Of a stretch of DNA of 64,000 nt, positions 1 through 64,000 are shown piece by piece. Source of the stretch: a virus. Taxonomy: Duplodnaviria > Caudoviricetes. Every line of letters starts with the position of its first letter. Positions within the stretch are counted from its first letter, which is position 1. The DNA lies in IMG/VR virus record IMGVR_UViG_3300028591_005933, positions 1,471-65,470 of that record. One strand, 5' to 3'. Both the position numbers and the translations under genes were made by a program. The notes under the pieces are model-generated. The model did not search any database and was not told the DNA's origin. It worked only from the letters and a program-made list of their open reading frames with translations.

Positions 1-71
1 AATGCAGCATCATATTGAGCCTTTGTTAATGTATTAATTACTAATTGATTTACGTTAACGTCTTTTGTCAT
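1..71 (-). CDS. Partial CDS (5' end only, runs off left edge); probable tail/structural protein
   Basis: Minus strand reads MTKDVNVNQLVINTLTKAQYDAA, open to the edge; AAGGA RBS and a GTTCTA motif upstream; INxLTxAQY-type start is typical of phage tail proteins. Confidence 0.6.
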   Translation of the reverse strand, partial: MTKDVNVNQLVINTLTKAQYDAA

Positions 72-139
72 TTATTTCAATCCTTGTATTGTTAAAATAT
101 ATTTCGAAATATTACTCTTATTAGAACTTTAATATATAA

Positions 140-1615
140 TTACATAGGAGCCGCCTCAAATTCAATATCACTAATATAAAATTTATCTGCTTCATTATTA
201 ACACTTTCATCTTTAGCGTAGTAAAACTGTAAATAATATTCTGTATTTGGAGTTAAAGCGGTAGAATACTCTATAGGTGTAGTCGCAGTAGGATTATTAC
301 TTAAACTACGATATAGCCAATTACCATTACCATCTGTTACAGCATTACGTATTTGATAATTAGTTGCTTGATATTGAGATGTACCATAATAAACAGCTCC
401 AAAATCATACTTCGATTCAGATGATGTATAACATTTTACTTTTAATACAGAATCATAATCTGGGGTTTTAAATTTAATATAGCCATATGAATACCCACTA
501 TTTACATGGTAAGAAGCTGTATATGATTCAATATATTGACCATTTAATCTAAAATTATAATTATCAATAAAATTATTTAATGAAGCATTATCATATGACA
601 TATCAAATGGATAAGTATAATGTATTATTTCAGATACGGCCTCTTCCATTTCATAAACAAGATTTGTATCTTCAGTAATTGTAATATTATTAGTTATTGT
701 TTTATATCCAGCTTTCTTTAATTTAACCGTTAATGTTGTATTTGGAGCAACAACAATAGACTTATTAATTAAAATATAATTATCATATTTATATTCTACA
801 ATTTCGTCTTCAAATTCTTGAGTAGATTTACATGTAACTGTATATCCTACTCCATCAGTCATATCAACGTTTAAATTATAAATCTCATCAATAGCAATTT
901 CAAAACTTCCAGATTTCATTGGATAATCTTTATTATAACATTTCCATGTATGTATTCCTTCATCAACATAATATGGATTAGTATTAACTTGTTGATTATC
1001 AATAAATAATGTAGATCCTTCAGTAATATTTATATTAACAGTACCACAATCCCATATAATTGAAGCATTAACTGCACCCCAAGGAGCACCACTAACACTA
1101 TTTATTCTTTTATGAATACGAATAACCTCTAATTTATTTCTATGACTAAAAGCGTATGGATATATATATTCAATAGATGAAGGTAATTCAATATATGTTA
1201 ATTTATCTTGATCATAAAGCTGTGAATAATATATATCAAAACAATCCGAATTGATTCGCTTTAATCCATTATTTATAATTATTTCTTCTAAATTTACACA
1301 ATTTCTAAAACAGCCACCATTTAAATCTCTTAAAGTGGAAGGTAAAGTTAATCTTTTTAATGCCGTATTATCTTCAAAATCTTCATCATTTAAACTATTT
1401 ATACCTTCAGATACAATTAACTCTTCGCTACCATTACTGTTGTATCTATTAAATGCGTGACCCAAGTTAAATAATTTAGTAGTTACTGGAAATTGTACTT
1501 TTAGTCCACTTTTAGAATAATTTACACATCTTCTTAATCTAACTAAGTCTTCAGGAAAATCAAAACTCTTATAGTTTGGATTTATTAAGTTATGTATTCT
1601 TTGATCAATTGCCAT
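140..1615 (-). CDS. BspA-type leucine-rich repeat (LRR_5) protein with PEGA-like linkers and C-terminal beta-sandwich/adhesin domain
   Basis: LRR_5 repeats (LTLPSTLRDLNGGCFRNCVNLEEIII; IELPSSIEYIYPYAF), cap SVSGAPWGAVNASIIW, PEGA-like KKAGYKTITNNITI. Start moved to ATG 1615 (MAIDQ), which has an AAGGA RBS and avoids overlap. Confidence 0.75.
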   Translation of the reverse strand: MAIDQRIHNLINPNYKSFDFPEDLVRLRRCVNYSKSGLKVQFPVTTKLFNLGHAFNRYNSNGSEELIVSEGINSLNDEDFEDNTALKRLTLPSTLRDLNGGCFRNCVNLEEIIINNGLKRINSDCFDIYYSQLYDQDKLTYIELPSSIEYIYPYAFSHRNKLEVIRIHKRINSVSGAPWGAVNASIIWDCGTVNINITEGSTLFIDNQQVNTNPYYVDEGIHTWKCYNKDYPMKSGSFEIAIDEIYNLNVDMTDGVGYTVTCKSTQEFEDEIVEYKYDNYILINKSIVVAPNTTLTVKLKKAGYKTITNNITITEDTNLVYEMEEAVSEIIHYTYPFDMSYDNASLNNFIDNYNFRLNGQYIESYTASYHVNSGYSYGYIKFKTPDYDSVLKVKCYTSSESKYDFGAVYYGTSQYQATNYQIRNAVTDGNGNWLYRSLSNNPTATTPIEYSTALTPNTEYYLQFYYAKDESVNNEADKFYISDIEFEAAPM

Positions 1616-1626
1616 TTTAATTATCC

Positions 1627-1953
1627 TTATCCATTCCAAATAACTGTCGCATTTGTAGCACCCCAAGGAGCACCACTAATACTATCTACAGGTTTATTTA
1701 CATATATCGTAGTTAAATTTGGACTATTCCAAAAATAACCGGCTCCAATTGTTTCAACTGAAGATGGTATAGTTACAGCACTACTTAACCAATACATGCC
1801 ACCTCGATTTAAAGCATAAATTTGACAAGGTTCTTCAAATGTTATTCCATTCTTTCCACCATAACTAGTTATTGCTAAACTTGCAACTGTATTTGGTACA
1901 AATATGTTATTATCGGTAATTAAAAAAGTTTCTAAATTTGAATTAATTGCCAT
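1627..1953 (-). CDS. Small BspA-LRR-related protein (one repeat plus C-cap)
   Basis: VTIPSSVETIGAGYFWNSPNLTTIYVNK followed by SISGAPWGATNATVIW. Confidence 0.7.
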   Translation of the reverse strand: MAINSNLETFLITDNNIFVPNTVASLAITSYGGKNGITFEEPCQIYALNRGGMYWLSSAVTIPSSVETIGAGYFWNSPNLTTIYVNKPVDSISGAPWGATNATVIWNG

Positions 1954-1955
1954 AA

Positions 1956-4823
1956 TTAAACCTCTTCCATGAATAATTTAACTAATGAATTATTTTTTAC
2001 ATATCCTGCATAAAATGTATACTTATTAGTAAGATCTTGATAATCTCCACTAGATATTTCACCCCAACTCGGTAATAACGTTGTACCAAATTTAGATAAC
2101 TTTATATTTTCTAAACTAATTCTATTAGAGGCTTCTATTTCTCTAGTAACAGAACTAGAACCAATTGTTAATGTATAACTTGTTGGAGTATATACAAACG
2201 TAATAATAAAATATCCATTTACATCAATATCTTCTAAATGATAATTTGAAATTAATTCTTCCCAAGTTTCACCATCTGCACTATATACAAATGTAATTTT
2301 TTCATCAGTTTTATAAAAACCAAGAGCTCCTTGTAAGCTATTTCCATTTGTAAGTAAAATGTTATTATTTGTATTTCCATAATTACCTTGTGTATAACTT
2401 GATAAGTTAAATTTAATAACCAAACTATCTACGTTTTCTGTATTATTTGCTAATAATTGACTATTATAGTTATAATAATCTTCTGCTCTTGAAATAGGTG
2501 TTTCTTCAAAATCATTCCAAATAACAGTTGCATTAGAAGCACCCCAAGGAGATCCTAAAATACTATTTTTTGGTTTATTTATATGAATGGTTAAATCGTT
2601 TTGATTACATCCAATGAAAACACTATCGCTTATTTTATTTATAGTAGACGGAAAATAAACATTTTTTAAACTAGTACAATTTGAAAATGAATTTCCAAAA
2701 CTAATGCCTTCAAAACCTTCTTCACAAGTAATTGTTTCTAAATTTAAGCATCTATCAAACATAGAGCTTCCATTTAAAGGACCAACAGATCCAGGAATAG
2801 TTATTTCATGTAAATTATTACAGCTATCAAAACAAGCAACCTCAATCTTTGTTAAACCTGAATTTAATTCAATCTCTTCTAAACTAGATCTAGAAAAAGC
2901 TTCACTTCCAAGTATTTTCATTGAACTAGGCATAATAGCTTTTTGTAATGACTTTAAATTATGAAAAACATAAGCTGGTACTGTTGTAGAATTAGTATAT
3001 TCTGTTAAATCTAATATTCCTATTCCATTATCTGTTAAAATTTTTTCATAAATATCCATTTCAATAAATTCTGGAGTAATTTCTAAGTATTCATTATTTA
3101 TTTCAACGGTATTTGTTATTGCTTTATAACCATATTTTTCTAAAGTATATTTAACTGTTCCGTGACAATTTATTGTTAATGAATTTGCAATTTGTCTTGC
3201 TCCATCATTTATAACATAAGTTAATTTATCTTTTGTCCAATCCCAATCATTTATGTTAAAAATAATTCCAGCCTGTCTTAAATAAATAATTTCAGTATTT
3301 GAATTAGTTAAACCCCAAGGACTATTAGGAATAGAGCCTTCATAATTATCAATATTTATAACTAAATGATTTGTAGCTGTAATATTTCTAAAGGCTTGTG
3401 AATTAATATCTGTAACTGAATTAGGAATATTTAATTCAATTATATTTGGACAATTTCCTATGATATCATAAGCATTTATTCGCTTAATACCGTTTTCTAG
3501 AGTTAAATGTTGTAAATTAGAGCATCCATTAAATGAAGCATTAAGAGTTTCAACAGATCCTGGAATTGTTAATTCAGTAAAATTATTTGCTTGTAAAGCT
3601 CTACTATCAATATTTTTAAGTCCATTTGGTAATTCAATTGAATTTAATCCACAAGCAAAAAAACCCCATCCACTTAAACTTTCTAAAGTATCTGGTAAAA
3701 TAACTTCTGTAATTGAATCACATCCATATAAATTACCAATGGCAGTTAAATCTGTATATTCACTTAAATCTAAAACTCCAACGTTTTGATTTGCTAAAAT
3801 TTTTTCATATAAATCCATTTCAATGAATTCATCTGGATTAATAGTAATATTAACAGCTGGAATATAGGCTACGCCTGTTTGAGGTTTATATCCATATTTT
3901 TCATAACAATAAAAAACTTTAGCTCCCTCTTGACCCCTTAATTGTAATTTAAATTTGTTTGAATTAAAATTATAAGTAGCATCTATTAACTCATCATCAT
4001 TTATAATATAACTAAATTTATCTTTAGTTGTATCAATATCAGGAAAATTAAAAATAATACAGTTATGTGGCTCTTTATAAATTACTCTGTCATAATCAAT
4101 ATTCCAATAAATGCTAAATGGAAAATCAATTTCTTCTTTATCAATATATACAATTAAATTATTTGATGAAGTAAAAGCTCCATTTCCAATACTAGCTATA
4201 TTTTCAGATAAATGTAATTCTTCTAACTTAGGGCATTCCGCAAAAGCATTATAACCAATACTTGTAATTGATTCTGGCAAAATTACTGTTTCTAAATTTG
4301 AATCTCCATTAAACGTATAGTCTGAAATTGCTGTTAATTGAGTATTAGATAAATCAATATTCTTTAAGGAAGTACAATATCCTAATGCATTATAACCAAT
4401 GCTTTGAGTATTATTTGGAAAATGTATTTCTTCTAAAGATCTGCATCCATTAAAACAATTAGACCCATATGAAATAATATTATCATTTAAAGTTAAATTT
4501 ATAAGATTTGTACAATTTAAAAACGTACAATATTCTAAAAAATTAATATGTTGATTTACACTAAAATCTACAGTTGTTAAATTTGTACAATTGGCAAAAC
4601 AATATGGACCAACATATCCTAAATTCTCATCAGCTATAAATTCGGTTAAACTTCTATCTAAAAATTTTTCAACAGATACATTACTAGGAATAGCTCTAAT
4701 TTTATCAGCATAATCACTTAATGATTTTGTATCTTCCATATTGACACCTTTATTTATTAAGATGTCTTTAATTGTATTTTTTGTATTTAAAATATTTACA
4801 GTATTATTATTTAAAGTAGCCAT
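1956..4823 (-). CDS. Large multi-module BspA-type LRR protein with C-terminal lectin/LamG-like domain; probable tail-associated adhesin
   Basis: Many LRR_5 repeats (VILPESITSIGYNAFAECPKL; TIPGSVETLN) in three blocks separated by repeated EKYGYK...EFIEMDxYEKIL linkers; N-terminal IKDILINKGV...DYADKI phage attachment motif. Confidence 0.8.
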   Translation of the reverse strand: MATLNNNTVNILNTKNTIKDILINKGVNMEDTKSLSDYADKIRAIPSNVSVEKFLDRSLTEFIADENLGYVGPYCFANCTNLTTVDFSVNQHINFLEYCTFLNCTNLINLTLNDNIISYGSNCFNGCRSLEEIHFPNNTQSIGYNALGYCTSLKNIDLSNTQLTAISDYTFNGDSNLETVILPESITSIGYNAFAECPKLEELHLSENIASIGNGAFTSSNNLIVYIDKEEIDFPFSIYWNIDYDRVIYKEPHNCIIFNFPDIDTTKDKFSYIINDDELIDATYNFNSNKFKLQLRGQEGAKVFYCYEKYGYKPQTGVAYIPAVNITINPDEFIEMDLYEKILANQNVGVLDLSEYTDLTAIGNLYGCDSITEVILPDTLESLSGWGFFACGLNSIELPNGLKNIDSRALQANNFTELTIPGSVETLNASFNGCSNLQHLTLENGIKRINAYDIIGNCPNIIELNIPNSVTDINSQAFRNITATNHLVINIDNYEGSIPNSPWGLTNSNTEIIYLRQAGIIFNINDWDWTKDKLTYVINDGARQIANSLTINCHGTVKYTLEKYGYKAITNTVEINNEYLEITPEFIEMDIYEKILTDNGIGILDLTEYTNSTTVPAYVFHNLKSLQKAIMPSSMKILGSEAFSRSSLEEIELNSGLTKIEVACFDSCNNLHEITIPGSVGPLNGSSMFDRCLNLETITCEEGFEGISFGNSFSNCTSLKNVYFPSTINKISDSVFIGCNQNDLTIHINKPKNSILGSPWGASNATVIWNDFEETPISRAEDYYNYNSQLLANNTENVDSLVIKFNLSSYTQGNYGNTNNNILLTNGNSLQGALGFYKTDEKITFVYSADGETWEELISNYHLEDIDVNGYFIITFVYTPTSYTLTIGSSSVTREIEASNRISLENIKLSKFGTTLLPSWGEISSGDYQDLTNKYTFYAGYVKNNSLVKLFMEEV

Positions 4824-4838
4824 TTATATATTCCCTAG

Positions 4839-6155
4839 TTAAATAGTATATTTAGAAAACCATTCTTTATTCTTTTTGAATCCAACTTCTTTTAAATGGT
4901 AAACTACTAATTCATTATTTGTTAACAAATTTACCTGATTTGCTGTAACTAATTCATTAAGTAATTTTGTTTTAAATGTTGCAAAATCACTTGTATTAAT
5001 TCTATTTTTAAAATTATTTACTTCAAAATAAAATCTACCACCATTATAACCACTATTACTTGCATTGCAACTTAATGTTCCATTAACTGCTATTTCTATA
5101 GTAATTTCACAAGGAACCTCATTTGTAACTAATAAATTACTACTACTAAATCCTGTACCATTTGATCCTGAATAACTTAAATATAGACTTAAAGCTTCTT
5201 CATTTGTAGATAACATCATAGAAAGCGATGGAATATTCATAAGTATTGGTAAATTTGTTGTACCATTACCCATATCTGTATTTGTAGTAACTAATCTATC
5301 TATTACATATGTACATGACCAAGTATCTACAAAAGCATCTATTCTATTAAATATTTGATCTAAAGCTTCTTCTTTTGTCGGTCTATATACTACTCTACTA
5401 TAATCTATACCCCAAGATTCATTAAATGGAAATTCTTCTTCATTTTTATCAATATATAATGTTAAATTATTACATGCCTTAAATGCATTTGCTGCAATAT
5501 ATGTAATTTTATTTCCTAAAACTACTGTATTTAAATAAGTACAGTTTCTAAAAGCTTCTTGATCAATTGTATTAACGTTAGGTAATTTTAATTCTCTTAA
5601 ATTAGTACATGCATAAAAAGCTCTATAACCAATATATGATAATTTATTTAAAATATTATGTTCATAGGTATCATCTGGTTTTCTAACATAAATATTCATC
5701 AAACGATTACAATAAGAAAAACAATACTCTCCAATTGTTTCAATACTATCTTCTAAATAAGTTGTATATAAATTTGAATCATTATAAAAACATCCTGCTG
5801 GAAGATAATTTATATTAGATTTTATAGTTACAGTAGATAAATTATAACAATATGGAATTGCGTATAAATTAATATTTTTAATGTTTTCTGGAATTATTAA
5901 ACTTGTCATATTATTCATATTAGCTAAAGCATATGAACCAAGAGTATCAATTGTATGTGGAATTGTTACAACATCTAAATATTTTGCAAGTAAACCCTCA
6001 AACTGTGATCCATTTTGTATATTATTTACTAATTCGTCATAATCTAAAAAAGAATTTGTAGCTGGTAAAACTATTTTACCTCGTTCTTCAATTGCTTGGC
6101 GTACTTCTTCTTTTTGTACCTTAAATTCTTCTGATAAATTATATAAATCTGACAT
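4839..6155 (-). CDS. BspA-type LRR protein; probable tail-associated
   Basis: LRR_5 repeats (VTIPHTIDTLGSYAL; LKLPNVNTIDQEAFRNCTYL); N-terminal KEEVRQAIEERG...FLDY motif like that of 1956-4823. Confidence 0.8.
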   Translation of the reverse strand: MSDLYNLSEEFKVQKEEVRQAIEERGKIVLPATNSFLDYDELVNNIQNGSQFEGLLAKYLDVVTIPHTIDTLGSYALANMNNMTSLIIPENIKNINLYAIPYCYNLSTVTIKSNINYLPAGCFYNDSNLYTTYLEDSIETIGEYCFSYCNRLMNIYVRKPDDTYEHNILNKLSYIGYRAFYACTNLRELKLPNVNTIDQEAFRNCTYLNTVVLGNKITYIAANAFKACNNLTLYIDKNEEEFPFNESWGIDYSRVVYRPTKEEALDQIFNRIDAFVDTWSCTYVIDRLVTTNTDMGNGTTNLPILMNIPSLSMMLSTNEEALSLYLSYSGSNGTGFSSSNLLVTNEVPCEITIEIAVNGTLSCNASNSGYNGGRFYFEVNNFKNRINTSDFATFKTKLLNELVTANQVNLLTNNELVVYHLKEVGFKKNKEWFSKYTI

Positions 6156-7613
6156 TTATTCTTCTCCAAGACCAAGTAATTCATTTAAATCATTAATTGA
6201 GGTATTTATAACTGGATCAGCTTCTTCTAATTCTCCACCTAATGCACCTTGTTCAATATTTAAAACCGCCTGGATTGTTTCTGATTCGTTTCCTTCTGAT
6301 TCAAGGGCATTAACTTTAACCATTACCGTATTTTTACTAATATCTCTTTCACCTGTTAAAAACCCTGTTACACAACTATCAGTATAATTAGATGCAGCTG
6401 CTTTTAATGCAACATATTTAACATCACCTGGAATAGCAATATCAATTAAATACCAATTATCATTTGACATTGAACCACTATGTACTAATAGTTTTGTACC
6501 ATCATAATTTGCTGTGATTTTAGAAGTACCAATACAAGTAAGAGGTAAAGATAAATCTTGATCAACCCAATTTCCATTAATGTATTTATATTGCTTAATT
6601 AAACCGTTTTCATTAGCATATAGGGTTTGATTATGTGGATAATAAGTTAATTTACCAGAAACAAACGTTTGTTTAACAAATGCATTTTCTTCTTCATTAA
6701 CATACCATAATGAATCTGCATTAGCACCATTTAAAATTACATATTTAAAATCATTCGTTGTAGAAAATTCATTAACTCTATAAGGCATAAACATATCATC
6801 AATATGAGTTTTAAAAAGTACAACTGGAGCTTTATTTACTATACTTGCATAAGTTAAGAAATGACCATCGTTTGAATATGTTCCACGATCTCTATAAATA
6901 GTTCTTGTTCTATCTTTACTAATAACACCTTCACCTGTTCCTAATGAATCATATGGTAAAGTTACAATCAATTCACCTTTTGTATAATCTTCATTTAATT
7001 CATAATAAGAGCCTGCACCATAAGCTGGTTTTTCAAAATAAACATTATTTGCACCAATTCCAGCACCATTATTTTGTGAAGGCCAAGTTGCTCCATAATA
7101 TCTTCTTCCTGTTGCATTATAAATAGCTTTTTCATAAATAATAGTTAAATCTGAATTATTAAAAAATATACCAGCATAACTATTATAATCCCAAATACTT
7201 AAACCACCTTGACCACTAGAATTAACATTAAATTCTTCTATTGTTTCAACAATTTCACCTTCTTCATTATATTTGCGTACACCAGTTGGAGTTAAAATAT
7301 AATTATTTAATGAAGGCAATAATGCATAAGATCCATTATTTGGGGTATGTGAATTTCTACTTAATACAGTTGTAAGTTTATTTGCTTTTTTAACAAAAAC
7401 TTTACCTTTTCTATTAATTAAATCTTCATCATTTATATTATCATAAGCTTCTACTGTAGAATCTGCCCCATAACCATCAACATCAATGGTTATTTCACCA
7501 AAGCCAAAATAATCTTCATCTGCTGTAAATGTACCATTCTCTGTAAAGGTCTTATTCTGTAATTTAAATCTTACAGTATCTTGAGAAGCACTATTTGTTT
7601 TACCTGTTGACAT
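6156..7613 (-). CDS. Probable tail structural protein with beta-propeller-like region
   Basis: N-terminal LQNKTFTENGTFTADEDYFGFGEITIDV motif, common in gut-phage tail proteins; beta-rich Gly/Asn/Tyr body; lies in tail operon. Confidence 0.5.
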   Translation of the reverse strand: MSTGKTNSASQDTVRFKLQNKTFTENGTFTADEDYFGFGEITIDVDGYGADSTVEAYDNINDEDLINRKGKVFVKKANKLTTVLSRNSHTPNNGSYALLPSLNNYILTPTGVRKYNEEGEIVETIEEFNVNSSGQGGLSIWDYNSYAGIFFNNSDLTIIYEKAIYNATGRRYYGATWPSQNNGAGIGANNVYFEKPAYGAGSYYELNEDYTKGELIVTLPYDSLGTGEGVISKDRTRTIYRDRGTYSNDGHFLTYASIVNKAPVVLFKTHIDDMFMPYRVNEFSTTNDFKYVILNGANADSLWYVNEEENAFVKQTFVSGKLTYYPHNQTLYANENGLIKQYKYINGNWVDQDLSLPLTCIGTSKITANYDGTKLLVHSGSMSNDNWYLIDIAIPGDVKYVALKAAASNYTDSCVTGFLTGERDISKNTVMVKVNALESEGNESETIQAVLNIEQGALGGELEEADPVINTSINDLNELLGLGEE

Positions 7614-7621
7614 TTTTTCTC

Positions 7622-8293
7622 CTATTGTAATACAACTACTGGAATTATTATTGTTTTATCTGGAATATTTCTAGCATATATTGTTATTGATCCATTTCCT
7701 GAATTACATACAGGGGAATATTCACCAGAAATAGCTTCTTCTGCATTAAAAATAACTGTAGGAATAGTATTTTCTGTAATTGTAATATCATCTACCGGAT
7801 AATAATTATATCCTTCAACCTCATGTACATCGCTTAAAGTAAAAGTACAGCTATTTGCAAAAATACCTGTACCATCAGCTCTCCACATATTTGAAGTTAC
7901 TACGACAGGACCAAATTTACTTGCACCTTTTGGACTATTCTCTAATGCTGTTATTCTAGCATCTTGTTCTTCTTGACCCGAATTATAAATAGATATATTT
8001 ACTTTATTTTCTATAGAATTCTTAATATTTACTATTTCATCTTCATCAATTACAGGATATTCACGATTATTTTCACGTGTATGATGTTCATCTCTAATTT
8101 GAATATATGTATGTATACCATCACCAAATACATAATATACACCACCCTCAGGATGTTTTAAATGCCCTGTAGGATAAATTGCATATGCTTGTGTATCTCT
8201 AGGAATAACTACATCACTATAGTTTCCACCGTTTTCATATTCTGAAATAAGTTTTACAAATCTATGTATAATTTTATCAACTGAATTAGCCAT
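7622..8293 (-). CDS. Tail-fibre-related structural protein (paralogue of 8714-9250)
   Basis: KIIHRF..EYENGGNY..VIPxDTQxYAIYP..GDG.HTY shared with 8714-9250; C-terminal PxVxF..SPxC.S.NG.ITIYA..IP domain shared with 8328-8693. Confidence 0.6.
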   Translation of the reverse strand: MANSVDKIIHRFVKLISEYENGGNYSDVVIPRDTQAYAIYPTGHLKHPEGGVYYVFGDGIHTYIQIRDEHHTRENNREYPVIDEDEIVNIKNSIENKVNISIYNSGQEEQDARITALENSPKGASKFGPVVVTSNMWRADGTGIFANSCTFTLSDVHEVEGYNYYPVDDITITENTIPTVIFNAEEAISGEYSPVCNSGNGSITIYARNIPDKTIIIPVVVLQ

Positions 8294-8327
8294 TTTTTTA
8301 TCCTGTAAATTACCTTTTATTTAGAAC

Positions 8328-8693
8328 TTATTGACAGATAATAGAAGCAATTGTTATATCATTTTGAGGAATTTGATTAGCCCAAATATATACTTTTCCA
8401 TTTGCGGATTCAACAATATTAGAAAACATACCAGATTCTGCATCGCTTTTTCTAAAAATAACTATTGGAAGCATATTAGCAGTAACACCTTGTAATATAA
8501 TTTCTGCTTTATATGGAAAATCTATATAAGTATTATCACTCAAAAAAGAGGAACGTATAACGGAAACATTAGTAAATTTTAAAGGTTTACTATTATCTAC
8601 ATAAGTTTTAATAGCCTTTTGAGAAGGAATAATAAAATCACTATTTTCAGATAAAGTACCATCTCTATTTAAATTTCTATATAATTTAGCCAT
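8328..8693 (-). CDS. Structural protein sharing the C-terminal domain of its neighbours
   Basis: PIVIF...VESANGKVYIWANQIPQNDITIASI aligns by eye with the C-termini of 7622-8293 and 8714-9250. Confidence 0.6.
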   Translation of the reverse strand: MAKLYRNLNRDGTLSENSDFIIPSQKAIKTYVDNSKPLKFTNVSVIRSSFLSDNTYIDFPYKAEIILQGVTANMLPIVIFRKSDAESGMFSNIVESANGKVYIWANQIPQNDITIASIICQ

Positions 8694-8713
8694 TTATATT
8701 ATCCTATCAATTT

Positions 8714-9250
8714 TTATATATCATTATTTAACCATTCTAACTTAATTGTTGGTATAATAAAAGAACTGTCTGGTATTTGTTTTGCGTATATAGAAACATA
8801 ACCATTATATGTATCACAATATGGAGAAAAATTATCATCAATTGCTTGAGTTTCTGAAAACATTACTTCTGGTATCCAATAAGATGTAATTCTATCATCA
8901 TAAATTTTATATTCATATTTATAAGGATTATCTTCTAATTCTTCTCTTTGTAACCAATTTTCAGTATTAACTAAAATATCTCTAATTGCAAATTTTGGAG
9001 AACGTAATAAAACTTGGTCCATTTCTACAACTGGATATTCTTTTGCAATATCAGTATTACCTTTTCCTTCTTTTATTTCTATATATGTATGATCACCATC
9101 ACCAATAACATATCGTAAATTACCATTTGGATATATAGCATAAACTTGAGTATCCATAGGTATTACTTGTGAAAAATAATTTCCACCATTTTCATATTCA
9201 TCTATAGATCTTATAAATCTATGTATAATCTTATTTGTTGCGATTGTCAT
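8714..9250 (-). CDS. Tail-fibre-related structural protein (paralogue of 7622-8293)
   Basis: Same N- and C-terminal motifs as 7622-8293. Confidence 0.6.
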   Translation of the reverse strand: MTIATNKIIHRFIRSIDEYENGGNYFSQVIPMDTQVYAIYPNGNLRYVIGDGDHTYIEIKEGKGNTDIAKEYPVVEMDQVLLRSPKFAIRDILVNTENWLQREELEDNPYKYEYKIYDDRITSYWIPEVMFSETQAIDDNFSPYCDTYNGYVSIYAKQIPDSSFIIPTIKLEWLNNDI

Positions 9251-9260
9251 TTATTTAAAA

Positions 9261-9290
9261 TAGGTAGGTTAGTATTACCCAACCTACCTA
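9261..9290 (-). terminator. Intrinsic terminator-like hairpin
   Basis: Minus RNA UAGGUAGGUUGG-GUAAUA-CUAACCUACCUA followed by UUUU, just after the stop of 9304-10944. Confidence 0.7.
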
Positions 9291-9303
9291 CCCTTACTTA
9301 ATA

Positions 9304-10944
9304 TTAACCAATTATGATTGCTTTAAATGCCCCAGCTTGAATTACTTCATCTTCATCTACATTCATTTTAATTGTAACAACTCCAGATGAATAAGTTTTA
9401 TCTACTTCAACCTCATCACCTGATTCAACTTCAATTACAGTAGCATGAACGTTTGGAGTATTTAAAGTATGATGAATTTCCCAAGTTACATAACCAACAT
9501 TATTAGTATCTTCTAATTCACCACAAGTTACAACTTCTTTGTGAACAGATCCATTAGAAAGTGTTTCAATAGCCGCATTAATACTATCTAATTCATTATC
9601 TACATCTGCCTTAACAGCATAAGCACTTAAATCAGTAATACCTGCCAATATATCCCAATAACCAGGATTATCGTTTTTAGGAGCAACCCATGCTACATTA
9701 TCACCGGCTTTAATACCATGAGTACTATCTGCAGTGGCAATATTATAAACATCGCCTTCAGTTAAATCTTGGTCAGGTAAATCATTATAAGCATTTACTG
9801 AACCTTTAAATTTATATACAGATGTTAATTTTTGGTCAATTGATGCTTCTAATGCACTTAAATCGCCTTTAACTGCGATTTCATTGTCAGCAACAGCTCT
9901 TTGATCAAATGATTTATCACCAACAGTATAATACATACCGCCATTAGTAATATCAATTTTAGCGCCCTGCCATTTTCCACCAACTTGTTTATCTGCATAA
10001 ATTTGAGCAACTAATTTATTATCGCCAGATCCAATTGAGCCATCATGAACACCGATAAATGATTCTGTACCATCTTTATTTTCAAATTTAGCACCACCGC
10101 CATCTGTTTCATTGAAAATAATAGCTGTACCATTTGCACCCTCAAGCTCTTTATCTACTTTTTTATTATCATTAGTAATTCTGGCTTGTGCTTCAGCTTC
10201 AATAGCATTTTGAACAGAAGTTACAGCTGATGTGATGTCACCTTTTACAGCTAATTCATTTGCTGGTACATCTCTGTCAGCAAGTGAAGCTTCAGAAGCA
10301 GCTCCTGTGGTATAATACATACCTGATTTTTTAATATCTAATTTGGTACCAGAATATTTATTGCCAATTTTTTCAACAGCATATAATTGACCTGCAAGAC
10401 CATTAGCACCACCATCATTAGTACCAATATAAGACCAAGTACCATCAGAATGTTCAAATTTAGATCCGCCACCGTCTTCTTCATTCCAAAGAATTGCAGT
10501 ACCGTTTGGACCTTGAGTATCAGTTCTAAAATGACCAGTAGCTAAAGTTTTATCATTATTACTCCAAAACTTATCAACAATATTTTGTTTTGTATAATAA
10601 TCGTCTTTATCTTCATTGGCCATTGTACCAAGATTTTCTAACTTTTCTTTAAGAGCCGTTGTAAAATCTTCAGTCGATAAACCTTTACCTGCTACTACGT
10701 CTACTTTACCTGCTAATTCACTTTCTAATTCTGATTGTAATTCAGAAATAGCTTGTTCAACAGCAGCTGTATCTCCTAAATAAATCCAGTTAGTGCCATC
10801 CCACCAACCAAATTTATTTTGTACGGTATCAAAATAACCCATACCTTTTTTAGGATTAGCAGGAGCAGAAGCAAGATGTTGAATTACGAAGCCTTTAAGT
10901 TGATTACCTCTTAATTCTAAATCTGTATAATATTTTTTTGCCAT
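9304..10944 (-). CDS. Phage tail fibre/spike-like protein with internal ~100-aa duplication
   Basis: N-terminal YYTDLELRGNQL...QHLASAPANP..GYFDT..WWDGTNW motif; two NExDGGGxKFE...GMYYT repeats; VYKFKGSV...GDVYN motif. Confidence 0.65.
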   Translation of the reverse strand: MAKKYYTDLELRGNQLKGFVIQHLASAPANPKKGMGYFDTVQNKFGWWDGTNWIYLGDTAAVEQAISELQSELESELAGKVDVVAGKGLSTEDFTTALKEKLENLGTMANEDKDDYYTKQNIVDKFWSNNDKTLATGHFRTDTQGPNGTAILWNEEDGGGSKFEHSDGTWSYIGTNDGGANGLAGQLYAVEKIGNKYSGTKLDIKKSGMYYTTGAASEASLADRDVPANELAVKGDITSAVTSVQNAIEAEAQARITNDNKKVDKELEGANGTAIIFNETDGGGAKFENKDGTESFIGVHDGSIGSGDNKLVAQIYADKQVGGKWQGAKIDITNGGMYYTVGDKSFDQRAVADNEIAVKGDLSALEASIDQKLTSVYKFKGSVNAYNDLPDQDLTEGDVYNIATADSTHGIKAGDNVAWVAPKNDNPGYWDILAGITDLSAYAVKADVDNELDSINAAIETLSNGSVHKEVVTCGELEDTNNVGYVTWEIHHTLNTPNVHATVIEVESGDEVEVDKTYSSGVVTIKMNVDEDEVIQAGAFKAIIIG

Positions 10945-10999
10945 TTTTTATTTCCTAAAATCAAAATTTAATAAACATGTTCATTAAAAATTAGTTATA

Positions 11000-11443
11000 T
11001 TAATTTAATATAATTTTACCACTAACTGGTATTGAAAATTTTACTTTTACAGTATTGAGATCTGGATATGAAATATCTCCAAATATTTCATCATCACCTT
11101 CAAAAGTATGTACAGATGGTTTTTTATTTAAATTATGAGTAACTGTCCATACTTCACTTTCCCTGTTAATTTCTAACGTAAATGTTTTATCACCTTCGGT
11201 ACTTGTTGCATAAGGTACAAACTCATTATTAATTAAAATATATAATTTTCGTTCACTATTAACAAATACGGCCATGCCTTCAGAACGTCTTTCTTCGGTT
11301 ATGGCATTCATTTGAGCAATAGTATCTACTTCTCTCCATCCACCTTTGCCATAAGTACTTAAATGTGTAGCATATGTATCATTAGCTGTTAAGGGAACAA
11401 TATTATCAATTACATTAAGACCAGGTAATTTATTATTTGCCAT
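11000..11443 (-). CDS. Phage tail/structural protein
   Basis: YATH...GKGGWREVDTIAQMNAITEERRSEGMAVFV and WTVTHNLNKKPSV motifs, widespread in phage tail genes. Confidence 0.6.
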   Translation of the reverse strand: MANNKLPGLNVIDNIVPLTANDTYATHLSTYGKGGWREVDTIAQMNAITEERRSEGMAVFVNSERKLYILINNEFVPYATSTEGDKTFTLEINRESEVWTVTHNLNKKPSVHTFEGDDEIFGDISYPDLNTVKVKFSIPVSGKIILN

Positions 11444-11446
11444 TTT

Positions 11447-12172
11447 TTAACCCCCATAACTCATTTGTAATTTGACATCACTTGCTGTTTGTTTTCTACC
11501 AACTTGAGCTAAAATATATTCAACTCCATTAAGTTCTTCAGTTTTTAATTCATATGGAGTAACTGTAAAATTATTATATGTTATATTTATTTTATTAATA
11601 TCTGTTGCTATTACGCCTATTACAATATATTTTCCATCAGAACAATCAAAACTATATGGTTTAGCTGTATCATATAAAGCAATAACATTAAGATCTGCTA
11701 AAGAAACATTATCAATTTCTTCGATTGTTCCTGCATAAATATAAGTTTTAATTTCTGGTGTAGGAGTTGGAGTAGGTTCATCTCCACCTTCACCTCCAAT
11801 AATTTCTTGAATATCTGTATATGGATCTTCTTTACTTCCACCAACTTCAACCCAATTTTCTTCTGTTTGATAAACATAATTACCTAAATCACTAGATGTA
11901 TATTGATAAGCTACCCAATTATTTGAAGTACCCTCCGCAAAAGTAATATATTGACCAGATACCCTATCTTTTTCTTGAGTATTTTGAGTAAGATAAGTAA
12001 TAGCTTCTTTTAAATTATTAAAAGGAGCGTGCTGGCCAAAAGCCGTTGAAACATTATAAAGCCATTCAGGGTGTGAACTGCTAGGCGCCGGCTCACTACC
12101 ACCGCTTCCATTGCCACCTCCGAATAATTTACTTAAGCGCAAGGAATTTATTTCAATTACAGTATCAGTCAT
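11447..12172 (-). CDS. Probable structural protein with Gly- and Pro/Thr-rich linkers
   Basis: First gene of the tail operon; GGGNGSGG and EPTPTPTPE linkers. Confidence 0.5.
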   Translation of the reverse strand: MTDTVIEINSLRLSKLFGGGNGSGGSEPAPSSSHPEWLYNVSTAFGQHAPFNNLKEAITYLTQNTQEKDRVSGQYITFAEGTSNNWVAYQYTSSDLGNYVYQTEENWVEVGGSKEDPYTDIQEIIGGEGGDEPTPTPTPEIKTYIYAGTIEEIDNVSLADLNVIALYDTAKPYSFDCSDGKYIVIGVIATDINKINITYNNFTVTPYELKTEELNGVEYILAQVGRKQTASDVKLQMSYGG

Positions 12173-12178
12173 ATCAAA

Positions 12179-12196
12179 TAGAACTTTTTTGTTCTA
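12179..12196. promoter_or_regulatory. Back-to-back GTTCTA motifs (TAGAAC-N6-GTTCTA) between divergent genes
   Basis: Exact inverted repeat tagaac-tttttt-gttcta between 11447-12172 (minus) and 12239-12751 (plus). Confidence 0.55.
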
Positions 12197-12238
12197 TATA
12201 TAAAATAATGGATTAAATTAAATAATTGGAGAAAACAA

Positions 12239-12751
12239 GTGAGTTATAGATTATTACCAAAACAAGTTTATTTAACTAAGCAAACCAACTTGGGTATTAT
12301 GGTATTCCAACCAGTAAATGGTGATACTCAACTCTATGGGTCTAATGTTGTAAAATATCATGTAAATAAATTAACAGGTAAAAAAACATTAATCAAACCT
12401 AAATTTGAGGAATTAATTAAAATTACAGATGACTTATTACCTGTTAATACAGTTCATCCAATGAATAATCTTACTACTTGGATTGCATTTGATTCTGAAG
12501 CAGAAAATGCTGAAATTTGGTGTACTCATGGTATTGATGAATCAGTTACTCCTACCTTTGTATCTAAAGACGGAAGAGTTGGAGATAAAAAAGAAAAGGA
12601 ATTACTTTTAGAAGAAGAAGCATTACGTCAAAAAGCTTGGGAATTAGAATTAGAAAAGGAAAGAAATCAAATCGAAGATCCAAAATATCCTTTAAAACGT
12701 GAAGATATAAGAAATTATATCGATGAAGATGGTAATATAGTTGATGATTAA
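12239..12751 (+). CDS. Hypothetical protein
   Basis: 170-aa ORF, GTG start with GGAG RBS, GTTCTA motif upstream, terminator downstream. Confidence 0.7.
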   Translation: MSYRLLPKQVYLTKQTNLGIMVFQPVNGDTQLYGSNVVKYHVNKLTGKKTLIKPKFEELIKITDDLLPVNTVHPMNNLTTWIAFDSEAENAEIWCTHGIDESVTPTFVSKDGRVGDKKEKELLLEEEALRQKAWELELEKERNQIEDPKYPLKREDIRNYIDEDGNIVDD

Positions 12752-12774
12752 TTTTACAATCCATTATTAAAAAT

Positions 12775-12799
12775 AAAGTGCCATTTTAGGCACTTTTTT
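12775..12799 (+). terminator. Intrinsic terminator (possibly bidirectional)
   Basis: AAAGTGCC-ATTTTA-GGCACTTT followed by a T run, 24 nt after the stop of 12239-12751. Confidence 0.75.
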
Positions 12800-12804
12800 A
12801 ATAT

Positions 12805-12873
12805 AAAAAAGGATGCTCAGGGGAAAGGAGGGGAAACCTTAAGCATCCTTATCGTATTCATATGAATTGCGAC
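12805..12873 (-). ncRNA. Candidate small RNA: two hairpins, 3' hairpin with C/U-rich anti-SD loop and U tail
   Basis: GTTCTA motif at 12880-12885 points into it with no ORF downstream; stem AAGGAUGCUUAAG/CUGAGCAUCCUU has a U-G wobble only on the minus strand; loop GUUUCCCCUCCUUUCCC. Confidence 0.45.
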
Positions 12874-12893
12874 ATATATTAGAACTTTTACAT

Positions 12894-13445
12894 TTATTTT
12901 TTATTATATTGCCAAAATTCTAAATGAATATCTTCATCTAATAAAGCTTCTTCTAATTTAGCATCCCATTTTTCATAATTTAAATATTCATTAATATTAA
13001 ATGGAAATTTTATATAATCAAAATCATCTTCTAAAACACAAGATACTTTTGTAATATAGGCGCAATCAATTAAGTCTTTTTCTAAGCAATACTTATAAAT
13101 TGAAGCTCCTCCACAAATAAATACTTCATCAAAATTACCACAAAAATCTAAAGCATTTTCAACAGAAGTGGCCTCTACCCAACCTCTCCATTTATTATCT
13201 TTTCTATCACAAATAGCATTAACTGCAAATACTTTTGATTCACTATTATCTAATACTATATTTAATCTATTTGGTAACGGATAATTTGGTAATCCAAAAA
13301 ACGTTGTTGATCCAAAAATAACTGGTTTACCGGAAGTTAATTTTTTAAAATGATTTAAGTCAACTTTAGAATGCCAAGCCAATTTATTTTTATATCCAAT
13401 TACATTATCTGGACCAATTGCAACAATCATATTAACTTTAGTCAT
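12894..13445 (-). CDS. folA: Dihydrofolate reductase
   Basis: IVAIGPDNVIGYKNKLAWHSKVDLNHFKKLT..PVIFGSTTF..LPNRLNIVL and VFICGGASIY are canonical DHFR motifs. Confidence 0.95.
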   Translation of the reverse strand: MTKVNMIVAIGPDNVIGYKNKLAWHSKVDLNHFKKLTSGKPVIFGSTTFFGLPNYPLPNRLNIVLDNSESKVFAVNAICDRKDNKWRGWVEATSVENALDFCGNFDEVFICGGASIYKYCLEKDLIDCAYITKVSCVLEDDFDYIKFPFNINEYLNYEKWDAKLEEALLDEDIHLEFWQYNKK

Positions 13446-13456
13446 AATATCCTCCT

Positions 13457-14524
13457 TTAAATATAATCATCGTCATCATTAATTTCATAATCAAGCTCAC
13501 CCCTTTTATGAAAAATTAAATCTCTATAAGTCATATCAGTTGTTTTTTTCTTTTTTTGAAAATTATATTTAACTGGTTTTACTTTTTTATATTCTAGTAA
13601 CTGTGTATTTACTCTTGAATTACTTATATTATATCTTGATTTATATGTTGTTGATAAACCTTTAATAAAAGTTAATATTTTAGGTGAATATAAACCAGCC
13701 TTATATAAAAATATTTTACCTAACATAACAGTTTTTTTATCAAATCCAGCAGTATCTTGCTTATCATAAAAACTTTCTATTTTATCATAGCAATTTAAAG
13801 CATCTGGATATTGTTTAGCAATAAATAAAGCTTTTTGTAAAATACTTTTTACATTAGCTTCACTGTCCATATAATCTCCATCTTTTTCAGCAGGAATAAC
13901 ATCAGCTAATGTCTTATCATTATCATTAACATCTAACTTATTATCTAATGAAATTTTAAATATAGAAGAACCTTCGTTTTGTGTAGCCAAAAACGCTTTA
14001 TGTTTTCTATCTCCAGTTATACTCATTCTACAGATATAAATAAATTCTTTATATAACACTGGGTTAAAAGTAACTGTTGATGCTTTTTTTAATTTTTCTG
14101 GATAAAACCATCTTGTGCGATAAAAATCACAAATTTTACAAAACTTAGCCCAAAATTCAGCAGACCAATCCTCACTTGATCCATCTGAATTACTCATTTT
14201 AAATCCATTAAATTCAATATATCCTTTTAAATATCTAGCTATAGATTCTGTAACTCTATTAAATCTTTCTGGAGTAGCGTTAGCAATTGGTTGATTATTA
14301 ATTAAATATTTAATTTGTTCATCCAAAGTTGGATATTCTTTCATTTTTTCTATAACTTCTGCTAATTCGTCATGAGTTAAGCAAGTATATATTAATAAAT
14401 TTTCATCATTTTTACAAGCATTTAGAAATTTTTGATAATCTTTATAATCAGATTCTATAAATTTTTTAAAATTTTGTTTACGATTTGTTCTTTTTGATAT
14501 TTTAGCCTTTTTTATTTCAGCCAT
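13457..14524 (-). CDS. Hypothetical protein, possibly a divergent phage sigma factor
   Basis: ISLDNKLDVNDNDKTLADVIP resembles sigma-70 region 3.2; EDWSAEFWAKFCKICDFY and YKEFIYICRMSI weakly resemble region 2; GGAG RBS. Confidence 0.4.
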   Translation of the reverse strand: MAEIKKAKISKRTNRKQNFKKFIESDYKDYQKFLNACKNDENLLIYTCLTHDELAEVIEKMKEYPTLDEQIKYLINNQPIANATPERFNRVTESIARYLKGYIEFNGFKMSNSDGSSEDWSAEFWAKFCKICDFYRTRWFYPEKLKKASTVTFNPVLYKEFIYICRMSITGDRKHKAFLATQNEGSSIFKISLDNKLDVNDNDKTLADVIPAEKDGDYMDSEANVKSILQKALFIAKQYPDALNCYDKIESFYDKQDTAGFDKKTVMLGKIFLYKAGLYSPKILTFIKGLSTTYKSRYNISNSRVNTQLLEYKKVKPVKYNFQKKKKTTDMTYRDLIFHKRGELDYEINDDDDYI

Positions 14525-14632
14525 TTTAAAAAATACTCCTTCATAACCTTTATATTTTAACTATAAATCAATTCATTAAAAAATAACAAACCATAATTTT
14601 GATTTTTAATATTTAAATTTCCAAATAGTTTA

Positions 14633-15082
14633 TTAACCAAAATTACCAAGATTTTTATTTGTTTGATTACATACATAATATAAATCATTCATATAAGTAT
14701 CCCAAGCGGTTGTTATATTATACATTTCAATTAATGTATCTAATCCAGTAATATCTTCTTTATAATATTCTATAATATTTTCAGTTATTTTTTCACCAGA
14801 ACCTTTTGCTCTTTTTATAGAAGCTTTTACTTGCTCATTTCTTTTTTTATCTATTAAGACTTGTAATTTTGATTTAAATAATTGAATTTGCGTTTTAAAA
14901 AAACTTAATTCCATTTGAATACTATGTCTTTTGTCATTTGATAATGATACAAATTTTTTTATATTTTTTAAAAAATTAATAAAATTTACAATATCTTGTT
15001 CGGTACTAAAAATATATTTTAATTGTTTATCAAGAGTTTCAAAATTTAAGCTTTCAACCTTTTCAATATCAAACTCTTCCAT
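14633..15082 (-). CDS. Helical protein, possibly UvsY-like recombination mediator
   Basis: 149 aa, coiled-coil character, KITENIIEYY motif, located beside SSB and gp46/gp47; family call is inference. Confidence 0.4.
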   Translation of the reverse strand: MEEFDIEKVESLNFETLDKQLKYIFSTEQDIVNFINFLKNIKKFVSLSNDKRHSIQMELSFFKTQIQLFKSKLQVLIDKKRNEQVKASIKRAKGSGEKITENIIEYYKEDITGLDTLIEMYNITTAWDTYMNDLYYVCNQTNKNLGNFG

Positions 15083-15101
15083 AGCTTATTCCTTTCATAC
15101 C

Positions 15102-15539
15102 TTATTTCCCATCTTTTGTTTCTGCAAATTCAAGTAACTCTTCAATAGTCATATGTTTAATTTCTGCTATTCTGTTATTAACTTTATTTAAGCCATAAGT
15201 ACCAAAATGATCATGATGTTTATCACAAAGAGAAACAAGATTATTAAATTCATATAATAAATCTTTACGCTTACTTCTCAAATGTATATGATGTACTTGT
15301 GTCGCAGGTTTACCACATATAATACATTTATAATTATCACGTTCTAATATTTGATTGCGAACCTTCTCCCATTTTTCTTTTGTTTTTTCATTTTGTTTTT
15401 TTAATTCTGTATTTTTTGAAAGCTCTGATCCTTTATTTTTTAAAATAGATGTTTTAGCTAATCCATTACCTTTTGATATTAATGGAGTTTTTTTAAGAGT
15501 ATACTTTTTTTTCTTTAATGGTGTTTTTTTCATAAACAT
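15102..15539 (-). CDS. HNH endonuclease (Zn-binding, NinG/McrA-like)
   Basis: ILERDNYKCIICG...QVHHIH...NNLVSLCDKHH; Lys-rich N-terminus. Confidence 0.85.
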   Translation of the reverse strand: MFMKKTPLKKKKYTLKKTPLISKGNGLAKTSILKNKGSELSKNTELKKQNEKTKEKWEKVRNQILERDNYKCIICGKPATQVHHIHLRSKRKDLLYEFNNLVSLCDKHHDHFGTYGLNKVNNRIAEIKHMTIEELLEFAETKDGK

Positions 15540-15540
15540 C

Positions 15541-15573
15541 AAAAGGAGAACCTAAGTTTAAATTAAGTTCTCC
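15541..15573 (-). terminator. Terminator-like hairpin after the SSB gene
   Basis: Minus RNA GGAGAACUUAA-UUUAAAC-UUAGGUUCUCC-UUUU with a G-U pair on this strand. Confidence 0.65.
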
Positions 15574-15597
15574 TCCCCTCCACTACATAATTAAAAG

Positions 15598-16410
15598 TTA
15601 AAATGGAATATCATCATCATTTACTGAACTTGCTTCTTCTACTAATTTTTTAGCTTCAATAAATTCTTTAGCCATTTCTTCAGCTATTTCAGTAACTTTT
15701 AAAATATCTTGATCACTAGGTAACTTCCACAAATCAGGCATATTTAAAGCTTCATTTTCTTCTTTTAATGCTTCAATTACGTCTTCTGTTGGTTCAAAAC
15801 AGCTAAATGTTATTTCACGTTCAAATCTACCATTTTCAGTTGCTCTACTAAATCTAATAATATTACTTCTATTCCATTCTAAAAGATTAGGAGTATCTTT
15901 ATCTATATATTTTTCAACCAACCATGTTGTTAAAAATGAACCATTTTGTTGTAATACAGAAACATGAGCTTTATCCCAATCGTGTTTTACATCACTATCA
16001 ATTACAACTACTTTAACATTTGAAGTAATTTTTGGAGCAAATACTGGAATTGGTCCAAATTTACCTTGTACAGTTAAATCATTTTCTGTAAAACCTTGTT
16101 TTAAAAGCTTTCTTTTCATTTCACAAACTGGACATTTAACACCAGCTTTCTTTAAATGTTGAGTTTCTTCTGGACATACAAATCTTGTTGTAACACCATT
16201 ATGATTTAACCAATGCGTACCTACAATGAATCCAAATACTTTATTTTCTGCACTATTTGCAGGTAATAATTTAAATTTTAAATCTTTTTTAAAAGCTTTT
16301 GGATTTGATACCCAATCAATCACTGGTAAATCTCCAGAATATTCATTTTTATTATTATTTCTATTATTTAACAATTCTTGCATCCATTCAATATTAATTT
16401 CTTTTTCCAT
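15598..16410 (-). CDS. Single-stranded DNA-binding protein (T4 gp32-like)
   Basis: KFKLLP...HWL...FVCPE...CPVCE Zn motif; acidic tail NDDDIPF; sits beside gp46/gp47. Confidence 0.75.
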   Translation of the reverse strand: MEKEINIEWMQELLNNRNNNKNEYSGDLPVIDWVSNPKAFKKDLKFKLLPANSAENKVFGFIVGTHWLNHNGVTTRFVCPEETQHLKKAGVKCPVCEMKRKLLKQGFTENDLTVQGKFGPIPVFAPKITSNVKVVVIDSDVKHDWDKAHVSVLQQNGSFLTTWLVEKYIDKDTPNLLEWNRSNIIRFSRATENGRFEREITFSCFEPTEDVIEALKEENEALNMPDLWKLPSDQDILKVTEIAEEMAKEFIEAKKLVEEASSVNDDDIPF

Positions 16411-16535
16411 TGTATTTATCCTTAAAATTATGTAGTTTAGTTATGTTTTATACAGTTTCATATCTGTCATATAAAATAGAAGTTATTTGATAAAATATTT
16501 CTAATAAAATAATTTTCCAAACAGTGTATATAGAA

Positions 16536-17576
16536 CTATGCCTTACTTCTTTCTATTAAATTTTCACCAACTTTAATTAATTCTTTTTTATTTTCTTCAG
16601 TATTTTCAGATTTTTCAACAAAATACTTTATAACATCAATATCATCTTTTAATTTTATTTCAGTTTCATCTATTTTTTTATTAAATATTAAACGCATAAC
16701 ATCTACATGAAAATCTGAATGTTTAAAAGTTTTTAATTTTTCTTTTAAATCATCTGTATATAATAAATCAGTAGATAATTCAACCTTAACATAATTATCT
16801 GGAGAAAGTTTAAAAAGATCATTAATATTATCATCAGTAAAACTTAACCAATCAGGACAATTAAAACTTTCACGAGAAACTTTATTAGTTTCTGTATCAT
16901 ATATAATTATATTATTTCTTGCTATTCCTTGATCTTTAAAAGATAATCTTTGTGTTGAACCTGTTATTTGAATATTTTTTGCAACAGATCCACCGCAGTG
17001 ATAGTGTCCTTGTAAAGTCATTTTAAATTTCTTTAACAAATCTATACTTACACCTTTTTCGCTTTGTAAACCACTAGCAAAAGTTATTCCTTTTAATTCT
17101 GCGTGTGAAAATATAATTTTATGATCTTTATTTTTAATATTATTTAAAAAATCTTCAGCAAATTGATCATTAATACAATAAGGTAAATATATAAAATCAT
17201 CTACTTCTGTTGGTTGATCATAAACTGTTACATTATTCCAATACTTAAATGGCATTAATTTATGTGAATATTGATTATTTAAATGTCCACTAATATCATG
17301 ATTGCCAACTAACATATCTAATTGACATACATCAGAAATTTTTTTTATAAATTCTGTAACTGCTGTTAATACCTGACAAGAAATATTATCTCCAACTGGA
17401 CCAAATAAATCACCAAGAAAAACAATTTTATCTATTTGTTTGGTTTTACATAAATTAATAATTACATCAGCACATTGTAAATGCTCTAATTCTCTAATAG
17501 TATATCCTTGTGGAGTAATTGTTGAAAATCTATGTGTATGATGAAAATGTATATCTCCAAAAGCTAATATTTTCAT
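16536..17576 (-). CDS. sbcD: Mre11/SbcD-like nuclease (T4 gp47-like)
   Basis: GDIHF, FLGDLF, VGNHD, FSHAE, GHYH metallophosphoesterase motifs; overlaps the gp46-like gene. Confidence 0.9.
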   Translation of the reverse strand: MKILAFGDIHFHHTHRFSTITPQGYTIRELEHLQCADVIINLCKTKQIDKIVFLGDLFGPVGDNISCQVLTAVTEFIKKISDVCQLDMLVGNHDISGHLNNQYSHKLMPFKYWNNVTVYDQPTEVDDFIYLPYCINDQFAEDFLNNIKNKDHKIIFSHAELKGITFASGLQSEKGVSIDLLKKFKMTLQGHYHCGGSVAKNIQITGSTQRLSFKDQGIARNNIIIYDTETNKVSRESFNCPDWLSFTDDNINDLFKLSPDNYVKVELSTDLLYTDDLKEKLKTFKHSDFHVDVMRLIFNKKIDETEIKLKDDIDVIKYFVEKSENTEENKKELIKVGENLIERSKA

Positions 17577-19438
17577 TGTTCAATTATCTCCGTTTTACCA
17601 CAAATTTTTTTACAAATTATTTTGTTTACAATATGCTCTTTAACATCACTAGAATTAGTTATCCAATAAATACTTTCTACTTCTTCTGATTTATCATCTA
17701 TTACATTAATAAGTTGTTGAATACCTAAACTGTCTAACTGAGCTTCTATTTCATCAAACCATAAAATATTAAATGAAACTTGAGCGGTTAAATGTAATAA
17801 ATCATATAAAGCAAATTGAATAGCTAAATTTAATCTTTTCTTTTCACCACCAGATAAGCTAGTAACAGATTTTTTAATACCGTTACTATCAATTAAAATT
17901 TCAATAGCAGGACCATTTAATTGTAATTTTACTGTTGTGTTTTCAAAAAATCTACAAATATATCTTATCATAAATAAATTAAGATTTTCAATATCTTGTT
18001 TTAATAAATATGGTCTTAATTCACCTTTAGATCCAAGTAATTTATAAAAATAATCTGCTAATTGTCTTTTAAATTCATAATTAGTTACATTTTTTTGTAA
18101 AATTTTAATTTTTTCAGTCAAAATTTCAGTTTCTTTTTTATAATCATTTATATCTTTTTTAATTTTTTCAACTTTTTCATCATGTGTTTGTTTAGTATTT
18201 ATTAAATTATTAATTTTATTTGTAATTTCTGAGTTTTTTGTATTTAAACTCAATATTTTTGTATTTAATTCTTTCTTTTTTTGCTCATCTTCTACTCTTT
18301 CTTTATCTAAATTTTGAAAAATTGTATTTTTTTCAGCCCATTCTTTTCTTTTTTTAGTAATTTCAATATCTATTTGTGCAATTTGATCATTAAAAGACTT
18401 AATAGACTCATTAAATCCATTTTTCATCATCAATTTTGTATTTATGGTTTCTTCATCTCTATCTAAAGGCTTACCACAAGTAGGACATTTATCATCTTTA
18501 AACCATTTATCTATTAAATTTATTTCTTTTTGTAAAGATTGTATATCATATTCTATTTTTTGCTTATTTAACTTTAATTTATTAGCATTATCAACAATTT
18601 CTTTTAATTTTTCTTGTAATTCTGAATTGTTTGGATAATTTTTACTATTAAATTCACTTAATTTAGCATTTAAATCATTATATTCTGCTAAAACAATATT
18701 TTTTTCATTATTTAATCTATTTAATTCATCATTTATTGTATCAATATTAAAATTTTTTATTGTGTTTTCTAAAAGAATAGTATTTTTATTATACATATCA
18801 TTATAAGTACTAATTCTTCCTTCTAAATTACTTATTTCTAATTTATCATCTTGAATTTGTTTATTATATTCTTTTATATCTTTGTTAGCTTCGTCTCTTA
18901 CTCTATTCCAAATAGAATAATCACGAATACTTTCTAAAACATTTACTCGTTGTTGTGGACTAAGCTCTGAAAAAGCAGAACGAATATCATAAGTCATTAA
19001 TATTGTACTATGTAATAAATCAAAAGGTATTTTTAATAATTGATTTATTCTTAATTGAGTATCGGCAATTTTATGACATGATAAATCTTGACCATTTATT
19101 TCTAATATTAAATTATTACCTAACTCTGTATCTTTTCTTGTACGAGTTATTTTAATTTCACCTTGATCTGAATTAATATATAGACTTACTCTACAATCTT
19201 TTCCAGTTGTTATATTAACTATTTCATCGGCTAATACTTCATTTGTTAAAGTATTTCCTGTTAAACACCAATATAAAGCAGAAACAATAGTAGTTTTACC
19301 TGCTCCATTAGTACTAGAAGGTTCATCCATATTTATACCAACTATACTAAATAATCCTTGCTTTATATCAAGGATTACTTCAGATTGTATACTTCTAAAA
19401 TTTTGTATTTTTATTTTTTTAATATTAAATTTACTCAT
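17573..19438 (-). CDS. sbcC: Rad50/SbcC-like SMC ATPase (T4 gp46-like)
   Basis: IKIQNFRS, Walker A NGAGKTT, coiled coil with CPTCG zinc hook, LSGGE signature, FDE Walker B. Confidence 0.92.
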   Translation of the reverse strand: MSKFNIKKIKIQNFRSIQSEVILDIKQGLFSIVGINMDEPSSTNGAGKTTIVSALYWCLTGNTLTNEVLADEIVNITTGKDCRVSLYINSDQGEIKITRTRKDTELGNNLILEINGQDLSCHKIADTQLRINQLLKIPFDLLHSTILMTYDIRSAFSELSPQQRVNVLESIRDYSIWNRVRDEANKDIKEYNKQIQDDKLEISNLEGRISTYNDMYNKNTILLENTIKNFNIDTINDELNRLNNEKNIVLAEYNDLNAKLSEFNSKNYPNNSELQEKLKEIVDNANKLKLNKQKIEYDIQSLQKEINLIDKWFKDDKCPTCGKPLDRDEETINTKLMMKNGFNESIKSFNDQIAQIDIEITKKRKEWAEKNTIFQNLDKERVEDEQKKKELNTKILSLNTKNSEITNKINNLINTKQTHDEKVEKIKKDINDYKKETEILTEKIKILQKNVTNYEFKRQLADYFYKLLGSKGELRPYLLKQDIENLNLFMIRYICRFFENTTVKLQLNGPAIEILIDSNGIKKSVTSLSGGEKKRLNLAIQFALYDLLHLTAQVSFNILWFDEIEAQLDSLGIQQLINVIDDKSEEVESIYWITNSSDVKEHIVNKIICKKICGKTEIIEQ

Positions 19439-19685
19439 TTTTTTCTTCTATATTTTCTTTATCCTTATTTATAGAAGCTTTACTATAACTTTTTTCTGTT
19501 ACATATTTTTCCAACGTTGTATTATACTCTAAAACATCAACATTAGCTCCTGCAAAAAGAGCTCTAAAAGTATAATCATTTTCTAAACATCTTTTTATTA
19601 TATTTATTAAAGTTGATTTACCTGATTTTGTAGGACCTGCTATAATTATTCTTAAATTAGGTAATTTTTCTTGTTTATTTTCCAT
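19431..19685 (-). CDS. Small P-loop-containing protein
   Basis: IIIAGPTKSGKSTLIN Walker A in only 84 aa; translationally coupled to both neighbours. Confidence 0.55.
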   Translation of the reverse strand: MENKQEKLPNLRIIIAGPTKSGKSTLINIIKRCLENDYTFRALFAGANVDVLEYNTTLEKYVTEKSYSKASINKDKENIEEKNE

Positions 19686-20248
19686 TATAATTCTCCTTTA
19701 TCAATAGCATTATATAGTTTATATGCATTTGGGACTAATTTATCAAATGTTAATGGTCTTTTTTCTGGATTTTCTTTAAATTTTTTATATTCATTTATAG
19801 CATCTTGTTCAATAGCTGTAATAAACATACTATTAAATATTCTCATATTTTTTTTAGCTAATTCTTCGGAATCAAATACTGCCCAAATTATAGTTTTATT
19901 TTTAAATTTATTTCTTGTATGTTCAGCGTCAACAATAGCTATACTAAAAGCATATTGAGCTTTTAATTCATTACAAATATCATTAACTTTCATACCTGTA
20001 AAATCTTTATTTTTCCAATTTACAAAAATTTTACATATTTCAGTTGGTTTAGTTAATACATCTCTTTCTTTTGATATTATAGGTAGACAACTTTTATAAT
20101 ATTGAGTATTCCCAATATAAATAGGTTCTTCTTTAAATTTTGTTTTTTCTTGCTTAATTAAATTTTTAATTTTTTCTATTTTTTTATTTATATAAATATT
20201 TTTTGATTTAAATTCATCATTTGATAATATAATAGGCATTAAATTCAT
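19685..20248 (-). CDS. Hypothetical protein
   Basis: 187-aa ORF with GGAG RBS. Confidence 0.6.
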   Translation of the reverse strand: MNLMPIILSNDEFKSKNIYINKKIEKIKNLIKQEKTKFKEEPIYIGNTQYYKSCLPIISKERDVLTKPTEICKIFVNWKNKDFTGMKVNDICNELKAQYAFSIAIVDAEHTRNKFKNKTIIWAVFDSEELAKKNMRIFNSMFITAIEQDAINEYKKFKENPEKRPLTFDKLVPNAYKLYNAIDKGEL

Positions 20249-20324
20249 AAATAGATACTCCTTAGTTTATTAACTTTATTTTAGAAGTAGCTATCATTAA
20301 AAAAATTAGATAAAAATTTTCTAA

Positions 20325-21218
20325 TTATGCTTTAGTTTTATAAAAATATTTTTTTAAATCACAAACAAAACAAGTATTTTCTTCTGTATATTTATTAAAA
20401 TTTATTGAATGTCCACAAGTATTTAATTCGCAACTACAATAATCAAAATTTTTTAAAACCTTATTATAATGATATAATTCTTTTTTTTGTGGTAAATCAA
20501 AATTCTTTATATATGATTCTAAATAATTTTCATATTTTGTGTTTTTTGCAATTTCATTTACTTTTTCTAAAGTTTTAAATATTTTATTTTTTTCTACGCT
20601 TAAAGTTTTATCATATACAATATAAGGTAATAAATTAACATAAGTATTATATTTTATCATAAAATCTATTACATTAAAAGTATTATTTAGTATTGAATCA
20701 CACACTTTTTTTGTTAAAATTATATTTGTTACTATATTTAATCCATCATTTAAATATTTATTTGATAATAATAATAAATTATTTAACATAAGTTGTTTAT
20801 CATTTTCTGATTTAAATCTTCCATCTAAATCAAATGATGTAGTAAATTTTAATCTATGAAATAATTCATATTCTTTTATTAAATCTAATATATAAAATAA
20901 ATTACTTAAATTTTTATATAATAAATTGGTATTAAGGTATAATAAATCTATTTTATTTGATAACATATTAGCAACAATTTTTTTAAAAAAAGAATTTAAA
21001 AAATCATTATTAATATAAAATATTTCTCCTCCAACTATTAATACATGACTATTTTTTATAAATTTTGAAGAATCTATAAATTCTAATACTTTATTTAAAG
21101 AATTTTTTTGTTCTTCTAATGTTAAAATATTAGGATTATTTCTTTGAAAACAAAATTTACAGTTATTGTTACAATTATCCCAAACTAAAAATTCATATAT
21201 AGGCTTACAACTAAACAT
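20325..21218 (-). CDS. Radical SAM protein (paralogue of the 50-55 kb cluster)
   Basis: WDNCNNNCKFC (CX3CX2C), VGGEIF, TTSFDLDGRF, C-terminal CGH-x12-CFVCD. Confidence 0.85.
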   Translation of the reverse strand: MFSCKPIYEFLVWDNCNNNCKFCFQRNNPNILTLEEQKNSLNKVLEFIDSSKFIKNSHVLIVGGEIFYINNDFLNSFFKKIVANMLSNKIDLLYLNTNLLYKNLSNLFYILDLIKEYELFHRLKFTTSFDLDGRFKSENDKQLMLNNLLLLSNKYLNDGLNIVTNIILTKKVCDSILNNTFNVIDFMIKYNTYVNLLPYIVYDKTLSVEKNKIFKTLEKVNEIAKNTKYENYLESYIKNFDLPQKKELYHYNKVLKNFDYCSCELNTCGHSINFNKYTEENTCFVCDLKKYFYKTKA

Positions 21219-21221
21219 TTT

Positions 21222-21746
21222 TTATTCTTTTGGAAAATTATCTAAAAATTCATTATAATATTCTTCAATATCTAATGTTGTTGGGGTATTAGTTTCTAAT
21301 TTTTTAAATAAATCATATGTAAAAGTATATAATTTATCTCTATAATTAATCATAACTTTAGCATCATCTGAAAATTGTTTTATTTTAGAATGATAAAAAG
21401 AAATCATATTTTCAACAGAAGTATATTTATGATTTATAGCAAAATTTTCTAATTGAGTAGTAACATACATTAAGCATTGATTTTTAAATTCAAATATTAT
21501 TTTTTCTATAGTTTGTTTATTTAATTCTATAATTTCAGGTAATTCAGATTCTAAATAATATTTATTATCTTTTGCTTTTATTATTTTTTCATTAGTACAA
21601 TATAGTTGTTTGTTATACCAATCTAAATTTCTTGGATCTTCAATATAACTTTTTGCTACATCTATATCGGATACCCATAAAGCCCCTTTTTCTTCAGATT
21701 TTATATAAAATTTAGTAGCTGTATAAATATTACCTATAATGTCCAT
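21222..21746 (-). CDS. Tail-fibre assembly chaperone-like protein
   Basis: LENFAINHKYTSVENMISFYHS...FSDDA..MINYRDKLY matches the LDxFA..YxS...SY..S..F..A...RD pattern of phage fibre-assembly proteins. Confidence 0.5.
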   Translation of the reverse strand: MDIIGNIYTATKFYIKSEEKGALWVSDIDVAKSYIEDPRNLDWYNKQLYCTNEKIIKAKDNKYYLESELPEIIELNKQTIEKIIFEFKNQCLMYVTTQLENFAINHKYTSVENMISFYHSKIKQFSDDAKVMINYRDKLYTFTYDLFKKLETNTPTTLDIEEYYNEFLDNFPKE

Positions 21747-21768
21747 TTAAAACTCCTATTTTGATATA

Positions 21769-21774
21769 TAGAAC
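21769..21774 (-). promoter_or_regulatory. GTTCTA putative late-promoter motif for the chaperone + radical SAM pair
   Basis: GTTCTATATA, then AGGAG RBS, then ATG at 21746. Confidence 0.6.
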
Positions 21775-21974
21775 GTTTAATATATGTTTTTTAATTTTTT
21801 ATTTTTTTAACTATTTGGAAATTTAAAATCAATTTTTAATGAAAAAATATACTTCAATTAAATAACTAAAATATATATATTATATATAATATAATAATTA
21901 ATAATAATATTTAAAAAATTCTTTTATTGAATTTTTTTATTATATAAAGCAATTTATTGGAGATTTTGACAAAA

Positions 21975-22274
21975 ATGAATAATATTAAAGTTATAACAAA
22001 ATTTAATAAATTTACTAAAGAAAATTCATATTTTATTTATTGTAATGATTATTATCTTGAAATAGGTAATAAAAGTAATTTAATATTTCTTATGTATATT
22101 TTAGAAAATTTTAAAAAAGCTAAAATAGATAATAATAATCCATTTTTTAAAATTAGTTTTAATAATGAGAATTTTTATTTAACTTATAAGCCATCTAATA
22201 AAAAATTATGCCTAAATCGTCAAGATCTAGGCACATTATTAGCAAATTTATATATCAAGAAAGTGGGATATTAA
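21975..22274 (+). CDS. Hypothetical protein
   Basis: ATG at 21975 with GGAG upstream; low-complexity N/K/F-rich sequence; convergent overlap with the next gene. Confidence 0.4.
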   Translation: MNNIKVITKFNKFTKENSYFIYCNDYYLEIGNKSNLIFLMYILENFKKAKIDNNNPFFKISFNNENFYLTYKPSNKKLCLNRQDLGTLLANLYIKKVGY

Positions 22275-25200
22275 ACATCTATTTCATATAAATGTTTTGT
22301 TTCTATTTCTTCAGTTTCAGTATCTTTTAATTTTACTATAATATCAGTATCATCATCTGGATTAACTAATACATCGACTATAACTTGTTCTGGTTGTGGC
22401 ATCATTCCGATTGGATTATTATTTTCTTCGTCTTCTGCTGGACCATATTCTCCATTAAAGTTAATATCTCCAAAATTAGCTGTAGTATCAGAAGGATTTG
22501 AATTATCATTACCCATATCTATATTTGGAGTAGGTGTTGTAGTAGAAGAATCAGTTGAAGTAGTGCTTGTGGTTGAACCAGAGGCTGCATCAGCTGTCAT
22601 TTCAGAACTAATACCAGAAGCAAAATCTGCTGGACTATCATCTTCAACTAAAATTTTATCATCTGTTAATTTTGAATCTAACATAGCCATTAAGGTTTCT
22701 TTTAATTTTTTATGTTTATTTCCAGCAACATATGTAACTGCAGATCCTAATGTTCCAGAAGTTACACATTCAGTAATTGATTCTGATATATTAAGTTGAG
22801 TTTTTAATGTATTTAATTCTTTTTTTATGTCATTATTTAAATATTTTGTATAGTCATTACCATATTCATTTATTATTGCATTTAAAAGATTTTTTGTTTG
22901 AACAGTAGCTAATAATATTTTGCCATTTTCAAAACTATTTTTACCTTTATTTATAATGTCTTGTATTTTTGTATTTAATTCTACTGTATCTATATTAGTC
23001 GTAGTATTTGTGGAAGTTTGTGTATTTTGTAATGTTTCAGAATCTTCTTCATCTTCATCTTCATCGTCACCAAGTAAATTGTCAATATATGATTTAGCTT
23101 GATTTCTTAATTTAGTTTTTTCAGATTGTTTTCTTACTCCTGACATCCTATTACGATCTTCTTTACTTGCATTTTTAATATCATCTTCTGTTGGTTCATA
23201 CTTATTTTCTAAGTCAACATTTAATTCTATTTCTGTTCTTATTAAGTCTTTTAAATCTACATCATCTGTTGTTTTTTCTAAAAATTCAGCAACTTCTTCT
23301 GGTGAAATTAAACTACCTTTTTTAGAAATATCTCCAACAGCATATAAAAATGCAACATCTTTTAAAGTATTTGTTCTTTTTTGTAATTCTACAATTAATT
23401 CTTCTTTAGAATAATTTGTATTTATTTTTAAAATAGCATTTACAGCCTTAATTAAACTATCTAGTAATATATTTGTAAAATTTATAATAGGGACTATAAA
23501 ATTATAATTATAAGTTTTGAGTCCAGCTTTAGATAACGAATTCAAAGCATCATTTCTTAAAATTAAATCAGTAAAAGGAACAGTTTGACCATTTTTTACT
23601 TTAATTGTATTAAATGAAAAAAATGTACCATCTTCATTTTTTGCTATTTTTAAATTTAAATCTTGATTTGATATATAAGTATTTGTAAATTTGGATCCAT
23701 CTATAATTTGATGCCAATCACGTAATAAACAATAAAGTTTTATATCATTACTAGATGGATATAAAGTAAGATACTTTTCTCTAATTTGATATAAATATGT
23801 TTTTATTAATGTATAAATATTTGAACCAGCTTTATGTTTAGCATATCTATCTAATTTAAAATAATGACCTATAAAAGCTTGTTCAATTATAGTATTACGA
23901 GCCCATATATATTTTTCTAAATCTTTTTCTTTTGTAAGATTTAAATAATTTTTAGTATTTACATCATTTGTTAATTTATCATATAAAGAGAGTACATTTT
24001 CTGGTTGAATATTTGCTTCTTCACCATTAGATTTTCTTGCACTATTATAGCCACCAAATTTGTAACGATTATCAGGGTCTAGTATATTATAAGCTAAACG
24101 AGTACCTTTATCATAACTAATTGGATTATTTGCAAAATCATATAAATCACCTTGTTTTTCTTCTAAACTAACATCATCGAATGTTTCAAATAATAAATAT
24201 TTATAACCATTTATATATTTTTTATTAGCTTCTTTAAGTAAATTATCAATTAATATTTCAACGCTTTCTGTAGTATTTTCATTTATCTTTTCACATTTTA
24301 ATCCATTTATAAAGTCATCTGTAACAGGAAGATCTTTATCTTTAGCGTTTTTATATGAGTATCCTATTATATTTTTAGCATTATCTATAAAGTTTTGAGC
24401 TTCTTCTTCGGTTGAAAAACTAATAGCTAATTGTTTATTTCCTTCTCTAGTTCTGCCTATAGTTTTAAATTCATTTCCAGTAAATGTTAAATATTGCAAC
24501 ATATTAGGAGTAACAGTATATGGATAATTAGTATCTTTAAATAACTTTATTTCTATATTTGTATTTTTTGGTTCAGTTGTAGTATTTTGATCTATATCTA
24601 TATTATCTTGATCAGGAGTAATTGTTTCTGGGTTAGGAGTATTTTGATCTATATCTATATTATCTGTTTTTTGAGTATTATTTAAATTAGCACTTAAATT
24701 GTTAGAGCTTCTATAAGCTTCATATGCAGTATTAAATAAATTTTTGTTATTATTAGCTTCAATTATAAATTCACCTTGTATTATAAAAGGTTCAACACCA
24801 CCAATAAAGGCCATTACTCGTTGAACACCCCTTAAATACTGTTGAGCTTGTGTTTTTGTAGGAAAAGCTCTAGCCATGTTTAAATCAGTAGTTAACATAG
24901 CTTTATTAGATTGATTAGAGCTTGCTGGTTTAAGACTATAATAATTAATTTTTTGAACGTATCTTTGTATATCAGCTAGATTTTCATCAGGAAATCTAAT
25001 TATAATATAAAAATAATCAGGATTTATTTTATCTGTATTATTTTCTGAATTTTGTTCTGGTTTAGTATTAATATATTGACCTTCTAATTTAAAATCATCT
25101 ATATTAGTTAAAATTTTATCATTTTTTGCAAATTCAGCTTCGATTATTTTACCGCTATCATTTATATATTTTATTTTTTGAGGAGCTTCTATATATTTTG

Positions 25201-26200
25201 AGAATCCACCATATTTTCTTTTTGATGGATTATTAGCATATTCGTTAAATTTATTTCTAGTAGCTATATTATTTAAGTTAAATTTATCTTCAGTTTGTAA
25301 AGGAGTATCTATTTTACTAGGAACAAATTCATTTATTTTATCTATAACAAATTGAGTATTTAGAGCTTCGTCTGTATAGTTTTCACACAAATAAGATAAT
25401 GCTTTATATTCTTTTGAATTAGTAAATAATTCTCCCAAAAGAGATTTAGCAAAATTAATAACTTTCATACATCCATCTTTTATTCTGGAATCTTTATTAT
25501 TTAAGTCTACTTTACTACTACCTATACTATATATAGCTTTTAATGTTTTTCTTATGTTTTCTAGATTTTCTTCTTTTTGTAATTCTAATTGAAGTTGATC
25601 ATTAAATAATAAATTTTGATCAACATTATTTATAGTTTTTGCTAATTGTATATCTTTATCATAGTCTTTTGTATCAAAATTTCTTAAATCATCTTTTTCA
25701 TTTTCATTGGTATAATTATCTTCATCTTCTGTTATTATAGATTCATGTAATTTTATATTTTTTGGTAGTGGAAAATTATGTTTATTTAGCCATTCATGTA
25801 ATTCTTTAACAGAATCAAATAACTCTATTTTATTATTATAGGAAAGACATAAGTGATCATTCTGTTTAAAAATTCTAGCATTTTTATTTTTTAGAATTGC
25901 AGTATTACCTTTTTCATTTAGTTTCCATTCATTTAAATCATCTTGTTCATTAATTTTATCAATTTGATTTAAAATTGATTGTAATTCATCTGACATTTCT
26001 AAACTTTGTTTTATTTTTGTAATAGCCAGATCAGTTAATTTTGATTTTTGTTCTAATGTTTTTTCATCTTCAGCGTCTTTAGAATTATCTAGCATATCTA
26101 ATCCTGGTTTGGAAGGATTAAATTCATTTTGAGATTTGGCAACTGAAACATAATTAGTTTTATCTTCAAATAAACTTCTAAAGCGTGATTTTGTATTCAT
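22271..26200 (-). CDS. Large (1309 aa) probable internal virion/ejection protein
   Basis: Long ORF, acidic and T/S-rich linkers, recurrent LHES/ITED/LKEA/ISES motifs resembling prohead-protease sites. Confidence 0.55.
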   Translation of the reverse strand: MNTKSRFRSLFEDKTNYVSVAKSQNEFNPSKPGLDMLDNSKDAEDEKTLEQKSKLTDLAITKIKQSLEMSDELQSILNQIDKINEQDDLNEWKLNEKGNTAILKNKNARIFKQNDHLCLSYNNKIELFDSVKELHEWLNKHNFPLPKNIKLHESIITEDEDNYTNENEKDDLRNFDTKDYDKDIQLAKTINNVDQNLLFNDQLQLELQKEENLENIRKTLKAIYSIGSSKVDLNNKDSRIKDGCMKVINFAKSLLGELFTNSKEYKALSYLCENYTDEALNTQFVIDKINEFVPSKIDTPLQTEDKFNLNNIATRNKFNEYANNPSKRKYGGFSKYIEAPQKIKYINDSGKIIEAEFAKNDKILTNIDDFKLEGQYINTKPEQNSENNTDKINPDYFYIIIRFPDENLADIQRYVQKINYYSLKPASSNQSNKAMLTTDLNMARAFPTKTQAQQYLRGVQRVMAFIGGVEPFIIQGEFIIEANNNKNLFNTAYEAYRSSNNLSANLNNTQKTDNIDIDQNTPNPETITPDQDNIDIDQNTTTEPKNTNIEIKLFKDTNYPYTVTPNMLQYLTFTGNEFKTIGRTREGNKQLAISFSTEEEAQNFIDNAKNIIGYSYKNAKDKDLPVTDDFINGLKCEKINENTTESVEILIDNLLKEANKKYINGYKYLLFETFDDVSLEEKQGDLYDFANNPISYDKGTRLAYNILDPDNRYKFGGYNSARKSNGEEANIQPENVLSLYDKLTNDVNTKNYLNLTKEKDLEKYIWARNTIIEQAFIGHYFKLDRYAKHKAGSNIYTLIKTYLYQIREKYLTLYPSSNDIKLYCLLRDWHQIIDGSKFTNTYISNQDLNLKIAKNEDGTFFSFNTIKVKNGQTVPFTDLILRNDALNSLSKAGLKTYNYNFIVPIINFTNILLDSLIKAVNAILKINTNYSKEELIVELQKRTNTLKDVAFLYAVGDISKKGSLISPEEVAEFLEKTTDDVDLKDLIRTEIELNVDLENKYEPTEDDIKNASKEDRNRMSGVRKQSEKTKLRNQAKSYIDNLLGDDEDEDEEDSETLQNTQTSTNTTTNIDTVELNTKIQDIINKGKNSFENGKILLATVQTKNLLNAIINEYGNDYTKYLNNDIKKELNTLKTQLNISESITECVTSGTLGSAVTYVAGNKHKKLKETLMAMLDSKLTDDKILVEDDSPADFASGISSEMTADAASGSTTSTTSTDSSTTTPTPNIDMGNDNSNPSDTTANFGDINFNGEYGPAEDEENNNPIGMMPQPEQVIVDVLVNPDDDTDIIVKLKDTETEEIETKHLYEIDV
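24581..24665. repeat. 28-bp exact direct repeat, 57-bp period, in frame
   Basis: agtattttgatctatatctatattatct at 24581-24608 and 24638-24665; encodes DNIDIDQNT twice. Confidence 0.85.
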
Positions 26201-26223
26201 GATTGTATCTTTCCAATATTATA

Positions 26224-26745
26224 TTAATTACCTTTTTCAAATTCATCGATAGCGTCATTAAATACCTGATTATTACAACGCATATATTTATAAATTATTC
26301 TATTTAATACAGAAACTGCATTTTTAGGTGGAAGAATTTTAGCAGTATCTTCAAAAAACTTATTTATTTCTAAATTCATAGGTTTAAAACTTTTAATATA
26401 ATAATTTAAAGTATCACAAACTCTTTTAAATCCATTTCTGTAGCTTTCTGCATCTAATTCTTGATTAAATAACCTATCATAGCAGAATTTAATATATTCT
26501 TTTAAATAGGTTGTAATTTGTTCATCTGTTTCTAGATTATCATGTCTAGTAAACAAAGCTTCTTGCATTGTTTGTTTTTTAATGCTTTCTAAATTTTCTT
26601 CAGCTTCTTCTCTTGATTCAAACTGAGAAGCTACAATAATTCCATTTTTAAGAATAGCCCATTCACCATCTCGTGTTGATTCAATCGTATATTCATCTGA
26701 TTCTAAGAGTTTTATACGATCTAATAAATCTTTGTTAAATAACAT
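26224..26745 (-). CDS. Hypothetical protein, probably virion-associated
   Basis: GTTCTA motif and AAGGA RBS upstream; KLLES and MQEA motifs. Confidence 0.6.
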   Translation of the reverse strand: MLFNKDLLDRIKLLESDEYTIESTRDGEWAILKNGIIVASQFESREEAEENLESIKKQTMQEALFTRHDNLETDEQITTYLKEYIKFCYDRLFNQELDAESYRNGFKRVCDTLNYYIKSFKPMNLEINKFFEDTAKILPPKNAVSVLNRIIYKYMRCNNQVFNDAIDEFEKGN

Positions 26746-26887
26746 TGAAATTTCCTTTATTATATTTTAAACTCGAGTTTATTTATTAGAACATTTATAT
26801 ATTTAATTGGAAATATTTATTAAAATTGAAGTGATAGTAGAATGTTCTTATAGTAGTAAATTAATAAAAAGGAGGAATTATTTTACA

Positions 26888-27604
26888 GTGTGGACAGGTA
26901 ATACAGATAATTTAACTAATCATTCACCACGCAATTATATGTTTAATGATAAAGTTTTCATTTTAGATGAAATTACTTCTGATAATTGTGCTTATTTAAT
27001 AGGTGATTTAACTACATATGTTTTATCTGAACAAAATCATGGTAAGCATTTAATGATAATTTTAAATAGTCCTGGTGGTCAAGTAGATGTAATGATGACT
27101 ATTATTGGATTAATTAATATAGCAAAATTAAATGATATAACAGTTATGACTTTTGTACTTGGTATGGCTGGAAGTGCGGCTTCTATGATTGCTATACAAG
27201 GTGATGAAAGATTTATGAGTAGAATTTCAAAACATTTTGTGCATTTTGGATGTATTTGGGATATCACTACAAAACATAGTGAAATTGAAAAGGTATATCT
27301 TCAAAATAAGCAATATTCTGAAAGTATGATTGATTTATATTTAGAAGCTTGTGATGGTAAATTATCAAGAGATACTTTATTAGAGTTACAAAGTGATGAA
27401 AGAGGTTATTTAACAGCCGATGAATGTCTTAAATATGGTTTATGTGATACTATCATTGAAACCGATTTAATTAAAAGAAAATTAGAAGAAAATAAATTAG
27501 CAAAAGAACAAGAAGAATTTGAAGAGTATAAAAAAGAAAAAGCAAAGGCTGAAAAATTGTTAAAAAAGACTAAAAAATCAAAAAAGAAGGTTAAAAAGAA
27601 ATAA
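26888..27604 (+). CDS. clpP: ClpP-like serine protease (ClpP/crotonase fold)
   Basis: ILNSPGGQV, GMAGSAASMI (catalytic Ser), HFVH (His), YLTADECLKYGLCD. Start taken as in-frame GTG at 26888, 12 nt after AAGGAGG. Confidence 0.85.
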   Translation: MWTGNTDNLTNHSPRNYMFNDKVFILDEITSDNCAYLIGDLTTYVLSEQNHGKHLMIILNSPGGQVDVMMTIIGLINIAKLNDITVMTFVLGMAGSAASMIAIQGDERFMSRISKHFVHFGCIWDITTKHSEIEKVYLQNKQYSESMIDLYLEACDGKLSRDTLLELQSDERGYLTADECLKYGLCDTIIETDLIKRKLEENKLAKEQEEFEEYKKEKAKAEKLLKKTKKSKKKVKKK

Positions 27605-29109
27605 TGGTAAAATATAATAAGCAAGCTATTTTAGATGAATATAATAATTTATGTATGTTATCTAATAAACGTTTAACTAGAGCCGATTATAGAAATTATG
27701 ATACAAGTTATTCTTCTACTTTAATAGAAAGTATTTGGGGTAGTTGGAGCAATTTTATAAAAGATGCTGAAGCAGATTTATTAATCGCAAGATATAATAT
27801 AATAAAAGAAATAGATTCAGATGTTGATAAAATGGTTATTACTTATGTTACTGATGGATCAGAAATTAATGAAGATTTTTATTATACTTTACTTAATTAT
27901 TGTAAAGAAAATAAAGCTGAATTTGGTATTTTATGGGGTAAAAGTTTAAAAAAGAAACAAACTTTTAATATGGATGTATTTAATTTATTACAACCTTATT
28001 TAGCAACAAAGTTTGAATTTAAAAAAGATAATAATTGCTTAGTTCAAGATTTTTTAATTCCACCGAGTCAAAAAAATCCATTATTAAATTTAGATAAATT
28101 ATCTACTAATATTAAAACAATTGTAGTTGGTGCTACAAAACAATATATGCAGATTTTGCCATATAAACAATATACAGATTATAGAATTGCATATTCCACA
28201 GGTACTTTATCTTTACCAGATTATAAAGATACTGTTGCAGGGAATATTGATTTAAAATATCATAAATATGGGGCAATTCTTTTAGAATATAATAAAGATC
28301 AAAAACGTTATATTGTTAGAAATTTAATTTATAATAATGATAGTTTATATGATTTGAATAAAGTGTATACTAAAAATTCTGTTAAAAAATTAGATAGTTT
28401 ACCTTATATGGTTCTTGGTGATTTACATTTACCTGATCAAGATTATGAAGTTTTAGAAAAAACATTAGAATTTATTAATAAATATAATGTAAAAGAGGTA
28501 GCTTTGCATGATGTAGCCTCTTGGAATAGTATTTGTCATCATGATTTTGGGCATTATTTGACACAAGCTAGAAATTTATCACCAGAAACATCAGATTTAA
28601 AATCAGAAGTTGAGGCTGTTGTTACTAATTTAAATTTTATAGCTTCTAGTTGTAAAAAATGTAGATTTAATATTGTTAATTCTAATCATGATATGTTTGT
28701 AGAAAAGTGGTTAGAAAATGGAGAATTTATAAAAGATAGACGAAATGCTGTATTTGGAGCTAAATTATTTATTAAATATTGTAATAACCAGCATATCTTG
28801 GATAATTATTTACCGAATAATGTGTTTTTTATGGAAAAAAATAAAGAATATAATGTTTTAGGATATGTTGTTTCTGAACATGGTGATGCTGGTATTTCTG
28901 GAGCTTCTGGTAGTCCAAATGCATTTAATAAAACATTTGAAAATTGTATTTGTGGACATACTCATAGTCCAGAAATTAGAGAAAAAACTGTTTATGCTGG
29001 AACTTTGTCTAAACTAATAATGAATTATAATCAAAAAGGCATGACTAAATGGGTTCATGCTAATGTATTAATTCAAAATAATAGTACTTTTCAATTAATT
29101 TTATTATAA
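27604..29109 (+). CDS. Calcineurin-like metallophosphoesterase with N-terminal helical domain
   Basis: VLGDLH, LHDV, NSNHD, EHGD, GHTHSP motifs in the C-terminal half. Confidence 0.75.
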   Translation: MVKYNKQAILDEYNNLCMLSNKRLTRADYRNYDTSYSSTLIESIWGSWSNFIKDAEADLLIARYNIIKEIDSDVDKMVITYVTDGSEINEDFYYTLLNYCKENKAEFGILWGKSLKKKQTFNMDVFNLLQPYLATKFEFKKDNNCLVQDFLIPPSQKNPLLNLDKLSTNIKTIVVGATKQYMQILPYKQYTDYRIAYSTGTLSLPDYKDTVAGNIDLKYHKYGAILLEYNKDQKRYIVRNLIYNNDSLYDLNKVYTKNSVKKLDSLPYMVLGDLHLPDQDYEVLEKTLEFINKYNVKEVALHDVASWNSICHHDFGHYLTQARNLSPETSDLKSEVEAVVTNLNFIASSCKKCRFNIVNSNHDMFVEKWLENGEFIKDRRNAVFGAKLFIKYCNNQHILDNYLPNNVFFMEKNKEYNVLGYVVSEHGDAGISGASGSPNAFNKTFENCICGHTHSPEIREKTVYAGTLSKLIMNYNQKGMTKWVHANVLIQNNSTFQLILL

Positions 29110-29118
29110 GAGGTAAAA

Positions 29119-29301
29119 ATGGCTAAAAAGAAGCAAAATGATGAAGAAATTCAGGAAAAAATGACTAAATTGGAAAAAAAAGACGTAGAAATTAAAAAAG
29201 AAGAAACTTCTAATACACAGAAATGGAAGCCTGTAGCAAAAGAAGAAAAAAAAGGTAATAAAAATTTCTTTTCGAAGGCTTTGGATTTTTTAGGTCTATA
29301 A
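29119..29301 (+). CDS. Small Lys/Glu-rich protein with C-terminal amphipathic helix
   Basis: GAGG RBS; ends NFFSKALDFLGL; lies in operon. Confidence 0.6.
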   Translation: MAKKKQNDEEIQEKMTKLEKKDVEIKKEETSNTQKWKPVAKEEKKGNKNFFSKALDFLGL

Positions 29302-29321
29302 AAAGTAGAAGGGATTAAATA

Positions 29322-29546
29322 ATGAAATTATATATTGGAAAGCATTGTATGCCTTGTAAAATGCTTGAAGCTTGGTTAAATGAAAATAATATTAAAATTG
29401 ATTCAGTTATAGCAGAAGAACATATGGATGATGTTGAAAAATTTGATATTAAACAAACTCCAACATTAGTTTTAGATAATAATATAGTTATTGCTGGTAA
29501 GGATAGTATTCAAGAATATTTTGAAAAGGAGATGGATAATGAGTAA
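29322..29546 (+). CDS. Glutaredoxin/NrdH-like redoxin
   Basis: CMPC CXXC motif near the N-terminus, QTPTLV cis-Pro motif, 74 aa. Confidence 0.8.
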   Translation: MKLYIGKHCMPCKMLEAWLNENNIKIDSVIAEEHMDDVEKFDIKQTPTLVLDNNIVIAGKDSIQEYFEKEMDNE

Positions 29547-29859
29547 GTATTTTATTGCTGTTGGTCCTAATGTATTTGTAAAAGAAATACAAAAAGAAGA
29601 GAAAGTCGGTGAACTTTTTATTCCAGAATCTTTAGATACCGATTTTACTTACGGTGAAGTTATTTCATGTGATGGTGGATATACAGATCATGGTAATTTT
29701 GTACCAATGCCTTGTAATATTGGAGATGTAATTGCTTTTCCAAAAGTATCTGGTACAAAAGTTACTTTTAATGGTATGAAATTAATTAGGGTATTTGCTG
29801 GAGATATTGTAGCTAAAGAAATTGAAGGCGAATTTGATCCAGATGGTTTAAAAGTATAG
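29539..29859 (+). CDS. groES: Co-chaperonin GroES-like
   Basis: GELFIPES mobile loop, GEVISCDGG, IGDVIAF; directly upstream of GroEL. Start moved to MSKYF at 29539. Confidence 0.85.
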   Translation: MSKYFIAVGPNVFVKEIQKEEKVGELFIPESLDTDFTYGEVISCDGGYTDHGNFVPMPCNIGDVIAFPKVSGTKVTFNGMKLIRVFAGDIVAKEIEGEFDPDGLKV

Positions 29860-29868
29860 GAGTAATAA

Positions 29869-31518
29869 ATGAGTAAGTCAGCTTGTTTTGGTAAAGATAC
29901 ACAAGATAATTTAGTAAAAGGTTTGAATTTAGTAGCAGATGCTGTAAAATCTACTTTGGGTCCTTGTGGTAATACTGTAGTTATTGCAAGAGAAGATAAA
30001 TTGCCAGTTATTACTAAAGATGGTGTTTCTGTTGCAAAAGAAATTGCACCAAAAGATGAAAAAATTAAATTAGGTGCAGATTTAGCTATTTCTGTAGCTC
30101 AAAAACAAATGGATGCTGTTGGTGATGGTACTACGACAGCTACTGTTTTAGCTCAGGCTATTGTAAATACAGGTATTCGTCAAATTGAATTAAGTGAACA
30201 TACAGTAAATCGTACATCTTTTCGTAAAGGTATAGAAAAAGCAAGAGATTATGTAATTTCTAAACTCGAAGAAATGAGTACCCCAATTAAATCTAATGAT
30301 GAATTAATTAATATTGCTACGGTTTCTGCTAACGGAGATGAACTTTTAGGAAAAACAATCGCCGAGGCTTATGAAAAGGTTGGTAAAGCTGGTGTAGTTT
30401 TAGTTGAGGAAACAAAAGATCGTACAATTAGATTAGATTTTAAAGAAGGTATGACATTTAATAAAGGTTGGACTTCTCAATATTTTGTAAATAATCATGA
30501 AAATCAAACTGTTGAATTTGATAGACCTAAAATTTTATTATGTAATTCAAAAATATCAAATTTTACTACATTGGCTAATATTATACAAGATACTTTGCAA
30601 GCAGAACAACCTTTAGTTATTTTTGCTGAAAGTTTTGATACGAGTGTTACTCAAGCTCTAGCTCTTAATATTATGCGCTCTGGTGGTAGATTTAAGATTG
30701 CTTGTGTTGAAGCTCCTGGATATGGTGAAAGAAGACTGGATATTTTAAGAGATATTGCATGTTATGTTGGGGGAAACGTTGCAGATGATCCTCTTGGAAT
30801 TAAATATGAAACTATGTCTTCTGCAGATTTTGGTTCTTGTGAAAAAATTATAATTAAGAAAGATGAAACTATTATACGTGGTGGATTTGGGGAACAAGAT
30901 CAAATAAGTGAAAGAATTAAAGCTATTAATGGTTTGATTGGAGCTTTAAAAGAAAATGATACTTATGAAAGAGAACAACTTGGTAAGCGTTTAGCTTCTT
31001 TAACTACTGGTGTAGCTGTTATTCAGGTTGGAGGTTCTTCTGAAGAGGAAATTAAGGAATTACGTGATCGTTTAGATGATAGTACTTGGGCTGTTAAAGC
31101 AGCTTTAGAAGAGGGTTATTTACCTGGTGCTGGTAATACTTTATTATATTTATCAGAAAAAGTTGAATCAGAAGTAAAAACTACAAATTCTAATGAGGCT
31201 TTAGGAGTTAAAGTATTTGCAAATGCTTTAAAAGCACCATTTAAGACAATTGTTGATAATGCTGGTTTACCTGTTGAATTAGTTACACAAGAGGTTTTAA
31301 GTAAAAACGATTATAATATCGGTTATGATGCTAAAAATTTAAAGGTTTGTAATTTAATTGAAGCAGGTATTCTTGATCCAACAAAAGTTGTAAAAGGTAC
31401 TGTTTATGCTGCTTCTTCTATTGCAGCTGTAACTTTAACAAGTAATGTTATGATTACAGTTGATCCTATAGAAAATAAAGGTTTGTCATTAAATATGATG
31501 ACAGATCCTATGATGTAA
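29869..31518 (+). CDS. groEL: Chaperonin GroEL (phage-encoded)
   Basis: TLGPCG, ITKDGVSVAKEI, GDGTTTATVLA, EAPGYGERR, GILDPTKV. Confidence 0.97.
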   Translation: MSKSACFGKDTQDNLVKGLNLVADAVKSTLGPCGNTVVIAREDKLPVITKDGVSVAKEIAPKDEKIKLGADLAISVAQKQMDAVGDGTTTATVLAQAIVNTGIRQIELSEHTVNRTSFRKGIEKARDYVISKLEEMSTPIKSNDELINIATVSANGDELLGKTIAEAYEKVGKAGVVLVEETKDRTIRLDFKEGMTFNKGWTSQYFVNNHENQTVEFDRPKILLCNSKISNFTTLANIIQDTLQAEQPLVIFAESFDTSVTQALALNIMRSGGRFKIACVEAPGYGERRLDILRDIACYVGGNVADDPLGIKYETMSSADFGSCEKIIIKKDETIIRGGFGEQDQISERIKAINGLIGALKENDTYEREQLGKRLASLTTGVAVIQVGGSSEEEIKELRDRLDDSTWAVKAALEEGYLPGAGNTLLYLSEKVESEVKTTNSNEALGVKVFANALKAPFKTIVDNAGLPVELVTQEVLSKNDYNIGYDAKNLKVCNLIEAGILDPTKVVKGTVYAASSIAAVTLTSNVMITVDPIENKGLSLNMMTDPMM

Positions 31519-31538
31519 TTTTTCATTTTTGGTCCCGG

Positions 31539-31571
31539 AAGGTTCTTGGTGTAAAAACTAAGGACCTTTTT
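31539..31571 (+). terminator. Intrinsic terminator after groEL
   Basis: AAGGUUCUUGG-UGUAAAAA-CUAAGGACCUU followed by a U run. Confidence 0.75.
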
Positions 31572-31581
31572 ATTTATTTAA

Positions 31582-31587
31582 GTTCTA
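31582..31587 (+). promoter_or_regulatory. GTTCTA putative late-promoter motif heading the morphogenesis block
   Basis: Lies just after the groEL terminator, about 30 nt before the ATG at 31619. Confidence 0.6.
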
Positions 31588-31618
31588 AACAATAATTAGT
31601 TTATCAAGAGTATAAAAT

Positions 31619-32773
31619 ATGGCAAAACAAGTTAATTCTTCAAGATTAGAAGAGATAGATTTTTCTAGATTTAATTTACGTGACGCATATATTACAGATC
31701 AAGCTGAATATGTTGCTGCTTTACGTGACGAGGCTTTATTCAGTAATTATGGTATTACTGTTATGGTACGTATTCCAAGCATAGATTCTAATTATTTGTT
31801 TGAGAATAATGTTGATGAATATTCTAATTTTGTAGATATTACTTGGATGGATACTACAGAAACTGTTATACCTCTTTTTAAAGAATATCGCCAAAATGTT
31901 TCTGAAGATGGAATGACAGCAGATGGTACTACTGGTATATATTCATTAGATGTTATTTTACCTACAAAGTTACATTTACCAAAAAATAGCAGAATTATTT
32001 TTAATGAATATAATTCTCGTGAAGAAAAAATAGCTAGGGAATGGGTTGTACTTAGTACTGAAATGAAACAAATAAGTAATAGTAAAACTTATTCTAGAAT
32101 TGCCCATTGTGTTCCAGCAAGAAAAGAAACTTGGAATAATTCTGATACTCAAATTAGTACAATTTGGTTTGATTATAAAGTACCAGAAAAAGAAAAGATA
32201 ACAAAAGAAAGATTAGCTGCTCAAGGCATTATTTGGTTTATTAAAGCTGGTATAGATGCTTCAAAAGTAAGACATACTATTGTTGATACTATAGATGAAA
32301 ATATTATTATTGATCCAGAATATAATGAATCTACAAATGTATTATATTACTATGATACAAGAGATATTAATATTATAGAGCCTGGAGTAGGGTTAGAAAT
32401 AGATAATAGTTATACTTTAACAGATGAAGAAGGAAATGTTATTTTAATTCAAACTGAGGAAAATGGATTAAAAGATACTCCACTTATTTTAACTGTAAAA
32501 GATATTGATTATGAGACAGGGGCTTTAAAAGAATATACTTTAAATCTAAGAAAAGGATATACAGATTTTGGTGAGGACGGTAAAATTGTATCTTTTGGTC
32601 CAATAAATAATTATAAAGCTAAAATTAAATTAGCATCTGGTCCTTGGAATGGTGATATTTATCATGAAGAAATTTATGATAAGATAGAAATAGAAAATCC
32701 TAAGTATATAGTACCTAAGCAATTAGATGCAGTATTTATTTCAAAGAAGATCGCAGTTTCAGTTCTAAATTAA
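31619..32773 (+). CDS. Hypothetical virion protein (possible head-tail connector)
   Basis: First gene after the GTTCTA motif at 31582 in the morphogenesis block; no recognised motif. Confidence 0.5.
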   Translation: MAKQVNSSRLEEIDFSRFNLRDAYITDQAEYVAALRDEALFSNYGITVMVRIPSIDSNYLFENNVDEYSNFVDITWMDTTETVIPLFKEYRQNVSEDGMTADGTTGIYSLDVILPTKLHLPKNSRIIFNEYNSREEKIAREWVVLSTEMKQISNSKTYSRIAHCVPARKETWNNSDTQISTIWFDYKVPEKEKITKERLAAQGIIWFIKAGIDASKVRHTIVDTIDENIIIDPEYNESTNVLYYYDTRDINIIEPGVGLEIDNSYTLTDEEGNVILIQTEENGLKDTPLILTVKDIDYETGALKEYTLNLRKGYTDFGEDGKIVSFGPINNYKAKIKLASGPWNGDIYHEEIYDKIEIENPKYIVPKQLDAVFISKKIAVSVLN

Positions 32774-32805
32774 TAAGATAGATTAAATATAAATAGGATT
32801 TATAA

Positions 32806-33261
32806 ATGGCAGTTTTTGGTTTACAAATAGATTTTATGAATAGGTTATTAAAAGATTACTTTGGTATTAATAATCCTACATTTAATCAAAATGAAATTTA
32901 TATTGGTTTGGGATTAACTCAAAGAGGTTCACAAGTTAATACTGAAGATTTTACTGAAATTTTTGAGGGAAAGCCGTTAGGTAATTATAAACGAGCTAGA
33001 GCAATTTTTCATAAAGCAATTGATAACTGTATTTTAAATGAAAATCAAATTGTATTTAATACAGCAAGTGAAGATTGGACAACAGGTACATCTTTGATTG
33101 AAAGAATTGGTATTTTTGATACATTAGATTATGAGGACAGTGATGGAAATTTAATTAAACCATTAGTGGTTTTAGAATTACCTATTGCAGAAGCAGTTTT
33201 AAAAGGTGAAACTTTATTATTAGCTCCTGGAGCTATACAATTAAATTTATCAGATATTTAA
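32806..33261 (+). CDS. Phage tail/baseplate-associated small structural protein
   Basis: IYIGL...YKRARAIF...NENQIVFNTASEDW...IGIFD...GNL...GETL..APGAIQL pattern of a widespread tail protein family. Confidence 0.6.
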   Translation: MAVFGLQIDFMNRLLKDYFGINNPTFNQNEIYIGLGLTQRGSQVNTEDFTEIFEGKPLGNYKRARAIFHKAIDNCILNENQIVFNTASEDWTTGTSLIERIGIFDTLDYEDSDGNLIKPLVVLELPIAEAVLKGETLLLAPGAIQLNLSDI

Positions 33262-33272
33262 GGATATAAATA

Positions 33273-33734
33273 ATGAGTAATATTACACGTTTTATGTTAG
33301 CACCAGATTTTGTAGCTATGATATTAAATAATAGCTTTGGTGTGCCAGATGAAGATTATACAGATACTCATATGTATCCTGGACTAGGTATAGAATTTGA
33401 TGAGGACAATTTTGTTTTTACTAAAGAACCAGTTAGAAAAGGTTATACTATTTTAGATAGTCCAATCGAATTTCATGATCCAATTAATGGTGTTTTAAGA
33501 AATTCAAATTCTGTTCAATGGGAAAAAGCTAAAGAAAATTGGACTACAGGTACAGATAAAATAAAATATATTGGTTTATATTATAGAAGACAAAATCCTG
33601 CATTTTTACAAGAAATAAAATATGAATATAAATTAATGGTTGTTTTACCTTTAATGCCAGCAGAAACAGTATTAAATGGTGAAAGAATGGTTATAAATCA
33701 AAATTCAATTCAAATTAAATTAGCTAATAGATAA
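33273..33734 (+). CDS. Paralogue of 32806-33261
   Basis: N..QWEKAKENWTTGT..IKYIGLY...VLNGE....IQI aligns by eye with the upstream gene. Confidence 0.6.
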   Translation: MSNITRFMLAPDFVAMILNNSFGVPDEDYTDTHMYPGLGIEFDEDNFVFTKEPVRKGYTILDSPIEFHDPINGVLRNSNSVQWEKAKENWTTGTDKIKYIGLYYRRQNPAFLQEIKYEYKLMVVLPLMPAETVLNGERMVINQNSIQIKLANR

Positions 33735-33748
33735 CAAAGGAGCTTAAA

Positions 33749-33943
33749 ATGGATAATGAAATTAAAAAACCAAAAGTTTTAATTACAGAGTCAACAAAAA
33801 ATTATGTTGAAGATGAATTAGAAGAATCTTTAGATGAAATGGATGAACAAGATATTCTCAATAAAGTAAATGCTAGTAAAGTAGCAGTGGCTAAAATGAA
33901 TGAAAGCGGTGAAATTGAAATTCGTCAAAGTTTAAATGGATAA
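33749..33943 (+). CDS. Small acidic protein (possible head/core protein)
   Basis: AGGAG RBS; LITES motif; 64 aa. Confidence 0.55.
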   Translation: MDNEIKKPKVLITESTKNYVEDELEESLDEMDEQDILNKVNASKVAVAKMNESGEIEIRQSLNG

Positions 33944-33951
33944 TTTATAAT

Positions 33952-34416
33952 ATGAATACTAATCTTGATAATATTACTTTTCCTATAAAATGTATATCTT
34001 ATTATGCATCAGATAAATCTAGTTTAGATGGTAAAAATAGTTATGAATTTTGGATGCGTAGTAAATTAGTTAGAATAATTTGTGATAGACCATTTAGTCG
34101 TGGTGATGTCTTAGAAATTAAATCTATAAAAGATACTTCAAGTGGTATTTTAATTGATACTATACTTATAAATGACTGGAAGGAGGAATATCCAGTATTA
34201 ATCTTTGTTAGTGGTCGTCTTATTTATAATAAAAATGTAGATTTTAAATATGAGGCTAGCGAAGGAATACAGGTATTAAAACCAATAGAGCAAGTTCTTT
34301 CAGATAATTATAGTCTTGGATTTATTATTCTTTGCTATAAAGCTGGAAAAATAGTTTGTAATGATACTGTAACCAATAATAAGTTTGATATATTTATAAA
34401 TCTTTCTTGGGAATAA
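33952..34416 (+). CDS. Hypothetical protein
   Basis: 154-aa ORF in the structural operon. Confidence 0.6.
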   Translation: MNTNLDNITFPIKCISYYASDKSSLDGKNSYEFWMRSKLVRIICDRPFSRGDVLEIKSIKDTSSGILIDTILINDWKEEYPVLIFVSGRLIYNKNVDFKYEASEGIQVLKPIEQVLSDNYSLGFIILCYKAGKIVCNDTVTNNKFDIFINLSWE

Positions 34417-34433
34417 ATTGAGGCACTAATATA

Positions 34434-36299
34434 ATGAAAAATAACAATAGAATTTTTAGTGGAATTGCTAAAAGAATAGTTGAAAATAGTTATCACGATA
34501 AAGATACTAATACTTTATTTATAACTAATCCAGGTATTTCATTTGATGTATTAAAAAGTTTAGCTAAAAAAAGAAATTTTACTATAGGTCAAACACAATC
34601 TGGTGAATTTGTATCTATTCCTATTTCTTATAAATATCATGATGAAGCTGAACAAATTTCATTATATGATGATTTTTTAAGTAGTTATACTTATTATAAT
34701 AATAATTTTAATACTTTATTAGCAGCCTATAAATGTTTTGATTTAATGGATGAAAATTTAGGTGAGGTTTCTTTAATTTTAGATACATATGTTGCTGAAG
34801 TTTTGTCTCAAGGTTTTGTTGATAATCCATTAAAAATAAAAATTTCTAATCAAACTGCTCAAAAGTTAATAGAAAAAGTATTTTATAAAAATAAAATTTA
34901 TCAAAAATTACCTAATATTACAAGATCAATAGCAAAATATGGTAATTATGGTATGATTTTAACATATCCATATTTAGAATCATGGATGGAAGATAAGGAT
35001 ATTGATTTTAAGCGTTTAGATATTCTTGAAGATTTAGTTATAGTTTATGTAAATCCAAAATATTTTAGAGTTAATACTGATGAGTATTATAATGTAATTA
35101 ACTATGAAACAGAACAAGAAACTGCTTTTGTTAATAGATTACAAGTGTCTCAAAATATACGTAAAACATGGCAGCCATGGCAATTTGTTCATTTTTTAAT
35201 TAATGATGAGATAACAGAACCATATGGAAAATCTATGTTATGGTCAATGAGATCTGCTTTTGATCAATTAACATCATTAGAGGCACTTTTAGCAATTTCT
35301 CGTGCAAGTAAGATTCAAAGATTAGTATTTTATGTACCAATGCCAAATGGAGTTTCTTTGCCAGATTCTTATGGGTTTATGAATGAGTTTAAATCTCAAT
35401 ATTTAAATTCAATGTTTACAGATTCTGGTACTGCAAAAGCCGGTCGTAAGATTCCAGGAGCAATGTCTATTTTAACTTTACCTGTATCTTCAGATGGTAA
35501 AAAAGTAGAAGTTGATCATATTGAATCAAATATTGATTTAAGTTCAACTGAAGATGTTGAATATTTTTTAGATAAAATTTTACGTAATTCTAGTCTTCCT
35601 AAAGGTTATTTAGTTGGGGATGATACTATTACAACTGCACAAGCTTTAGAGGCTCAAGATCTTAAATTAAAACGAACATTGATTCCATTAAAGAAAGCAT
35701 TATTAAATGGTTTAATGTGTTTAGTTGAAAATATTTTGACTCATGCTGGATATGATGTAACTACTATGGACATTGAAGTTAGTTTGAATGAGCCAATTCA
35801 ATTATCTGCAGATGTTATTAGTAAATATAGTGATATTGTTGAATTACTAAAAGGCTTTGCTGAAGTTAATCCAAATATGCCGGATATTAATAAATTTCAA
35901 TTACTTATTAAGATGGGTTTACCTTTAGATTTTGCTCAATTAATTTGTTCAAAAACAAGTATTGCTTCTTTAAATTCTCCAGAAGATTTAGCTAGATTTT
36001 TGAAAAATCAAAAAATAAAACAAAAAGCTGCTGTTCCTGGTCCAGAAGGAGAAGAAGGAGAAAAAGGCGGTGATCAAGATATGAGTATGATGGGTATGCC
36101 TCCAATGGGTGGTGTTGGAGAATCAGTTAGTTATTCTGTAAATTCTAAAACATTTTTAAATGAAAACCAAGATTTACAAAAAATGTTAAAAGAAATGAGT
36201 GGCTTAATTAAAGGTAAGCCATTTGTTAGAGAGTTAAAGGAAAGTAAGGCTATTAATTTGCTAAAACCAGGTAAAAAAGAAGTAGAATCTGATGATTAA
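34434..36299 (+). CDS. Portal protein (T4 gp20-like)
   Basis: IAKYGNY, PYGKSML..RSAFDQLTSLEALLAISRASKIQRLVFYV, EDVEYFLDKILRNSSLPKGYL match gp20-family motifs. Confidence 0.85.
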   Translation: MKNNNRIFSGIAKRIVENSYHDKDTNTLFITNPGISFDVLKSLAKKRNFTIGQTQSGEFVSIPISYKYHDEAEQISLYDDFLSSYTYYNNNFNTLLAAYKCFDLMDENLGEVSLILDTYVAEVLSQGFVDNPLKIKISNQTAQKLIEKVFYKNKIYQKLPNITRSIAKYGNYGMILTYPYLESWMEDKDIDFKRLDILEDLVIVYVNPKYFRVNTDEYYNVINYETEQETAFVNRLQVSQNIRKTWQPWQFVHFLINDEITEPYGKSMLWSMRSAFDQLTSLEALLAISRASKIQRLVFYVPMPNGVSLPDSYGFMNEFKSQYLNSMFTDSGTAKAGRKIPGAMSILTLPVSSDGKKVEVDHIESNIDLSSTEDVEYFLDKILRNSSLPKGYLVGDDTITTAQALEAQDLKLKRTLIPLKKALLNGLMCLVENILTHAGYDVTTMDIEVSLNEPIQLSADVISKYSDIVELLKGFAEVNPNMPDINKFQLLIKMGLPLDFAQLICSKTSIASLNSPEDLARFLKNQKIKQKAAVPGPEGEEGEKGGDQDMSMMGMPPMGGVGESVSYSVNSKTFLNENQDLQKMLKEMSGLIKGKPFVRELKESKAINLLKPGKKEVESDD

Positions 36300-36633
36300 A
36301 ATTATAAAAGGAATATATTTAGTTCAACAACGCTGGGATCTTGTTTGGTTACAAAATAAGAATGAAAATATAAGTGAATATTTAAATTATATAGATTTTA
36401 GAAATTTACTTATTCAGAAATTTAATGGAGATCAAGTAAAAAAGATTATTGAATATTTAACAACTGAATATAAACTTATTATAGATTTCGATAATAGTGT
36501 TGTAAAATTAATAAAAGAAAAAGAAATAAATTATTTAGATAGCATGCAAAGTTATTTTACGGCAGAAGCAGCTAGAGAAGTATATCAAACATTAGATGAA
36601 TTTAAAGAAAGTTTAGAGGGAAAATATTTATGA
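36292..36633 (+). CDS. Hypothetical protein
   Basis: 113 aa, coupled to the portal stop. Confidence 0.6.
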   Translation: MIKIIKGIYLVQQRWDLVWLQNKNENISEYLNYIDFRNLLIQKFNGDQVKKIIEYLTTEYKLIIDFDNSVVKLIKEKEINYLDSMQSYFTAEAAREVYQTLDEFKESLEGKYL

Positions 36634-36986
36634 GTAAAAAAATTGATATTTTTGGCGACGGAAGAAAAATACCAACAGTTTTTGTAAATATTAAAGTAAA
36701 GATAAAAACAAAATCTTTAGAAGAAATGTTAGCTTGGAATAAAGTTTTTGGATATATAATGAAAAAACCAAGAACGAAATTAGAATTTATTACAGTAGCT
36801 AATATAAGGAAGTTAAAAAGTTTAGATAATGTAACTTTAAATAAAATTAAAAAATATATTTCTGTTGAAGATTATCAAGAATTAAGTAAAGTTGAGGATA
36901 TTTTTAATTCTGGATTGACTTTAGATATTAAAGCATTTATTTTATCAATTTTAAAAGTGCCTTTTGAAGTTTTATTGAGTTTATAA
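36630..36986 (+). CDS. Hypothetical protein
   Basis: 118 aa, GAGG RBS, coupled to the previous gene. Confidence 0.6.
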   Translation: MSKKIDIFGDGRKIPTVFVNIKVKIKTKSLEEMLAWNKVFGYIMKKPRTKLEFITVANIRKLKSLDNVTLNKIKKYISVEDYQELSKVEDIFNSGLTLDIKAFILSILKVPFEVLLSL

Positions 36987-37047
36987 TCTTTATTATAAAA
37001 GTAGTATTTAAGTTCTAATTATAAAAGTAAAAAAATTGGAGCAAAAT

Positions 37048-40000
37048 ATGCTATTTGAGTCTATAGAAAGAATACAAGAAAATACATTGGATGAATTTAT
37101 TTCAGATGGACATTATGAACCATATACAGGTATTGTATTAGATAAAACACATAATCAATTTAAGATTGTTTCTGGTCAATTTACAGATAAAAAAGACTTT
37201 TACACTAAAATGTCTAAAAAAGGTCTTATTTTACGTAAGTGTTTTGAAAAGAAAGTTTGGGACTGGATGGAAAAAAATGCTCCAGATAATGTTATTGCAT
37301 ATTTAATGTTTAGTACTGCTTTTTCTAAGTGGCGTAATAATAATATTTTAGCTGATTATTACGTAAAATTATTAAATGATATTCCTCAACTTAATCGCGA
37401 ACGTGATAAAGGTAATCCAAATACAAAAGGTAAAGCTACTAAACCTTGGGGAGAATCTATAAATATTAAAAAAGAATTAAAAACTTTATTAGAAGATATA
37501 GAAAATAATTCTTTTTTTGATGCAGATGCAGAGGATTTTGAAGATATTTTAACAAAAGAAAAAGCAGAGGCTTATTTAAATACTTCTGGCGATTTTGTAA
37601 AAATTACTTTATATCCTACGTTAAATGGGGCTTCTGTAGATAAAGATGCTACAGAAACATATGTAACTTATAAAAGACCAAATGAACTACCAAATGGTGA
37701 AAGCCAAGAAGCAATTCCTGGACCAAAAACTAAAACAAAAATAAAAGTATTTCCTTCCGGGTATTTGACAGATTCTGAAGAAGATAGAAAAGCTTTAATA
37801 GATACTCCTTATATAAATAAACTATTATATGATAGTTTTGTTAATGAATGGTATCCTGGTGGTAAGGGTTTAAAAAATATTTATTATGACAAATCAACTG
37901 GTCAAACTTACGATGGTATAGCCGTACAAATAGGTAATGATAAAGCAAATTTAATTCATTTTACTCAAAATGAATTGGAAGCTATTAAGCCAGAAAAATT
38001 AGATAATAAAGAATATGATTATGGTAAGGTTAGTACAGTTTCAGATAATTTAAAAGAAAGATATAATGCTGCTTCTAATTTACTTAATTTATTAAACACA
38101 AAAGATAAATTAAAAGAAAGATTAGCAGTATATAAAGATATTTTCGGTTCTGATCAAACTGATCTTGAAAAGTCTAGATTAACTAAAACTTTACATATGG
38201 CTTTGAAGGATCCAGATAATGAAGCTATATATACATATGGTACTTTAAATGCACAAGATAAGGAAGAAGCAAAAAGAAAATTAATAGCTATTTCTAAAGA
38301 ATTACAATATAAAGTTAATGAATATACAAATGAATTAAATGATTTTGCTTTAAATTTTTCTGATACTGATAATAATTCTGGAATAGAAAGTGATGAGGTT
38401 AAGGACAAAAAAGAAGAATTTAGTGAAATAAATGAGACATTAAATGAATATAAAGCAGCATTAACTAAAATTAAAACACTTTTAGGAAATTTTGATAATA
38501 GTAGTATAAATTTTAAAGATTTTTTTGCAAAAATTAATGATCTTAAAGAGTTATTTAAATTAAATATTAGATTTATAGAAGATGATATAAAAGATATCGA
38601 TAGAGAATTAGTTACCAATAAATCTTTTAAAGAATTTTCAACGAACGGTAATAATACTTTTAGTAAAAATTATATTAATAAGTGTAAGAATTTATTAAAA
38701 TATCAAGTAGTAAATCAAAATTTAGGGGCAAAGCCATATATATTTGGAAAAACTGATTTGCTTGATTATTATCAGATTGAAGATAAAATGAGTTTATATA
38801 AAATAATGCAACTTATTTTATCAAATCCAGATAATGAAGCGAATATTAAATTATTTATGGAAAACAAAGATAAATTTTCAAAAGATTTTGTATCTTATGT
38901 TGAAGATGCTATTGGCATAGGAGATGAAGAATTTTCAAGTGAAGTTTCAGACGCTTTACGTGAGGCTCTTACTGATGATTTAAATGCAAACATTAAGGCA
39001 TTAAACCTTAAAGAAAATGAATTATATACAACTAATTTAGATTCTTATGAAATTAAAGACAATTTAAAATTTTATGAGAAGTTAGAAAATTTTTATAACA
39101 ACTTAGTATATTCAGATATAGATAATAGTTTAAATGAGTTTTATGCTAATAATAAATTAAATAGAGATGAGCATGAATTTTTAAATAATTTAGCAAATGA
39201 ATTAAAATCGAAATATATTAAATTTAAGAAAAATGCAGTAAAAAATACTTCTTCTGAAGAAGAAGCTACTAGTCAAGCTAATGAAAAATTAAAGGAAGAA
39301 GTTACAAAATTAAAAGAAATACTTGCTAAAAGTAAAGTTGCATTAGAAAGTTATGCACAAAATACTAAAATGCGTAAGGAAATAAAAAATAAAATGCAGG
39401 CTTTAAATATAGACGGTAGAATTAGATCTAGTTATTCTGACTATACAAATTTAAATGATGAAGATACAATTTCTACTACAAAAGAAACTTCTTTTCTTAA
39501 TATGCTAACAGAATTAAGTATGCTTTATAAATTAGCTACAGCTTTAGGCATAATGCAATATAAAGATGAAAATGTAAAAAATAAAGAAATATATAAAGAA
39601 TTACTTACTACTATTTCTGATATTAATACAAAATATGAGCAAACAAATAACTATAAAGAATTATTTAAATTATATGATAATAGAGGTTCAATTTTATTTA
39701 AATGTTTAGATGATAGCAAATATTCTGAAAATCCAGTTATACAAAATATTATTAATTATATTTATGAAGCTTTAAATAATAGTAAATCTTTACAAGGTGA
39801 AGCTGAGTATTTGAATACAAAATTAACAAATATGTTAGATAGAGGCGAAAAAGTACAATCAAATTTAGAAAGAAAACATAGAATAAATGATATAAAAAAC
39901 TTTAATCAAATTACTGGTTTGAAATTTTCTGATAAATTAACAAAAGAACAGTTAGAAGAAGCCTTGTTAAAAGTAAAACAAGCTATTTTTAGCATAACAA

Positions 40001-41514
40001 AAGAAAATAAAGGTAATTTTAATCGTTATTATAATATAGCAGATATTGCTTTTGATAAAAGAATTGAACAGTTAGATAAATATAAAAAAGCAGCTCAAGT
40101 TATAGCAAATGAGTTGGAACGTAAAACTGGGGATAAAGTTAATTATAGTAAAGATTTAAATGATATTTATGATGCTGTTAATAACTATAAAAATAATTAT
40201 TCAGATGATATTTCTTTACATAAAGTAATAGTTGGTACGATTGAAAAAATTATAAAGAAAAAAGGATTAAAAGTTTTTCCATTTAATATTTATAAAGTAG
40301 TATCAAGCTTTTATGATTCATTTAAAGAAATAAATACGAATGAAGAAAGAGAAGCTATTAAATCAGATTATATTAAAAACATTGATAAATTTATTAATGA
40401 TTTTGTAGAATTTTATAATAAGTTTATTAAAAATATAAGTTTTCGTGATTATGTTTACAATTGTTATGAATTTACAAAAGAGAAAAAATATGATGATATA
40501 TTAACGTATTTATTTAATTCTGAAAAAGCTAAAAAATCTGATAATGAAGATAATACTAACACTGATACTAATAATACAGAGAAAAAACCTGAAATTGATG
40601 AAAAAGTTTTAAATAGTGTTAAAAATGATTATAATGCATTTAGAAGTATTACTCTTAGTTTTGCAGATTTTGATAATGTTAAAGCAGCTTTTGAAAGAAA
40701 AAAGAATGCATTGAAAAATATTTATAATACAATTAAACCAACTACTGAATCTTCTGAAGATTTTTCAGAGAGTTTTGTTAATGATGGTGTTTATGCCACT
40801 TATATGCGCATGCCTTCGGGTGAAAGTTATAAACCGACTATAGAAGAAGGTTTTACTCATTCTAATTTAGCTAAAGAATTATTTGAAAATGATAAATTAA
40901 AGCCAGAAATAAAAACATGTATGCTTAAAATAGCTAAAATGTTTGCTACCAAGCTAGATATTTCACTTAAACCAATTGATGTATATTTTACTGGTAGTTA
41001 TGCTAATTATAATTATAATGATAAAAGCGATATTGATTTACATTTAGTTTATAATTTTGAGGAAGCTGGTATTAATTCAAATTTATTGATTAAATATTTA
41101 AATACATCTAAAAAATTATTTAATGATAAATACAATATTAAGATTAAAAATATTCCAGTTGAAGTTGGATGTGAAAATATAAATGAACCATTAATAACAA
41201 CTGGTGTATATTCATTGAGATATGATAAGTGGATAAAAAAATCTGAGAATGCAGGTTTAGAAATACCTGATGCAGATGAAAATAAAGTTAATGATTTTAA
41301 AAATTTTATAGATAATGCAATAAAATCAAATAATTCTAAAAATATAGATAAAGTAAAAGATAAATTATATTCTTTACGTAAAAATAGTTTAGCTTCTGAA
41401 GGTGAATTTGGAATGGGTAATCTTGTATTTAAAAATTTAAGGAATTCAGATTATATTTCTAAATTAAAAGATGCTTATTATGATGTTTTAAGTAAAGAAT
41501 TATCAATGAAATAG
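37048..41514 (+). CDS. Giant (~1490 aa) probable virion protein with C-terminal Pol-beta-family nucleotidyltransferase domain
   Basis: C-terminal VYFTGSYANYNYNDKSDIDLHLV (hGS...DxD), IPVEV, GEFGMGNLVFKNLRNSDY. ATG at 37048 follows GGAG; GTTCTA motif at 37012. Confidence 0.75.
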   Translation: MLFESIERIQENTLDEFISDGHYEPYTGIVLDKTHNQFKIVSGQFTDKKDFYTKMSKKGLILRKCFEKKVWDWMEKNAPDNVIAYLMFSTAFSKWRNNNILADYYVKLLNDIPQLNRERDKGNPNTKGKATKPWGESINIKKELKTLLEDIENNSFFDADAEDFEDILTKEKAEAYLNTSGDFVKITLYPTLNGASVDKDATETYVTYKRPNELPNGESQEAIPGPKTKTKIKVFPSGYLTDSEEDRKALIDTPYINKLLYDSFVNEWYPGGKGLKNIYYDKSTGQTYDGIAVQIGNDKANLIHFTQNELEAIKPEKLDNKEYDYGKVSTVSDNLKERYNAASNLLNLLNTKDKLKERLAVYKDIFGSDQTDLEKSRLTKTLHMALKDPDNEAIYTYGTLNAQDKEEAKRKLIAISKELQYKVNEYTNELNDFALNFSDTDNNSGIESDEVKDKKEEFSEINETLNEYKAALTKIKTLLGNFDNSSINFKDFFAKINDLKELFKLNIRFIEDDIKDIDRELVTNKSFKEFSTNGNNTFSKNYINKCKNLLKYQVVNQNLGAKPYIFGKTDLLDYYQIEDKMSLYKIMQLILSNPDNEANIKLFMENKDKFSKDFVSYVEDAIGIGDEEFSSEVSDALREALTDDLNANIKALNLKENELYTTNLDSYEIKDNLKFYEKLENFYNNLVYSDIDNSLNEFYANNKLNRDEHEFLNNLANELKSKYIKFKKNAVKNTSSEEEATSQANEKLKEEVTKLKEILAKSKVALESYAQNTKMRKEIKNKMQALNIDGRIRSSYSDYTNLNDEDTISTTKETSFLNMLTELSMLYKLATALGIMQYKDENVKNKEIYKELLTTISDINTKYEQTNNYKELFKLYDNRGSILFKCLDDSKYSENPVIQNIINYIYEALNNSKSLQGEAEYLNTKLTNMLDRGEKVQSNLERKHRINDIKNFNQITGLKFSDKLTKEQLEEALLKVKQAIFSITKENKGNFNRYYNIADIAFDKRIEQLDKYKKAAQVIANELERKTGDKVNYSKDLNDIYDAVNNYKNNYSDDISLHKVIVGTIEKIIKKKGLKVFPFNIYKVVSSFYDSFKEINTNEEREAIKSDYIKNIDKFINDFVEFYNKFIKNISFRDYVYNCYEFTKEKKYDDILTYLFNSEKAKKSDNEDNTNTDTNNTEKKPEIDEKVLNSVKNDYNAFRSITLSFADFDNVKAAFERKKNALKNIYNTIKPTTESSEDFSESFVNDGVYATYMRMPSGESYKPTIEEGFTHSNLAKELFENDKLKPEIKTCMLKIAKMFATKLDISLKPIDVYFTGSYANYNYNDKSDIDLHLVYNFEEAGINSNLLIKYLNTSKKLFNDKYNIKIKNIPVEVGCENINEPLITTGVYSLRYDKWIKKSENAGLEIPDADENKVNDFKNFIDNAIKSNNSKNIDKVKDKLYSLRKNSLASEGEFGMGNLVFKNLRNSDYISKLKDAYYDVLSKELSMK

Positions 41515-41525
41515 GATAGGATGAT

Positions 41526-44342
41526 ATGAAAGGTATAACATACGAAGAATTAAATGATGAAGCTCAAAGAATTTATCAAGAATTCTTAAAAAATAATAGT
41601 ACTCCACAAAAAAGAGATAAGGATAATAAACTTATAGCGAAATCTACAAATGAAAAAATTGAAGATTTACAGAAAGCTAAAAAAGCATTGAGTACTTATA
41701 TTGGTAAATTGACGAGAGTCGATGATGAGGATAATCCTGATCCTAGAAAAAAAGAAGTAAATGATATTATAGCTAAAATTTTAAATCTTTCAGTATCTCA
41801 TGGTGACAATTATAAAAATACAGAAGAATGGGCAAAATTAAATAAAAGAAAGAGTGATCTTTTTGATGAGATTGTACCAGACTATAAGAATGCATATGAT
41901 GCTTTTGATTCAGAAATACAATCCTTAAAAAAAGATCAGGATGTTAAGTTTAATGTACAAAATAATGCTGAACATATTAGTGATAACAATCTTAGAAAAA
42001 AAGAATATGAAGAATATAAAGCTTTGGCTATAAAACAAAAAGAATTAGGTGAAGAAATTGAAAATTCATATTTAAATGAAGATGGATCTTTGTTATCTAA
42101 ACCAGAAAATGAAAATGCTTCATTGTTTTTAAAAAATTTATTTTCTGCAGTAGATAAATATTCAAAAGCAATTGATCATTTAAATGAAAAGTTAAATGTT
42201 AAAGGCCTAGATATTAGTACAGATTCTGCTATTAAAGAAGAAAAAATACAAAATATTATTTCAGCTGGTATTAATGCTGCAAAAAATTCACTTTTTTCAA
42301 ATCTTAAAGAAAAATTAAAAAATGATAAGCCAATAACCGAAAAAGATTTAACTGAATTTGATAAAATTTTAGTTGAAGCTATTCCTACAATGGGTAGTAG
42401 TGAAGTTATAGATTCTATAGATAAATTAGTAGCTGATACAAAAGCAAAAGAAGAGACAATAACAAATAAGAAAAAAGAAATCGCTGATTATGAACAGCAA
42501 TTAGAAAGAATAAATAATCCTCAATCAGAAGAAGATACAGAATTAAGTAAAAATAAAGATCAAATTCAAGAAAAATTAGATAAAGCAAAAGAAGAATTAT
42601 CTAACGCTCAAGAAATTTATGATAGAAGAAATAAATATAATAAAGTATGCTTTCGTGTTTTTGAATTACGTGATGCTTTAAATGATTTGATAAATGCTCC
42701 AAATCCAGCAGAAATTGCAGAAGGTAAGTCTGAAAAAAGTAGAAAAGAAATTATTTTAGAGATGTTAAATGATAAGAAACTTTCAAGACCTTTGGCTTTA
42801 GAAAGAGTTCAATTGCTTTTAGCACAAGAAGATAATGATAATGAATTAGGAACAGCTCAAACTAAAATAGATAATAAAACACCAGGTTCAAAATTATATG
42901 ATAGAATGGATGATATTAGTTTTAATACTACGCTTGATACATTTGATGCTGAAAAATGGGAAGTATTATTTCAAAATGGTATTCATCCAGACTTAGAAAA
43001 TGGTAATATTCCAATTAGGGCTAATATTAATGGTAATAATATAGTATTTTTCTTAACTGGTGTTAGTAGTGATAAAACAAACGCTTTAATTACTCCTTTA
43101 TATATAAAGCGAGTTGTTACAAATGATAATATTTTTAATTTTGTTGAATATGATAATGAAATTGCATTACCTATAAAAGAATTTAGTAAAATTTGGAGAT
43201 TTAGTCCAGAGAATGAGGCTTGGAGAAATTATTTTTATTCAAAAGATCCTATGAGAAAAATAAATGAAAATAATTGGAAAGGCTATTTAGATAAAATTAA
43301 AAATGCTTTGAAAAATAGATATCCATTATGGCTAGAACAAAGTAAAGAAACAATAAAGCCTTATTTAAATATATTAAAGAAAAAGCAAGGTTCAAAATAT
43401 AATGAAAATCTAGCTTATAAAAAAATATATAAAGATTTTAAACGTATATATTTACCAGCTTATATAAATAATGAAGAAATAATGTCTTTAAGTAGGTATA
43501 ATTTACCAGTTTATATTGAATGGTTAATATCTAGAGAAAATAAAAAGGTAAATGAGAGTGTAGAAAATATTAGTAAATGGCGTAGTTTAATTGAAAAAGC
43601 TTCCGATCGAGATGGATATATTCATTCGATGCGTATTAGTAATTATTATGCTCCTGGACGTGTTAAAATGGCTTTATATAAAGCTGGAGTATCTGAAAAT
43701 TGTTGTATAATTCCATTTACTCACAACGGAGTAAAGAAGATAGTTACAGAAGTTGTAGGAGATTTAAGTCAACCAGATAGTTATGTTGTTTTAAATAATG
43801 TAGATGAAGATGGAAAACCTATTTTAAAAGGTGAAGGTAGTTCACAATATAAACTAATGGGTAAAACTAAAAACGGTGAAGAAACAACAATTCAAGGTTT
43901 AGCTAATATCTTACGTAATTGTCCAGAAAAAAATTCATTTATACCAAATATGCCAGTAGATATTTGGGAGGCTTCTAAAACCCCAGCCACTTGGAATAAT
44001 ATTAGAAAATTAGATAAAAGAGGTGAATATATTGATCTTTCACATGATGTTATGGAAGAGGCATTGCGAGATTATGAGCAAAATAATCCAAATAATATTG
44101 AAGCGGCTGGTTTAGTTCAAGAGTATGATGAGACTATTAAAGATAGTAGTGGTACTCGTCCAGTTTCTGAACGCCTCAAAAGAGTAGTAAAAGAGATAGC
44201 AAAAGAGGCTAATGTGGTATTAAGAAAAACAAAAGAGGGTAGACATTATCAAATTTTTTCACCATATGAAGGATATACTCAAAAAGATAAACCAAATTTC
44301 AATAATAGAGCAAATTTTAAAAAGATTAGTAATATTGGATAA
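41526..44342 (+). CDS. Large (938 aa) hypothetical, probable internal virion protein
   Basis: Coiled-coil N-terminal half, VNES motif, located in the head module. Confidence 0.55.
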   Translation: MKGITYEELNDEAQRIYQEFLKNNSTPQKRDKDNKLIAKSTNEKIEDLQKAKKALSTYIGKLTRVDDEDNPDPRKKEVNDIIAKILNLSVSHGDNYKNTEEWAKLNKRKSDLFDEIVPDYKNAYDAFDSEIQSLKKDQDVKFNVQNNAEHISDNNLRKKEYEEYKALAIKQKELGEEIENSYLNEDGSLLSKPENENASLFLKNLFSAVDKYSKAIDHLNEKLNVKGLDISTDSAIKEEKIQNIISAGINAAKNSLFSNLKEKLKNDKPITEKDLTEFDKILVEAIPTMGSSEVIDSIDKLVADTKAKEETITNKKKEIADYEQQLERINNPQSEEDTELSKNKDQIQEKLDKAKEELSNAQEIYDRRNKYNKVCFRVFELRDALNDLINAPNPAEIAEGKSEKSRKEIILEMLNDKKLSRPLALERVQLLLAQEDNDNELGTAQTKIDNKTPGSKLYDRMDDISFNTTLDTFDAEKWEVLFQNGIHPDLENGNIPIRANINGNNIVFFLTGVSSDKTNALITPLYIKRVVTNDNIFNFVEYDNEIALPIKEFSKIWRFSPENEAWRNYFYSKDPMRKINENNWKGYLDKIKNALKNRYPLWLEQSKETIKPYLNILKKKQGSKYNENLAYKKIYKDFKRIYLPAYINNEEIMSLSRYNLPVYIEWLISRENKKVNESVENISKWRSLIEKASDRDGYIHSMRISNYYAPGRVKMALYKAGVSENCCIIPFTHNGVKKIVTEVVGDLSQPDSYVVLNNVDEDGKPILKGEGSSQYKLMGKTKNGEETTIQGLANILRNCPEKNSFIPNMPVDIWEASKTPATWNNIRKLDKRGEYIDLSHDVMEEALRDYEQNNPNNIEAAGLVQEYDETIKDSSGTRPVSERLKRVVKEIAKEANVVLRKTKEGRHYQIFSPYEGYTQKDKPNFNNRANFKKISNIG

Positions 44343-44345
44343 AGT

Positions 44346-44981
44346 ATGTCTAAGTTTAGAAAAATAGTAGAAGAAATCTTAGATGAAAAAGAATTCATTA
44401 ATGATTCTTTTTTAGATGAAGATAAAAAATATAAATCTAAGAAAAAGTTTGATAAAGATTCTGGCTATAATGTTAGTAAAGATGAAGAATATTATCTTAA
44501 TCTATTAAAGAAAAAATGGCCAGATGTTAAGCCATCTTATACAGATGATAGATTTGTAAATCCAGAAACACATAGACATTTTCAGATTGATTTTTATATA
44601 CCTTCTAAAGATTGGGCTATTAACTTAGATAAAATTATTACACATGGTAGACGTCCATATAATCCAGATGATCCAAACTGTCAAGAGGATGTTAAATGGT
44701 TAAAGTCAATGGCTAAACCAGGTAATTATTATGAGCGTATGTTAAAGCAATGGACAATTACTGATCCAATTAAGCGTAAGGTTGCAAAAGAAAATGGGTT
44801 ACGATTAATTGAAATATTTAATATGGATGAATTTAATAAATGGTATGAAAATCCAGAATTGACATATGAAGAATATAAGTATCCTCCAAAGTCTATGCAA
44901 TATGATTCAGATGAGTATTTTGCTCAAAAAGATAGAGGTAGAGATATTTATGGCGTAGATTCAGATCCATATGCCCCATAG
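44346..44981 (+). CDS. PD-(D/E)XK/Vsr-like endonuclease-fold protein
   Basis: FQIDFYIPSKDWAINLD..ITHG...KRKVAKENGLRLIEIF resembles the DFYIP..L.IE.NG..THG family; expected Glu is Asn here. Confidence 0.55.
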   Translation: MSKFRKIVEEILDEKEFINDSFLDEDKKYKSKKKFDKDSGYNVSKDEEYYLNLLKKKWPDVKPSYTDDRFVNPETHRHFQIDFYIPSKDWAINLDKIITHGRRPYNPDDPNCQEDVKWLKSMAKPGNYYERMLKQWTITDPIKRKVAKENGLRLIEIFNMDEFNKWYENPELTYEEYKYPPKSMQYDSDEYFAQKDRGRDIYGVDSDPYAP

Positions 44982-44993
44982 GAGTTATAATAA

Positions 44994-45788
44994 ATGGCAA
45001 ATTTTATACAAATGCAAAAAATAATTGATGCAGCAATAGCTTTAGATTTAGCAAATCCTAATTTTGCTATTTCTTCAAAAGAAGCATTATTAAAAGATGC
45101 GGCTATTATGCTTGGTTGTATGGATTATTATAGAAGTTTTCCATTAAGAGTTTTATATTGTACTACATATAATTCTGCTGGTGGTGGTAAAAGTACATTT
45201 AATTGGGCAGGTTTAACAGCTCCTTTATTAGATAATGGAGCAATGTATATTCCATTTGATACGTTTTTACAAGGTGGTAGACCAAGTATACCAACAGAAC
45301 AGTTAGATCATGCACACTTTTTGGGTGTTATTAGAATAGAAAGACCTTATTGGAGTAACTATTCAAATCCATCTATGTGGGAAAAACAAATGTTTGGTTT
45401 TCAAGTAAGTAATACAACATTTGATATAACATCTACTTTATTAGGTAATACTTATGATGAATTAGCAACTGGTCAGCCAAAATGTTGGATTAACAGAACA
45501 CAAAATAGATTAGAAGTTATGCCACCTTGGGGTTTTGGGCAAATAGTTATAGATGCGGCTATTGGTTTTGATAGTCCAGAATATGTTGAGATGAGTAAAG
45601 CTGATTATTTATGTAAATTTATATCAAAACGTTTTATAGAAAGTATTATTCAAGCTAGAGATGGTGTTGAATTTGAAGGTGATTTTAAAATACATACAGA
45701 AGCCTTACAAAAGCGTTTGGAAAAACTTACTGAAGAAGTAGCAAGTATTCAAAATCATAGTATTTTACATCAAGCTCAGTGGTCATAG
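44994..45788 (+). CDS. Probable neck/head-completion protein (gp13-like)
   Basis: Position before the protease; helical IIDAAI...MDYYRSFP N-terminus, beta middle, helical C-terminus; family call tentative. Confidence 0.4.
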   Translation: MANFIQMQKIIDAAIALDLANPNFAISSKEALLKDAAIMLGCMDYYRSFPLRVLYCTTYNSAGGGKSTFNWAGLTAPLLDNGAMYIPFDTFLQGGRPSIPTEQLDHAHFLGVIRIERPYWSNYSNPSMWEKQMFGFQVSNTTFDITSTLLGNTYDELATGQPKCWINRTQNRLEVMPPWGFGQIVIDAAIGFDSPEYVEMSKADYLCKFISKRFIESIIQARDGVEFEGDFKIHTEALQKRLEKLTEEVASIQNHSILHQAQWS

Positions 45789-45842
45789 TTCAGTTAAAAT
45801 TAGTATAAATCTATTGTTTGAATTATAATGTTTTATAGCTTA

Positions 45843-45848
45843 GTTCTA
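45843..45848 (+). promoter_or_regulatory. GTTCTA putative late-promoter motif upstream of the prohead protease
   Basis: GTTCTATAATA in the intergenic gap, 45 nt before the ATG. Confidence 0.55.
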
Positions 45849-45892
45849 TAATATAAATTGAATATTCATTTATATTTTTTTAGGATTGATCC

Positions 45893-48709
45893 ATGAAAAC
45901 TAATAAAAAAGTAAAGGACACTAGACAATTACTTATTGAGTCTGCAGAATTTGTATCAAAGATAGAAATGTCAAAAGATTTAAAAGAAGCTGTATCATTG
46001 GCTTCTGGTAAACATGGTACATTAATTGTTAGAAATATTCCATGTACAATTTTAAATCGTCAAAATCAAAACGGACGTATTTATTCTACTGAACTTTTAG
46101 CTCAATCTATTAAAGAGGCTACACCAGATTTTAAAACAAAGGCTTTATTATCTCAAGCTGATGAACATCCAGAAGGTTCATTTGTTGCGCCTTCTCATGC
46201 TTCACATGTTGTTATTAATGCTTATATTAAGAAGAATATTGAGATAGAAGTTGAAGGAAAACGTGAAAGACATGATGTTTTATTTGAAGATTGGGAAGTT
46301 TTAAATACAGCCGAAGGTAAGAATTTAAGAGCTTTATTTGAAGCTGAATGTTCAATCGGTACATCTATTCGTGGTGTTGGTGATTTAAATGGTAAATATG
46401 TAGAAAATTATAGTTTTCTTGGTACTGATTGTGTAGGTAATCCATCTTCTTCTACTTTTACTCGTATGCCTGTTTCTGAAAGTGTAAAATTAGAATTTAA
46501 GGCAGATAAAAGAAAACTTGATGAAAATTTTATTGTTAGTAGTTCATCAACAAATGTTGTTAAAGATTTAGATCAAGCAAGTGCTTTACAAGGTGAATTA
46601 GATAGTATTGGTTATGGTACTGTTACAAAAACATCGACAAAAGTAGATAGTGAAACAGATCCTAAAACAGGGGCTGAAACAACAATGACTACTTTAGAGG
46701 CAGAAACAGAAGACGAAGTTTCTGATTTAGATAGTGCTTTATTAATGGCTAAAAGAGCAATGCTTAATGGTAAAATTAGTATTGATTCAATTACAATAGA
46801 AAACGTTAAAGAAGAAGATGAGCCTAAAAAAGAAGCGTCTGAAGAAAATGTTGAATATGCTCCTTTAAATGAAGAAGATATCAAAGAAGAAGATAAAGGT
46901 GCAGGTTTAAATAAGATTGTAGATTTGAATGGTACTCCTGTTCTGGGAGCAGATTTAGATGTTTGTTGGGAAATTGCGGATCAATTAAGAAAAAATAATG
47001 ATAAAAACAATATGAATTGGCAACGCTCTTATCAATCTTTAGTTGCTGCCAACTTACCTCAATATATTTTAGATTATGCAGATGGTAAAGATATGAATAA
47101 AAATGAAGTTAAAGAATCAGTAATTAAAGAAGCAGATGAAGAAAATAAAGCCTTAGAAGGTAAAAAATTTGTATTAAAAACACCAAATGGCTTTGTTGCA
47201 ATGGATGGAAATACTTTAGTATTTAAAAATGATCCTAAAGATGCTTTTCATTTTATTGTTGGTAAAGAAGAATCTGGTATGATCCATTTAAGTGGTGTTC
47301 AAAAAATTTTGGATGCTATGGGCGTATATGATGTAGAAAAATATTATCGTAAAGATGTAACTGACATTAGTGCAAATTATGATGCTAATTTAAGATCAAT
47401 ACAAAATAATGATAAAGTTGAAATTAAAGAACCAGATGAAGAACAAAATTTAGAAGATGCTGAAGTATCAGAAAATAGTTATTCTGTAAATAAGACTCCT
47501 GTAACATCTAATAATACAGTAAAAGCTACTCCAGCTACAGCTATTTCTGAAGATAATGGTAGTAATACAAAATATACAGCAGAAGTTACTATGAATTCAG
47601 AAGGAAAAGGTACAGAGATTAATACTATTCCTGTTTCTGCTGTTGATCTTAATTCTGCTTTGGCTGAAGTTTCAAATCTTTGGGAAATGAAATCTAAAAA
47701 GGTAAATGGTACAGTGGCTGTTAAAATGATTGATACAACTACTGGTGAAACTTTTATGTATAATCCTGCTAATAATACATTAGATCCAGTTGCTCCTCAA
47801 CAAGTTACTGAAGGCCTTGGAAGTAATGTAGATGATGGTGAAATAATTCAAGATAAAAATAAGCTTACTATGAATTTAGATCCTGATCATAAAGTAGAAA
47901 AAGAGTTTAATACTCCTGCTCAAGCTAATGTAGCAAAAGCAGTATTAGAAAAAGATGGTGCAGATGGTAGTATTATGCTTTCTGAAGAAGATGATAAATC
48001 TACCGAAGATAATCAAATTACAGATGAAACAGATAAATATATTAACAAAGGACCTAATTATATGAAAGGTCTTGTTAATAATAAAGTAGACAAAACAATA
48101 CAATCAGCTATTAATTCTGGTATAGATGTATATGATTATTGGGACGATGATGATATTGAAGAAGCTGTAAATAGTGATGAAGTTGTTCCTGGTTGGTATA
48201 TTGGAATTGATAATATTGGTGTAAGCGGTCCTTTTGATTCTAAAGAAGAGGCCTTAGATGGATTAGAGGATGTTGAAGAATATGCTACTATTATGTATTT
48301 AGGCGATGAATCTGAAAAAAATTCTGAAGAAGAAGCAACATATCAAACAGAAGATGAAATTGAAGAAGAAAATATAAATGAAAAATTATATAAGAATCCA
48401 ACTACTCCTTCTGATGGATATGTAGATGAAACTTTAAATGATTCTTTAGAAGAAGGTGAAGATAATCAAATTACTGTTACATTAACAGATATTGATTGGG
48501 ATATAAATGATTTTGATAACCTAGACGTAGAAGAAGCTGAAGATCCTGTTAATATTATAGAAGAATTACCTGATACTATTACAGTTGTATTAAATGCTGA
48601 AGATTTTGATAGTGATGATCCAGAAGAGGTTAAGGCCAAATTAATGGATTTGGCTAATCAACAAGCTGGTATTCGTATTAATAATGCAACAATTCAAAGT
48701 ATTCAATAA
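45893..48709 (+). CDS. Prohead protease (T4 gp21-like) with ~740-aa acidic C-terminal extension
   Basis: NQNGRIYS, DEHPE, SHASHVV, VLNTAEGKNL, IGTSIRGVGD, DCVGNPSS gp21 motifs in the first ~190 aa. Confidence 0.85.
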   Translation: MKTNKKVKDTRQLLIESAEFVSKIEMSKDLKEAVSLASGKHGTLIVRNIPCTILNRQNQNGRIYSTELLAQSIKEATPDFKTKALLSQADEHPEGSFVAPSHASHVVINAYIKKNIEIEVEGKRERHDVLFEDWEVLNTAEGKNLRALFEAECSIGTSIRGVGDLNGKYVENYSFLGTDCVGNPSSSTFTRMPVSESVKLEFKADKRKLDENFIVSSSSTNVVKDLDQASALQGELDSIGYGTVTKTSTKVDSETDPKTGAETTMTTLEAETEDEVSDLDSALLMAKRAMLNGKISIDSITIENVKEEDEPKKEASEENVEYAPLNEEDIKEEDKGAGLNKIVDLNGTPVLGADLDVCWEIADQLRKNNDKNNMNWQRSYQSLVAANLPQYILDYADGKDMNKNEVKESVIKEADEENKALEGKKFVLKTPNGFVAMDGNTLVFKNDPKDAFHFIVGKEESGMIHLSGVQKILDAMGVYDVEKYYRKDVTDISANYDANLRSIQNNDKVEIKEPDEEQNLEDAEVSENSYSVNKTPVTSNNTVKATPATAISEDNGSNTKYTAEVTMNSEGKGTEINTIPVSAVDLNSALAEVSNLWEMKSKKVNGTVAVKMIDTTTGETFMYNPANNTLDPVAPQQVTEGLGSNVDDGEIIQDKNKLTMNLDPDHKVEKEFNTPAQANVAKAVLEKDGADGSIMLSEEDDKSTEDNQITDETDKYINKGPNYMKGLVNNKVDKTIQSAINSGIDVYDYWDDDDIEEAVNSDEVVPGWYIGIDNIGVSGPFDSKEEALDGLEDVEEYATIMYLGDESEKNSEEEATYQTEDEIEEENINEKLYKNPTTPSDGYVDETLNDSLEEGEDNQITVTLTDIDWDINDFDNLDVEEAEDPVNIIEELPDTITVVLNAEDFDSDDPEEVKAKLMDLANQQAGIRINNATIQSIQ

Positions 48710-48804
48710 TTTAGTAATATTTACTGTTCTATATAAAAGGTATTTAAAATACTAATTTATAAATTTATAAAAGTTTAATATTCTAGAATATAAAGGTTAG
48801 AAAC

Positions 48805-49527
48805 ATGAAGAAAGAAGAAATGATTAAAATTTTGAGAGAATCTAATGCTCTTAATGTTAAAAAAGCAGAAGATACTATTCAAAATATTGATAGTAAAGAA
48901 GTAAAAGATGCTAAAGTAGCTCAAGGCATCACGGGTTTAGATTCTGAATTACCTACACAAAAGGCTATTGAGAAAGAAGTTAATAAAGATACTGGTCCAG
49001 TTGTTCCAGCAGATAAAGATGGCGTTTCTAAAAATGGTGGTGATTCTGATAAGATGGAACCTGGTAAAGTAGAAGCTGAACGTAAGAAAGAAGATAATGG
49101 CATGAAAGATATTATTAATGTTTCTAGCCGTAAAGTTGATGAAGCAAGTGAAGTAAATAATGAATTGCTTAATCAATTAAAAGAAGCTCAAGCTCGTGAA
49201 GCAGGTTATCAAGCTAAAATCGCTAAAATGAAAACTATTTGCGAAGAAGCTTTAGATAAACAAGCTGATATGCTTTCTCGTGAACACGCTAAAGAAATGG
49301 AATCTGTTTTTGAAGCTGTTATTGCAGAAGGTGAAAAAATGGAAAAAGAATTAACAGAAGCTTCTGTTAAAAATGAAAAATTATATAACAAAGCTAAGAA
49401 ATTATATGAAAGTTCTTTGCGTTTGAATAAGATTTTGTTAGAAGCTGTTAAGAAGGCTCAACCTGCTCCTACAATGGTTCGTTATACGACAACAGCTAGA
49501 CGTATTGCAGAATCAATTAGTAAATAA
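48805..49527 (+). CDS. Probable prohead scaffold/core protein (gp22-like)
   Basis: Follows the protease; E/K/A-rich coiled coil; many LxE(S/A) sites. Confidence 0.55.
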   Translation: MKKEEMIKILRESNALNVKKAEDTIQNIDSKEVKDAKVAQGITGLDSELPTQKAIEKEVNKDTGPVVPADKDGVSKNGGDSDKMEPGKVEAERKKEDNGMKDIINVSSRKVDEASEVNNELLNQLKEAQAREAGYQAKIAKMKTICEEALDKQADMLSREHAKEMESVFEAVIAEGEKMEKELTEASVKNEKLYNKAKKLYESSLRLNKILLEAVKKAQPAPTMVRYTTTARRIAESISK

Positions 49528-49556
49528 TAATAATATAAATACTATATATTGAATTT

Positions 49557-49588
49557 AGGATCGGGTTAATTTAATTCGATCCTTTTTT
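49557..49588 (+). terminator. Intrinsic terminator
   Basis: AGGAUCGGGUUA-AUU-UAAUUCGAUCCU followed by a U run. Confidence 0.75.
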
Positions 49589-49606
49589 ATTAAAATGAGG
49601 GAAATA

Positions 49607-50290
49607 ATGAAATTTTTAAAAACTTTGTGTAAGATTTTATTTGGTAAAAAAGAAAAAGATAAACAAACGGAGGTTGTTATGGAAAATAAATTTCTTAATA
49701 ATCAAAGCTTTGTAAATATAGCTAAAGAATTTGATTTAAATCCAGCACATATACGAGCAATTTTTGAAGTTGAGGCTGGAGGTAAGTCTGGGTTTTTAAA
49801 AGAAGATAGTACAAAACCGATTACTTTAGAAGAGGGGCATATATTTTATAAATACGCTAAGAAAAAAGGTTTAAACGTAGAAGAATTGTGTAAAAAATAT
49901 CCAACAATTTGTTATCCTAGATGGGTAAAAACATATTATAAAAAAGGTTTAGCAGAATATGCTCGTTATGAGCTCGCTAAAAGCGTAGATGAAGAATGTG
50001 CTATGTTAGCCACATCTTTTGGAATAGGACAGCTTATGGGCTTTAATTATGCATCCTGTGGCTATAAATCAGTTAAAGATTTTGTTAAGGCTATGCATGA
50101 GTCTGAAGAAAAACAACTTAGGGCAATGTGTATGTTTATAAAGTCAAACAGAAAGATGTTTAATGCTCTTAAAAAACAAGATTGGAGTACTTTTGCGAGT
50201 TTATACAATGGAAGCGGGTATAAACAAAATAAATATGATATTAAATTACAGTTAGCTTATAATAAATGGAAAGATACTGCATTAGCTTAA
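49607..50290 (+). CDS. N-acetylmuramidase endolysin (DUF3380/PF11860-like)
   Basis: AIFEVEAGG, EEGHIFY, TSFGIGQLMGFNY, SEEKQL, WSTFASLYNGSGYKQNKYDIKL; in-frame starts at 49607 and 49679 each have an RBS. Confidence 0.9.
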   Translation: MKFLKTLCKILFGKKEKDKQTEVVMENKFLNNQSFVNIAKEFDLNPAHIRAIFEVEAGGKSGFLKEDSTKPITLEEGHIFYKYAKKKGLNVEELCKKYPTICYPRWVKTYYKKGLAEYARYELAKSVDEECAMLATSFGIGQLMGFNYASCGYKSVKDFVKAMHESEEKQLRAMCMFIKSNRKMFNALKKQDWSTFASLYNGSGYKQNKYDIKLQLAYNKWKDTALA

Positions 50291-51205
50291 TTCTTTTTTG
50301 AGTTTTTCTACGTCATCCCATATATTTATATTTGAATCTATATATCCAGCTTTTTTATATAGTCCAAATGGTAAAAGAGTTTCTATATTTTTATTAGTTG
50401 CTATATAATTTGTACTATTATAAAGTACATGTATAGTATTTGCTTTTTTTTCATTAGCAAAAAGGTCTAAAATATTTATAGATTTATCTAGTATAATTGT
50501 TTTTCTAAGAAAATTTAAAAAATCGTTACGTTTTGGTAAAAAATTTGGAACATATTTATCAAATTCTTCTTTATTTCTATAATCGTAACCAGTGTGTGGA
50601 ATATTATAGTCTATAGATGTATTAAATTTTTTACTAAAATTTTGTATATTGAATTCATTTTTTAATACTTTTTGTATAAAATCTTCTGTAATTATAATTT
50701 GAGTATGTAATTCTAGCATAGGATATTGATTATGTAAATACAACATATTCATTTGCCATAATTCTTCTTCTTTATTAGATTTAAATCTACCAAAAGTATC
50801 ATAAGATGTACAAATACAAAGTCTTTTTAATAGCTTATTGTCGATAAAAAAATCTATAAATTTTTGAAAATAATCTTTAATATCAAAAATTAAAGAAGTA
50901 GCTATATAAAATTTATTTAGTTTATTAGTTTTTAATAAATTTGCTATGATTTCTAAGGCTTCATAGAATTTATCTTCTATTTCTTTTTGATCTAATTGAC
51001 CTCCAAAAAATTCACCACCTATAAATCCTAATTCATTATAATTATTAATTTCATCTGTTTTTAATATATTGATTATTCTTTGTAAATTTTTTAATTTGTT
51101 TTCAGCATTAAAAGTAGGCTGATATTTATTAAAGCAAAATTTACAATTAACATGACAATTTTTCCATAATTCAAATTGTAAAAATTTTTTTTCCATATTA
51201 TTCAA
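50282..51205 (-). CDS. Radical SAM protein
   Basis: QFELWKNCHVNCKFC, IGGEFF, CTSYDTFGRF; lacks the C-terminal Cys/His motif of its paralogues. Confidence 0.88.
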   Translation of the reverse strand: MNNMEKKFLQFELWKNCHVNCKFCFNKYQPTFNAENKLKNLQRIINILKTDEINNYNELGFIGGEFFGGQLDQKEIEDKFYEALEIIANLLKTNKLNKFYIATSLIFDIKDYFQKFIDFFIDNKLLKRLCICTSYDTFGRFKSNKEEELWQMNMLYLHNQYPMLELHTQIIITEDFIQKVLKNEFNIQNFSKKFNTSIDYNIPHTGYDYRNKEEFDKYVPNFLPKRNDFLNFLRKTIILDKSINILDLFANEKKANTIHVLYNSTNYIATNKNIETLLPFGLYKKAGYIDSNINIWDDVEKLKKELS

Positions 51206-52202
51206 AGTCCTCTAATAACATATTTAAAAATTTAATACCTTGGAGTAATAATTCGGGCTTTTGAAGGTATGTTGTACCTCTAAATCTTAATATTCTATTG
51301 TCATCTGATTCAATTTCATATTTTTTAAGTCTAGTTCTTAAATCAGGATTTAATTGACCTAATTCATCTGTCATATGGAAAAAATAATTTGCTCCATTTG
51401 CATCATCTTCAACTTTAAAATGTTTTTTTGAAATTATTGGAAAATAGTATTGAGTCATTATATTTCTAAATTGATATAATTTTTCTCTTTTGGCTGTTAT
51501 TAGTTCTAGCATTTTTAAATATGTATTTGCCCAATTATATATAGGTTTACCAAATTCTTTATTTTTATTATTTATTATTAAGATTCCCATATCAAAATTT
51601 CTAATTATTGCATGAGCTGTCCCAATAACATAATCAAATATAGAATAATCTCTTGGTATTAAAAACATTTCTTGTACACTATCTATAACTATTGTACTTT
51701 TTATGTTATGATTATTACAAAATTTTCTTATTTCTAAATATAAATCTTGAGCTGTTGTATATCCATCTTTGACATGAGTACCAATAATATATACAAAAAC
51801 TTTTTTATATTTTAAAATTTCTTTTTGAATATTTTTTATATTTAAAGTTTTTACATCATATTCATCTAATAATATTTTATTATCTATTTTGTCGAGATTC
51901 ATATTTACGGATGGATGCTCAAGAATAGATGAAACTACTAATGTATCTTTATCTACATATTCAGAAAATAATGCATTAATTAAATTAGTAGCAGATTCAT
52001 CAAATCTTATTGTTGAATTTTCAATATTTAAATTACATGCTGGCATTTTTTTAAAATATTGTAATAATAAATTATTATATTTTTCTTTTGATTCGAATTT
52101 AATTTCTTCAGTATTAAATGAAGTTAAAAATTTTAATTCATCGTCTGAAAAAGAATTATCTTTTAACCACCAATTTAACATATATTGCGTAGAATCATTC
52201 AT
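51198..52202 (-). CDS. PLP-dependent fold-type I (class V aminotransferase/NifS-like) protein lacking the Schiff-base Lys
   Basis: FDESATNLIN, SSILEHPSV, IDSVQ, DYVIGTAHAII (HA where class V has HK; DNA reads gct cat gca). Confidence 0.7.
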   Translation of the reverse strand: MNDSTQYMLNWWLKDNSFSDDELKFLTSFNTEEIKFESKEKYNNLLLQYFKKMPACNLNIENSTIRFDESATNLINALFSEYVDKDTLVVSSILEHPSVNMNLDKIDNKILLDEYDVKTLNIKNIQKEILKYKKVFVYIIGTHVKDGYTTAQDLYLEIRKFCNNHNIKSTIVIDSVQEMFLIPRDYSIFDYVIGTAHAIIRNFDMGILIINNKNKEFGKPIYNWANTYLKMLELITAKREKLYQFRNIMTQYYFPIISKKHFKVEDDANGANYFFHMTDELGQLNPDLRTRLKKYEIESDDNRILRFRGTTYLQKPELLLQGIKFLNMLLEDFE

Positions 52203-53135
52203 TTATTTTTCCTTCAATATTTTTTCTTTATCACACATCATGCAAGCATCACTATCTATATAACGTTGATATAAACTTAAATGACCACATTTTGGGTTTT
52301 TTGAACCATCTTCATTGTTATTTTTTCTATTGTTATAAATTCTTAATTCTTTTCCACCTAAATTTTCATATAACGTATCAGCACGTAATTCTTTATCAAA
52401 TAGAGAGATATCTTTATCTTTCTCTAAAAAAGAACTTATAAAAGAAATAAAGCTTTTTCTATTTGGAAAAAAATTTTTTAGTCCTGTTCGTTTTTCAAAA
52501 TCTGAAATAGAATTATCAAATTGACCAATGTCAGGACATTTAAAGTATATTTCGGTATTGTATTTTTGTTTAAAGTCTTTGAAAGAAAAGGTATTATTTA
52601 AATATTTATTAATTAAATCTTGTGTTAATATAAAAGTAGTATTTTTTTTAATATTTTTATAAGTATTAGATATAAATTGCATGTTATTTTTCCAAGTATC
52701 TTCTATACTTTTTGTATGAAATCTACCTATTGTATCATAACTCGTTGTTATCCAAATATTTTTATAATTATTTAATTTATTTAGTATACCTATAAATTCG
52801 TCTGAAATAGGTTTAGTTAAACTTGCTGTTATCCAAAAACCTTTGATTATATTTTTATCTAATTTTTCACAAATACAGTTAATTAAATCAATAAATTCAT
52901 TTTTTAATTGATCAGTATTTAATTGACCTTGAAAAAATTCACCACCTATTAAAGCTATTCCTTCATAGTTTTTTAAAATTAAATTATTTTCTATTAATTT
53001 TTTTGTATTTTTTATACTATTTAATTTTTCTTCATTTGAATTGAATAAATTACCCTCTTGTAAATAACAAAATTTACAGTGATTATTGCATTCTCTCCAT
53101 AATTCAAATTGAATAAAATTATCCATTAATTTCAT
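52203..53135 (-). CDS. Radical SAM protein
   Basis: QFELWRECNNHCKFC, IGGEFF, TTSYDTIGRF, CGH-x12-CMMCD. Confidence 0.88.
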   Translation of the reverse strand: MKLMDNFIQFELWRECNNHCKFCYLQEGNLFNSNEEKLNSIKNTKKLIENNLILKNYEGIALIGGEFFQGQLNTDQLKNEFIDLINCICEKLDKNIIKGFWITASLTKPISDEFIGILNKLNNYKNIWITTSYDTIGRFHTKSIEDTWKNNMQFISNTYKNIKKNTTFILTQDLINKYLNNTFSFKDFKQKYNTEIYFKCPDIGQFDNSISDFEKRTGLKNFFPNRKSFISFISSFLEKDKDISLFDKELRADTLYENLGGKELRIYNNRKNNNEDGSKNPKCGHLSLYQRYIDSDACMMCDKEKILKEK

Positions 53136-54009
53136 CCTTAAATTTTAATAAATCACAAATTATACATTTATTAGAATCTTTATAACATTGTGTATATAAA
53201 ATATCATGTTTGCACTCGGCTAATGTATCATTTATTTCTTCTATATACTCTTTATTTAATCTAGAGGTTATAACATCTGTTGGAAAAGTATAAATTTTTG
53301 AGGCTCGTTTTTCTAAATTAAATAAATTATTAAATAATTCTTTATTTTCTGTTTTTAATTTTTGCATAAATTTGAAAAAGTTATTTCTAGATGGAAAAAA
53401 ACCTTTTAAATTTCTATTTGAATGCGAATATGAATCAGAAGGTCTAATTAAATCTAACTGGTTTGAATTTATTTTTTCTAATACCTCTTTATTGTCGTTT
53501 AAATATGCAATTATTAGATCATCTGTTAAAATTGTTTCATAATGTAAATCAATTCCATAACTTTTTATTAAATCTATATTATTATGCCATATTATTTTAT
53601 TGTCTTTATTGAATCGATACTTATAATCCCAAGAGGTATTTATTGAAAAGCTATTTATAATTTTTTTATCATTAAATATATTTAAAATATCTTTTAAATA
53701 GGGACAATTATTTAATAAAGAGCTAACTATATAAAATTTTTTTAATTTTTTTGATAATAAAAGAGCTTTTATTTTGTTAAAAAGTGTTAATAATAGATTT
53801 ATTTCAATGGTAGTTAGGTCTGGTATTAGAAGTTCTCCACCAATAATACATAATTCGTCAAATTGTGTATAATCTATATTATTTAATTCTTGTATTGCTT
53901 TATTAATACAGTTTGCTTTGTTGAGATTAAAGTTTTTAAATTCACGTATAGCACAAAATGCACAATTATTTGGACAATCTAACCATAATTCAAATTGTAT
54001 TATATTCAT
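53119..54009 (-). CDS. Radical SAM protein
   Basis: QFELWLDCPNNCAFC, IGGELL, NTSWDYKYRF, CKH-x13-CIICD. Confidence 0.88.
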   Translation of the reverse strand: MNIIQFELWLDCPNNCAFCAIREFKNFNLNKANCINKAIQELNNIDYTQFDELCIIGGELLIPDLTTIEINLLLTLFNKIKALLLSKKLKKFYIVSSLLNNCPYLKDILNIFNDKKIINSFSINTSWDYKYRFNKDNKIIWHNNIDLIKSYGIDLHYETILTDDLIIAYLNDNKEVLEKINSNQLDLIRPSDSYSHSNRNLKGFFPSRNNFFKFMQKLKTENKELFNNLFNLEKRASKIYTFPTDVITSRLNKEYIEEINDTLAECKHDILYTQCYKDSNKCIICDLLKFKDEING

Positions 54010-54020
54010 TTTTTATTTTC

Positions 54021-54920
54021 CTAATAAAAATTTAATATATCACATAACATACAATTATCACAATCACTATAGCATTGATATAATTTACTGTGTCCGCATT
54101 TTATATTTTTGTTAGTTTTATCAATAGATAATTCTGGAGTTTGAGTTGTGTTTTCGTTTGGCATTAACAATCCAGAATATTTAAATTTACTAGAATTTAT
54201 GGTAGATGCTATAAAATTTTCAAGTGTTTGTGGATTTGTTGTTTTTAAATTTATACAAAAGTTTAAAAAATCCTTTCTTTTAAAATTAAAATCATCTAGT
54301 TTAAGCCCAGTATGTATCGGGTGTGGATATAATAAACATAAAGTGTTACCAGGAATAATATTAGTTTCAAAATTTGTTATATTAAAATCATCATTTTTTA
54401 TAAGGTCAATTAAATATTGAGTTAAAATCATTTGAACTCCAACATTATAATTATATTTTTTATGGAATTCGTTTATATTATTTAAAACTAAACTTGAAGC
54501 TTTACTAGAAGAAAATCTATATTTTAAATCATAAGAAAAATTAAGATCTATTCTTTCTATTCCTGTAGCATTGACAATTTTATCTATAACTTTGTATAAA
54601 AATTCAGGATTATATAAACCATTTGTTACTGTTGAATATTTTGCTAATTTATTAGGCTTTAATACTATTTCAATTATATCATCAATTAATTCAAAAAACT
54701 TATTTTGTAATGAGGCATCAGTAATATAATATAATTCACCGCCAAGTAATGATATTCCATGCTTAAACTTATTTTTCCAATCTACGTATTTTAAATTTTC
54801 TTGTATTTTTTCAAGTTTTTTAAATTGAGCCTCTATAGAAATTGGGATTCTATCAGTTCTTAAGCAAAATTTGCAATTATTACTACAGTTTGGCCATACA
54901 CTATATTGTACCATAGACAT
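54021..54920 (-). CDS. Radical SAM protein
   Basis: QYSVWPNCSNNCKFC, LGGELY, NFSYDLKYRF, CGH-x12-CMLCD. Confidence 0.88.
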   Translation of the reverse strand: MSMVQYSVWPNCSNNCKFCLRTDRIPISIEAQFKKLEKIQENLKYVDWKNKFKHGISLLGGELYYITDASLQNKFFELIDDIIEIVLKPNKLAKYSTVTNGLYNPEFLYKVIDKIVNATGIERIDLNFSYDLKYRFSSSKASSLVLNNINEFHKKYNYNVGVQMILTQYLIDLIKNDDFNITNFETNIIPGNTLCLLYPHPIHTGLKLDDFNFKRKDFLNFCINLKTTNPQTLENFIASTINSSKFKYSGLLMPNENTTQTPELSIDKTNKNIKCGHSKLYQCYSDCDNCMLCDILNFY

Positions 54921-54951
54921 TGTTAAATCCCCCTTTTAACATCTATGCTAT

Positions 54952-55644
54952 TTAAATTTTCATATAAGCAATAAACATTGATGAGCTACTACTACTACTA
55001 CAACAACTTGAACACGAAGATGAAGATGATGAAGTTAAAACAATATCATAAAGCGTTACATGCGTTTTGCTTAATTTATTTACTATATTAGTCCAACTAT
55101 TAAACATAGTTGTTATATCAGTAGCTGTTATTAATTCTCCGTCTGGAATATTTGTAATACTTGAAATAGTTGCACTTTTATCATACATTAGTTTTGGACT
55201 ACTTACATAGTTACTAACAACATGTTTTAATTTGCATGCACAGAATAGAGCTGTTAAATTCCAAAAGTTTAAAATACCTCTAGTTGTAACTAATTCGTTA
55301 GATTTTGTATCAATTCCTCTTTCATTTAAAAAATTAGTTAATTGAGTCATAACTTCACTTTCTGTAACATAATATTTTCCATTATGATCACCACTAAAAT
55401 TATAGCCCATAACTGTTTCATTTTTTACGCTTATTGTGGCCTTTATTTCTTTACCATCTTCATTAACTATTTTATATTTCGAATCGTTATTAACATAATC
55501 TTTTCTTAGCTCTTTTGGAACTGCATTTTCATATTGTGACTGTGAACTAACGATATTTATTGGTTTTTGACGAGTAAATAATAGATTTTTAAAATCTTCT
55601 ATTAACTCACCGTATGTTATGGTATTATTTTGAGCAACTGCCAT
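54952..55644 (-). CDS. Virion-like protein with Ser/Cys-rich C-terminal tail; candidate radical SAM substrate
   Basis: Starts MAVAQNNTITYGEL (ATG 55644, 1 nt after the upstream stop); ends LTSSSSSSCSSCCSSSSSSSMFIAYMKI. Confidence 0.75.
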   Translation of the reverse strand: MAVAQNNTITYGELIEDFKNLLFTRQKPINIVSSQSQYENAVPKELRKDYVNNDSKYKIVNEDGKEIKATISVKNETVMGYNFSGDHNGKYYVTESEVMTQLTNFLNERGIDTKSNELVTTRGILNFWNLTALFCACKLKHVVSNYVSSPKLMYDKSATISSITNIPDGELITATDITTMFNSWTNIVNKLSKTHVTLYDIVLTSSSSSSCSSCCSSSSSSSMFIAYMKI

Positions 55645-55645
55645 T

Positions 55646-56122
55646 TTATTTATCCACACTTAATAAATTTACGTACATATAAAGCTGACTAGATAAAGCA
55701 TATAAAACATCTAAAGCATCTTGATATTGTATATTATTTTCTTTTGGTGTATATAATTTTTGTAAATTACTTAATGTTTGAAAATCTAGGAATAATAAAA
55801 CACTTTTTATATTAGTAGGTATTTTATCAACTGGTACTTCTTCATTTACAGTACAAAATTTAATACATGCAAAGTAAATACCAAGTAATTTTTCACAAAA
55901 ATTCTTTAAATCTTCTCCAACTGCTTCTTTGATATCAATGAATTCCATTACATCATTAAATATTACTTTATCATTATTAAAAAAATCGTCACTGAAGTTA
56001 TGTTTTCCTTTTATTAATAAATAAATAGTAAAGGCCAAAATATCATTCATTTCAGTGTTTTCACTATTTATAAAGTCTTTAATACATTTTATTTTATTAT
56101 CAGTGGTATCATTTTTTAACAT
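55646..56122 (-). CDS. Hypothetical helical protein, first gene of the radical SAM operon
   Basis: GGAG RBS; GTTCTA motif at 56153-56158. Confidence 0.7.
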   Translation of the reverse strand: MLKNDTTDNKIKCIKDFINSENTEMNDILAFTIYLLIKGKHNFSDDFFNNDKVIFNDVMEFIDIKEAVGEDLKNFCEKLLGIYFACIKFCTVNEEVPVDKIPTNIKSVLLFLDFQTLSNLQKLYTPKENNIQYQDALDVLYALSSQLYMYVNLLSVDK

Positions 56123-56152
56123 TGCTATTCTCCATCCTTTAAGTATATTTAA

Positions 56153-56158
56153 TAGAAC
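56153..56158 (-). promoter_or_regulatory. GTTCTA putative phage late-promoter motif (radical SAM operon copy)
   Basis: Same hexamer is oriented towards downstream genes at 122, 8322, 12179, 12191, 12880, 16531, 21769, 26787, 31582, 32762, 37012, 45843 and 48726. Confidence 0.6.
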
Positions 56159-56249
56159 TTTGAATGCTTTTTTTGTTAGAAAAATAATTTCTAATATTTA
56201 GTTTTTACTATATTCTATATAATATATATTTAAATAGAGAAATAGTTAT

Positions 56250-56726
56250 ATGAAAAACAATACAAATATTGAAGAGATAGTAAATATATTATTTGATCAA
56301 AAATGGTATGATGATGTATTAAATGCTATAGACTTAGCATTACATCATAATACTAGAAAATTAAATGAAGATGATATAGTTTATAATATAATAGATTATA
56401 ATATTAATAAACGCTTAGAAGAAAAAGCATTAAATGATTTATATACTACTCTTCCAAAAATATTAGTTTTTAAGAAAAATAATTTAATAGAAACATTTAA
56501 TACATTTAAAAATATTATTGAAAATTGTGATACTTGTTCAAAATTTAATAAACATTCATTAAAAATTATTTTTGAAGATGTGGATGATTTAGAAAAAGAA
56601 TTTTTAACTTGGCCTAAAGTATTAAATAAAGAATATAATACTATTAAAATTAAATTAACAAAAAGTCAAAAAGATCATCAATATAAATTAAGTATCAAGA
56701 AAGATAATTTTGCGGAAGAGGAATAA
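56250..56726 (+). CDS. Hypothetical protein
   Basis: 158-aa ORF. Confidence 0.55.
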   Translation: MKNNTNIEEIVNILFDQKWYDDVLNAIDLALHHNTRKLNEDDIVYNIIDYNINKRLEEKALNDLYTTLPKILVFKKNNLIETFNTFKNIIENCDTCSKFNKHSLKIIFEDVDDLEKEFLTWPKVLNKEYNTIKIKLTKSQKDHQYKLSIKKDNFAEEE

Positions 56727-56904
56727 ATATTTGATCCATTGATTCTGTATTAATTATTGTACGTATTACGCCGCCAGGTACTTTTGTATAACTAATCGCA
56801 TATCCAAGATCATTATAATTACCATCAACAGATTCAAATAATTTTAATGTTTTAAATATGTTTTTATCTATTTCTATTTTAATTTTAGGTTTTTTCTTAA
56901 ACAT
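56695..56904 (-). CDS. Small phage protein with xVPGG motif
   Basis: YTKVPGGVIRT...FIP resembles small RVPGGW-type phage proteins. Confidence 0.55.
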   Translation of the reverse strand: MFKKKPKIKIEIDKNIFKTLKLFESVDGNYNDLGYAISYTKVPGGVIRTIINTESMDQIFIPLPQNYLS

Positions 56905-56906
56905 GA

Positions 56907-57140
56907 TTATCTAGAACAATGCTTTTTAAAGTTAGTTTCTATATAACTATAAATATTTTCAAATTCAAGCATATCTTTATCAGTTAACTGTAATTTTTTA
57001 TTATTTATAGTTAATACATTTTCATTTAATGTGTATTTTTTAGCTATAAAATCTTTAATTTCAGATAAAGATAAATACATTTGTTTTTTATTTGAAGTAA
57101 TTACCTTTATTCCTGTTTCGTCTAAATTTATAATACGCAT
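56907..57140 (-). CDS. Small hypothetical protein
   Basis: AGGAG RBS; coupled to the next gene. Confidence 0.6.
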   Translation of the reverse strand: MRIINLDETGIKVITSNKKQMYLSLSEIKDFIAKKYTLNENVLTINNKKLQLTDKDMLEFENIYSYIETNFKKHCSR

Positions 57141-57243
57141 TGATACTTATCTCCTATTAATATATAATATAAAAGATTGGTAATAAAAAGTAAAGCAAAA
57201 AATTAAAAATATAATGGAAAATTTATTAAGTAGAAAATAAATT

Positions 57244-57272
57244 TTGAATTTATTCTTATAGATAATTAAAAT
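57244..57272 (+). promoter_or_regulatory. Host sigma-70-type promoter candidate for the AAA ATPase
   Basis: TTGAAT-N17-TAAAAT followed by GGAGG (57281-57285); the region is AT-rich so chance matches are possible. Confidence 0.4.
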
Positions 57273-57291
57273 ATGTTATCGGAGGATTAGA

Positions 57292-59604
57292 ATGGTATTA
57301 AAACCGTTAAAAATTAAAATGAAAAAAGATAAAAAAGAGCCTAAAAAAGTTGACGCTGAAGTATTTAAAGATTTATCATTTAATTTATCAATGGTTTATG
57401 GTAGAAGAGACGAAGTGGAGGTTTCAGAAAGTGGTGAATATTCAGTTAGTTTAAATAGTTATGAAAAATATAAAAAATTATATTATTATAGTAATATAAC
57501 TCATTATATTTTAACAAATAGTAATGTTTCTGCTTTATCTAAGGGTAAACATATATTATCTATGCCATTTTTCTTATCATCGAATTTAAATAAGTCAATA
57601 AAAAATAAAGTTTCAAATATTATTAAGGAGTTTGAAGCAAAGGCTAATAAATTAGACGCTATTAGAGAAAAAATTGAACTTAGTAAGACTTCGATGGAAT
57701 ATCCTTCATTTGATTTATATAATTTAATATATATTCCTTCATTTTTTGCAGAATTTTTAACTTTAGGTAAAGCTTTGAATACTGAATTAAAAAAATATTT
57801 AAATAGTATAGATGTTTTATCATTAAAAAAATCTTATTGGATAAAAAATTTTGAATTATTTTTTGATAAAATAGGAATAAAAAACAATAGTATAAAAGAG
57901 TTTACTGAGTTGTTAATATTTGACAGCGTTATAGATGTTTGTAGAATAGCTGATGCAAATTTAAGTAAATATTCTCCAGATACTTTAGCAAAATATCTTG
58001 GAAATAAGTTTAAATTACCTCAAAATGCTTTAAATGAATATGAATCTATTTTATTTCATTTGGAATATGATCCAAAAAGATTAGTATCTGTTTATATTGA
58101 GCATTGCTTTTTATATGCATGTCTTAGAAAATATATTTCAAATGAAAAGGCTTTAAAAAGTTATTTACCAACATTAAAAGATTCAAAACTTTCTTTAGAT
58201 AATTTTTCTTATATTGAGCAGATTGATTATTTAAAGCGTTTATTAAAAAATAGTTTAGATAATCGTAAAAAAGGTATAAATATTTTATTATATGGAGAAC
58301 CCGGTACTGGTAAAACAAGTTTTGCTACAGCTTTAATGAAAAGCCTTGGTACAAATAATTATGTAGTACCTGGTTTAAATTTGATTAGTGAAGAAAAAGG
58401 TAATAAGGGAATTGAATCAACAAAAGGTGTTAATGATTTAAGAAAGCATAAGTATTTGACTATGCAAACATGTTTAAAAAGTAGTAAAAATAGTATAATT
58501 TTATATGATGAGGCTGAAGACTTTTTTATGCATAGTCCAAACGAAGTTACAGAAAAATTTACTATTAATGAAATACTAGAAAATAATTGTGTGCCTACAA
58601 TTTGGACTACAAATAGTTTATGGTGTATGAGTAAAGCTTTTATTAGAAGATTTACATATGTATTAAACATAGATAATCTTCCTAAAGATATTTATAAAAA
58701 ATTATTTGAAGATTTGTTAAAAAAATATAGTATTTTTGTTGATGATGAATTAAAAAATTTATTTATACAATATAAACCAACAATTGGTATAGTTGAAAAA
58801 ATTTTAAGTAATTATAAATTAAGTAAATCTAAAGATAGTAATCAGTTAAAAAAAGATTTATTAGATTCGTTAAAAGGTTTAAATTATGGTGATATTTTAA
58901 AAAAATTGCCAATTAATAGTTTTAAGTTTAATCCAAATTTATTAAATACTTCGGTTGATTTAATTGACCTTACAGCAAGCATAAAGCAAAACGGTAGGTT
59001 AGATTTTAGTTTGTTACTTTATGGCGTTCCAGGGAGCTCTAAAACGTCATATGCAAGATATTTGGCAGAAGAATTAGGATTAAATGTAATAAGTAAAACA
59101 TATACAGAACTTTCTTCTATGTGGGTTGGAGAAACTGAAAAAAATATTGCAAGATTGTTTGAAGAGGCTGAGCGTGATAAAGCTTTAATAATATTAGATG
59201 AATGTGATGTTTTATTACAAGATCGTACAAGATCTGTAAGAAGTTGGGAAACTAGTCAAACTGAAGCATTATTAACAGCAATGGATAATCATCCTTATCC
59301 ATTTGTTATGACTACTAATTTATATGATAATCTGGATCCAGCGGTTATGAGAAGAGTATTGTATAAAGTAAAACATGATTATTTAACAGATGATCAAGTA
59401 AAAATGGCTTTTGAATACTTTTTTAATATTAAATTAAAAGAAAATTTACATTTATCTAGATTGACTAGTGGTGATTTTGCAGTTATAAAAAAACAAGCCG
59501 AATTTCAATCAAAATTAAGTGATAAAACTTGGCTTGTTAATAAATTAACTGAAGAGATGAATCAGAAAAAAATGTTAAATGCAAATACAGAATTATTGAT
59601 TTAG
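57292..59604 (+). CDS. Tandem two-domain AAA+ ATPase
   Basis: Walker A GEPGTGKT and Walker B LYDEAE; second module GVPGSSKT, ILDECD, SSMWVGETEKNI pore loop, TTNLYDNLDPAVMRR second region of homology. Confidence 0.9.
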   Translation: MVLKPLKIKMKKDKKEPKKVDAEVFKDLSFNLSMVYGRRDEVEVSESGEYSVSLNSYEKYKKLYYYSNITHYILTNSNVSALSKGKHILSMPFFLSSNLNKSIKNKVSNIIKEFEAKANKLDAIREKIELSKTSMEYPSFDLYNLIYIPSFFAEFLTLGKALNTELKKYLNSIDVLSLKKSYWIKNFELFFDKIGIKNNSIKEFTELLIFDSVIDVCRIADANLSKYSPDTLAKYLGNKFKLPQNALNEYESILFHLEYDPKRLVSVYIEHCFLYACLRKYISNEKALKSYLPTLKDSKLSLDNFSYIEQIDYLKRLLKNSLDNRKKGINILLYGEPGTGKTSFATALMKSLGTNNYVVPGLNLISEEKGNKGIESTKGVNDLRKHKYLTMQTCLKSSKNSIILYDEAEDFFMHSPNEVTEKFTINEILENNCVPTIWTTNSLWCMSKAFIRRFTYVLNIDNLPKDIYKKLFEDLLKKYSIFVDDELKNLFIQYKPTIGIVEKILSNYKLSKSKDSNQLKKDLLDSLKGLNYGDILKKLPINSFKFNPNLLNTSVDLIDLTASIKQNGRLDFSLLLYGVPGSSKTSYARYLAEELGLNVISKTYTELSSMWVGETEKNIARLFEEAERDKALIILDECDVLLQDRTRSVRSWETSQTEALLTAMDNHPYPFVMTTNLYDNLDPAVMRRVLYKVKHDYLTDDQVKMAFEYFFNIKLKENLHLSRLTSGDFAVIKKQAEFQSKLSDKTWLVNKLTEEMNQKKMLNANTELLI

Positions 59605-59955
59605 TTGTAACCATTCTTCAAAAGTTAAAGGGTTATTTTCCCACCAGTTTTCAGTTTCTGGATAATTACGCAGGTATTCACGATATTCTGCGTATTTTTG
59701 TTTTTCTGCTTTTGTAAAAGGAGCATCAGCTAATTGTGTAAAATCTGTTTTTAAAAGGTATTTATCACGTATAGCTCTAACTTCTTCTTTAATTTCATCT
59801 ATTGGTCTAGTTGGAACATAATCTTTTAAATAAAATTTTCCATTATATCCAATTTCGACATCTAATTTTTCAAAATTATTTGCTTTGGCTTCAATTTGAT
59901 TAGGAACTAAGCATTCTTTTGTTTTTTCATTTATAACTTTTGCATAATATAACAT
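59593..59955 (-). CDS. Phage tail (fibre) assembly chaperone
   Basis: VRAIRDKYLLKTDFTQLADAP...YAEYREYLRNYP motif. Confidence 0.8.
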   Translation of the reverse strand: MLYYAKVINEKTKECLVPNQIEAKANNFEKLDVEIGYNGKFYLKDYVPTRPIDEIKEEVRAIRDKYLLKTDFTQLADAPFTKAEKQKYAEYREYLRNYPETENWWENNPLTFEEWLQLNQ

Positions 59956-59970
59956 TTATTATTTCCTTTT

Positions 59971-62073
59971 TTAACTTCTATTTGGATAGAAATAAACATG
60001 CCAAGCGTTACCGCCGGATCTACTCCAAGTATCTCCAGCTTTTACTGGTAATAAACATGAAATTTCATGAGATCCATCACCATCCATTCTATCGATATTA
60101 CAAATTAAGCTAGAATTTATATAAAAATTAAAGTGACCACCAGCATAATTATAAGTACTTAAACCAATCCAACCAGTAGCACTAGCAGTACCAGAAGATT
60201 CTGTTAATTCTGTTGGATTAGAATAATCTGGCATGCCTAAAGATGAATTACTTAGAGCATTTATAGCTTTTGTTACAAATTTAGTATTTGCAGCATTTGT
60301 AGTATTATCGCCATCGGCTCTATCTGGTACTTTTATTCCACTAAATGTTTTTGTAGCGGTTATATTTTGAGCTGTATTTAAAGTAACAAAATTATCATCA
60401 ATGTTATCAGAAGCAGCATCTAATTGTGTTTGAACCCAGGCTCTTTCTTTTTTTAGAGCATACCAAACTTGTCCGTTAACAGCTATACTATTAAATTCGG
60501 TATCGTCTATATCATCTTCTGCTGGATCCATAATTAATTCATCTGGTCTAATACGCCAATTTACATTTTCTACAGCTAAAGCATCATCTTCATCCATACC
60601 TGCTAAGTTTGATAAATTAGTTTTAAGTAATTGACCACCACCAATATTACTTGTTATTTGTATTGAATTTAATTTAATCTTTAAACTATTTTCTACTAAT
60701 GTAAGAGTTTCATTATTAAATCTTATAGGTGATTTTGAAGGTCTATATATAAAAGTATTTATTGGACCTCTTCTTGGATTTGAACCTGTAACAGAAGTAA
60801 CACAAATAGTTAATACTGGTTCAACTTTTATATCTTGTTCGAATGGAATAAAATCACCTTCCGTTAAATCAAAGTCAGGATCTGCATGTATTATTCTAAA
60901 ATTAGTTAATGTATATTCATAAATGCCATTTCCAATAGAAGTACTCTTAAGAGTTGCTCCGATTTGCATATTACCTTTCCAACCAGTTACTTCAGTATTT
61001 GGTATATTGGTAGTGCCGAATCTTTGATTTACTGAAACTACAGTATTAGCAAGAGTTTCATTTTCTTTATCTACATGAAATTTTAAATCGCATAATAATC
61101 CAGTTAATTTTTTACCAGTTGAAAAGCATTTCCATTTGTCAACATTACTTGAATTTAATACTAACATAGTTTGAGAAGTATTGTATTTATAACTTACTCC
61201 TACGTTATTTTCATATAAGGCATCATATTGTGAAGCATTTAAAAAATCAGTACGTAATGCATTTTGTGTTACATTTGATAATTTTCCGTTAACATAATTT
61301 ATTACTGCTCCTGTCTCTGGATAATGAGCTTCTTGTATATCTTGTTCATTAATTGTATCATCTTTATTTGCTATTTTTTCAAGATTACCAAGAGCTCTTT
61401 CATTTATTGCATTTATTAGATCATCTGGAGATACGTTACTTAAGTCAGCATATGCTAACGGTGTTTCATGTAAAGTACCATTTCCTAAATTTTCTGTATT
61501 TATATTTGTTCCACTTGCATATGCTACAGGTTCGTTATGTTTATTAGGATCTGCTAAATCTGAAGTATTAATATTAGTAGTATCTGCATATGCTAAATTT
61601 TTACCTTGATGCTTACCAGATTGATTTTCGCCTGTGGCTAACATTTCTGTATTTACATTAGCCATTGATTTATAAGCATAATTTTCTAAATTGGTATTTA
61701 TATTAGCACTAGTTGCTAAACCGTATTCAGATAAAGTTTGAACAATTTTATTTTTATCAGCTGATTTTGTAGCTTTTTCAATATTACTTAAATCAGCATA
61801 AGCTAGGTTTTTTTCAGAGGTACCTAATGTATTTGGTCTATTTTCAGCTAAAACTTTTGTAGTAACATTTCCCATATCGGCTCTAGCCATTGGAATACCA
61901 CCTTGAGTAATTCCATTATGTAATACTACAGAAGTATTATTGTCTGTACCTTTACCGTTTTTTCCTAAATCTACAACTATTTCACCAGCAATTCCAGTAA
62001 ATGCATTATTTGCATCATGATCGCCTTTTCTGAATGAAATCGCTGTTGTTTCTGTATAAGAAGAAGCTGCCAT
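59971..62073 (-). CDS. Tail fibre with N-terminal Mtd_N (major tropism determinant N-terminal) domain
   Basis: FRKGDHDANNAFTGIAGEIVVD...VVLHNGITQGGIPMAR; LAYADxxN repeats; TLNTAQNITATKTF fibre motif; GMPDYS...PVKAGD C-terminal domain. Confidence 0.75.
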   Translation of the reverse strand: MAASSYTETTAISFRKGDHDANNAFTGIAGEIVVDLGKNGKGTDNNTSVVLHNGITQGGIPMARADMGNVTTKVLAENRPNTLGTSEKNLAYADLSNIEKATKSADKNKIVQTLSEYGLATSANINTNLENYAYKSMANVNTEMLATGENQSGKHQGKNLAYADTTNINTSDLADPNKHNEPVAYASGTNINTENLGNGTLHETPLAYADLSNVSPDDLINAINERALGNLEKIANKDDTINEQDIQEAHYPETGAVINYVNGKLSNVTQNALRTDFLNASQYDALYENNVGVSYKYNTSQTMLVLNSSNVDKWKCFSTGKKLTGLLCDLKFHVDKENETLANTVVSVNQRFGTTNIPNTEVTGWKGNMQIGATLKSTSIGNGIYEYTLTNFRIIHADPDFDLTEGDFIPFEQDIKVEPVLTICVTSVTGSNPRRGPINTFIYRPSKSPIRFNNETLTLVENSLKIKLNSIQITSNIGGGQLLKTNLSNLAGMDEDDALAVENVNWRIRPDELIMDPAEDDIDDTEFNSIAVNGQVWYALKKERAWVQTQLDAASDNIDDNFVTLNTAQNITATKTFSGIKVPDRADGDNTTNAANTKFVTKAINALSNSSLGMPDYSNPTELTESSGTASATGWIGLSTYNYAGGHFNFYINSSLICNIDRMDGDGSHEISCLLPVKAGDTWSRSGGNAWHVYFYPNRS

Positions 62074-62083
62074 AGTTTATTCC

Positions 62084-64000
62084 TTAAAAATCTATTCTAA
62101 CTACACATTCTACCATGTGCTTATTGTTACAATACTTATCTATAATTTTACCAATACATTTTCCATTTGGTATTGTAGAGCCATGCCCATATTTTATTTT
62201 TGATAGATATATTTTATCACCAAATTTTGGAATACAGTTACCATCCATTAAAACAGGAACTTTACCAACAAGAGCAACAGGCAAATCTAATTCGTGTTCT
62301 TTTATGCCTAATTGATATCCTGGGTTTTTAGAAATTACACCATTACATTCCTCTGTAGCAATTGTAATTTGATTTGTTCCTTTACCGAATGTAATTAATG
62401 TACCTGGTTCATAAAATTTATCTGCTCTATAAAACTCAGCCAAGTCGGCATACCAAGCTCTAAAAGCAGTACCGTAAAAAGATACTCCAGCATTTATGGC
62501 ATCATCTAACCAAGGTGTATTACTATGGCTACTGTTTGGTATATTTACGCCACTTCCTAAAATAATGTTATTAAATTTAGTAAACGAATCTATTCTAACT
62601 GGGTTTTCAATTTTAGAGCCTTCTTGACGAGCATTTGCAGGCTTTGTTTTTTGAAAATAATTAGCTTGTAATTCTTTTGGAGTAACTGCTGTTTGAAAAG
62701 CAGCATTTGAATTAGTTAGACATTCTTTTACTTCAGAATTATCGGCATATCTTGTTGTACCGTATGTTTTATAACTTGCTTCATTTCTTAAATCTAATGC
62801 TAATCTAATAGAATTAGGACCAGTACACCAACCTATAAATGAGTCATTCTTTTCTAATACAGGTTGACCTGCATATTCACCTTTACCACAATATACTGGT
62901 TTTTTCCAATATTCTGGACCAAAATTCCATTGTATATTATCTTGTTTTGTACAATGTACATAAAATGTTGCACCTCTACCGTTATGAGCAGTTAAAGTTT
63001 CAGCATAATTAGCTTCTCTTGCAATCTCATCATCGCCAAAACTATCTGAAGCATTTGGTATTTCAATATTACCGTTTGTTGGTCCAATTAATACAAAACT
63101 TGTAATACCACCTAATGAATTAATATTGCTAACTTGAATTTTAAATGTTAAATTTAAATCAGGAATACTATTATCGATTACAGGAATATTTAAATATTCA
63201 CCGATAGCGTATCCAGAACCTGTACTTGCAATAAGTATTTTATAATTGTACAGAGCAAAATTATTTTGAACTTCACCTGAAAATACAATAGAATTACCAA
63301 CTCTAATACCTACTGGCATTTTTGGGTTATCTTCGTTTTTATTTTGATCTTCTTCGGTCATACCTTCTGCTAATTTATAACAGTTTTCTGTAAAGTCCCA
63401 ATAAACAAATGCGTAGTTTGGAATTTCAGAAGTACCATCGAATAATTTAATATTTACTGTATCTATTATACCTATGGTTCTGCCATTAGCATCAACGGCT
63501 ATATTATTACCATCATCTCTACCGATTACTTTGCCTTTATAAATAATATTGCCATTTTCATCTGTAGTTGCATCAGTGTCACTAAAATCGCGTATTGCTC
63601 CTGTTTCATCTCTATAGCCAATAATTTGACCATTTAAATTTCTAACTAATTTATAATTAGAAGGTCTTGTTTTACCAATAATTTGACCATTAAAATCTAA
63701 AACATTACCATTACTATCAACTGTACCGATTTGAGTACCTTCAAAATTGTAGGCTTTATTATTTAATATATAACCTTTAATACCTGTACTTAAAGTAGTA
63801 TCAAAATCTGCAGTTGTAACGGCTGCTTTGTTATCAGTTGGATGGAAAAATACCCAATCAGTTATAGTTTCTCCATTAATATCATTAGTTATTCTAGGTA
63901 CAGCAATTGCAGGAACGCCAGTGCCATTATAATTATCAATAAGATACATATTATAAGTATGTTCTATTGATTCACTAGGATAATATAAATAAGATTCATT
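62084..64000 (-). CDS. Tail fibre/spike with C-terminal Peptidase_G2-like autocleaving chaperone domain (5'-partial)
   Basis: WYADLAEFYRADKFYEPGT...GVISKNPGY...PVALVGKVPV..KFGDKIYLS. The 17 codons between 63950 and 64000 are also open in frame, so the gene probably starts beyond the window. Confidence 0.7.
   Translation of the reverse strand, partial: NESYLYYPSESIEHTYNMYLIDNYNGTGVPAIAVPRITNDINGETITDWVFFHPTDNKAAVTTADFDTTLSTGIKGYILNNKAYNFEGTQIGTVDSNGNVLDFNGQIIGKTRPSNYKLVRNLNGQIIGYRDETGAIRDFSDTDATTDENGNIIYKGKVIGRDDGNNIAVDANGRTIGIIDTVNIKLFDGTSEIPNYAFVYWDFTENCYKLAEGMTEEDQNKNEDNPKMPVGIRVGNSIVFSGEVQNNFALYNYKILIASTGSGYAIGEYLNIPVIDNSIPDLNLTFKIQVSNINSLGGITSFVLIGPTNGNIEIPNASDSFGDDEIAREANYAETLTAHNGRGATFYVHCTKQDNIQWNFGPEYWKKPVYCGKGEYAGQPVLEKNDSFIGWCTGPNSIRLALDLRNEASYKTYGTTRYADNSEVKECLTNSNAAFQTAVTPKELQANYFQKTKPANARQEGSKIENPVRIDSFTKFNNIILGSGVNIPNSSHSNTPWLDDAINAGVSFYGTAFRAWYADLAEFYRADKFYEPGTLITFGKGTNQITIATEECNGVISKNPGYQLGIKEHELDLPVALVGKVPVLMDGNCIPKFGDKIYLSKIKYGHGSTIPNGKCIGKIIDKYCNNKHMVECVVRIDF

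Follow-up and report, generated by a model that had tools for sequence, protein, structure and literature searches.

A candidate small RNA gene with an anti-Shine-Dalgarno loop behind the DHFR gene of uncultured jumbo phages

The DNA analysed here (the window, 64,000 nt, ~25% GC) makes up the greater part of a 65-kb IMG/VR virus fragment, the record of which has a CheckV completeness of 23%. Its few recognisable genes (SbcCD, GroEL, head protease and DHFR) were all phage-like, and no tRNA was found in the window. The closest long relative of the window was a 227-kb contig rated 95% complete, indicating a jumbo phage. The source clade comprises uncultured phages of jumbo size (~230 kb) from the guts of ruminants, and sheep and bovine gut samples contain this DNA. 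The look-alikes of the GroEL protein were viral or mixed and gave no clue to the host, and a cultured-phage collection contained no DNA match to the region of the element described below.

As shown in Table 1, the DHFR gene is followed on the same strand by a promoter-like GTTCTA hexamer, two predicted hairpins and a U-tract. The initial annotation had noticed here a GTTCTA motif that had no ORF downstream and was followed by two hairpins and a U tail on the minus strand; every one of its sequence statements was correct, and the fold was confirmed. No plausible ORF was found on the minus strand downstream of this GTTCTA: the sole ORF there (12764–12564, 66 aa) lies past two terminators and antisense to a convergent plus-strand gene (12239–12751). 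The latter gene is ended by the separate bidirectional terminator, which was absent from relatives, whose downstream genes differ. The predicted 76-nt RNA had a folding energy of -20.0 kcal/mol (z = -4.7 against dinucleotide shuffles). Hairpin 2 was the only hairpin within the window that carried CCUCC in a loop outside coding sequence, and its loop includes the 10-mer CCCCTCCTTT (12833–12824, minus strand). A 10-mer of this type was no rarer than chance in 64 kb, since 65 of 100 shuffles contained at least one match with up to one mismatch. The significance of the element derives from its fold and above all from its conservation, not from the rarity of the 10-mer.

Table 1. Position of the element behind the DHFR gene in the window, and of hairpins bearing the same loop in other viral contigs
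Sequence	Feature	Position	Strand	Remarks
Window	DHFR gene	12894–13445	minus	PF00186, E = 1.8e-27; phrog_316; stop codon TAA at 12896–12894; Shine-Dalgarno sequence AAAGGAGG
Window	GTTCTA promoter-like hexamer	12880–12885	minus	context AAAAGTTCTAATATAT; 8 nt past the DHFR stop, 6 nt ahead of the conserved G
Window	Hairpin 1, 5'-terminal stem-loop	12851–12873	minus	predicted fold; G12873 is the predicted first transcribed base
Window	Hairpin 2	12809–12850	minus	12–13-bp stem that includes a conserved U.G wobble and a single bulged A; 14-nt loop
Window	Unpaired loop UUUCCCCUCCUUUC	12823–12836	minus	core CCUCCUUU at 12824–12831
Window	U6 tract, intrinsic-terminator tail	12805–12810	minus	directly 3' of hairpin 2
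Window	Separate bidirectional terminator hairpin	12775–12796	both	outside the RNA; from the terminator scan
L017	Hairpin with the same loop	7398–7468	minus	viral contig related to L018; after major head gene; U-tract present
L018	Hairpin with the same loop	3886–3956		viral contig related to L017; after major head gene; U-tract present
L014	Hairpin with the same loop	6445–6505		after major head gene of a different family
L012	Hairpin with the same loop	11775–11835	minus	after holin
L010	Hairpin with the same loop	2572–2640	minus	40% GC contig
L008	Hairpin with the same loop	5695–5752		60% GC lineage

Intrinsic terminator loops are typically 3–8 nt long and free to vary. With its 12–13-bp stem and U6, hairpin 2 has the stem and U-tract of an intrinsic terminator but not the short, unconstrained loop (about 3–8 nt), because its loop is of 14 nt and has a core that was invariant in 10 relatives. 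The terminator scan admits loops of 3–8 nt only, so hairpin 2 was not listed by it. No terminator of the DHFR operon was present ahead of hairpin 2, which is co-directional with the gene, and this arrangement was common to all relatives. By its position hairpin 2 is therefore the only terminator for the DHFR operon, indicating that the DHFR mRNA ends in the element as well. To this extent an alternative raised in the initial annotation, that the hairpin is only the DHFR terminator, fits; the "only" is disfavoured by the conserved promoter-like motif and the co-varying 5' hairpin described below. The roles of hairpin 2 as a terminator and as part of a small RNA (sRNA) are compatible, not exclusive.

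Two further features were seen on the minus strand near the DHFR gene. A 355-aa gene (13457–14524) with no counterpart in Pfam or PHROG stands ahead of DHFR in all relatives, where its stop codon and the start of DHFR overlap; its product may be an enzyme of nucleotide metabolism, so far unrecognised, that is a partner of DHFR. Between a 270-aa gene and an HNH-like gene lies a 15-bp terminator-like hairpin (15541–15577), the 5' arm of which is the Shine-Dalgarno (SD)-like sequence GGGAGGAGAAC and which could mask a ribosome-binding site.

GTTCTA occurred 23 times in the window, and 15 of the 23 copies were found in the 5.8% of it that is free of ORFs of 100 aa or more (P = 9e-14). These 15 intergenic copies were all co-oriented with a gene start 20–75 nt downstream, and the consensus was roughly aaaGTTCTAtatAataa, indicating from sequence that GTTCTA is a promoter-like motif under selection. 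A PWM of the flanks for a GTTCTA promoter was weak and only mirrored AT-richness. One copy (16531–16536) heads the operon containing DHFR, and others head structural genes and many other units; thus, the label "late", which the initial annotation had given to the RNA, does not follow. In relatives, the gene past the RNA unit had an additional GTTCTA of its own, indicating that the first copy serves the two hairpins only. At 12179–12196 of the window the palindrome TAGAAC-AAAAAA-GTTCTA, i.e. two back-to-back promoter-like sites, sits between the divergent genes 11447–12172 (minus strand) and 12239–12751 (plus strand); the minus-strand gene probably starts not at 12172 but at a later ATG behind GGAGGTGG. 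Another copy of GTTCTA stands directly ahead of a 384-aa gene (31619–32773, plus strand) that adjoins the phage GroEL gene (29869–31518), and this 384-aa gene has neither a recognisable SD (caagaguauaaaauAUG) nor a PHROG match.

Relatives of the phage were gathered through DHFR homologues: nine further distinct ones, 51–85% identical, and, as a set of ten distinct ones, 51–99% identical. A metagenome scan with DHFR returned only two contigs, both of which were already in the set. The order of parts in all relatives was stop codon, variable spacer, GTTCTA, 6–8 A/T-rich nt, G, hairpin 1, hairpin 2 and T-run, with the opening G of hairpin 1 retained in 9 of 10 relatives, and the T-run 3' of hairpin 2 likewise present in 9 of 10 (it was weaker in L154). 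The spacer between stop and GTTCTA varied in length (4–19 nt) and in sequence, and the genes downstream of the element fell into four or more different contexts. Neither GTTCTA(A) nor the loop core CCUCCUUU was changed in any of the 10 relatives, whereas stems, spacers and downstream genes drifted; the invariance of the core was read directly from the sequences, the variation in alignment columns being an aligner register shift in L144/L145. Around the core, the hairpin 2 loop ranged from 13 to 18 nt across the family and its flanks were variable (UUUCCCC-, UUUACC-, UUUUCC- and AUUUUUCC-); in L145 it reads ACCUCCUUU, which is 9 nt of the rRNA tail. Conservation of the loop in relatives had been named beforehand as a test that could refute the sRNA, and the outcome was an invariant CCUCCUUU in 10 relatives on stems that co-vary.

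A single copy of the element was present per genome, and no second copy was found. The RNA model also gave a weak further match (25.5 bits, E = 0.014) at 83393–83465 (plus strand) of G001, the record of L002, which may be another GTTCTA-plus-hairpin unit. No conserved ORF was found in the element on either strand across the relatives. A small peptide was rejected, as the frames over the loop were inconsistent and were missing in three relatives. In Rfam 15, no relevant family matched window positions 12300–13400 at E up to 10, and there was no Rfam match at the motif in seven other loci.

Covariation across related phages, proposed as a check in the initial annotation, was evident in the model-guided family alignment, where 93.1% of cells were paired and 13 of 19 pairs had changed on both sides. 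The observed values were matched by 0 of 500 shuffles on four of five measures and by 2 of 500 for further pair types, and when the partners were slid by 1–3 columns as a control, only 34–66% of cells were paired. An alignment of 22 sequences gave 95.5% paired cells and compensatory changes in 17 of 19 pairs. Both hairpins contributed: compensatory changes were seen in five of the six core pairs of hairpin 1 (helix 2), and hairpin 2 (helix 3), with 97.5% of its cells paired, had double-sided changes in 8 of 12 pairs. There were 25 G.U cells, and 175 of 188 cells could pair on the DHFR-sense strand versus 153 of 188 on the opposite one. The U.G pair that the initial annotation had seen to form only on the minus strand was real, and the family conserved a U.G close to the top of stem 2. 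The element thus shows one of the traits of trans-acting sRNAs with an anti-SD or C-rich loop, an exposed, conserved seed on compensatory stems. Stem structure, strand and loop constraint are established by this comparison of sequences, whereas the promoter, a discrete transcript, its pairing and its targets are inferred.

In low-GC Gram-positives, the 3' end of 16S rRNA reads ...GAUCACCUCCUUUCU. The loop core CCUCCUUU is identical to the core of the 16S anti-SD and is the exact complement of AAAGGAGG, in agreement with the initial annotation, which had the loop carry an exact SD complement. The phage itself uses SDs, with an SD core in 32 of 54 genes versus 5.7% of random windows, and the best canonical SD in the window is that of DHFR, AAAGGAGG. 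The predicted duplex of the loop with the DHFR SD had an energy of -12.4 kcal/mol in the window and of -11 to -17 kcal/mol in all relatives. Among relatives the DHFR SD varied (AAAGGAGG, AGAGGAG, AAGGGGAG and AGAGGGGA) without a matching change in the loop; because the loop does not follow the SD, specific autoregulation of DHFR was not taken as the main reading.

Candidate extended targets, defined as complements of the loop with up to three mismatches, showed no excess over a reversed control in three phage genomes, indicating that pairing would rest on 5–9 nt and would suit almost any SD. The first genes behind GTTCTA were no different from the rest in SD strength and in loop duplex energies. 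As GTTCTA-led genes did not have weaker SDs, a simple switch from strong-SD early to weak-SD late genes was not visible. The suggestion that the RNA represses strong-SD host or early mRNAs or titrates a protein was not supported, with no extended target found in the three phage genomes and no contrast in SD strength seen between promoter classes.

Collections were scanned for the exact loop string, by which the identity of the loops found is partly an ascertainment effect and their placement in stems is not. Most of the 120 string matches in bacterial genomes had no stem and were chance matches or reversed ribosome-binding sites, but in a distinct minority the string was the loop of a 9–16-bp stem, the stem sequences being unrelated; a stem-borne string was also present in a Thermodesulfobacteriota MAG (L094). 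Unrelated viral contigs of 36–60% GC had the same loop of about 15–18 nt, GUUUCCCC(C)UCCUUUCC (Table 1), and the head genes that precede such hairpins belonged to phrog_2522 and phrog_212. Virus Rctr197k, a named relative of the L017/L018 capsid, had a different hairpin loop after its capsid gene, indicating that the instances in L017 and L018 are lineage-specific. The instances of the loop elsewhere are probably convergent. A broader reading, which we consider unlikely, is that of a loop-defined module, (G)GUUUCCCC(C)UCCUUUCC(C), which on any stem would be used by many unrelated phages after their most highly expressed genes (capsid, holin and nucleotide metabolism) and by some bacterial sRNAs. 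As a mimic of the 16S tail, it would either reprogram initiation globally by soaking up strong SDs, so that phage messages with weak SDs or none win the ribosomes, or act as a decoy for a factor or defence nuclease with specificity for the anti-SD tail of the ribosome.

The promoter-like motif, the hairpin at the predicted +1, the oversized, constrained loop of the terminator hairpin and the lack of a conserved ORF together make up the anatomy of a small-RNA gene, and the stand-alone gene pictured in the initial annotation is upheld in this respect. We put at about one half the probability that the element is a single-copy non-coding RNA gene of ~65–70 nt which is also the DHFR mRNA 3' end and whose loop pairs with SDs and occludes the 30S subunit. 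The RNA would start ~7 nt past GTTCTA, at the opening G of a protective 5' hairpin, and would end at the U-tract behind hairpin 2. Read-through from the DHFR operon would stop at hairpin 2 too, giving a shared 3' end like that of 3'UTR-type sRNAs with their own promoter. The active part would be the 13–18-nt loop of hairpin 2, always exposing CCUCCUUU, which would pair with purine-rich SDs of the AAAGGAGG type on mRNAs and so keep 30S subunits off. The outcome would be less translation of strong-SD messages, the most plausible targets being host mRNAs and the phage's own DHFR mRNA. Pairing with SDs and occlusion of 30S was chosen as the mechanism because CCUCCUUU is the anti-SD core, the phage uses SDs and the SD of DHFR is AAAGGAGG. 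On sequence comparison, the element is best read as a new phage RNA family that is backed by covariation, has a known type of seed and belongs to an uncultured jumbo-phage clade.

Another reading is that the element works in cis only, as a terminator or 3'-end stabiliser of the DHFR operon, its loop folding back on the ribosome-binding site of DHFR or a neighbour or setting termination or decay, with no transcript of its own and no targets in trans. The constant position at the DHFR 3' end although downstream genes vary, the U-tract and the lack of another terminator of the operon would fit this reading, as would the purine-rich DHFR SDs with their predicted loop duplexes of -11 to -17 kcal/mol in every relative. 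Likewise, in other phages the 3'UTRs of capsid or holin genes contain the loop, in some cases with no U-tract of its own (L012 and L014). However, the invariance of GTTCTA, and of a G seven bases on, amid drifting bases would be difficult to account for if no promoter were there, the 5' hairpin shows covariation, and changes in the DHFR SD are not mirrored in the loop, so that we regard a function purely in cis as somewhat unlikely.

The loop might also act without any mRNA pairing, as a decoy of the 16S 3' tail that titrates a protein or nuclease recognising the anti-SD tail (an initiation or 30S-maturation factor, a host toxin, or a defence nuclease cutting the 16S 3' end). The identity of the invariant core with the 16S anti-SD core, extended in L145 to 9 nt of the rRNA tail (ACCUCCUUU), is consistent with such titration; conservation reaches U/C flanks not obviously needed for SD pairing, and the three phage genomes yielded no specific mRNA target. 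The recurrence of the loop on unrelated stems in distant phages points the same way, but that the very same loop recurs is in part due to ascertainment, since the exact string was the query. With the flanks of the core varying within the family (UUUACC..., AUUUUUCC...), the GAUCA portion of the rRNA tail absent from the loop and no candidate binding protein identified, titration appears quite unlikely. A lack of any RNA function is very improbable. The element does mark the point at which gene order diverges among relatives, and its 10-mer is by itself no rarer than chance in the window, as might be seen with a DNA-level signal (a recombination boundary or a cruciform) or with a strong terminator whose loop is fortuitously pyrimidine-rich. 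Yet the compensatory changes with many G.U pairs favour one strand as RNA, an 8-nt loop core was invariant between phages whose DHFR proteins are only 51–85% identical, and one copy per genome argues against a repeated recombination site.

The closest functional analogues of the proposed SD-pairing RNA are ar14/NfeR1/CcsR, sX13, RNAIII, RsaE/RoxS and RsaA, and the phage element belongs to none of them. The alpha-r14 or "cuckoo" sRNAs of alphaproteobacteria (NfeR1 and CcsR1-4; RF02344) have loops that expose the anti-SD CCUCCUCCC (PMC4615179, PMC10746234). Like these, the phage RNA is a short stem-loop sRNA with a terminator at its end, in which the anti-SD loop is kept and the stems vary; unlike them, it has one anti-SD loop instead of two or three and no DUF1127 neighbour, and it shares neither sequence nor structure nor an Rfam match with them. 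In Staphylococcus aureus, the UCCC/CCCC loops of RNAIII (H7/H13/H14) and of RsaE/RoxS, including a terminator loop, pair with SDs and block initiation. RsaA is another sRNA whose C-rich loop pairs with the SD region (PMC3961350). The phage RNA resembles these Firmicutes sRNAs in its C-rich terminator loop and its low-GC, SD-using context, but is much smaller than RNAIII, RsaE and RsaA, has no Rfam match and carries a full 8-nt anti-SD string as opposed to a short UCCC seed.

As regards gene arrangement, DapZ is an sRNA derived from a 3'UTR and has its own promoter. The same is true of MicL (PMC4102768). In both, as proposed for the phage RNA, a promoter at or after the end of the upstream gene is combined with a terminator shared with the mRNA of that gene, but the phage promoter motif lies just past the stop codon and not within coding sequence. 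Compared with an ordinary intrinsic terminator, the element has the same stable stem followed at once by a U-tract at an operon end; it differs in the 13–18-nt loop with an invariant core and in the conserved promoter-like motif and second co-varying hairpin upstream. The phage-derived sRNAs treated in passages of a 2025 review (PMC12197685) include c4 of P1/P7, lambda OOP, DicF, AsxR/AgvB and 24B_1. Of these, c4 is likewise a phage-encoded regulatory RNA whose loops pair around a ribosome-binding site, but all of them are either antisense RNAs to particular genes or anti-sRNAs, and most come from temperate phages. The passages of the same review on "Shine-Dalgarno" or "ribosome binding" name no virulent or jumbo phage with a generic RNA of the anti-SD loop type.

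Few regulatory RNAs have been charted in virulent and jumbo phages, and little is known of how such phages bias the translation machinery of the host. The element adds to them a structured-RNA family that is backed by covariation and absent from Rfam, and a predicted RNA of ~70 nt found clade-wide, with the sequence by which the ribosome docks on mRNA as its sole invariant feature, is an easily synthesised object for probing possible phage RNA mimicry of the 16S tail. That this loop turns up on unrelated stems both in other phages and in a bacterial phylum suggests a device of wider use. The bacterial case is a two-hairpin unit of ~100–120 nt in eight genomes of Ca. Binatia (L059, 2728–2826, minus strand; L020, L035, L042, L065, L071, L078 and L114). 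The unit has a sigma-70-like promoter upstream (TTGCAA, 17 nt, TACAGT), a C-rich loop 1 (GGUCCUCCCCGUCC), a terminator hairpin with a loop 2 that matches the phage loop exactly, and then a U-run. Its predicted fold had an energy of -43.8 kcal/mol (z = -8). ar14 and sX13 are sRNAs with C-rich loops, and the unit gave sub-threshold Rfam matches to both of them, the best being to ar14 (32.8 bits versus a gathering threshold of 58.8). The Ca. Binatia unit is probably an undescribed bacterial family of anti-SD sRNAs.

Follow-up and report, generated by a model that had tools for sequence, protein, structure and literature searches.

Radical-SAM (rSAM) enzymes are found in several described systems, and the locus examined here is best compared with each in turn. 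By fold, its rSAM enzymes tied with the anaerobic sulfatase-maturing enzyme anSME (anSMEcpe, PDB 4K36-4K39), ChlB, SkfB, CteB, SuiB and viperin, so the fold alone does not single out a chemistry. The rSAM maturases of RiPPs (ribosomal modified peptides) and their precursors (CteB/SCIFF ranthipeptides, SkfB, SuiB, ChlB, and YydG/EpeE with YydF) use short precursors, an RRE or leader, fixed Cys positions and usually a protease and exporter; in EpeE, according to the titles of PDB entries 8AI3 and 8AI4, Cys223 is the conserved cysteine outside the clusters that donates a hydrogen atom. Proteusins with nitrile-hydratase-like leader peptides (NHLP), such as polytheonamide PoyA with PoyD and other rSAMs, have a large leader domain and a long low-complexity core on which several rSAM enzymes act repeatedly. 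Phage thymidine hypermodification clusters (M6 gp52/gp53; PMC8989533) encode an rSAM enzyme next to a PLP-fold enzyme, and are defined by a 5-hmdU DNA kinase, an aGPT-Pplase and a dUMP hydroxymethylase; their rSAM is like spore-photoproduct lyase and their PLP enzyme is predicted in that paper to keep its lysine. Viperin and prokaryotic viperins have no C-terminal Cys motif, act on nucleoside triphosphates and are single genes.

The window (the whole 64,000-nucleotide stretch analysed, positions 1,471 to 65,470 of record IMGVR_UViG_3300028591_005933) comes from a 65-kb piece of an uncultured IMG/VR jumbo phage, the complete relatives of which are about 237 kb, and it has no close cultured relative. 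A sequence-only reading had recognised seven tightly packed minus-strand genes at 50282-56158 behind one GTTCTA motif, with four rSAM paralogues, a lysine-less PLP-fold gene and a protein with a Ser/Cys tail. This observation was confirmed, although a fifth paralogue about 30 kb away had been missed. The features are as follows.

56153-56158, minus strand: GTTCTA promoter-like motif, 31 nt upstream of the first gene of the operon
55646-56122, minus strand: 158-aa accessory protein of no known family (taken as helical from sequence alone in the sequence-only reading), conserved directly upstream of the tailed protein in relatives
54952-55659, minus strand: tailed protein, 235 aa from GTG or 230 aa from the ATG at 55644, ending SSSSSSCSSCCSSSSSSSMFIAYMKI
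54979-55032, minus strand: run of 18 residues made only of Ser (14) and Cys (4), written with five different Ser codons
54955-54978, minus strand: C-terminal cap MFIAYMKI
54021-54920, minus strand: rSAM_D (299 aa), the best conserved orthogroup, with a C-terminal CGH..C..CxxCD motif
53119-54009, minus strand: rSAM_C (296 aa), an orthogroup that in this sample occurs only in the window and its nearest relative, locus L012
52203-53135, minus strand: rSAM_B (310 aa)
51198-52202, minus strand: NifS/class-V aminotransferase-fold protein (334 aa) with Ala in place of the PLP lysine
50282-51205, minus strand: rSAM_A (307 aa), the one orthogroup without the C-terminal Cys motif
21222-21774, minus strand: 174-aa gene upstream of rSAM_E with its own GTTCTA motif (21769-21774), homologues of which flank the cassette in relatives
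20325-21218, minus strand: rSAM_E (297 aa), the fifth paralogue, which in relatives lies inside the cassette
19685-20248, minus strand: 187-aa gene downstream of rSAM_E, homologues of which (45-59% identical) lie beside the cassette in the related loci L006, L007, L020 and L044

Gaps or overlaps between the operon genes run from -17 to +31 nt and no terminator-like site lies inside the operon. Of 23 GTTCTA hits in the window, 13 lie in the roughly 3.7% that is intergenic (binomial p about 2e-13) and 10 lie 7-74 nt upstream of a same-strand gene start, so the motif exceeds chance by position but not by count. The same motif heads head-morphogenesis genes, namely the prohead protease fusion, a 1492-aa protein and a 384-aa protein, which makes a shared and probably late promoter class plausible.

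The four enzymes of the operon share the motifs (Q)(F/Y)xxWxxCxxxCxFC, GGE and S-x-D...RF, supporting the proposal that they form one paralogous family. The cluster-binding cysteines C12, C16 and C19 together with GGE, S129 and R135 are invariant in an alignment of 59 sequences covering all five orthogroups, and both the SAM-binding GGE motif and a partial TIM-barrel fold are present. The best Pfam PF04055 scores were 27.6-28.6 bits, below the gathering cut-off of 29.5 bits, indicating a divergent family that the model does not capture. No SPASM Pfam domain (PF13186) was matched; rSAM_B, C, D and E nevertheless carry the four cysteines of CGH..C..CxxCD, which rSAM_A lacks, and VIA aligned residues 1-299 onto anSME, ChlB and CteB including their C-terminal domains. 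The family has at least 1116 clusters at 50% identity, all of them unnamed, and is under clear purifying selection. It splits into five monophyletic orthogroups (SH-aLRT 96-100 for A, C, D, E and the core of B), implying old duplications with retained, distinct roles. Islands in relatives add canonical rSAM-SPASM enzymes.

The PLP-fold assignment made from sequence alone also held, with a match to TIGR01977 at 3e-5, a match to a NifS-like PDB chain (1ECX) at E 0.027, and an ESM Atlas model with TM 0.70-0.73 over about 300 residues to Aminotran_5/cysteine desulfurase models. The T-A-H-(A/S) of the family aligns with S-G-H-K of Escherichia coli IscS, so that A198 of the window protein falls on K206, and the lysine is absent in all 15 family members. 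No cysteine is invariant either, while the His, Asp and Gln/His that contact PLP are kept; the protein may therefore be non-catalytic.

The tailed protein is predicted to comprise a folded alpha/beta N-domain (AF2 pLDDT about 85-92 over most of residues 11-210) and a disordered C-terminal tail (pLDDT below 50), and fold searches with it returned no match. In 31 distinct tails the runs, 9 to 47 residues long, hold 701 Ser and 72 Cys and no other residue, with 3-6 Ser codons from both codon boxes per tail, which indicates selection on the protein with only Ser-to-Cys changes tolerated. The hydrophobic cap follows the consensus x-[FY]-I-[AGV]-[YFW]-[MFW]-x-[IL], with F/Y at position 2 in 30 of 31 tails, I at position 3 in 29 of 31, an aromatic at position 5 in 30 of 31, and I/L at position 8 in all that reach it. 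The accessory protein has homologues next to the tailed protein in 24 related loci but no Pfam, PHROG, NCBIfam or PDB match.

The link between tail and enzymes was examined in both directions. All 22 related loci with at least 5 kb upstream of an rSAM_D orthologue hold a tailed protein 25-6166 nt away, as do all 14 with at least 6 kb on both sides; rSAM clusters lacking a tailed neighbour, which had been named beforehand as grounds for rejecting the proposed tail modification, were not found among them. In reverse, a DNA pattern for the cap alone found 10 true tails in IMG/VR, nine of which have the rSAM family in the stored flank, while the tenth lies on the contig of locus L008, which also has it; none of 11 chance matches does (Fisher p 3.4e-5). 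The gene set recurred in every related phage examined. The order accessory protein, tailed protein(s), then rSAM E/A/D/B with or without the PLP-fold gene is conserved, although the N-domains of the tailed proteins are only 22-41% identical.

The interpretation offered from sequence alone, that the operon decorates or cross-links the tail of a phage protein in the late phase as a virion-modification system, is partly supported. The enzyme family, the missing lysine and the conserved partnership of tail and enzymes were borne out, whereas a virion location for the tailed protein and the occurrence of any modification were not shown. The suggested link to CP220-like Campylobacter phages was not supported, as tblastn with the rSAMs of this operon matched none of 50,697 deposited phage genomes and the portal is at most 27% identical to any isolate. 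A fixed Cys-thioether topology, as in sactipeptides and ranthipeptides, was likewise not supported, since there are 0-6 Cys per run at varying positions and 2 of 31 runs have none.

The most likely explanation, held with moderate confidence, is a dedicated phage-encoded system for modifying a protein's tail that resembles RiPP maturation but has no release protease. In this view the five rSAM orthogroups would each use a [4Fe-4S] cluster and SAM to abstract hydrogen atoms from the tail, probably assisted by the accessory protein and the lysine-less PLP-fold protein. A ribosomal precursor encoded beside its putative modifying enzymes is present, as in RiPP clusters, but none of the seven operon genes matched an RRE, peptidase or transporter family, so the product most likely stays attached to its N-domain as a modified phage protein and is not released as a peptide. 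Compared with the rSAM RiPP maturase systems, the 'leader' here is a folded domain of about 200 aa with no known fold and the host is a phage; compared with proteusins, no sequence or fold similarity of the N-domain to NHLP was found and the core is a Ser/Cys homopolymer. What the analysis establishes is the gene set and its conservation, the two-way association, the strict Ser/Cys make-up of the run, the rSAM and PLP folds and the absent lysine; that the tail is the substrate, that it is modified at all and that expression is late are inferences resting on gene neighbourhood, composition and the promoter-like motif shared with head genes.

As to the chemistry, the best guess, and a doubtful one, is a reaction for which Ser and Cys are equivalent starting points, such as anSME-like oxidation to C-alpha-formylglycine or conversion to dehydroalanine, with further steps falling to the other paralogues; epimerisation or cross-linking that involves the cap is not excluded. 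However, the anSME substrate motif (C/S-x-P-x-R) is absent, the tail having no Pro or Arg, and one enzyme would suffice for formylglycine, so that five orthogroups are not explained by that chemistry. It is possible, though slightly less likely than not, that gut and rumen jumbo phages carry an undescribed protein hypermodification pathway in which the five dedicated rSAM families and the PLP-fold helper convert the run into a new kind of polymer, for example of formylglycine, dehydroalanine or D-residues, or a cross-linked rod, a chemistry that would have no described counterpart. No paper describing the system was found. If the tail is modified, this would be a large and so far unnamed phage-borne rSAM system working on a protein, with a substrate of a kind not reported before, a pure Ser/Cys homopolymer on a folded carrier. 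It would add new enzymology to the rSAM superfamily and give a function to a conserved island of up to about 24 kb in jumbo phages of human-gut and other metagenomes, and it may explain how these phages build or protect part of their particle.

An alternative, considered unlikely, is that the enzymes transform the cap, with the run as a flexible spacer, by cross-linking or excising the aromatic-containing C-terminus as MftC does for mycofactocin (C-terminal Val-Tyr), PqqE for PQQ (Glu-Tyr) or the three-residue cyclophane enzymes for aromatic-x-x motifs, giving a capped end or a small cofactor-like product. The cap is indeed the most conserved part of the tail and the run length varies as that of a spacer might. 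Nevertheless, a mere spacer would tolerate Thr, Gly, Ala or Asn, yet 773 run positions hold only Ser and Cys; the aromatic residue is Y, F or W, so tyrosine-specific chemistry of the MftC or PqqE type does not fit all members; and no peptidase to release a product is present in the operon.

It is equally unlikely that the rSAM paralogues and the PLP-fold protein act on nucleotides, DNA or another small molecule, by viperin-like dehydration or DNA base hypermodification for example, with the tailed protein a co-regulated neighbour, carrier or structural protein. By sequence the closest curated and solved relatives are viperins (NF038283 at 5e-6 to 3e-4, PADLOC pVip at 4e-7, PDB viperin-like at 5e-4), phages are known to pair an rSAM with a PLP enzyme in thymidine hypermodification (PMC8989533), and fusions of this family with MiaB/RimO-like methylthiotransferases, a family that includes tRNA-modifying enzymes, exist. 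The NF038283 matches, however, cover only the N-terminal cluster-binding region of 60-70 residues and reach 19.8-25.9 bits against a 180-bit cut-off, and the five orthogroups here are tied to a protein partner. No thymidylate-synthase-family gene (PF00303, the dUMP hydroxymethylase family) was found in the window's record, which is a fragment, or in the complete 237-kb relative G002, which does carry the cassette. This reading also does not explain the two-way association with the tail.

That the paralogues are mostly degenerate or non-catalytic, in an assembly or chaperone module where the tail is a docking or linker element, is very unlikely, since despite the lost lysine, the lost C-terminal Cys motif of rSAM_A and the sub-threshold Pfam scores, the catalytic motifs, which would decay in scaffolds, are invariant across five old orthogroups of a large family under purifying selection.

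Between positions 50282 and 56158 of the window, seven ORFs lie head to tail on the minus strand, separated by -17 to +31 nt. In order they encode:
a 158-aa accessory protein
a 235-aa tailed protein (230 aa from the ATG at 55644)
rSAM_D
rSAM_C
rSAM_B
a 334-aa PLP-fold protein
rSAM_A

The 65,470-base IMG/VR record of which the window forms bases 1471-65470 was rated 23% complete by CheckV, and the G+C content is about 25%. No terminator-like site was found inside the operon, sigma-70-like promoters were not above chance level, and neither a tRNA nor an Rfam family was detected in the window. The sequence-only reading, which had described this minus-strand gene set, its four rSAM paralogues and its Lys-less PLP protein, held as an observation, although a search of the record with rSAM_D revealed a fifth paralogue, rSAM_E, at 20325-21218. 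In the window the cassette is compact and split, with rSAM_E lying 30 kb away beside two genes that flank the cassette in relatives. The G+C content falls to 16.5% at 20001-22000, around the rSAM_E operon and the gap at 21.7-22.3 kb, and both GC skew and gene strand flip at about 26.75 kb, where minus-strand and plus-strand gene blocks diverge. Downstream, an N-acetylmuramidase endolysin (49595-50290, plus strand; PF11860, E 6e-59) converges on rSAM_A, with the 3' ends of the two genes overlapping by 9 nt. On the other side, a 770-aa protein with two AAA+ ATPase modules (57292-59604, plus strand; phrog_10401, E 3e-63) lies next to the operon on the opposite strand; it was not seen next to the cassette in the relatives examined, where only homologues of the window's genes were mapped.

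The GTTCTA motif occurs 23 times in the window, which is fewer than shuffled sequences give, but its positions are far from random. Thirteen hits lie in the roughly 3.7% of the window outside long ORFs (binomial p about 2e-13), and ten lie 7-74 nt upstream of a same-strand gene start. The motif was found at the head of the following:
56153, the operon
21769, the small operon that holds rSAM_E
45843, the gene for a prohead-protease fusion
37012, a gene for a 1492-aa protein
31582, a gene for a 384-aa protein

Given the family assignments of these neighbours, a promoter class shared with head genes is plausible, while late timing is an inference. The 938-aa protein at 45893-48709 (plus strand) matches the head maturation protease (phrog_207) over its first 220 residues, and the rest is a long, very acidic, low-complexity region; it may be a protease-scaffold fusion. 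A full-length GroEL-like chaperonin (29869-31518, plus strand; phrog_5725, E 1e-126, 533 of 540 profile positions) also lies among the head genes. At 12179-12196 two GTTCTA motifs stand back to back, 12 nt apart on opposite strands, between divergent genes (11447-12172, minus strand, and 12239-12751, plus strand), in what looks like a divergent promoter pair.

All five rSAM paralogues carry CxxxCxxC, GGE and an S-x-D...R-F motif. In a 59-sequence alignment of the window's paralogues and their relatives, C12, C16, F18, C19, G60, G61, E62, S129 and R135 are invariant, and W9, D131, P199 and D294 are nearly so. Pfam, NCBIfam, PHROGs and PADLOC recognised only the N-terminal cluster region, and below the curated cut-offs; the least weak named matches were viperin and NrdG, and PADLOC gave only weak N-terminal pVip matches. 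AlphaFold2 with the same alignment gave a confident model of rSAM_D (pLDDT 94.9, pTM 0.91), for which Foldseek ranked viperin-like enzymes, anSMEcpe, EpeE, ChlB, SuiB, CteB and SkfB at E 1e-5 to 4e-7, with TM 0.40-0.54; EpeE/YydG was not the top structural neighbour. The top of the list leans toward protein- and peptide-modifying enzymes with C-terminal cluster domains, but the differences are about one Z unit, so the predicted fold does not settle the substrate. Orthogroups B, C, D and E end in CGH..C..CxxCD, which may bind a cluster or zinc, whereas rSAM_A and its orthologues lack these cysteines. A maximum-likelihood tree (quick search, SH-aLRT support) recovered the orthogroups as monophyletic, with support of 100 for D, 100 for E, 99 for C, 96 for A and 98 for the core of B, although three divergent rows labelled B from the related locus L010 sit on long branches outside that core. 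Group C appears only in the window and its nearest relative, locus L012. The duplications therefore predate the divergence of these phages, and each copy has been kept.

The sequence signal for the PLP-fold protein is weak but consistent, comprising TIGR01977 (cysteine desulfurase family) at 3e-5 and the NifS-like PDB entry 1ECX at E 0.027. The ESM Atlas model of this exact protein superposes on Aminotran_5/cysteine desulfurase models at TM 0.70-0.73 over about 300 residues. A profile alignment to E. coli IscS, statistically weak by itself (hhalign E 0.1), puts three motifs in register: the family's E-H falls on T-E-H-K-A-V, D-x-V-(Q/H) on D-A-T-Q, and T-A-H-(A/S) on S-G-H-K, so that Ala198 of the window's protein falls on IscS Lys206. 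All 15 family members lack the lysine, and no cysteine is invariant. The description of a Lys-less PLP enzyme in the sequence-only reading is therefore right. The protein keeps the residues that contact the cofactor ring but cannot form the usual internal aldimine, and it may be a PMP-type enzyme, a binder or a scaffold.

The tailed protein ends with 18 residues of only Ser and Cys, followed by MFIAYMKI, and the run is written with TCA, TCT, TCG, AGT and AGC. AlphaFold2 with 38 relatives predicts a folded alpha/beta domain (pLDDT about 85-92 over most of residues 11-210) and a disordered tail (below 50). The domain has no convincing fold match in PDB or BFVD (Foldseek E at best 0.27, VIA Z at best 5.2), and the accessory protein has no sequence match in PDB. 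Used alone, the tailed protein found no relatives, either by a pattern scan of IMG/VR or by a word-indexed protein search; relatives were reached only through rSAM_D.

The search anchored on rSAM_D returned 8 IMG/VR loci and 36 metagenome loci, some of the latter from records labelled human gut metagenome. Every one of the 22 loci with at least 5 kb upstream of rSAM_D has at least one protein ending in a Ser/Cys run plus cap, 25-6166 nt away, as do all 14 loci with at least 6 kb on both sides; the loci without a tail are short or truncated on that side. The gene order is accessory protein, tailed protein(s), often a tail-less paralogue, then rSAM E/A/D/B with or without the PLP-fold gene, and it recurs although the tailed proteins are only 22-41% identical to that of the window. 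The tail-less paralogue is encoded immediately downstream of the tailed protein in most relatives (loci L006 at 9421-9975 and L008 at 5848-6414, among others), whereas an HMM search found none in this window. In the reverse direction, a DNA pattern for F-I-A-Y-M-x-I-stop hit 21 places in IMG/VR. Ten are true tails preceded by a Ser/Cys run, of which nine have the rSAM family inside the stored flank, and the tenth is on the L008 contig, where the family lies just beyond the flank. The other 11 are chance matches, and none has the family (Fisher p 3.4e-5). The occurrence of homologous rSAM clusters without a Ser/Cys-tailed neighbour, set beforehand as a ground for refuting the sequence-only reading, was thus looked for and not found.

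Among 31 distinct tails, the run is 9-47 residues long (median 24) and holds 0-6 Cys, with two runs having none. The cap follows x-[FY]-I-[AGV]-[YFW]-[MFW]-x-[IL] plus 0-2 further residues. The 773 run residues are 701 Ser and 72 Cys; not one Thr, Ala, Gly, Asn, Pro or Arg occurs, although all of these are one mutation away, and each tail uses 3-6 Ser codons. This points to strong selection on the protein in which only Ser and Cys are allowed. The varying number and position of Cys argue against a fixed thioether topology, which was set aside for this reason, and suggest instead that Ser and Cys are equivalent for the function. They would be equivalent for oxidation to formylglycine (the anSME reaction) or for elimination to dehydroalanine, although this last step is inference.

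The system works most like an rSAM RiPP or protein-maturation system, such as anSME acting on sulfatases, or proteusins with large leaders and several rSAMs. However, no SPASM or RRE match, protease, exporter, anSME motif or fixed Cys pattern was found. Literature searches found no description of the system, and an Atlas lead, 'tSAM_targ_Cxxx_rpt' (19% of one cluster, score 0.80), led nowhere in the literature. It is regarded here as probable rSAM maturation of a ribosomal substrate, differing from the described systems in these respects, and it is quite possible that the chemistry itself is new. The gene set, the association of tail and enzymes in both directions, the composition of the run and the missing lysine rest on the analysis itself, whereas modification of the tail, expression and any location in the virion are matters of inference. 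The interpretation offered in the sequence-only reading is thus partly supported: the partnership of enzymes and tailed protein stands, but fixed Cys thioethers do not fit, and the suggested kinship with CP220-like Campylobacter phages could not be supported, as DNA and protein searches of the operon, rSAM_D and rSAM_A against 50,697 deposited phage genomes found nothing. The portal is at most 27% identical to that of any cultured phage.

Of the alternatives, the cap as the real core, in the style of mycofactocin, PQQ or the cyclophane peptides, is a serious variant, but the Ser/Cys-only run argues that the run is more than a spacer. Nucleotide or DNA chemistry may also be considered, since viperin is the nearest relative by sequence and phages do pair rSAM and PLP enzymes in thymidine hypermodification (PMC8989533). 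The viperin matches, however, cover only the cluster loop and fall far below the cut-off, the hypermodification rSAM is like spore-photoproduct lyase, and its PLP partner keeps the lysine by that paper's structure-based prediction. Moreover, the thymidylate-synthase family is absent from the window and from G002, a complete related genome, and thymidine hypermodification was judged unlikely; the nucleotide or DNA reading also leaves the tail association unexplained. That the enzymes are degenerate scaffolds is unlikely, given the invariant catalytic motifs.

The rSAM family is large. The word-indexed search found 1474 clusters at 90% identity, all unnamed or 'hypothetical', on contigs up to 292 kb, and an exhaustive HMMER search of 1.84 billion representatives found 1116 clusters at E<=0.001 and 332 at E<=1e-30. 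Two relatives are complete or nearly complete genomes of 237 kb, one with direct terminal repeats, and one of them has 14 Radical_SAM hits, 13 of them within 74-98 kb. Much larger islands than that of the window are carried by relatives: 74-98 kb of G001, the contig of L006, with these 13 Radical_SAM hits within 24 kb, and L008 at 1757-15121. These include a canonical rSAM-SPASM enzyme and a second aminotransferase-like gene, both in L008, other rSAMs, and a 436-aa gene in L006 that looks MiaB-like but matched only Pfam Radical_SAM. This varying accessory set resembles tailoring genes of natural-product clusters. The island in G001 also holds two tailed and two tail-less paralogues. Natural fusions of the family (proteins P0145, P0162 and P0128 from the HMMER search) carry an N-terminal MiaB/RimO-like methylthiotransferase (UPF0004 plus Radical_SAM) or a P-loop NTPase domain, hinting at sulfur insertion or an ATP-dependent step in some lineages.
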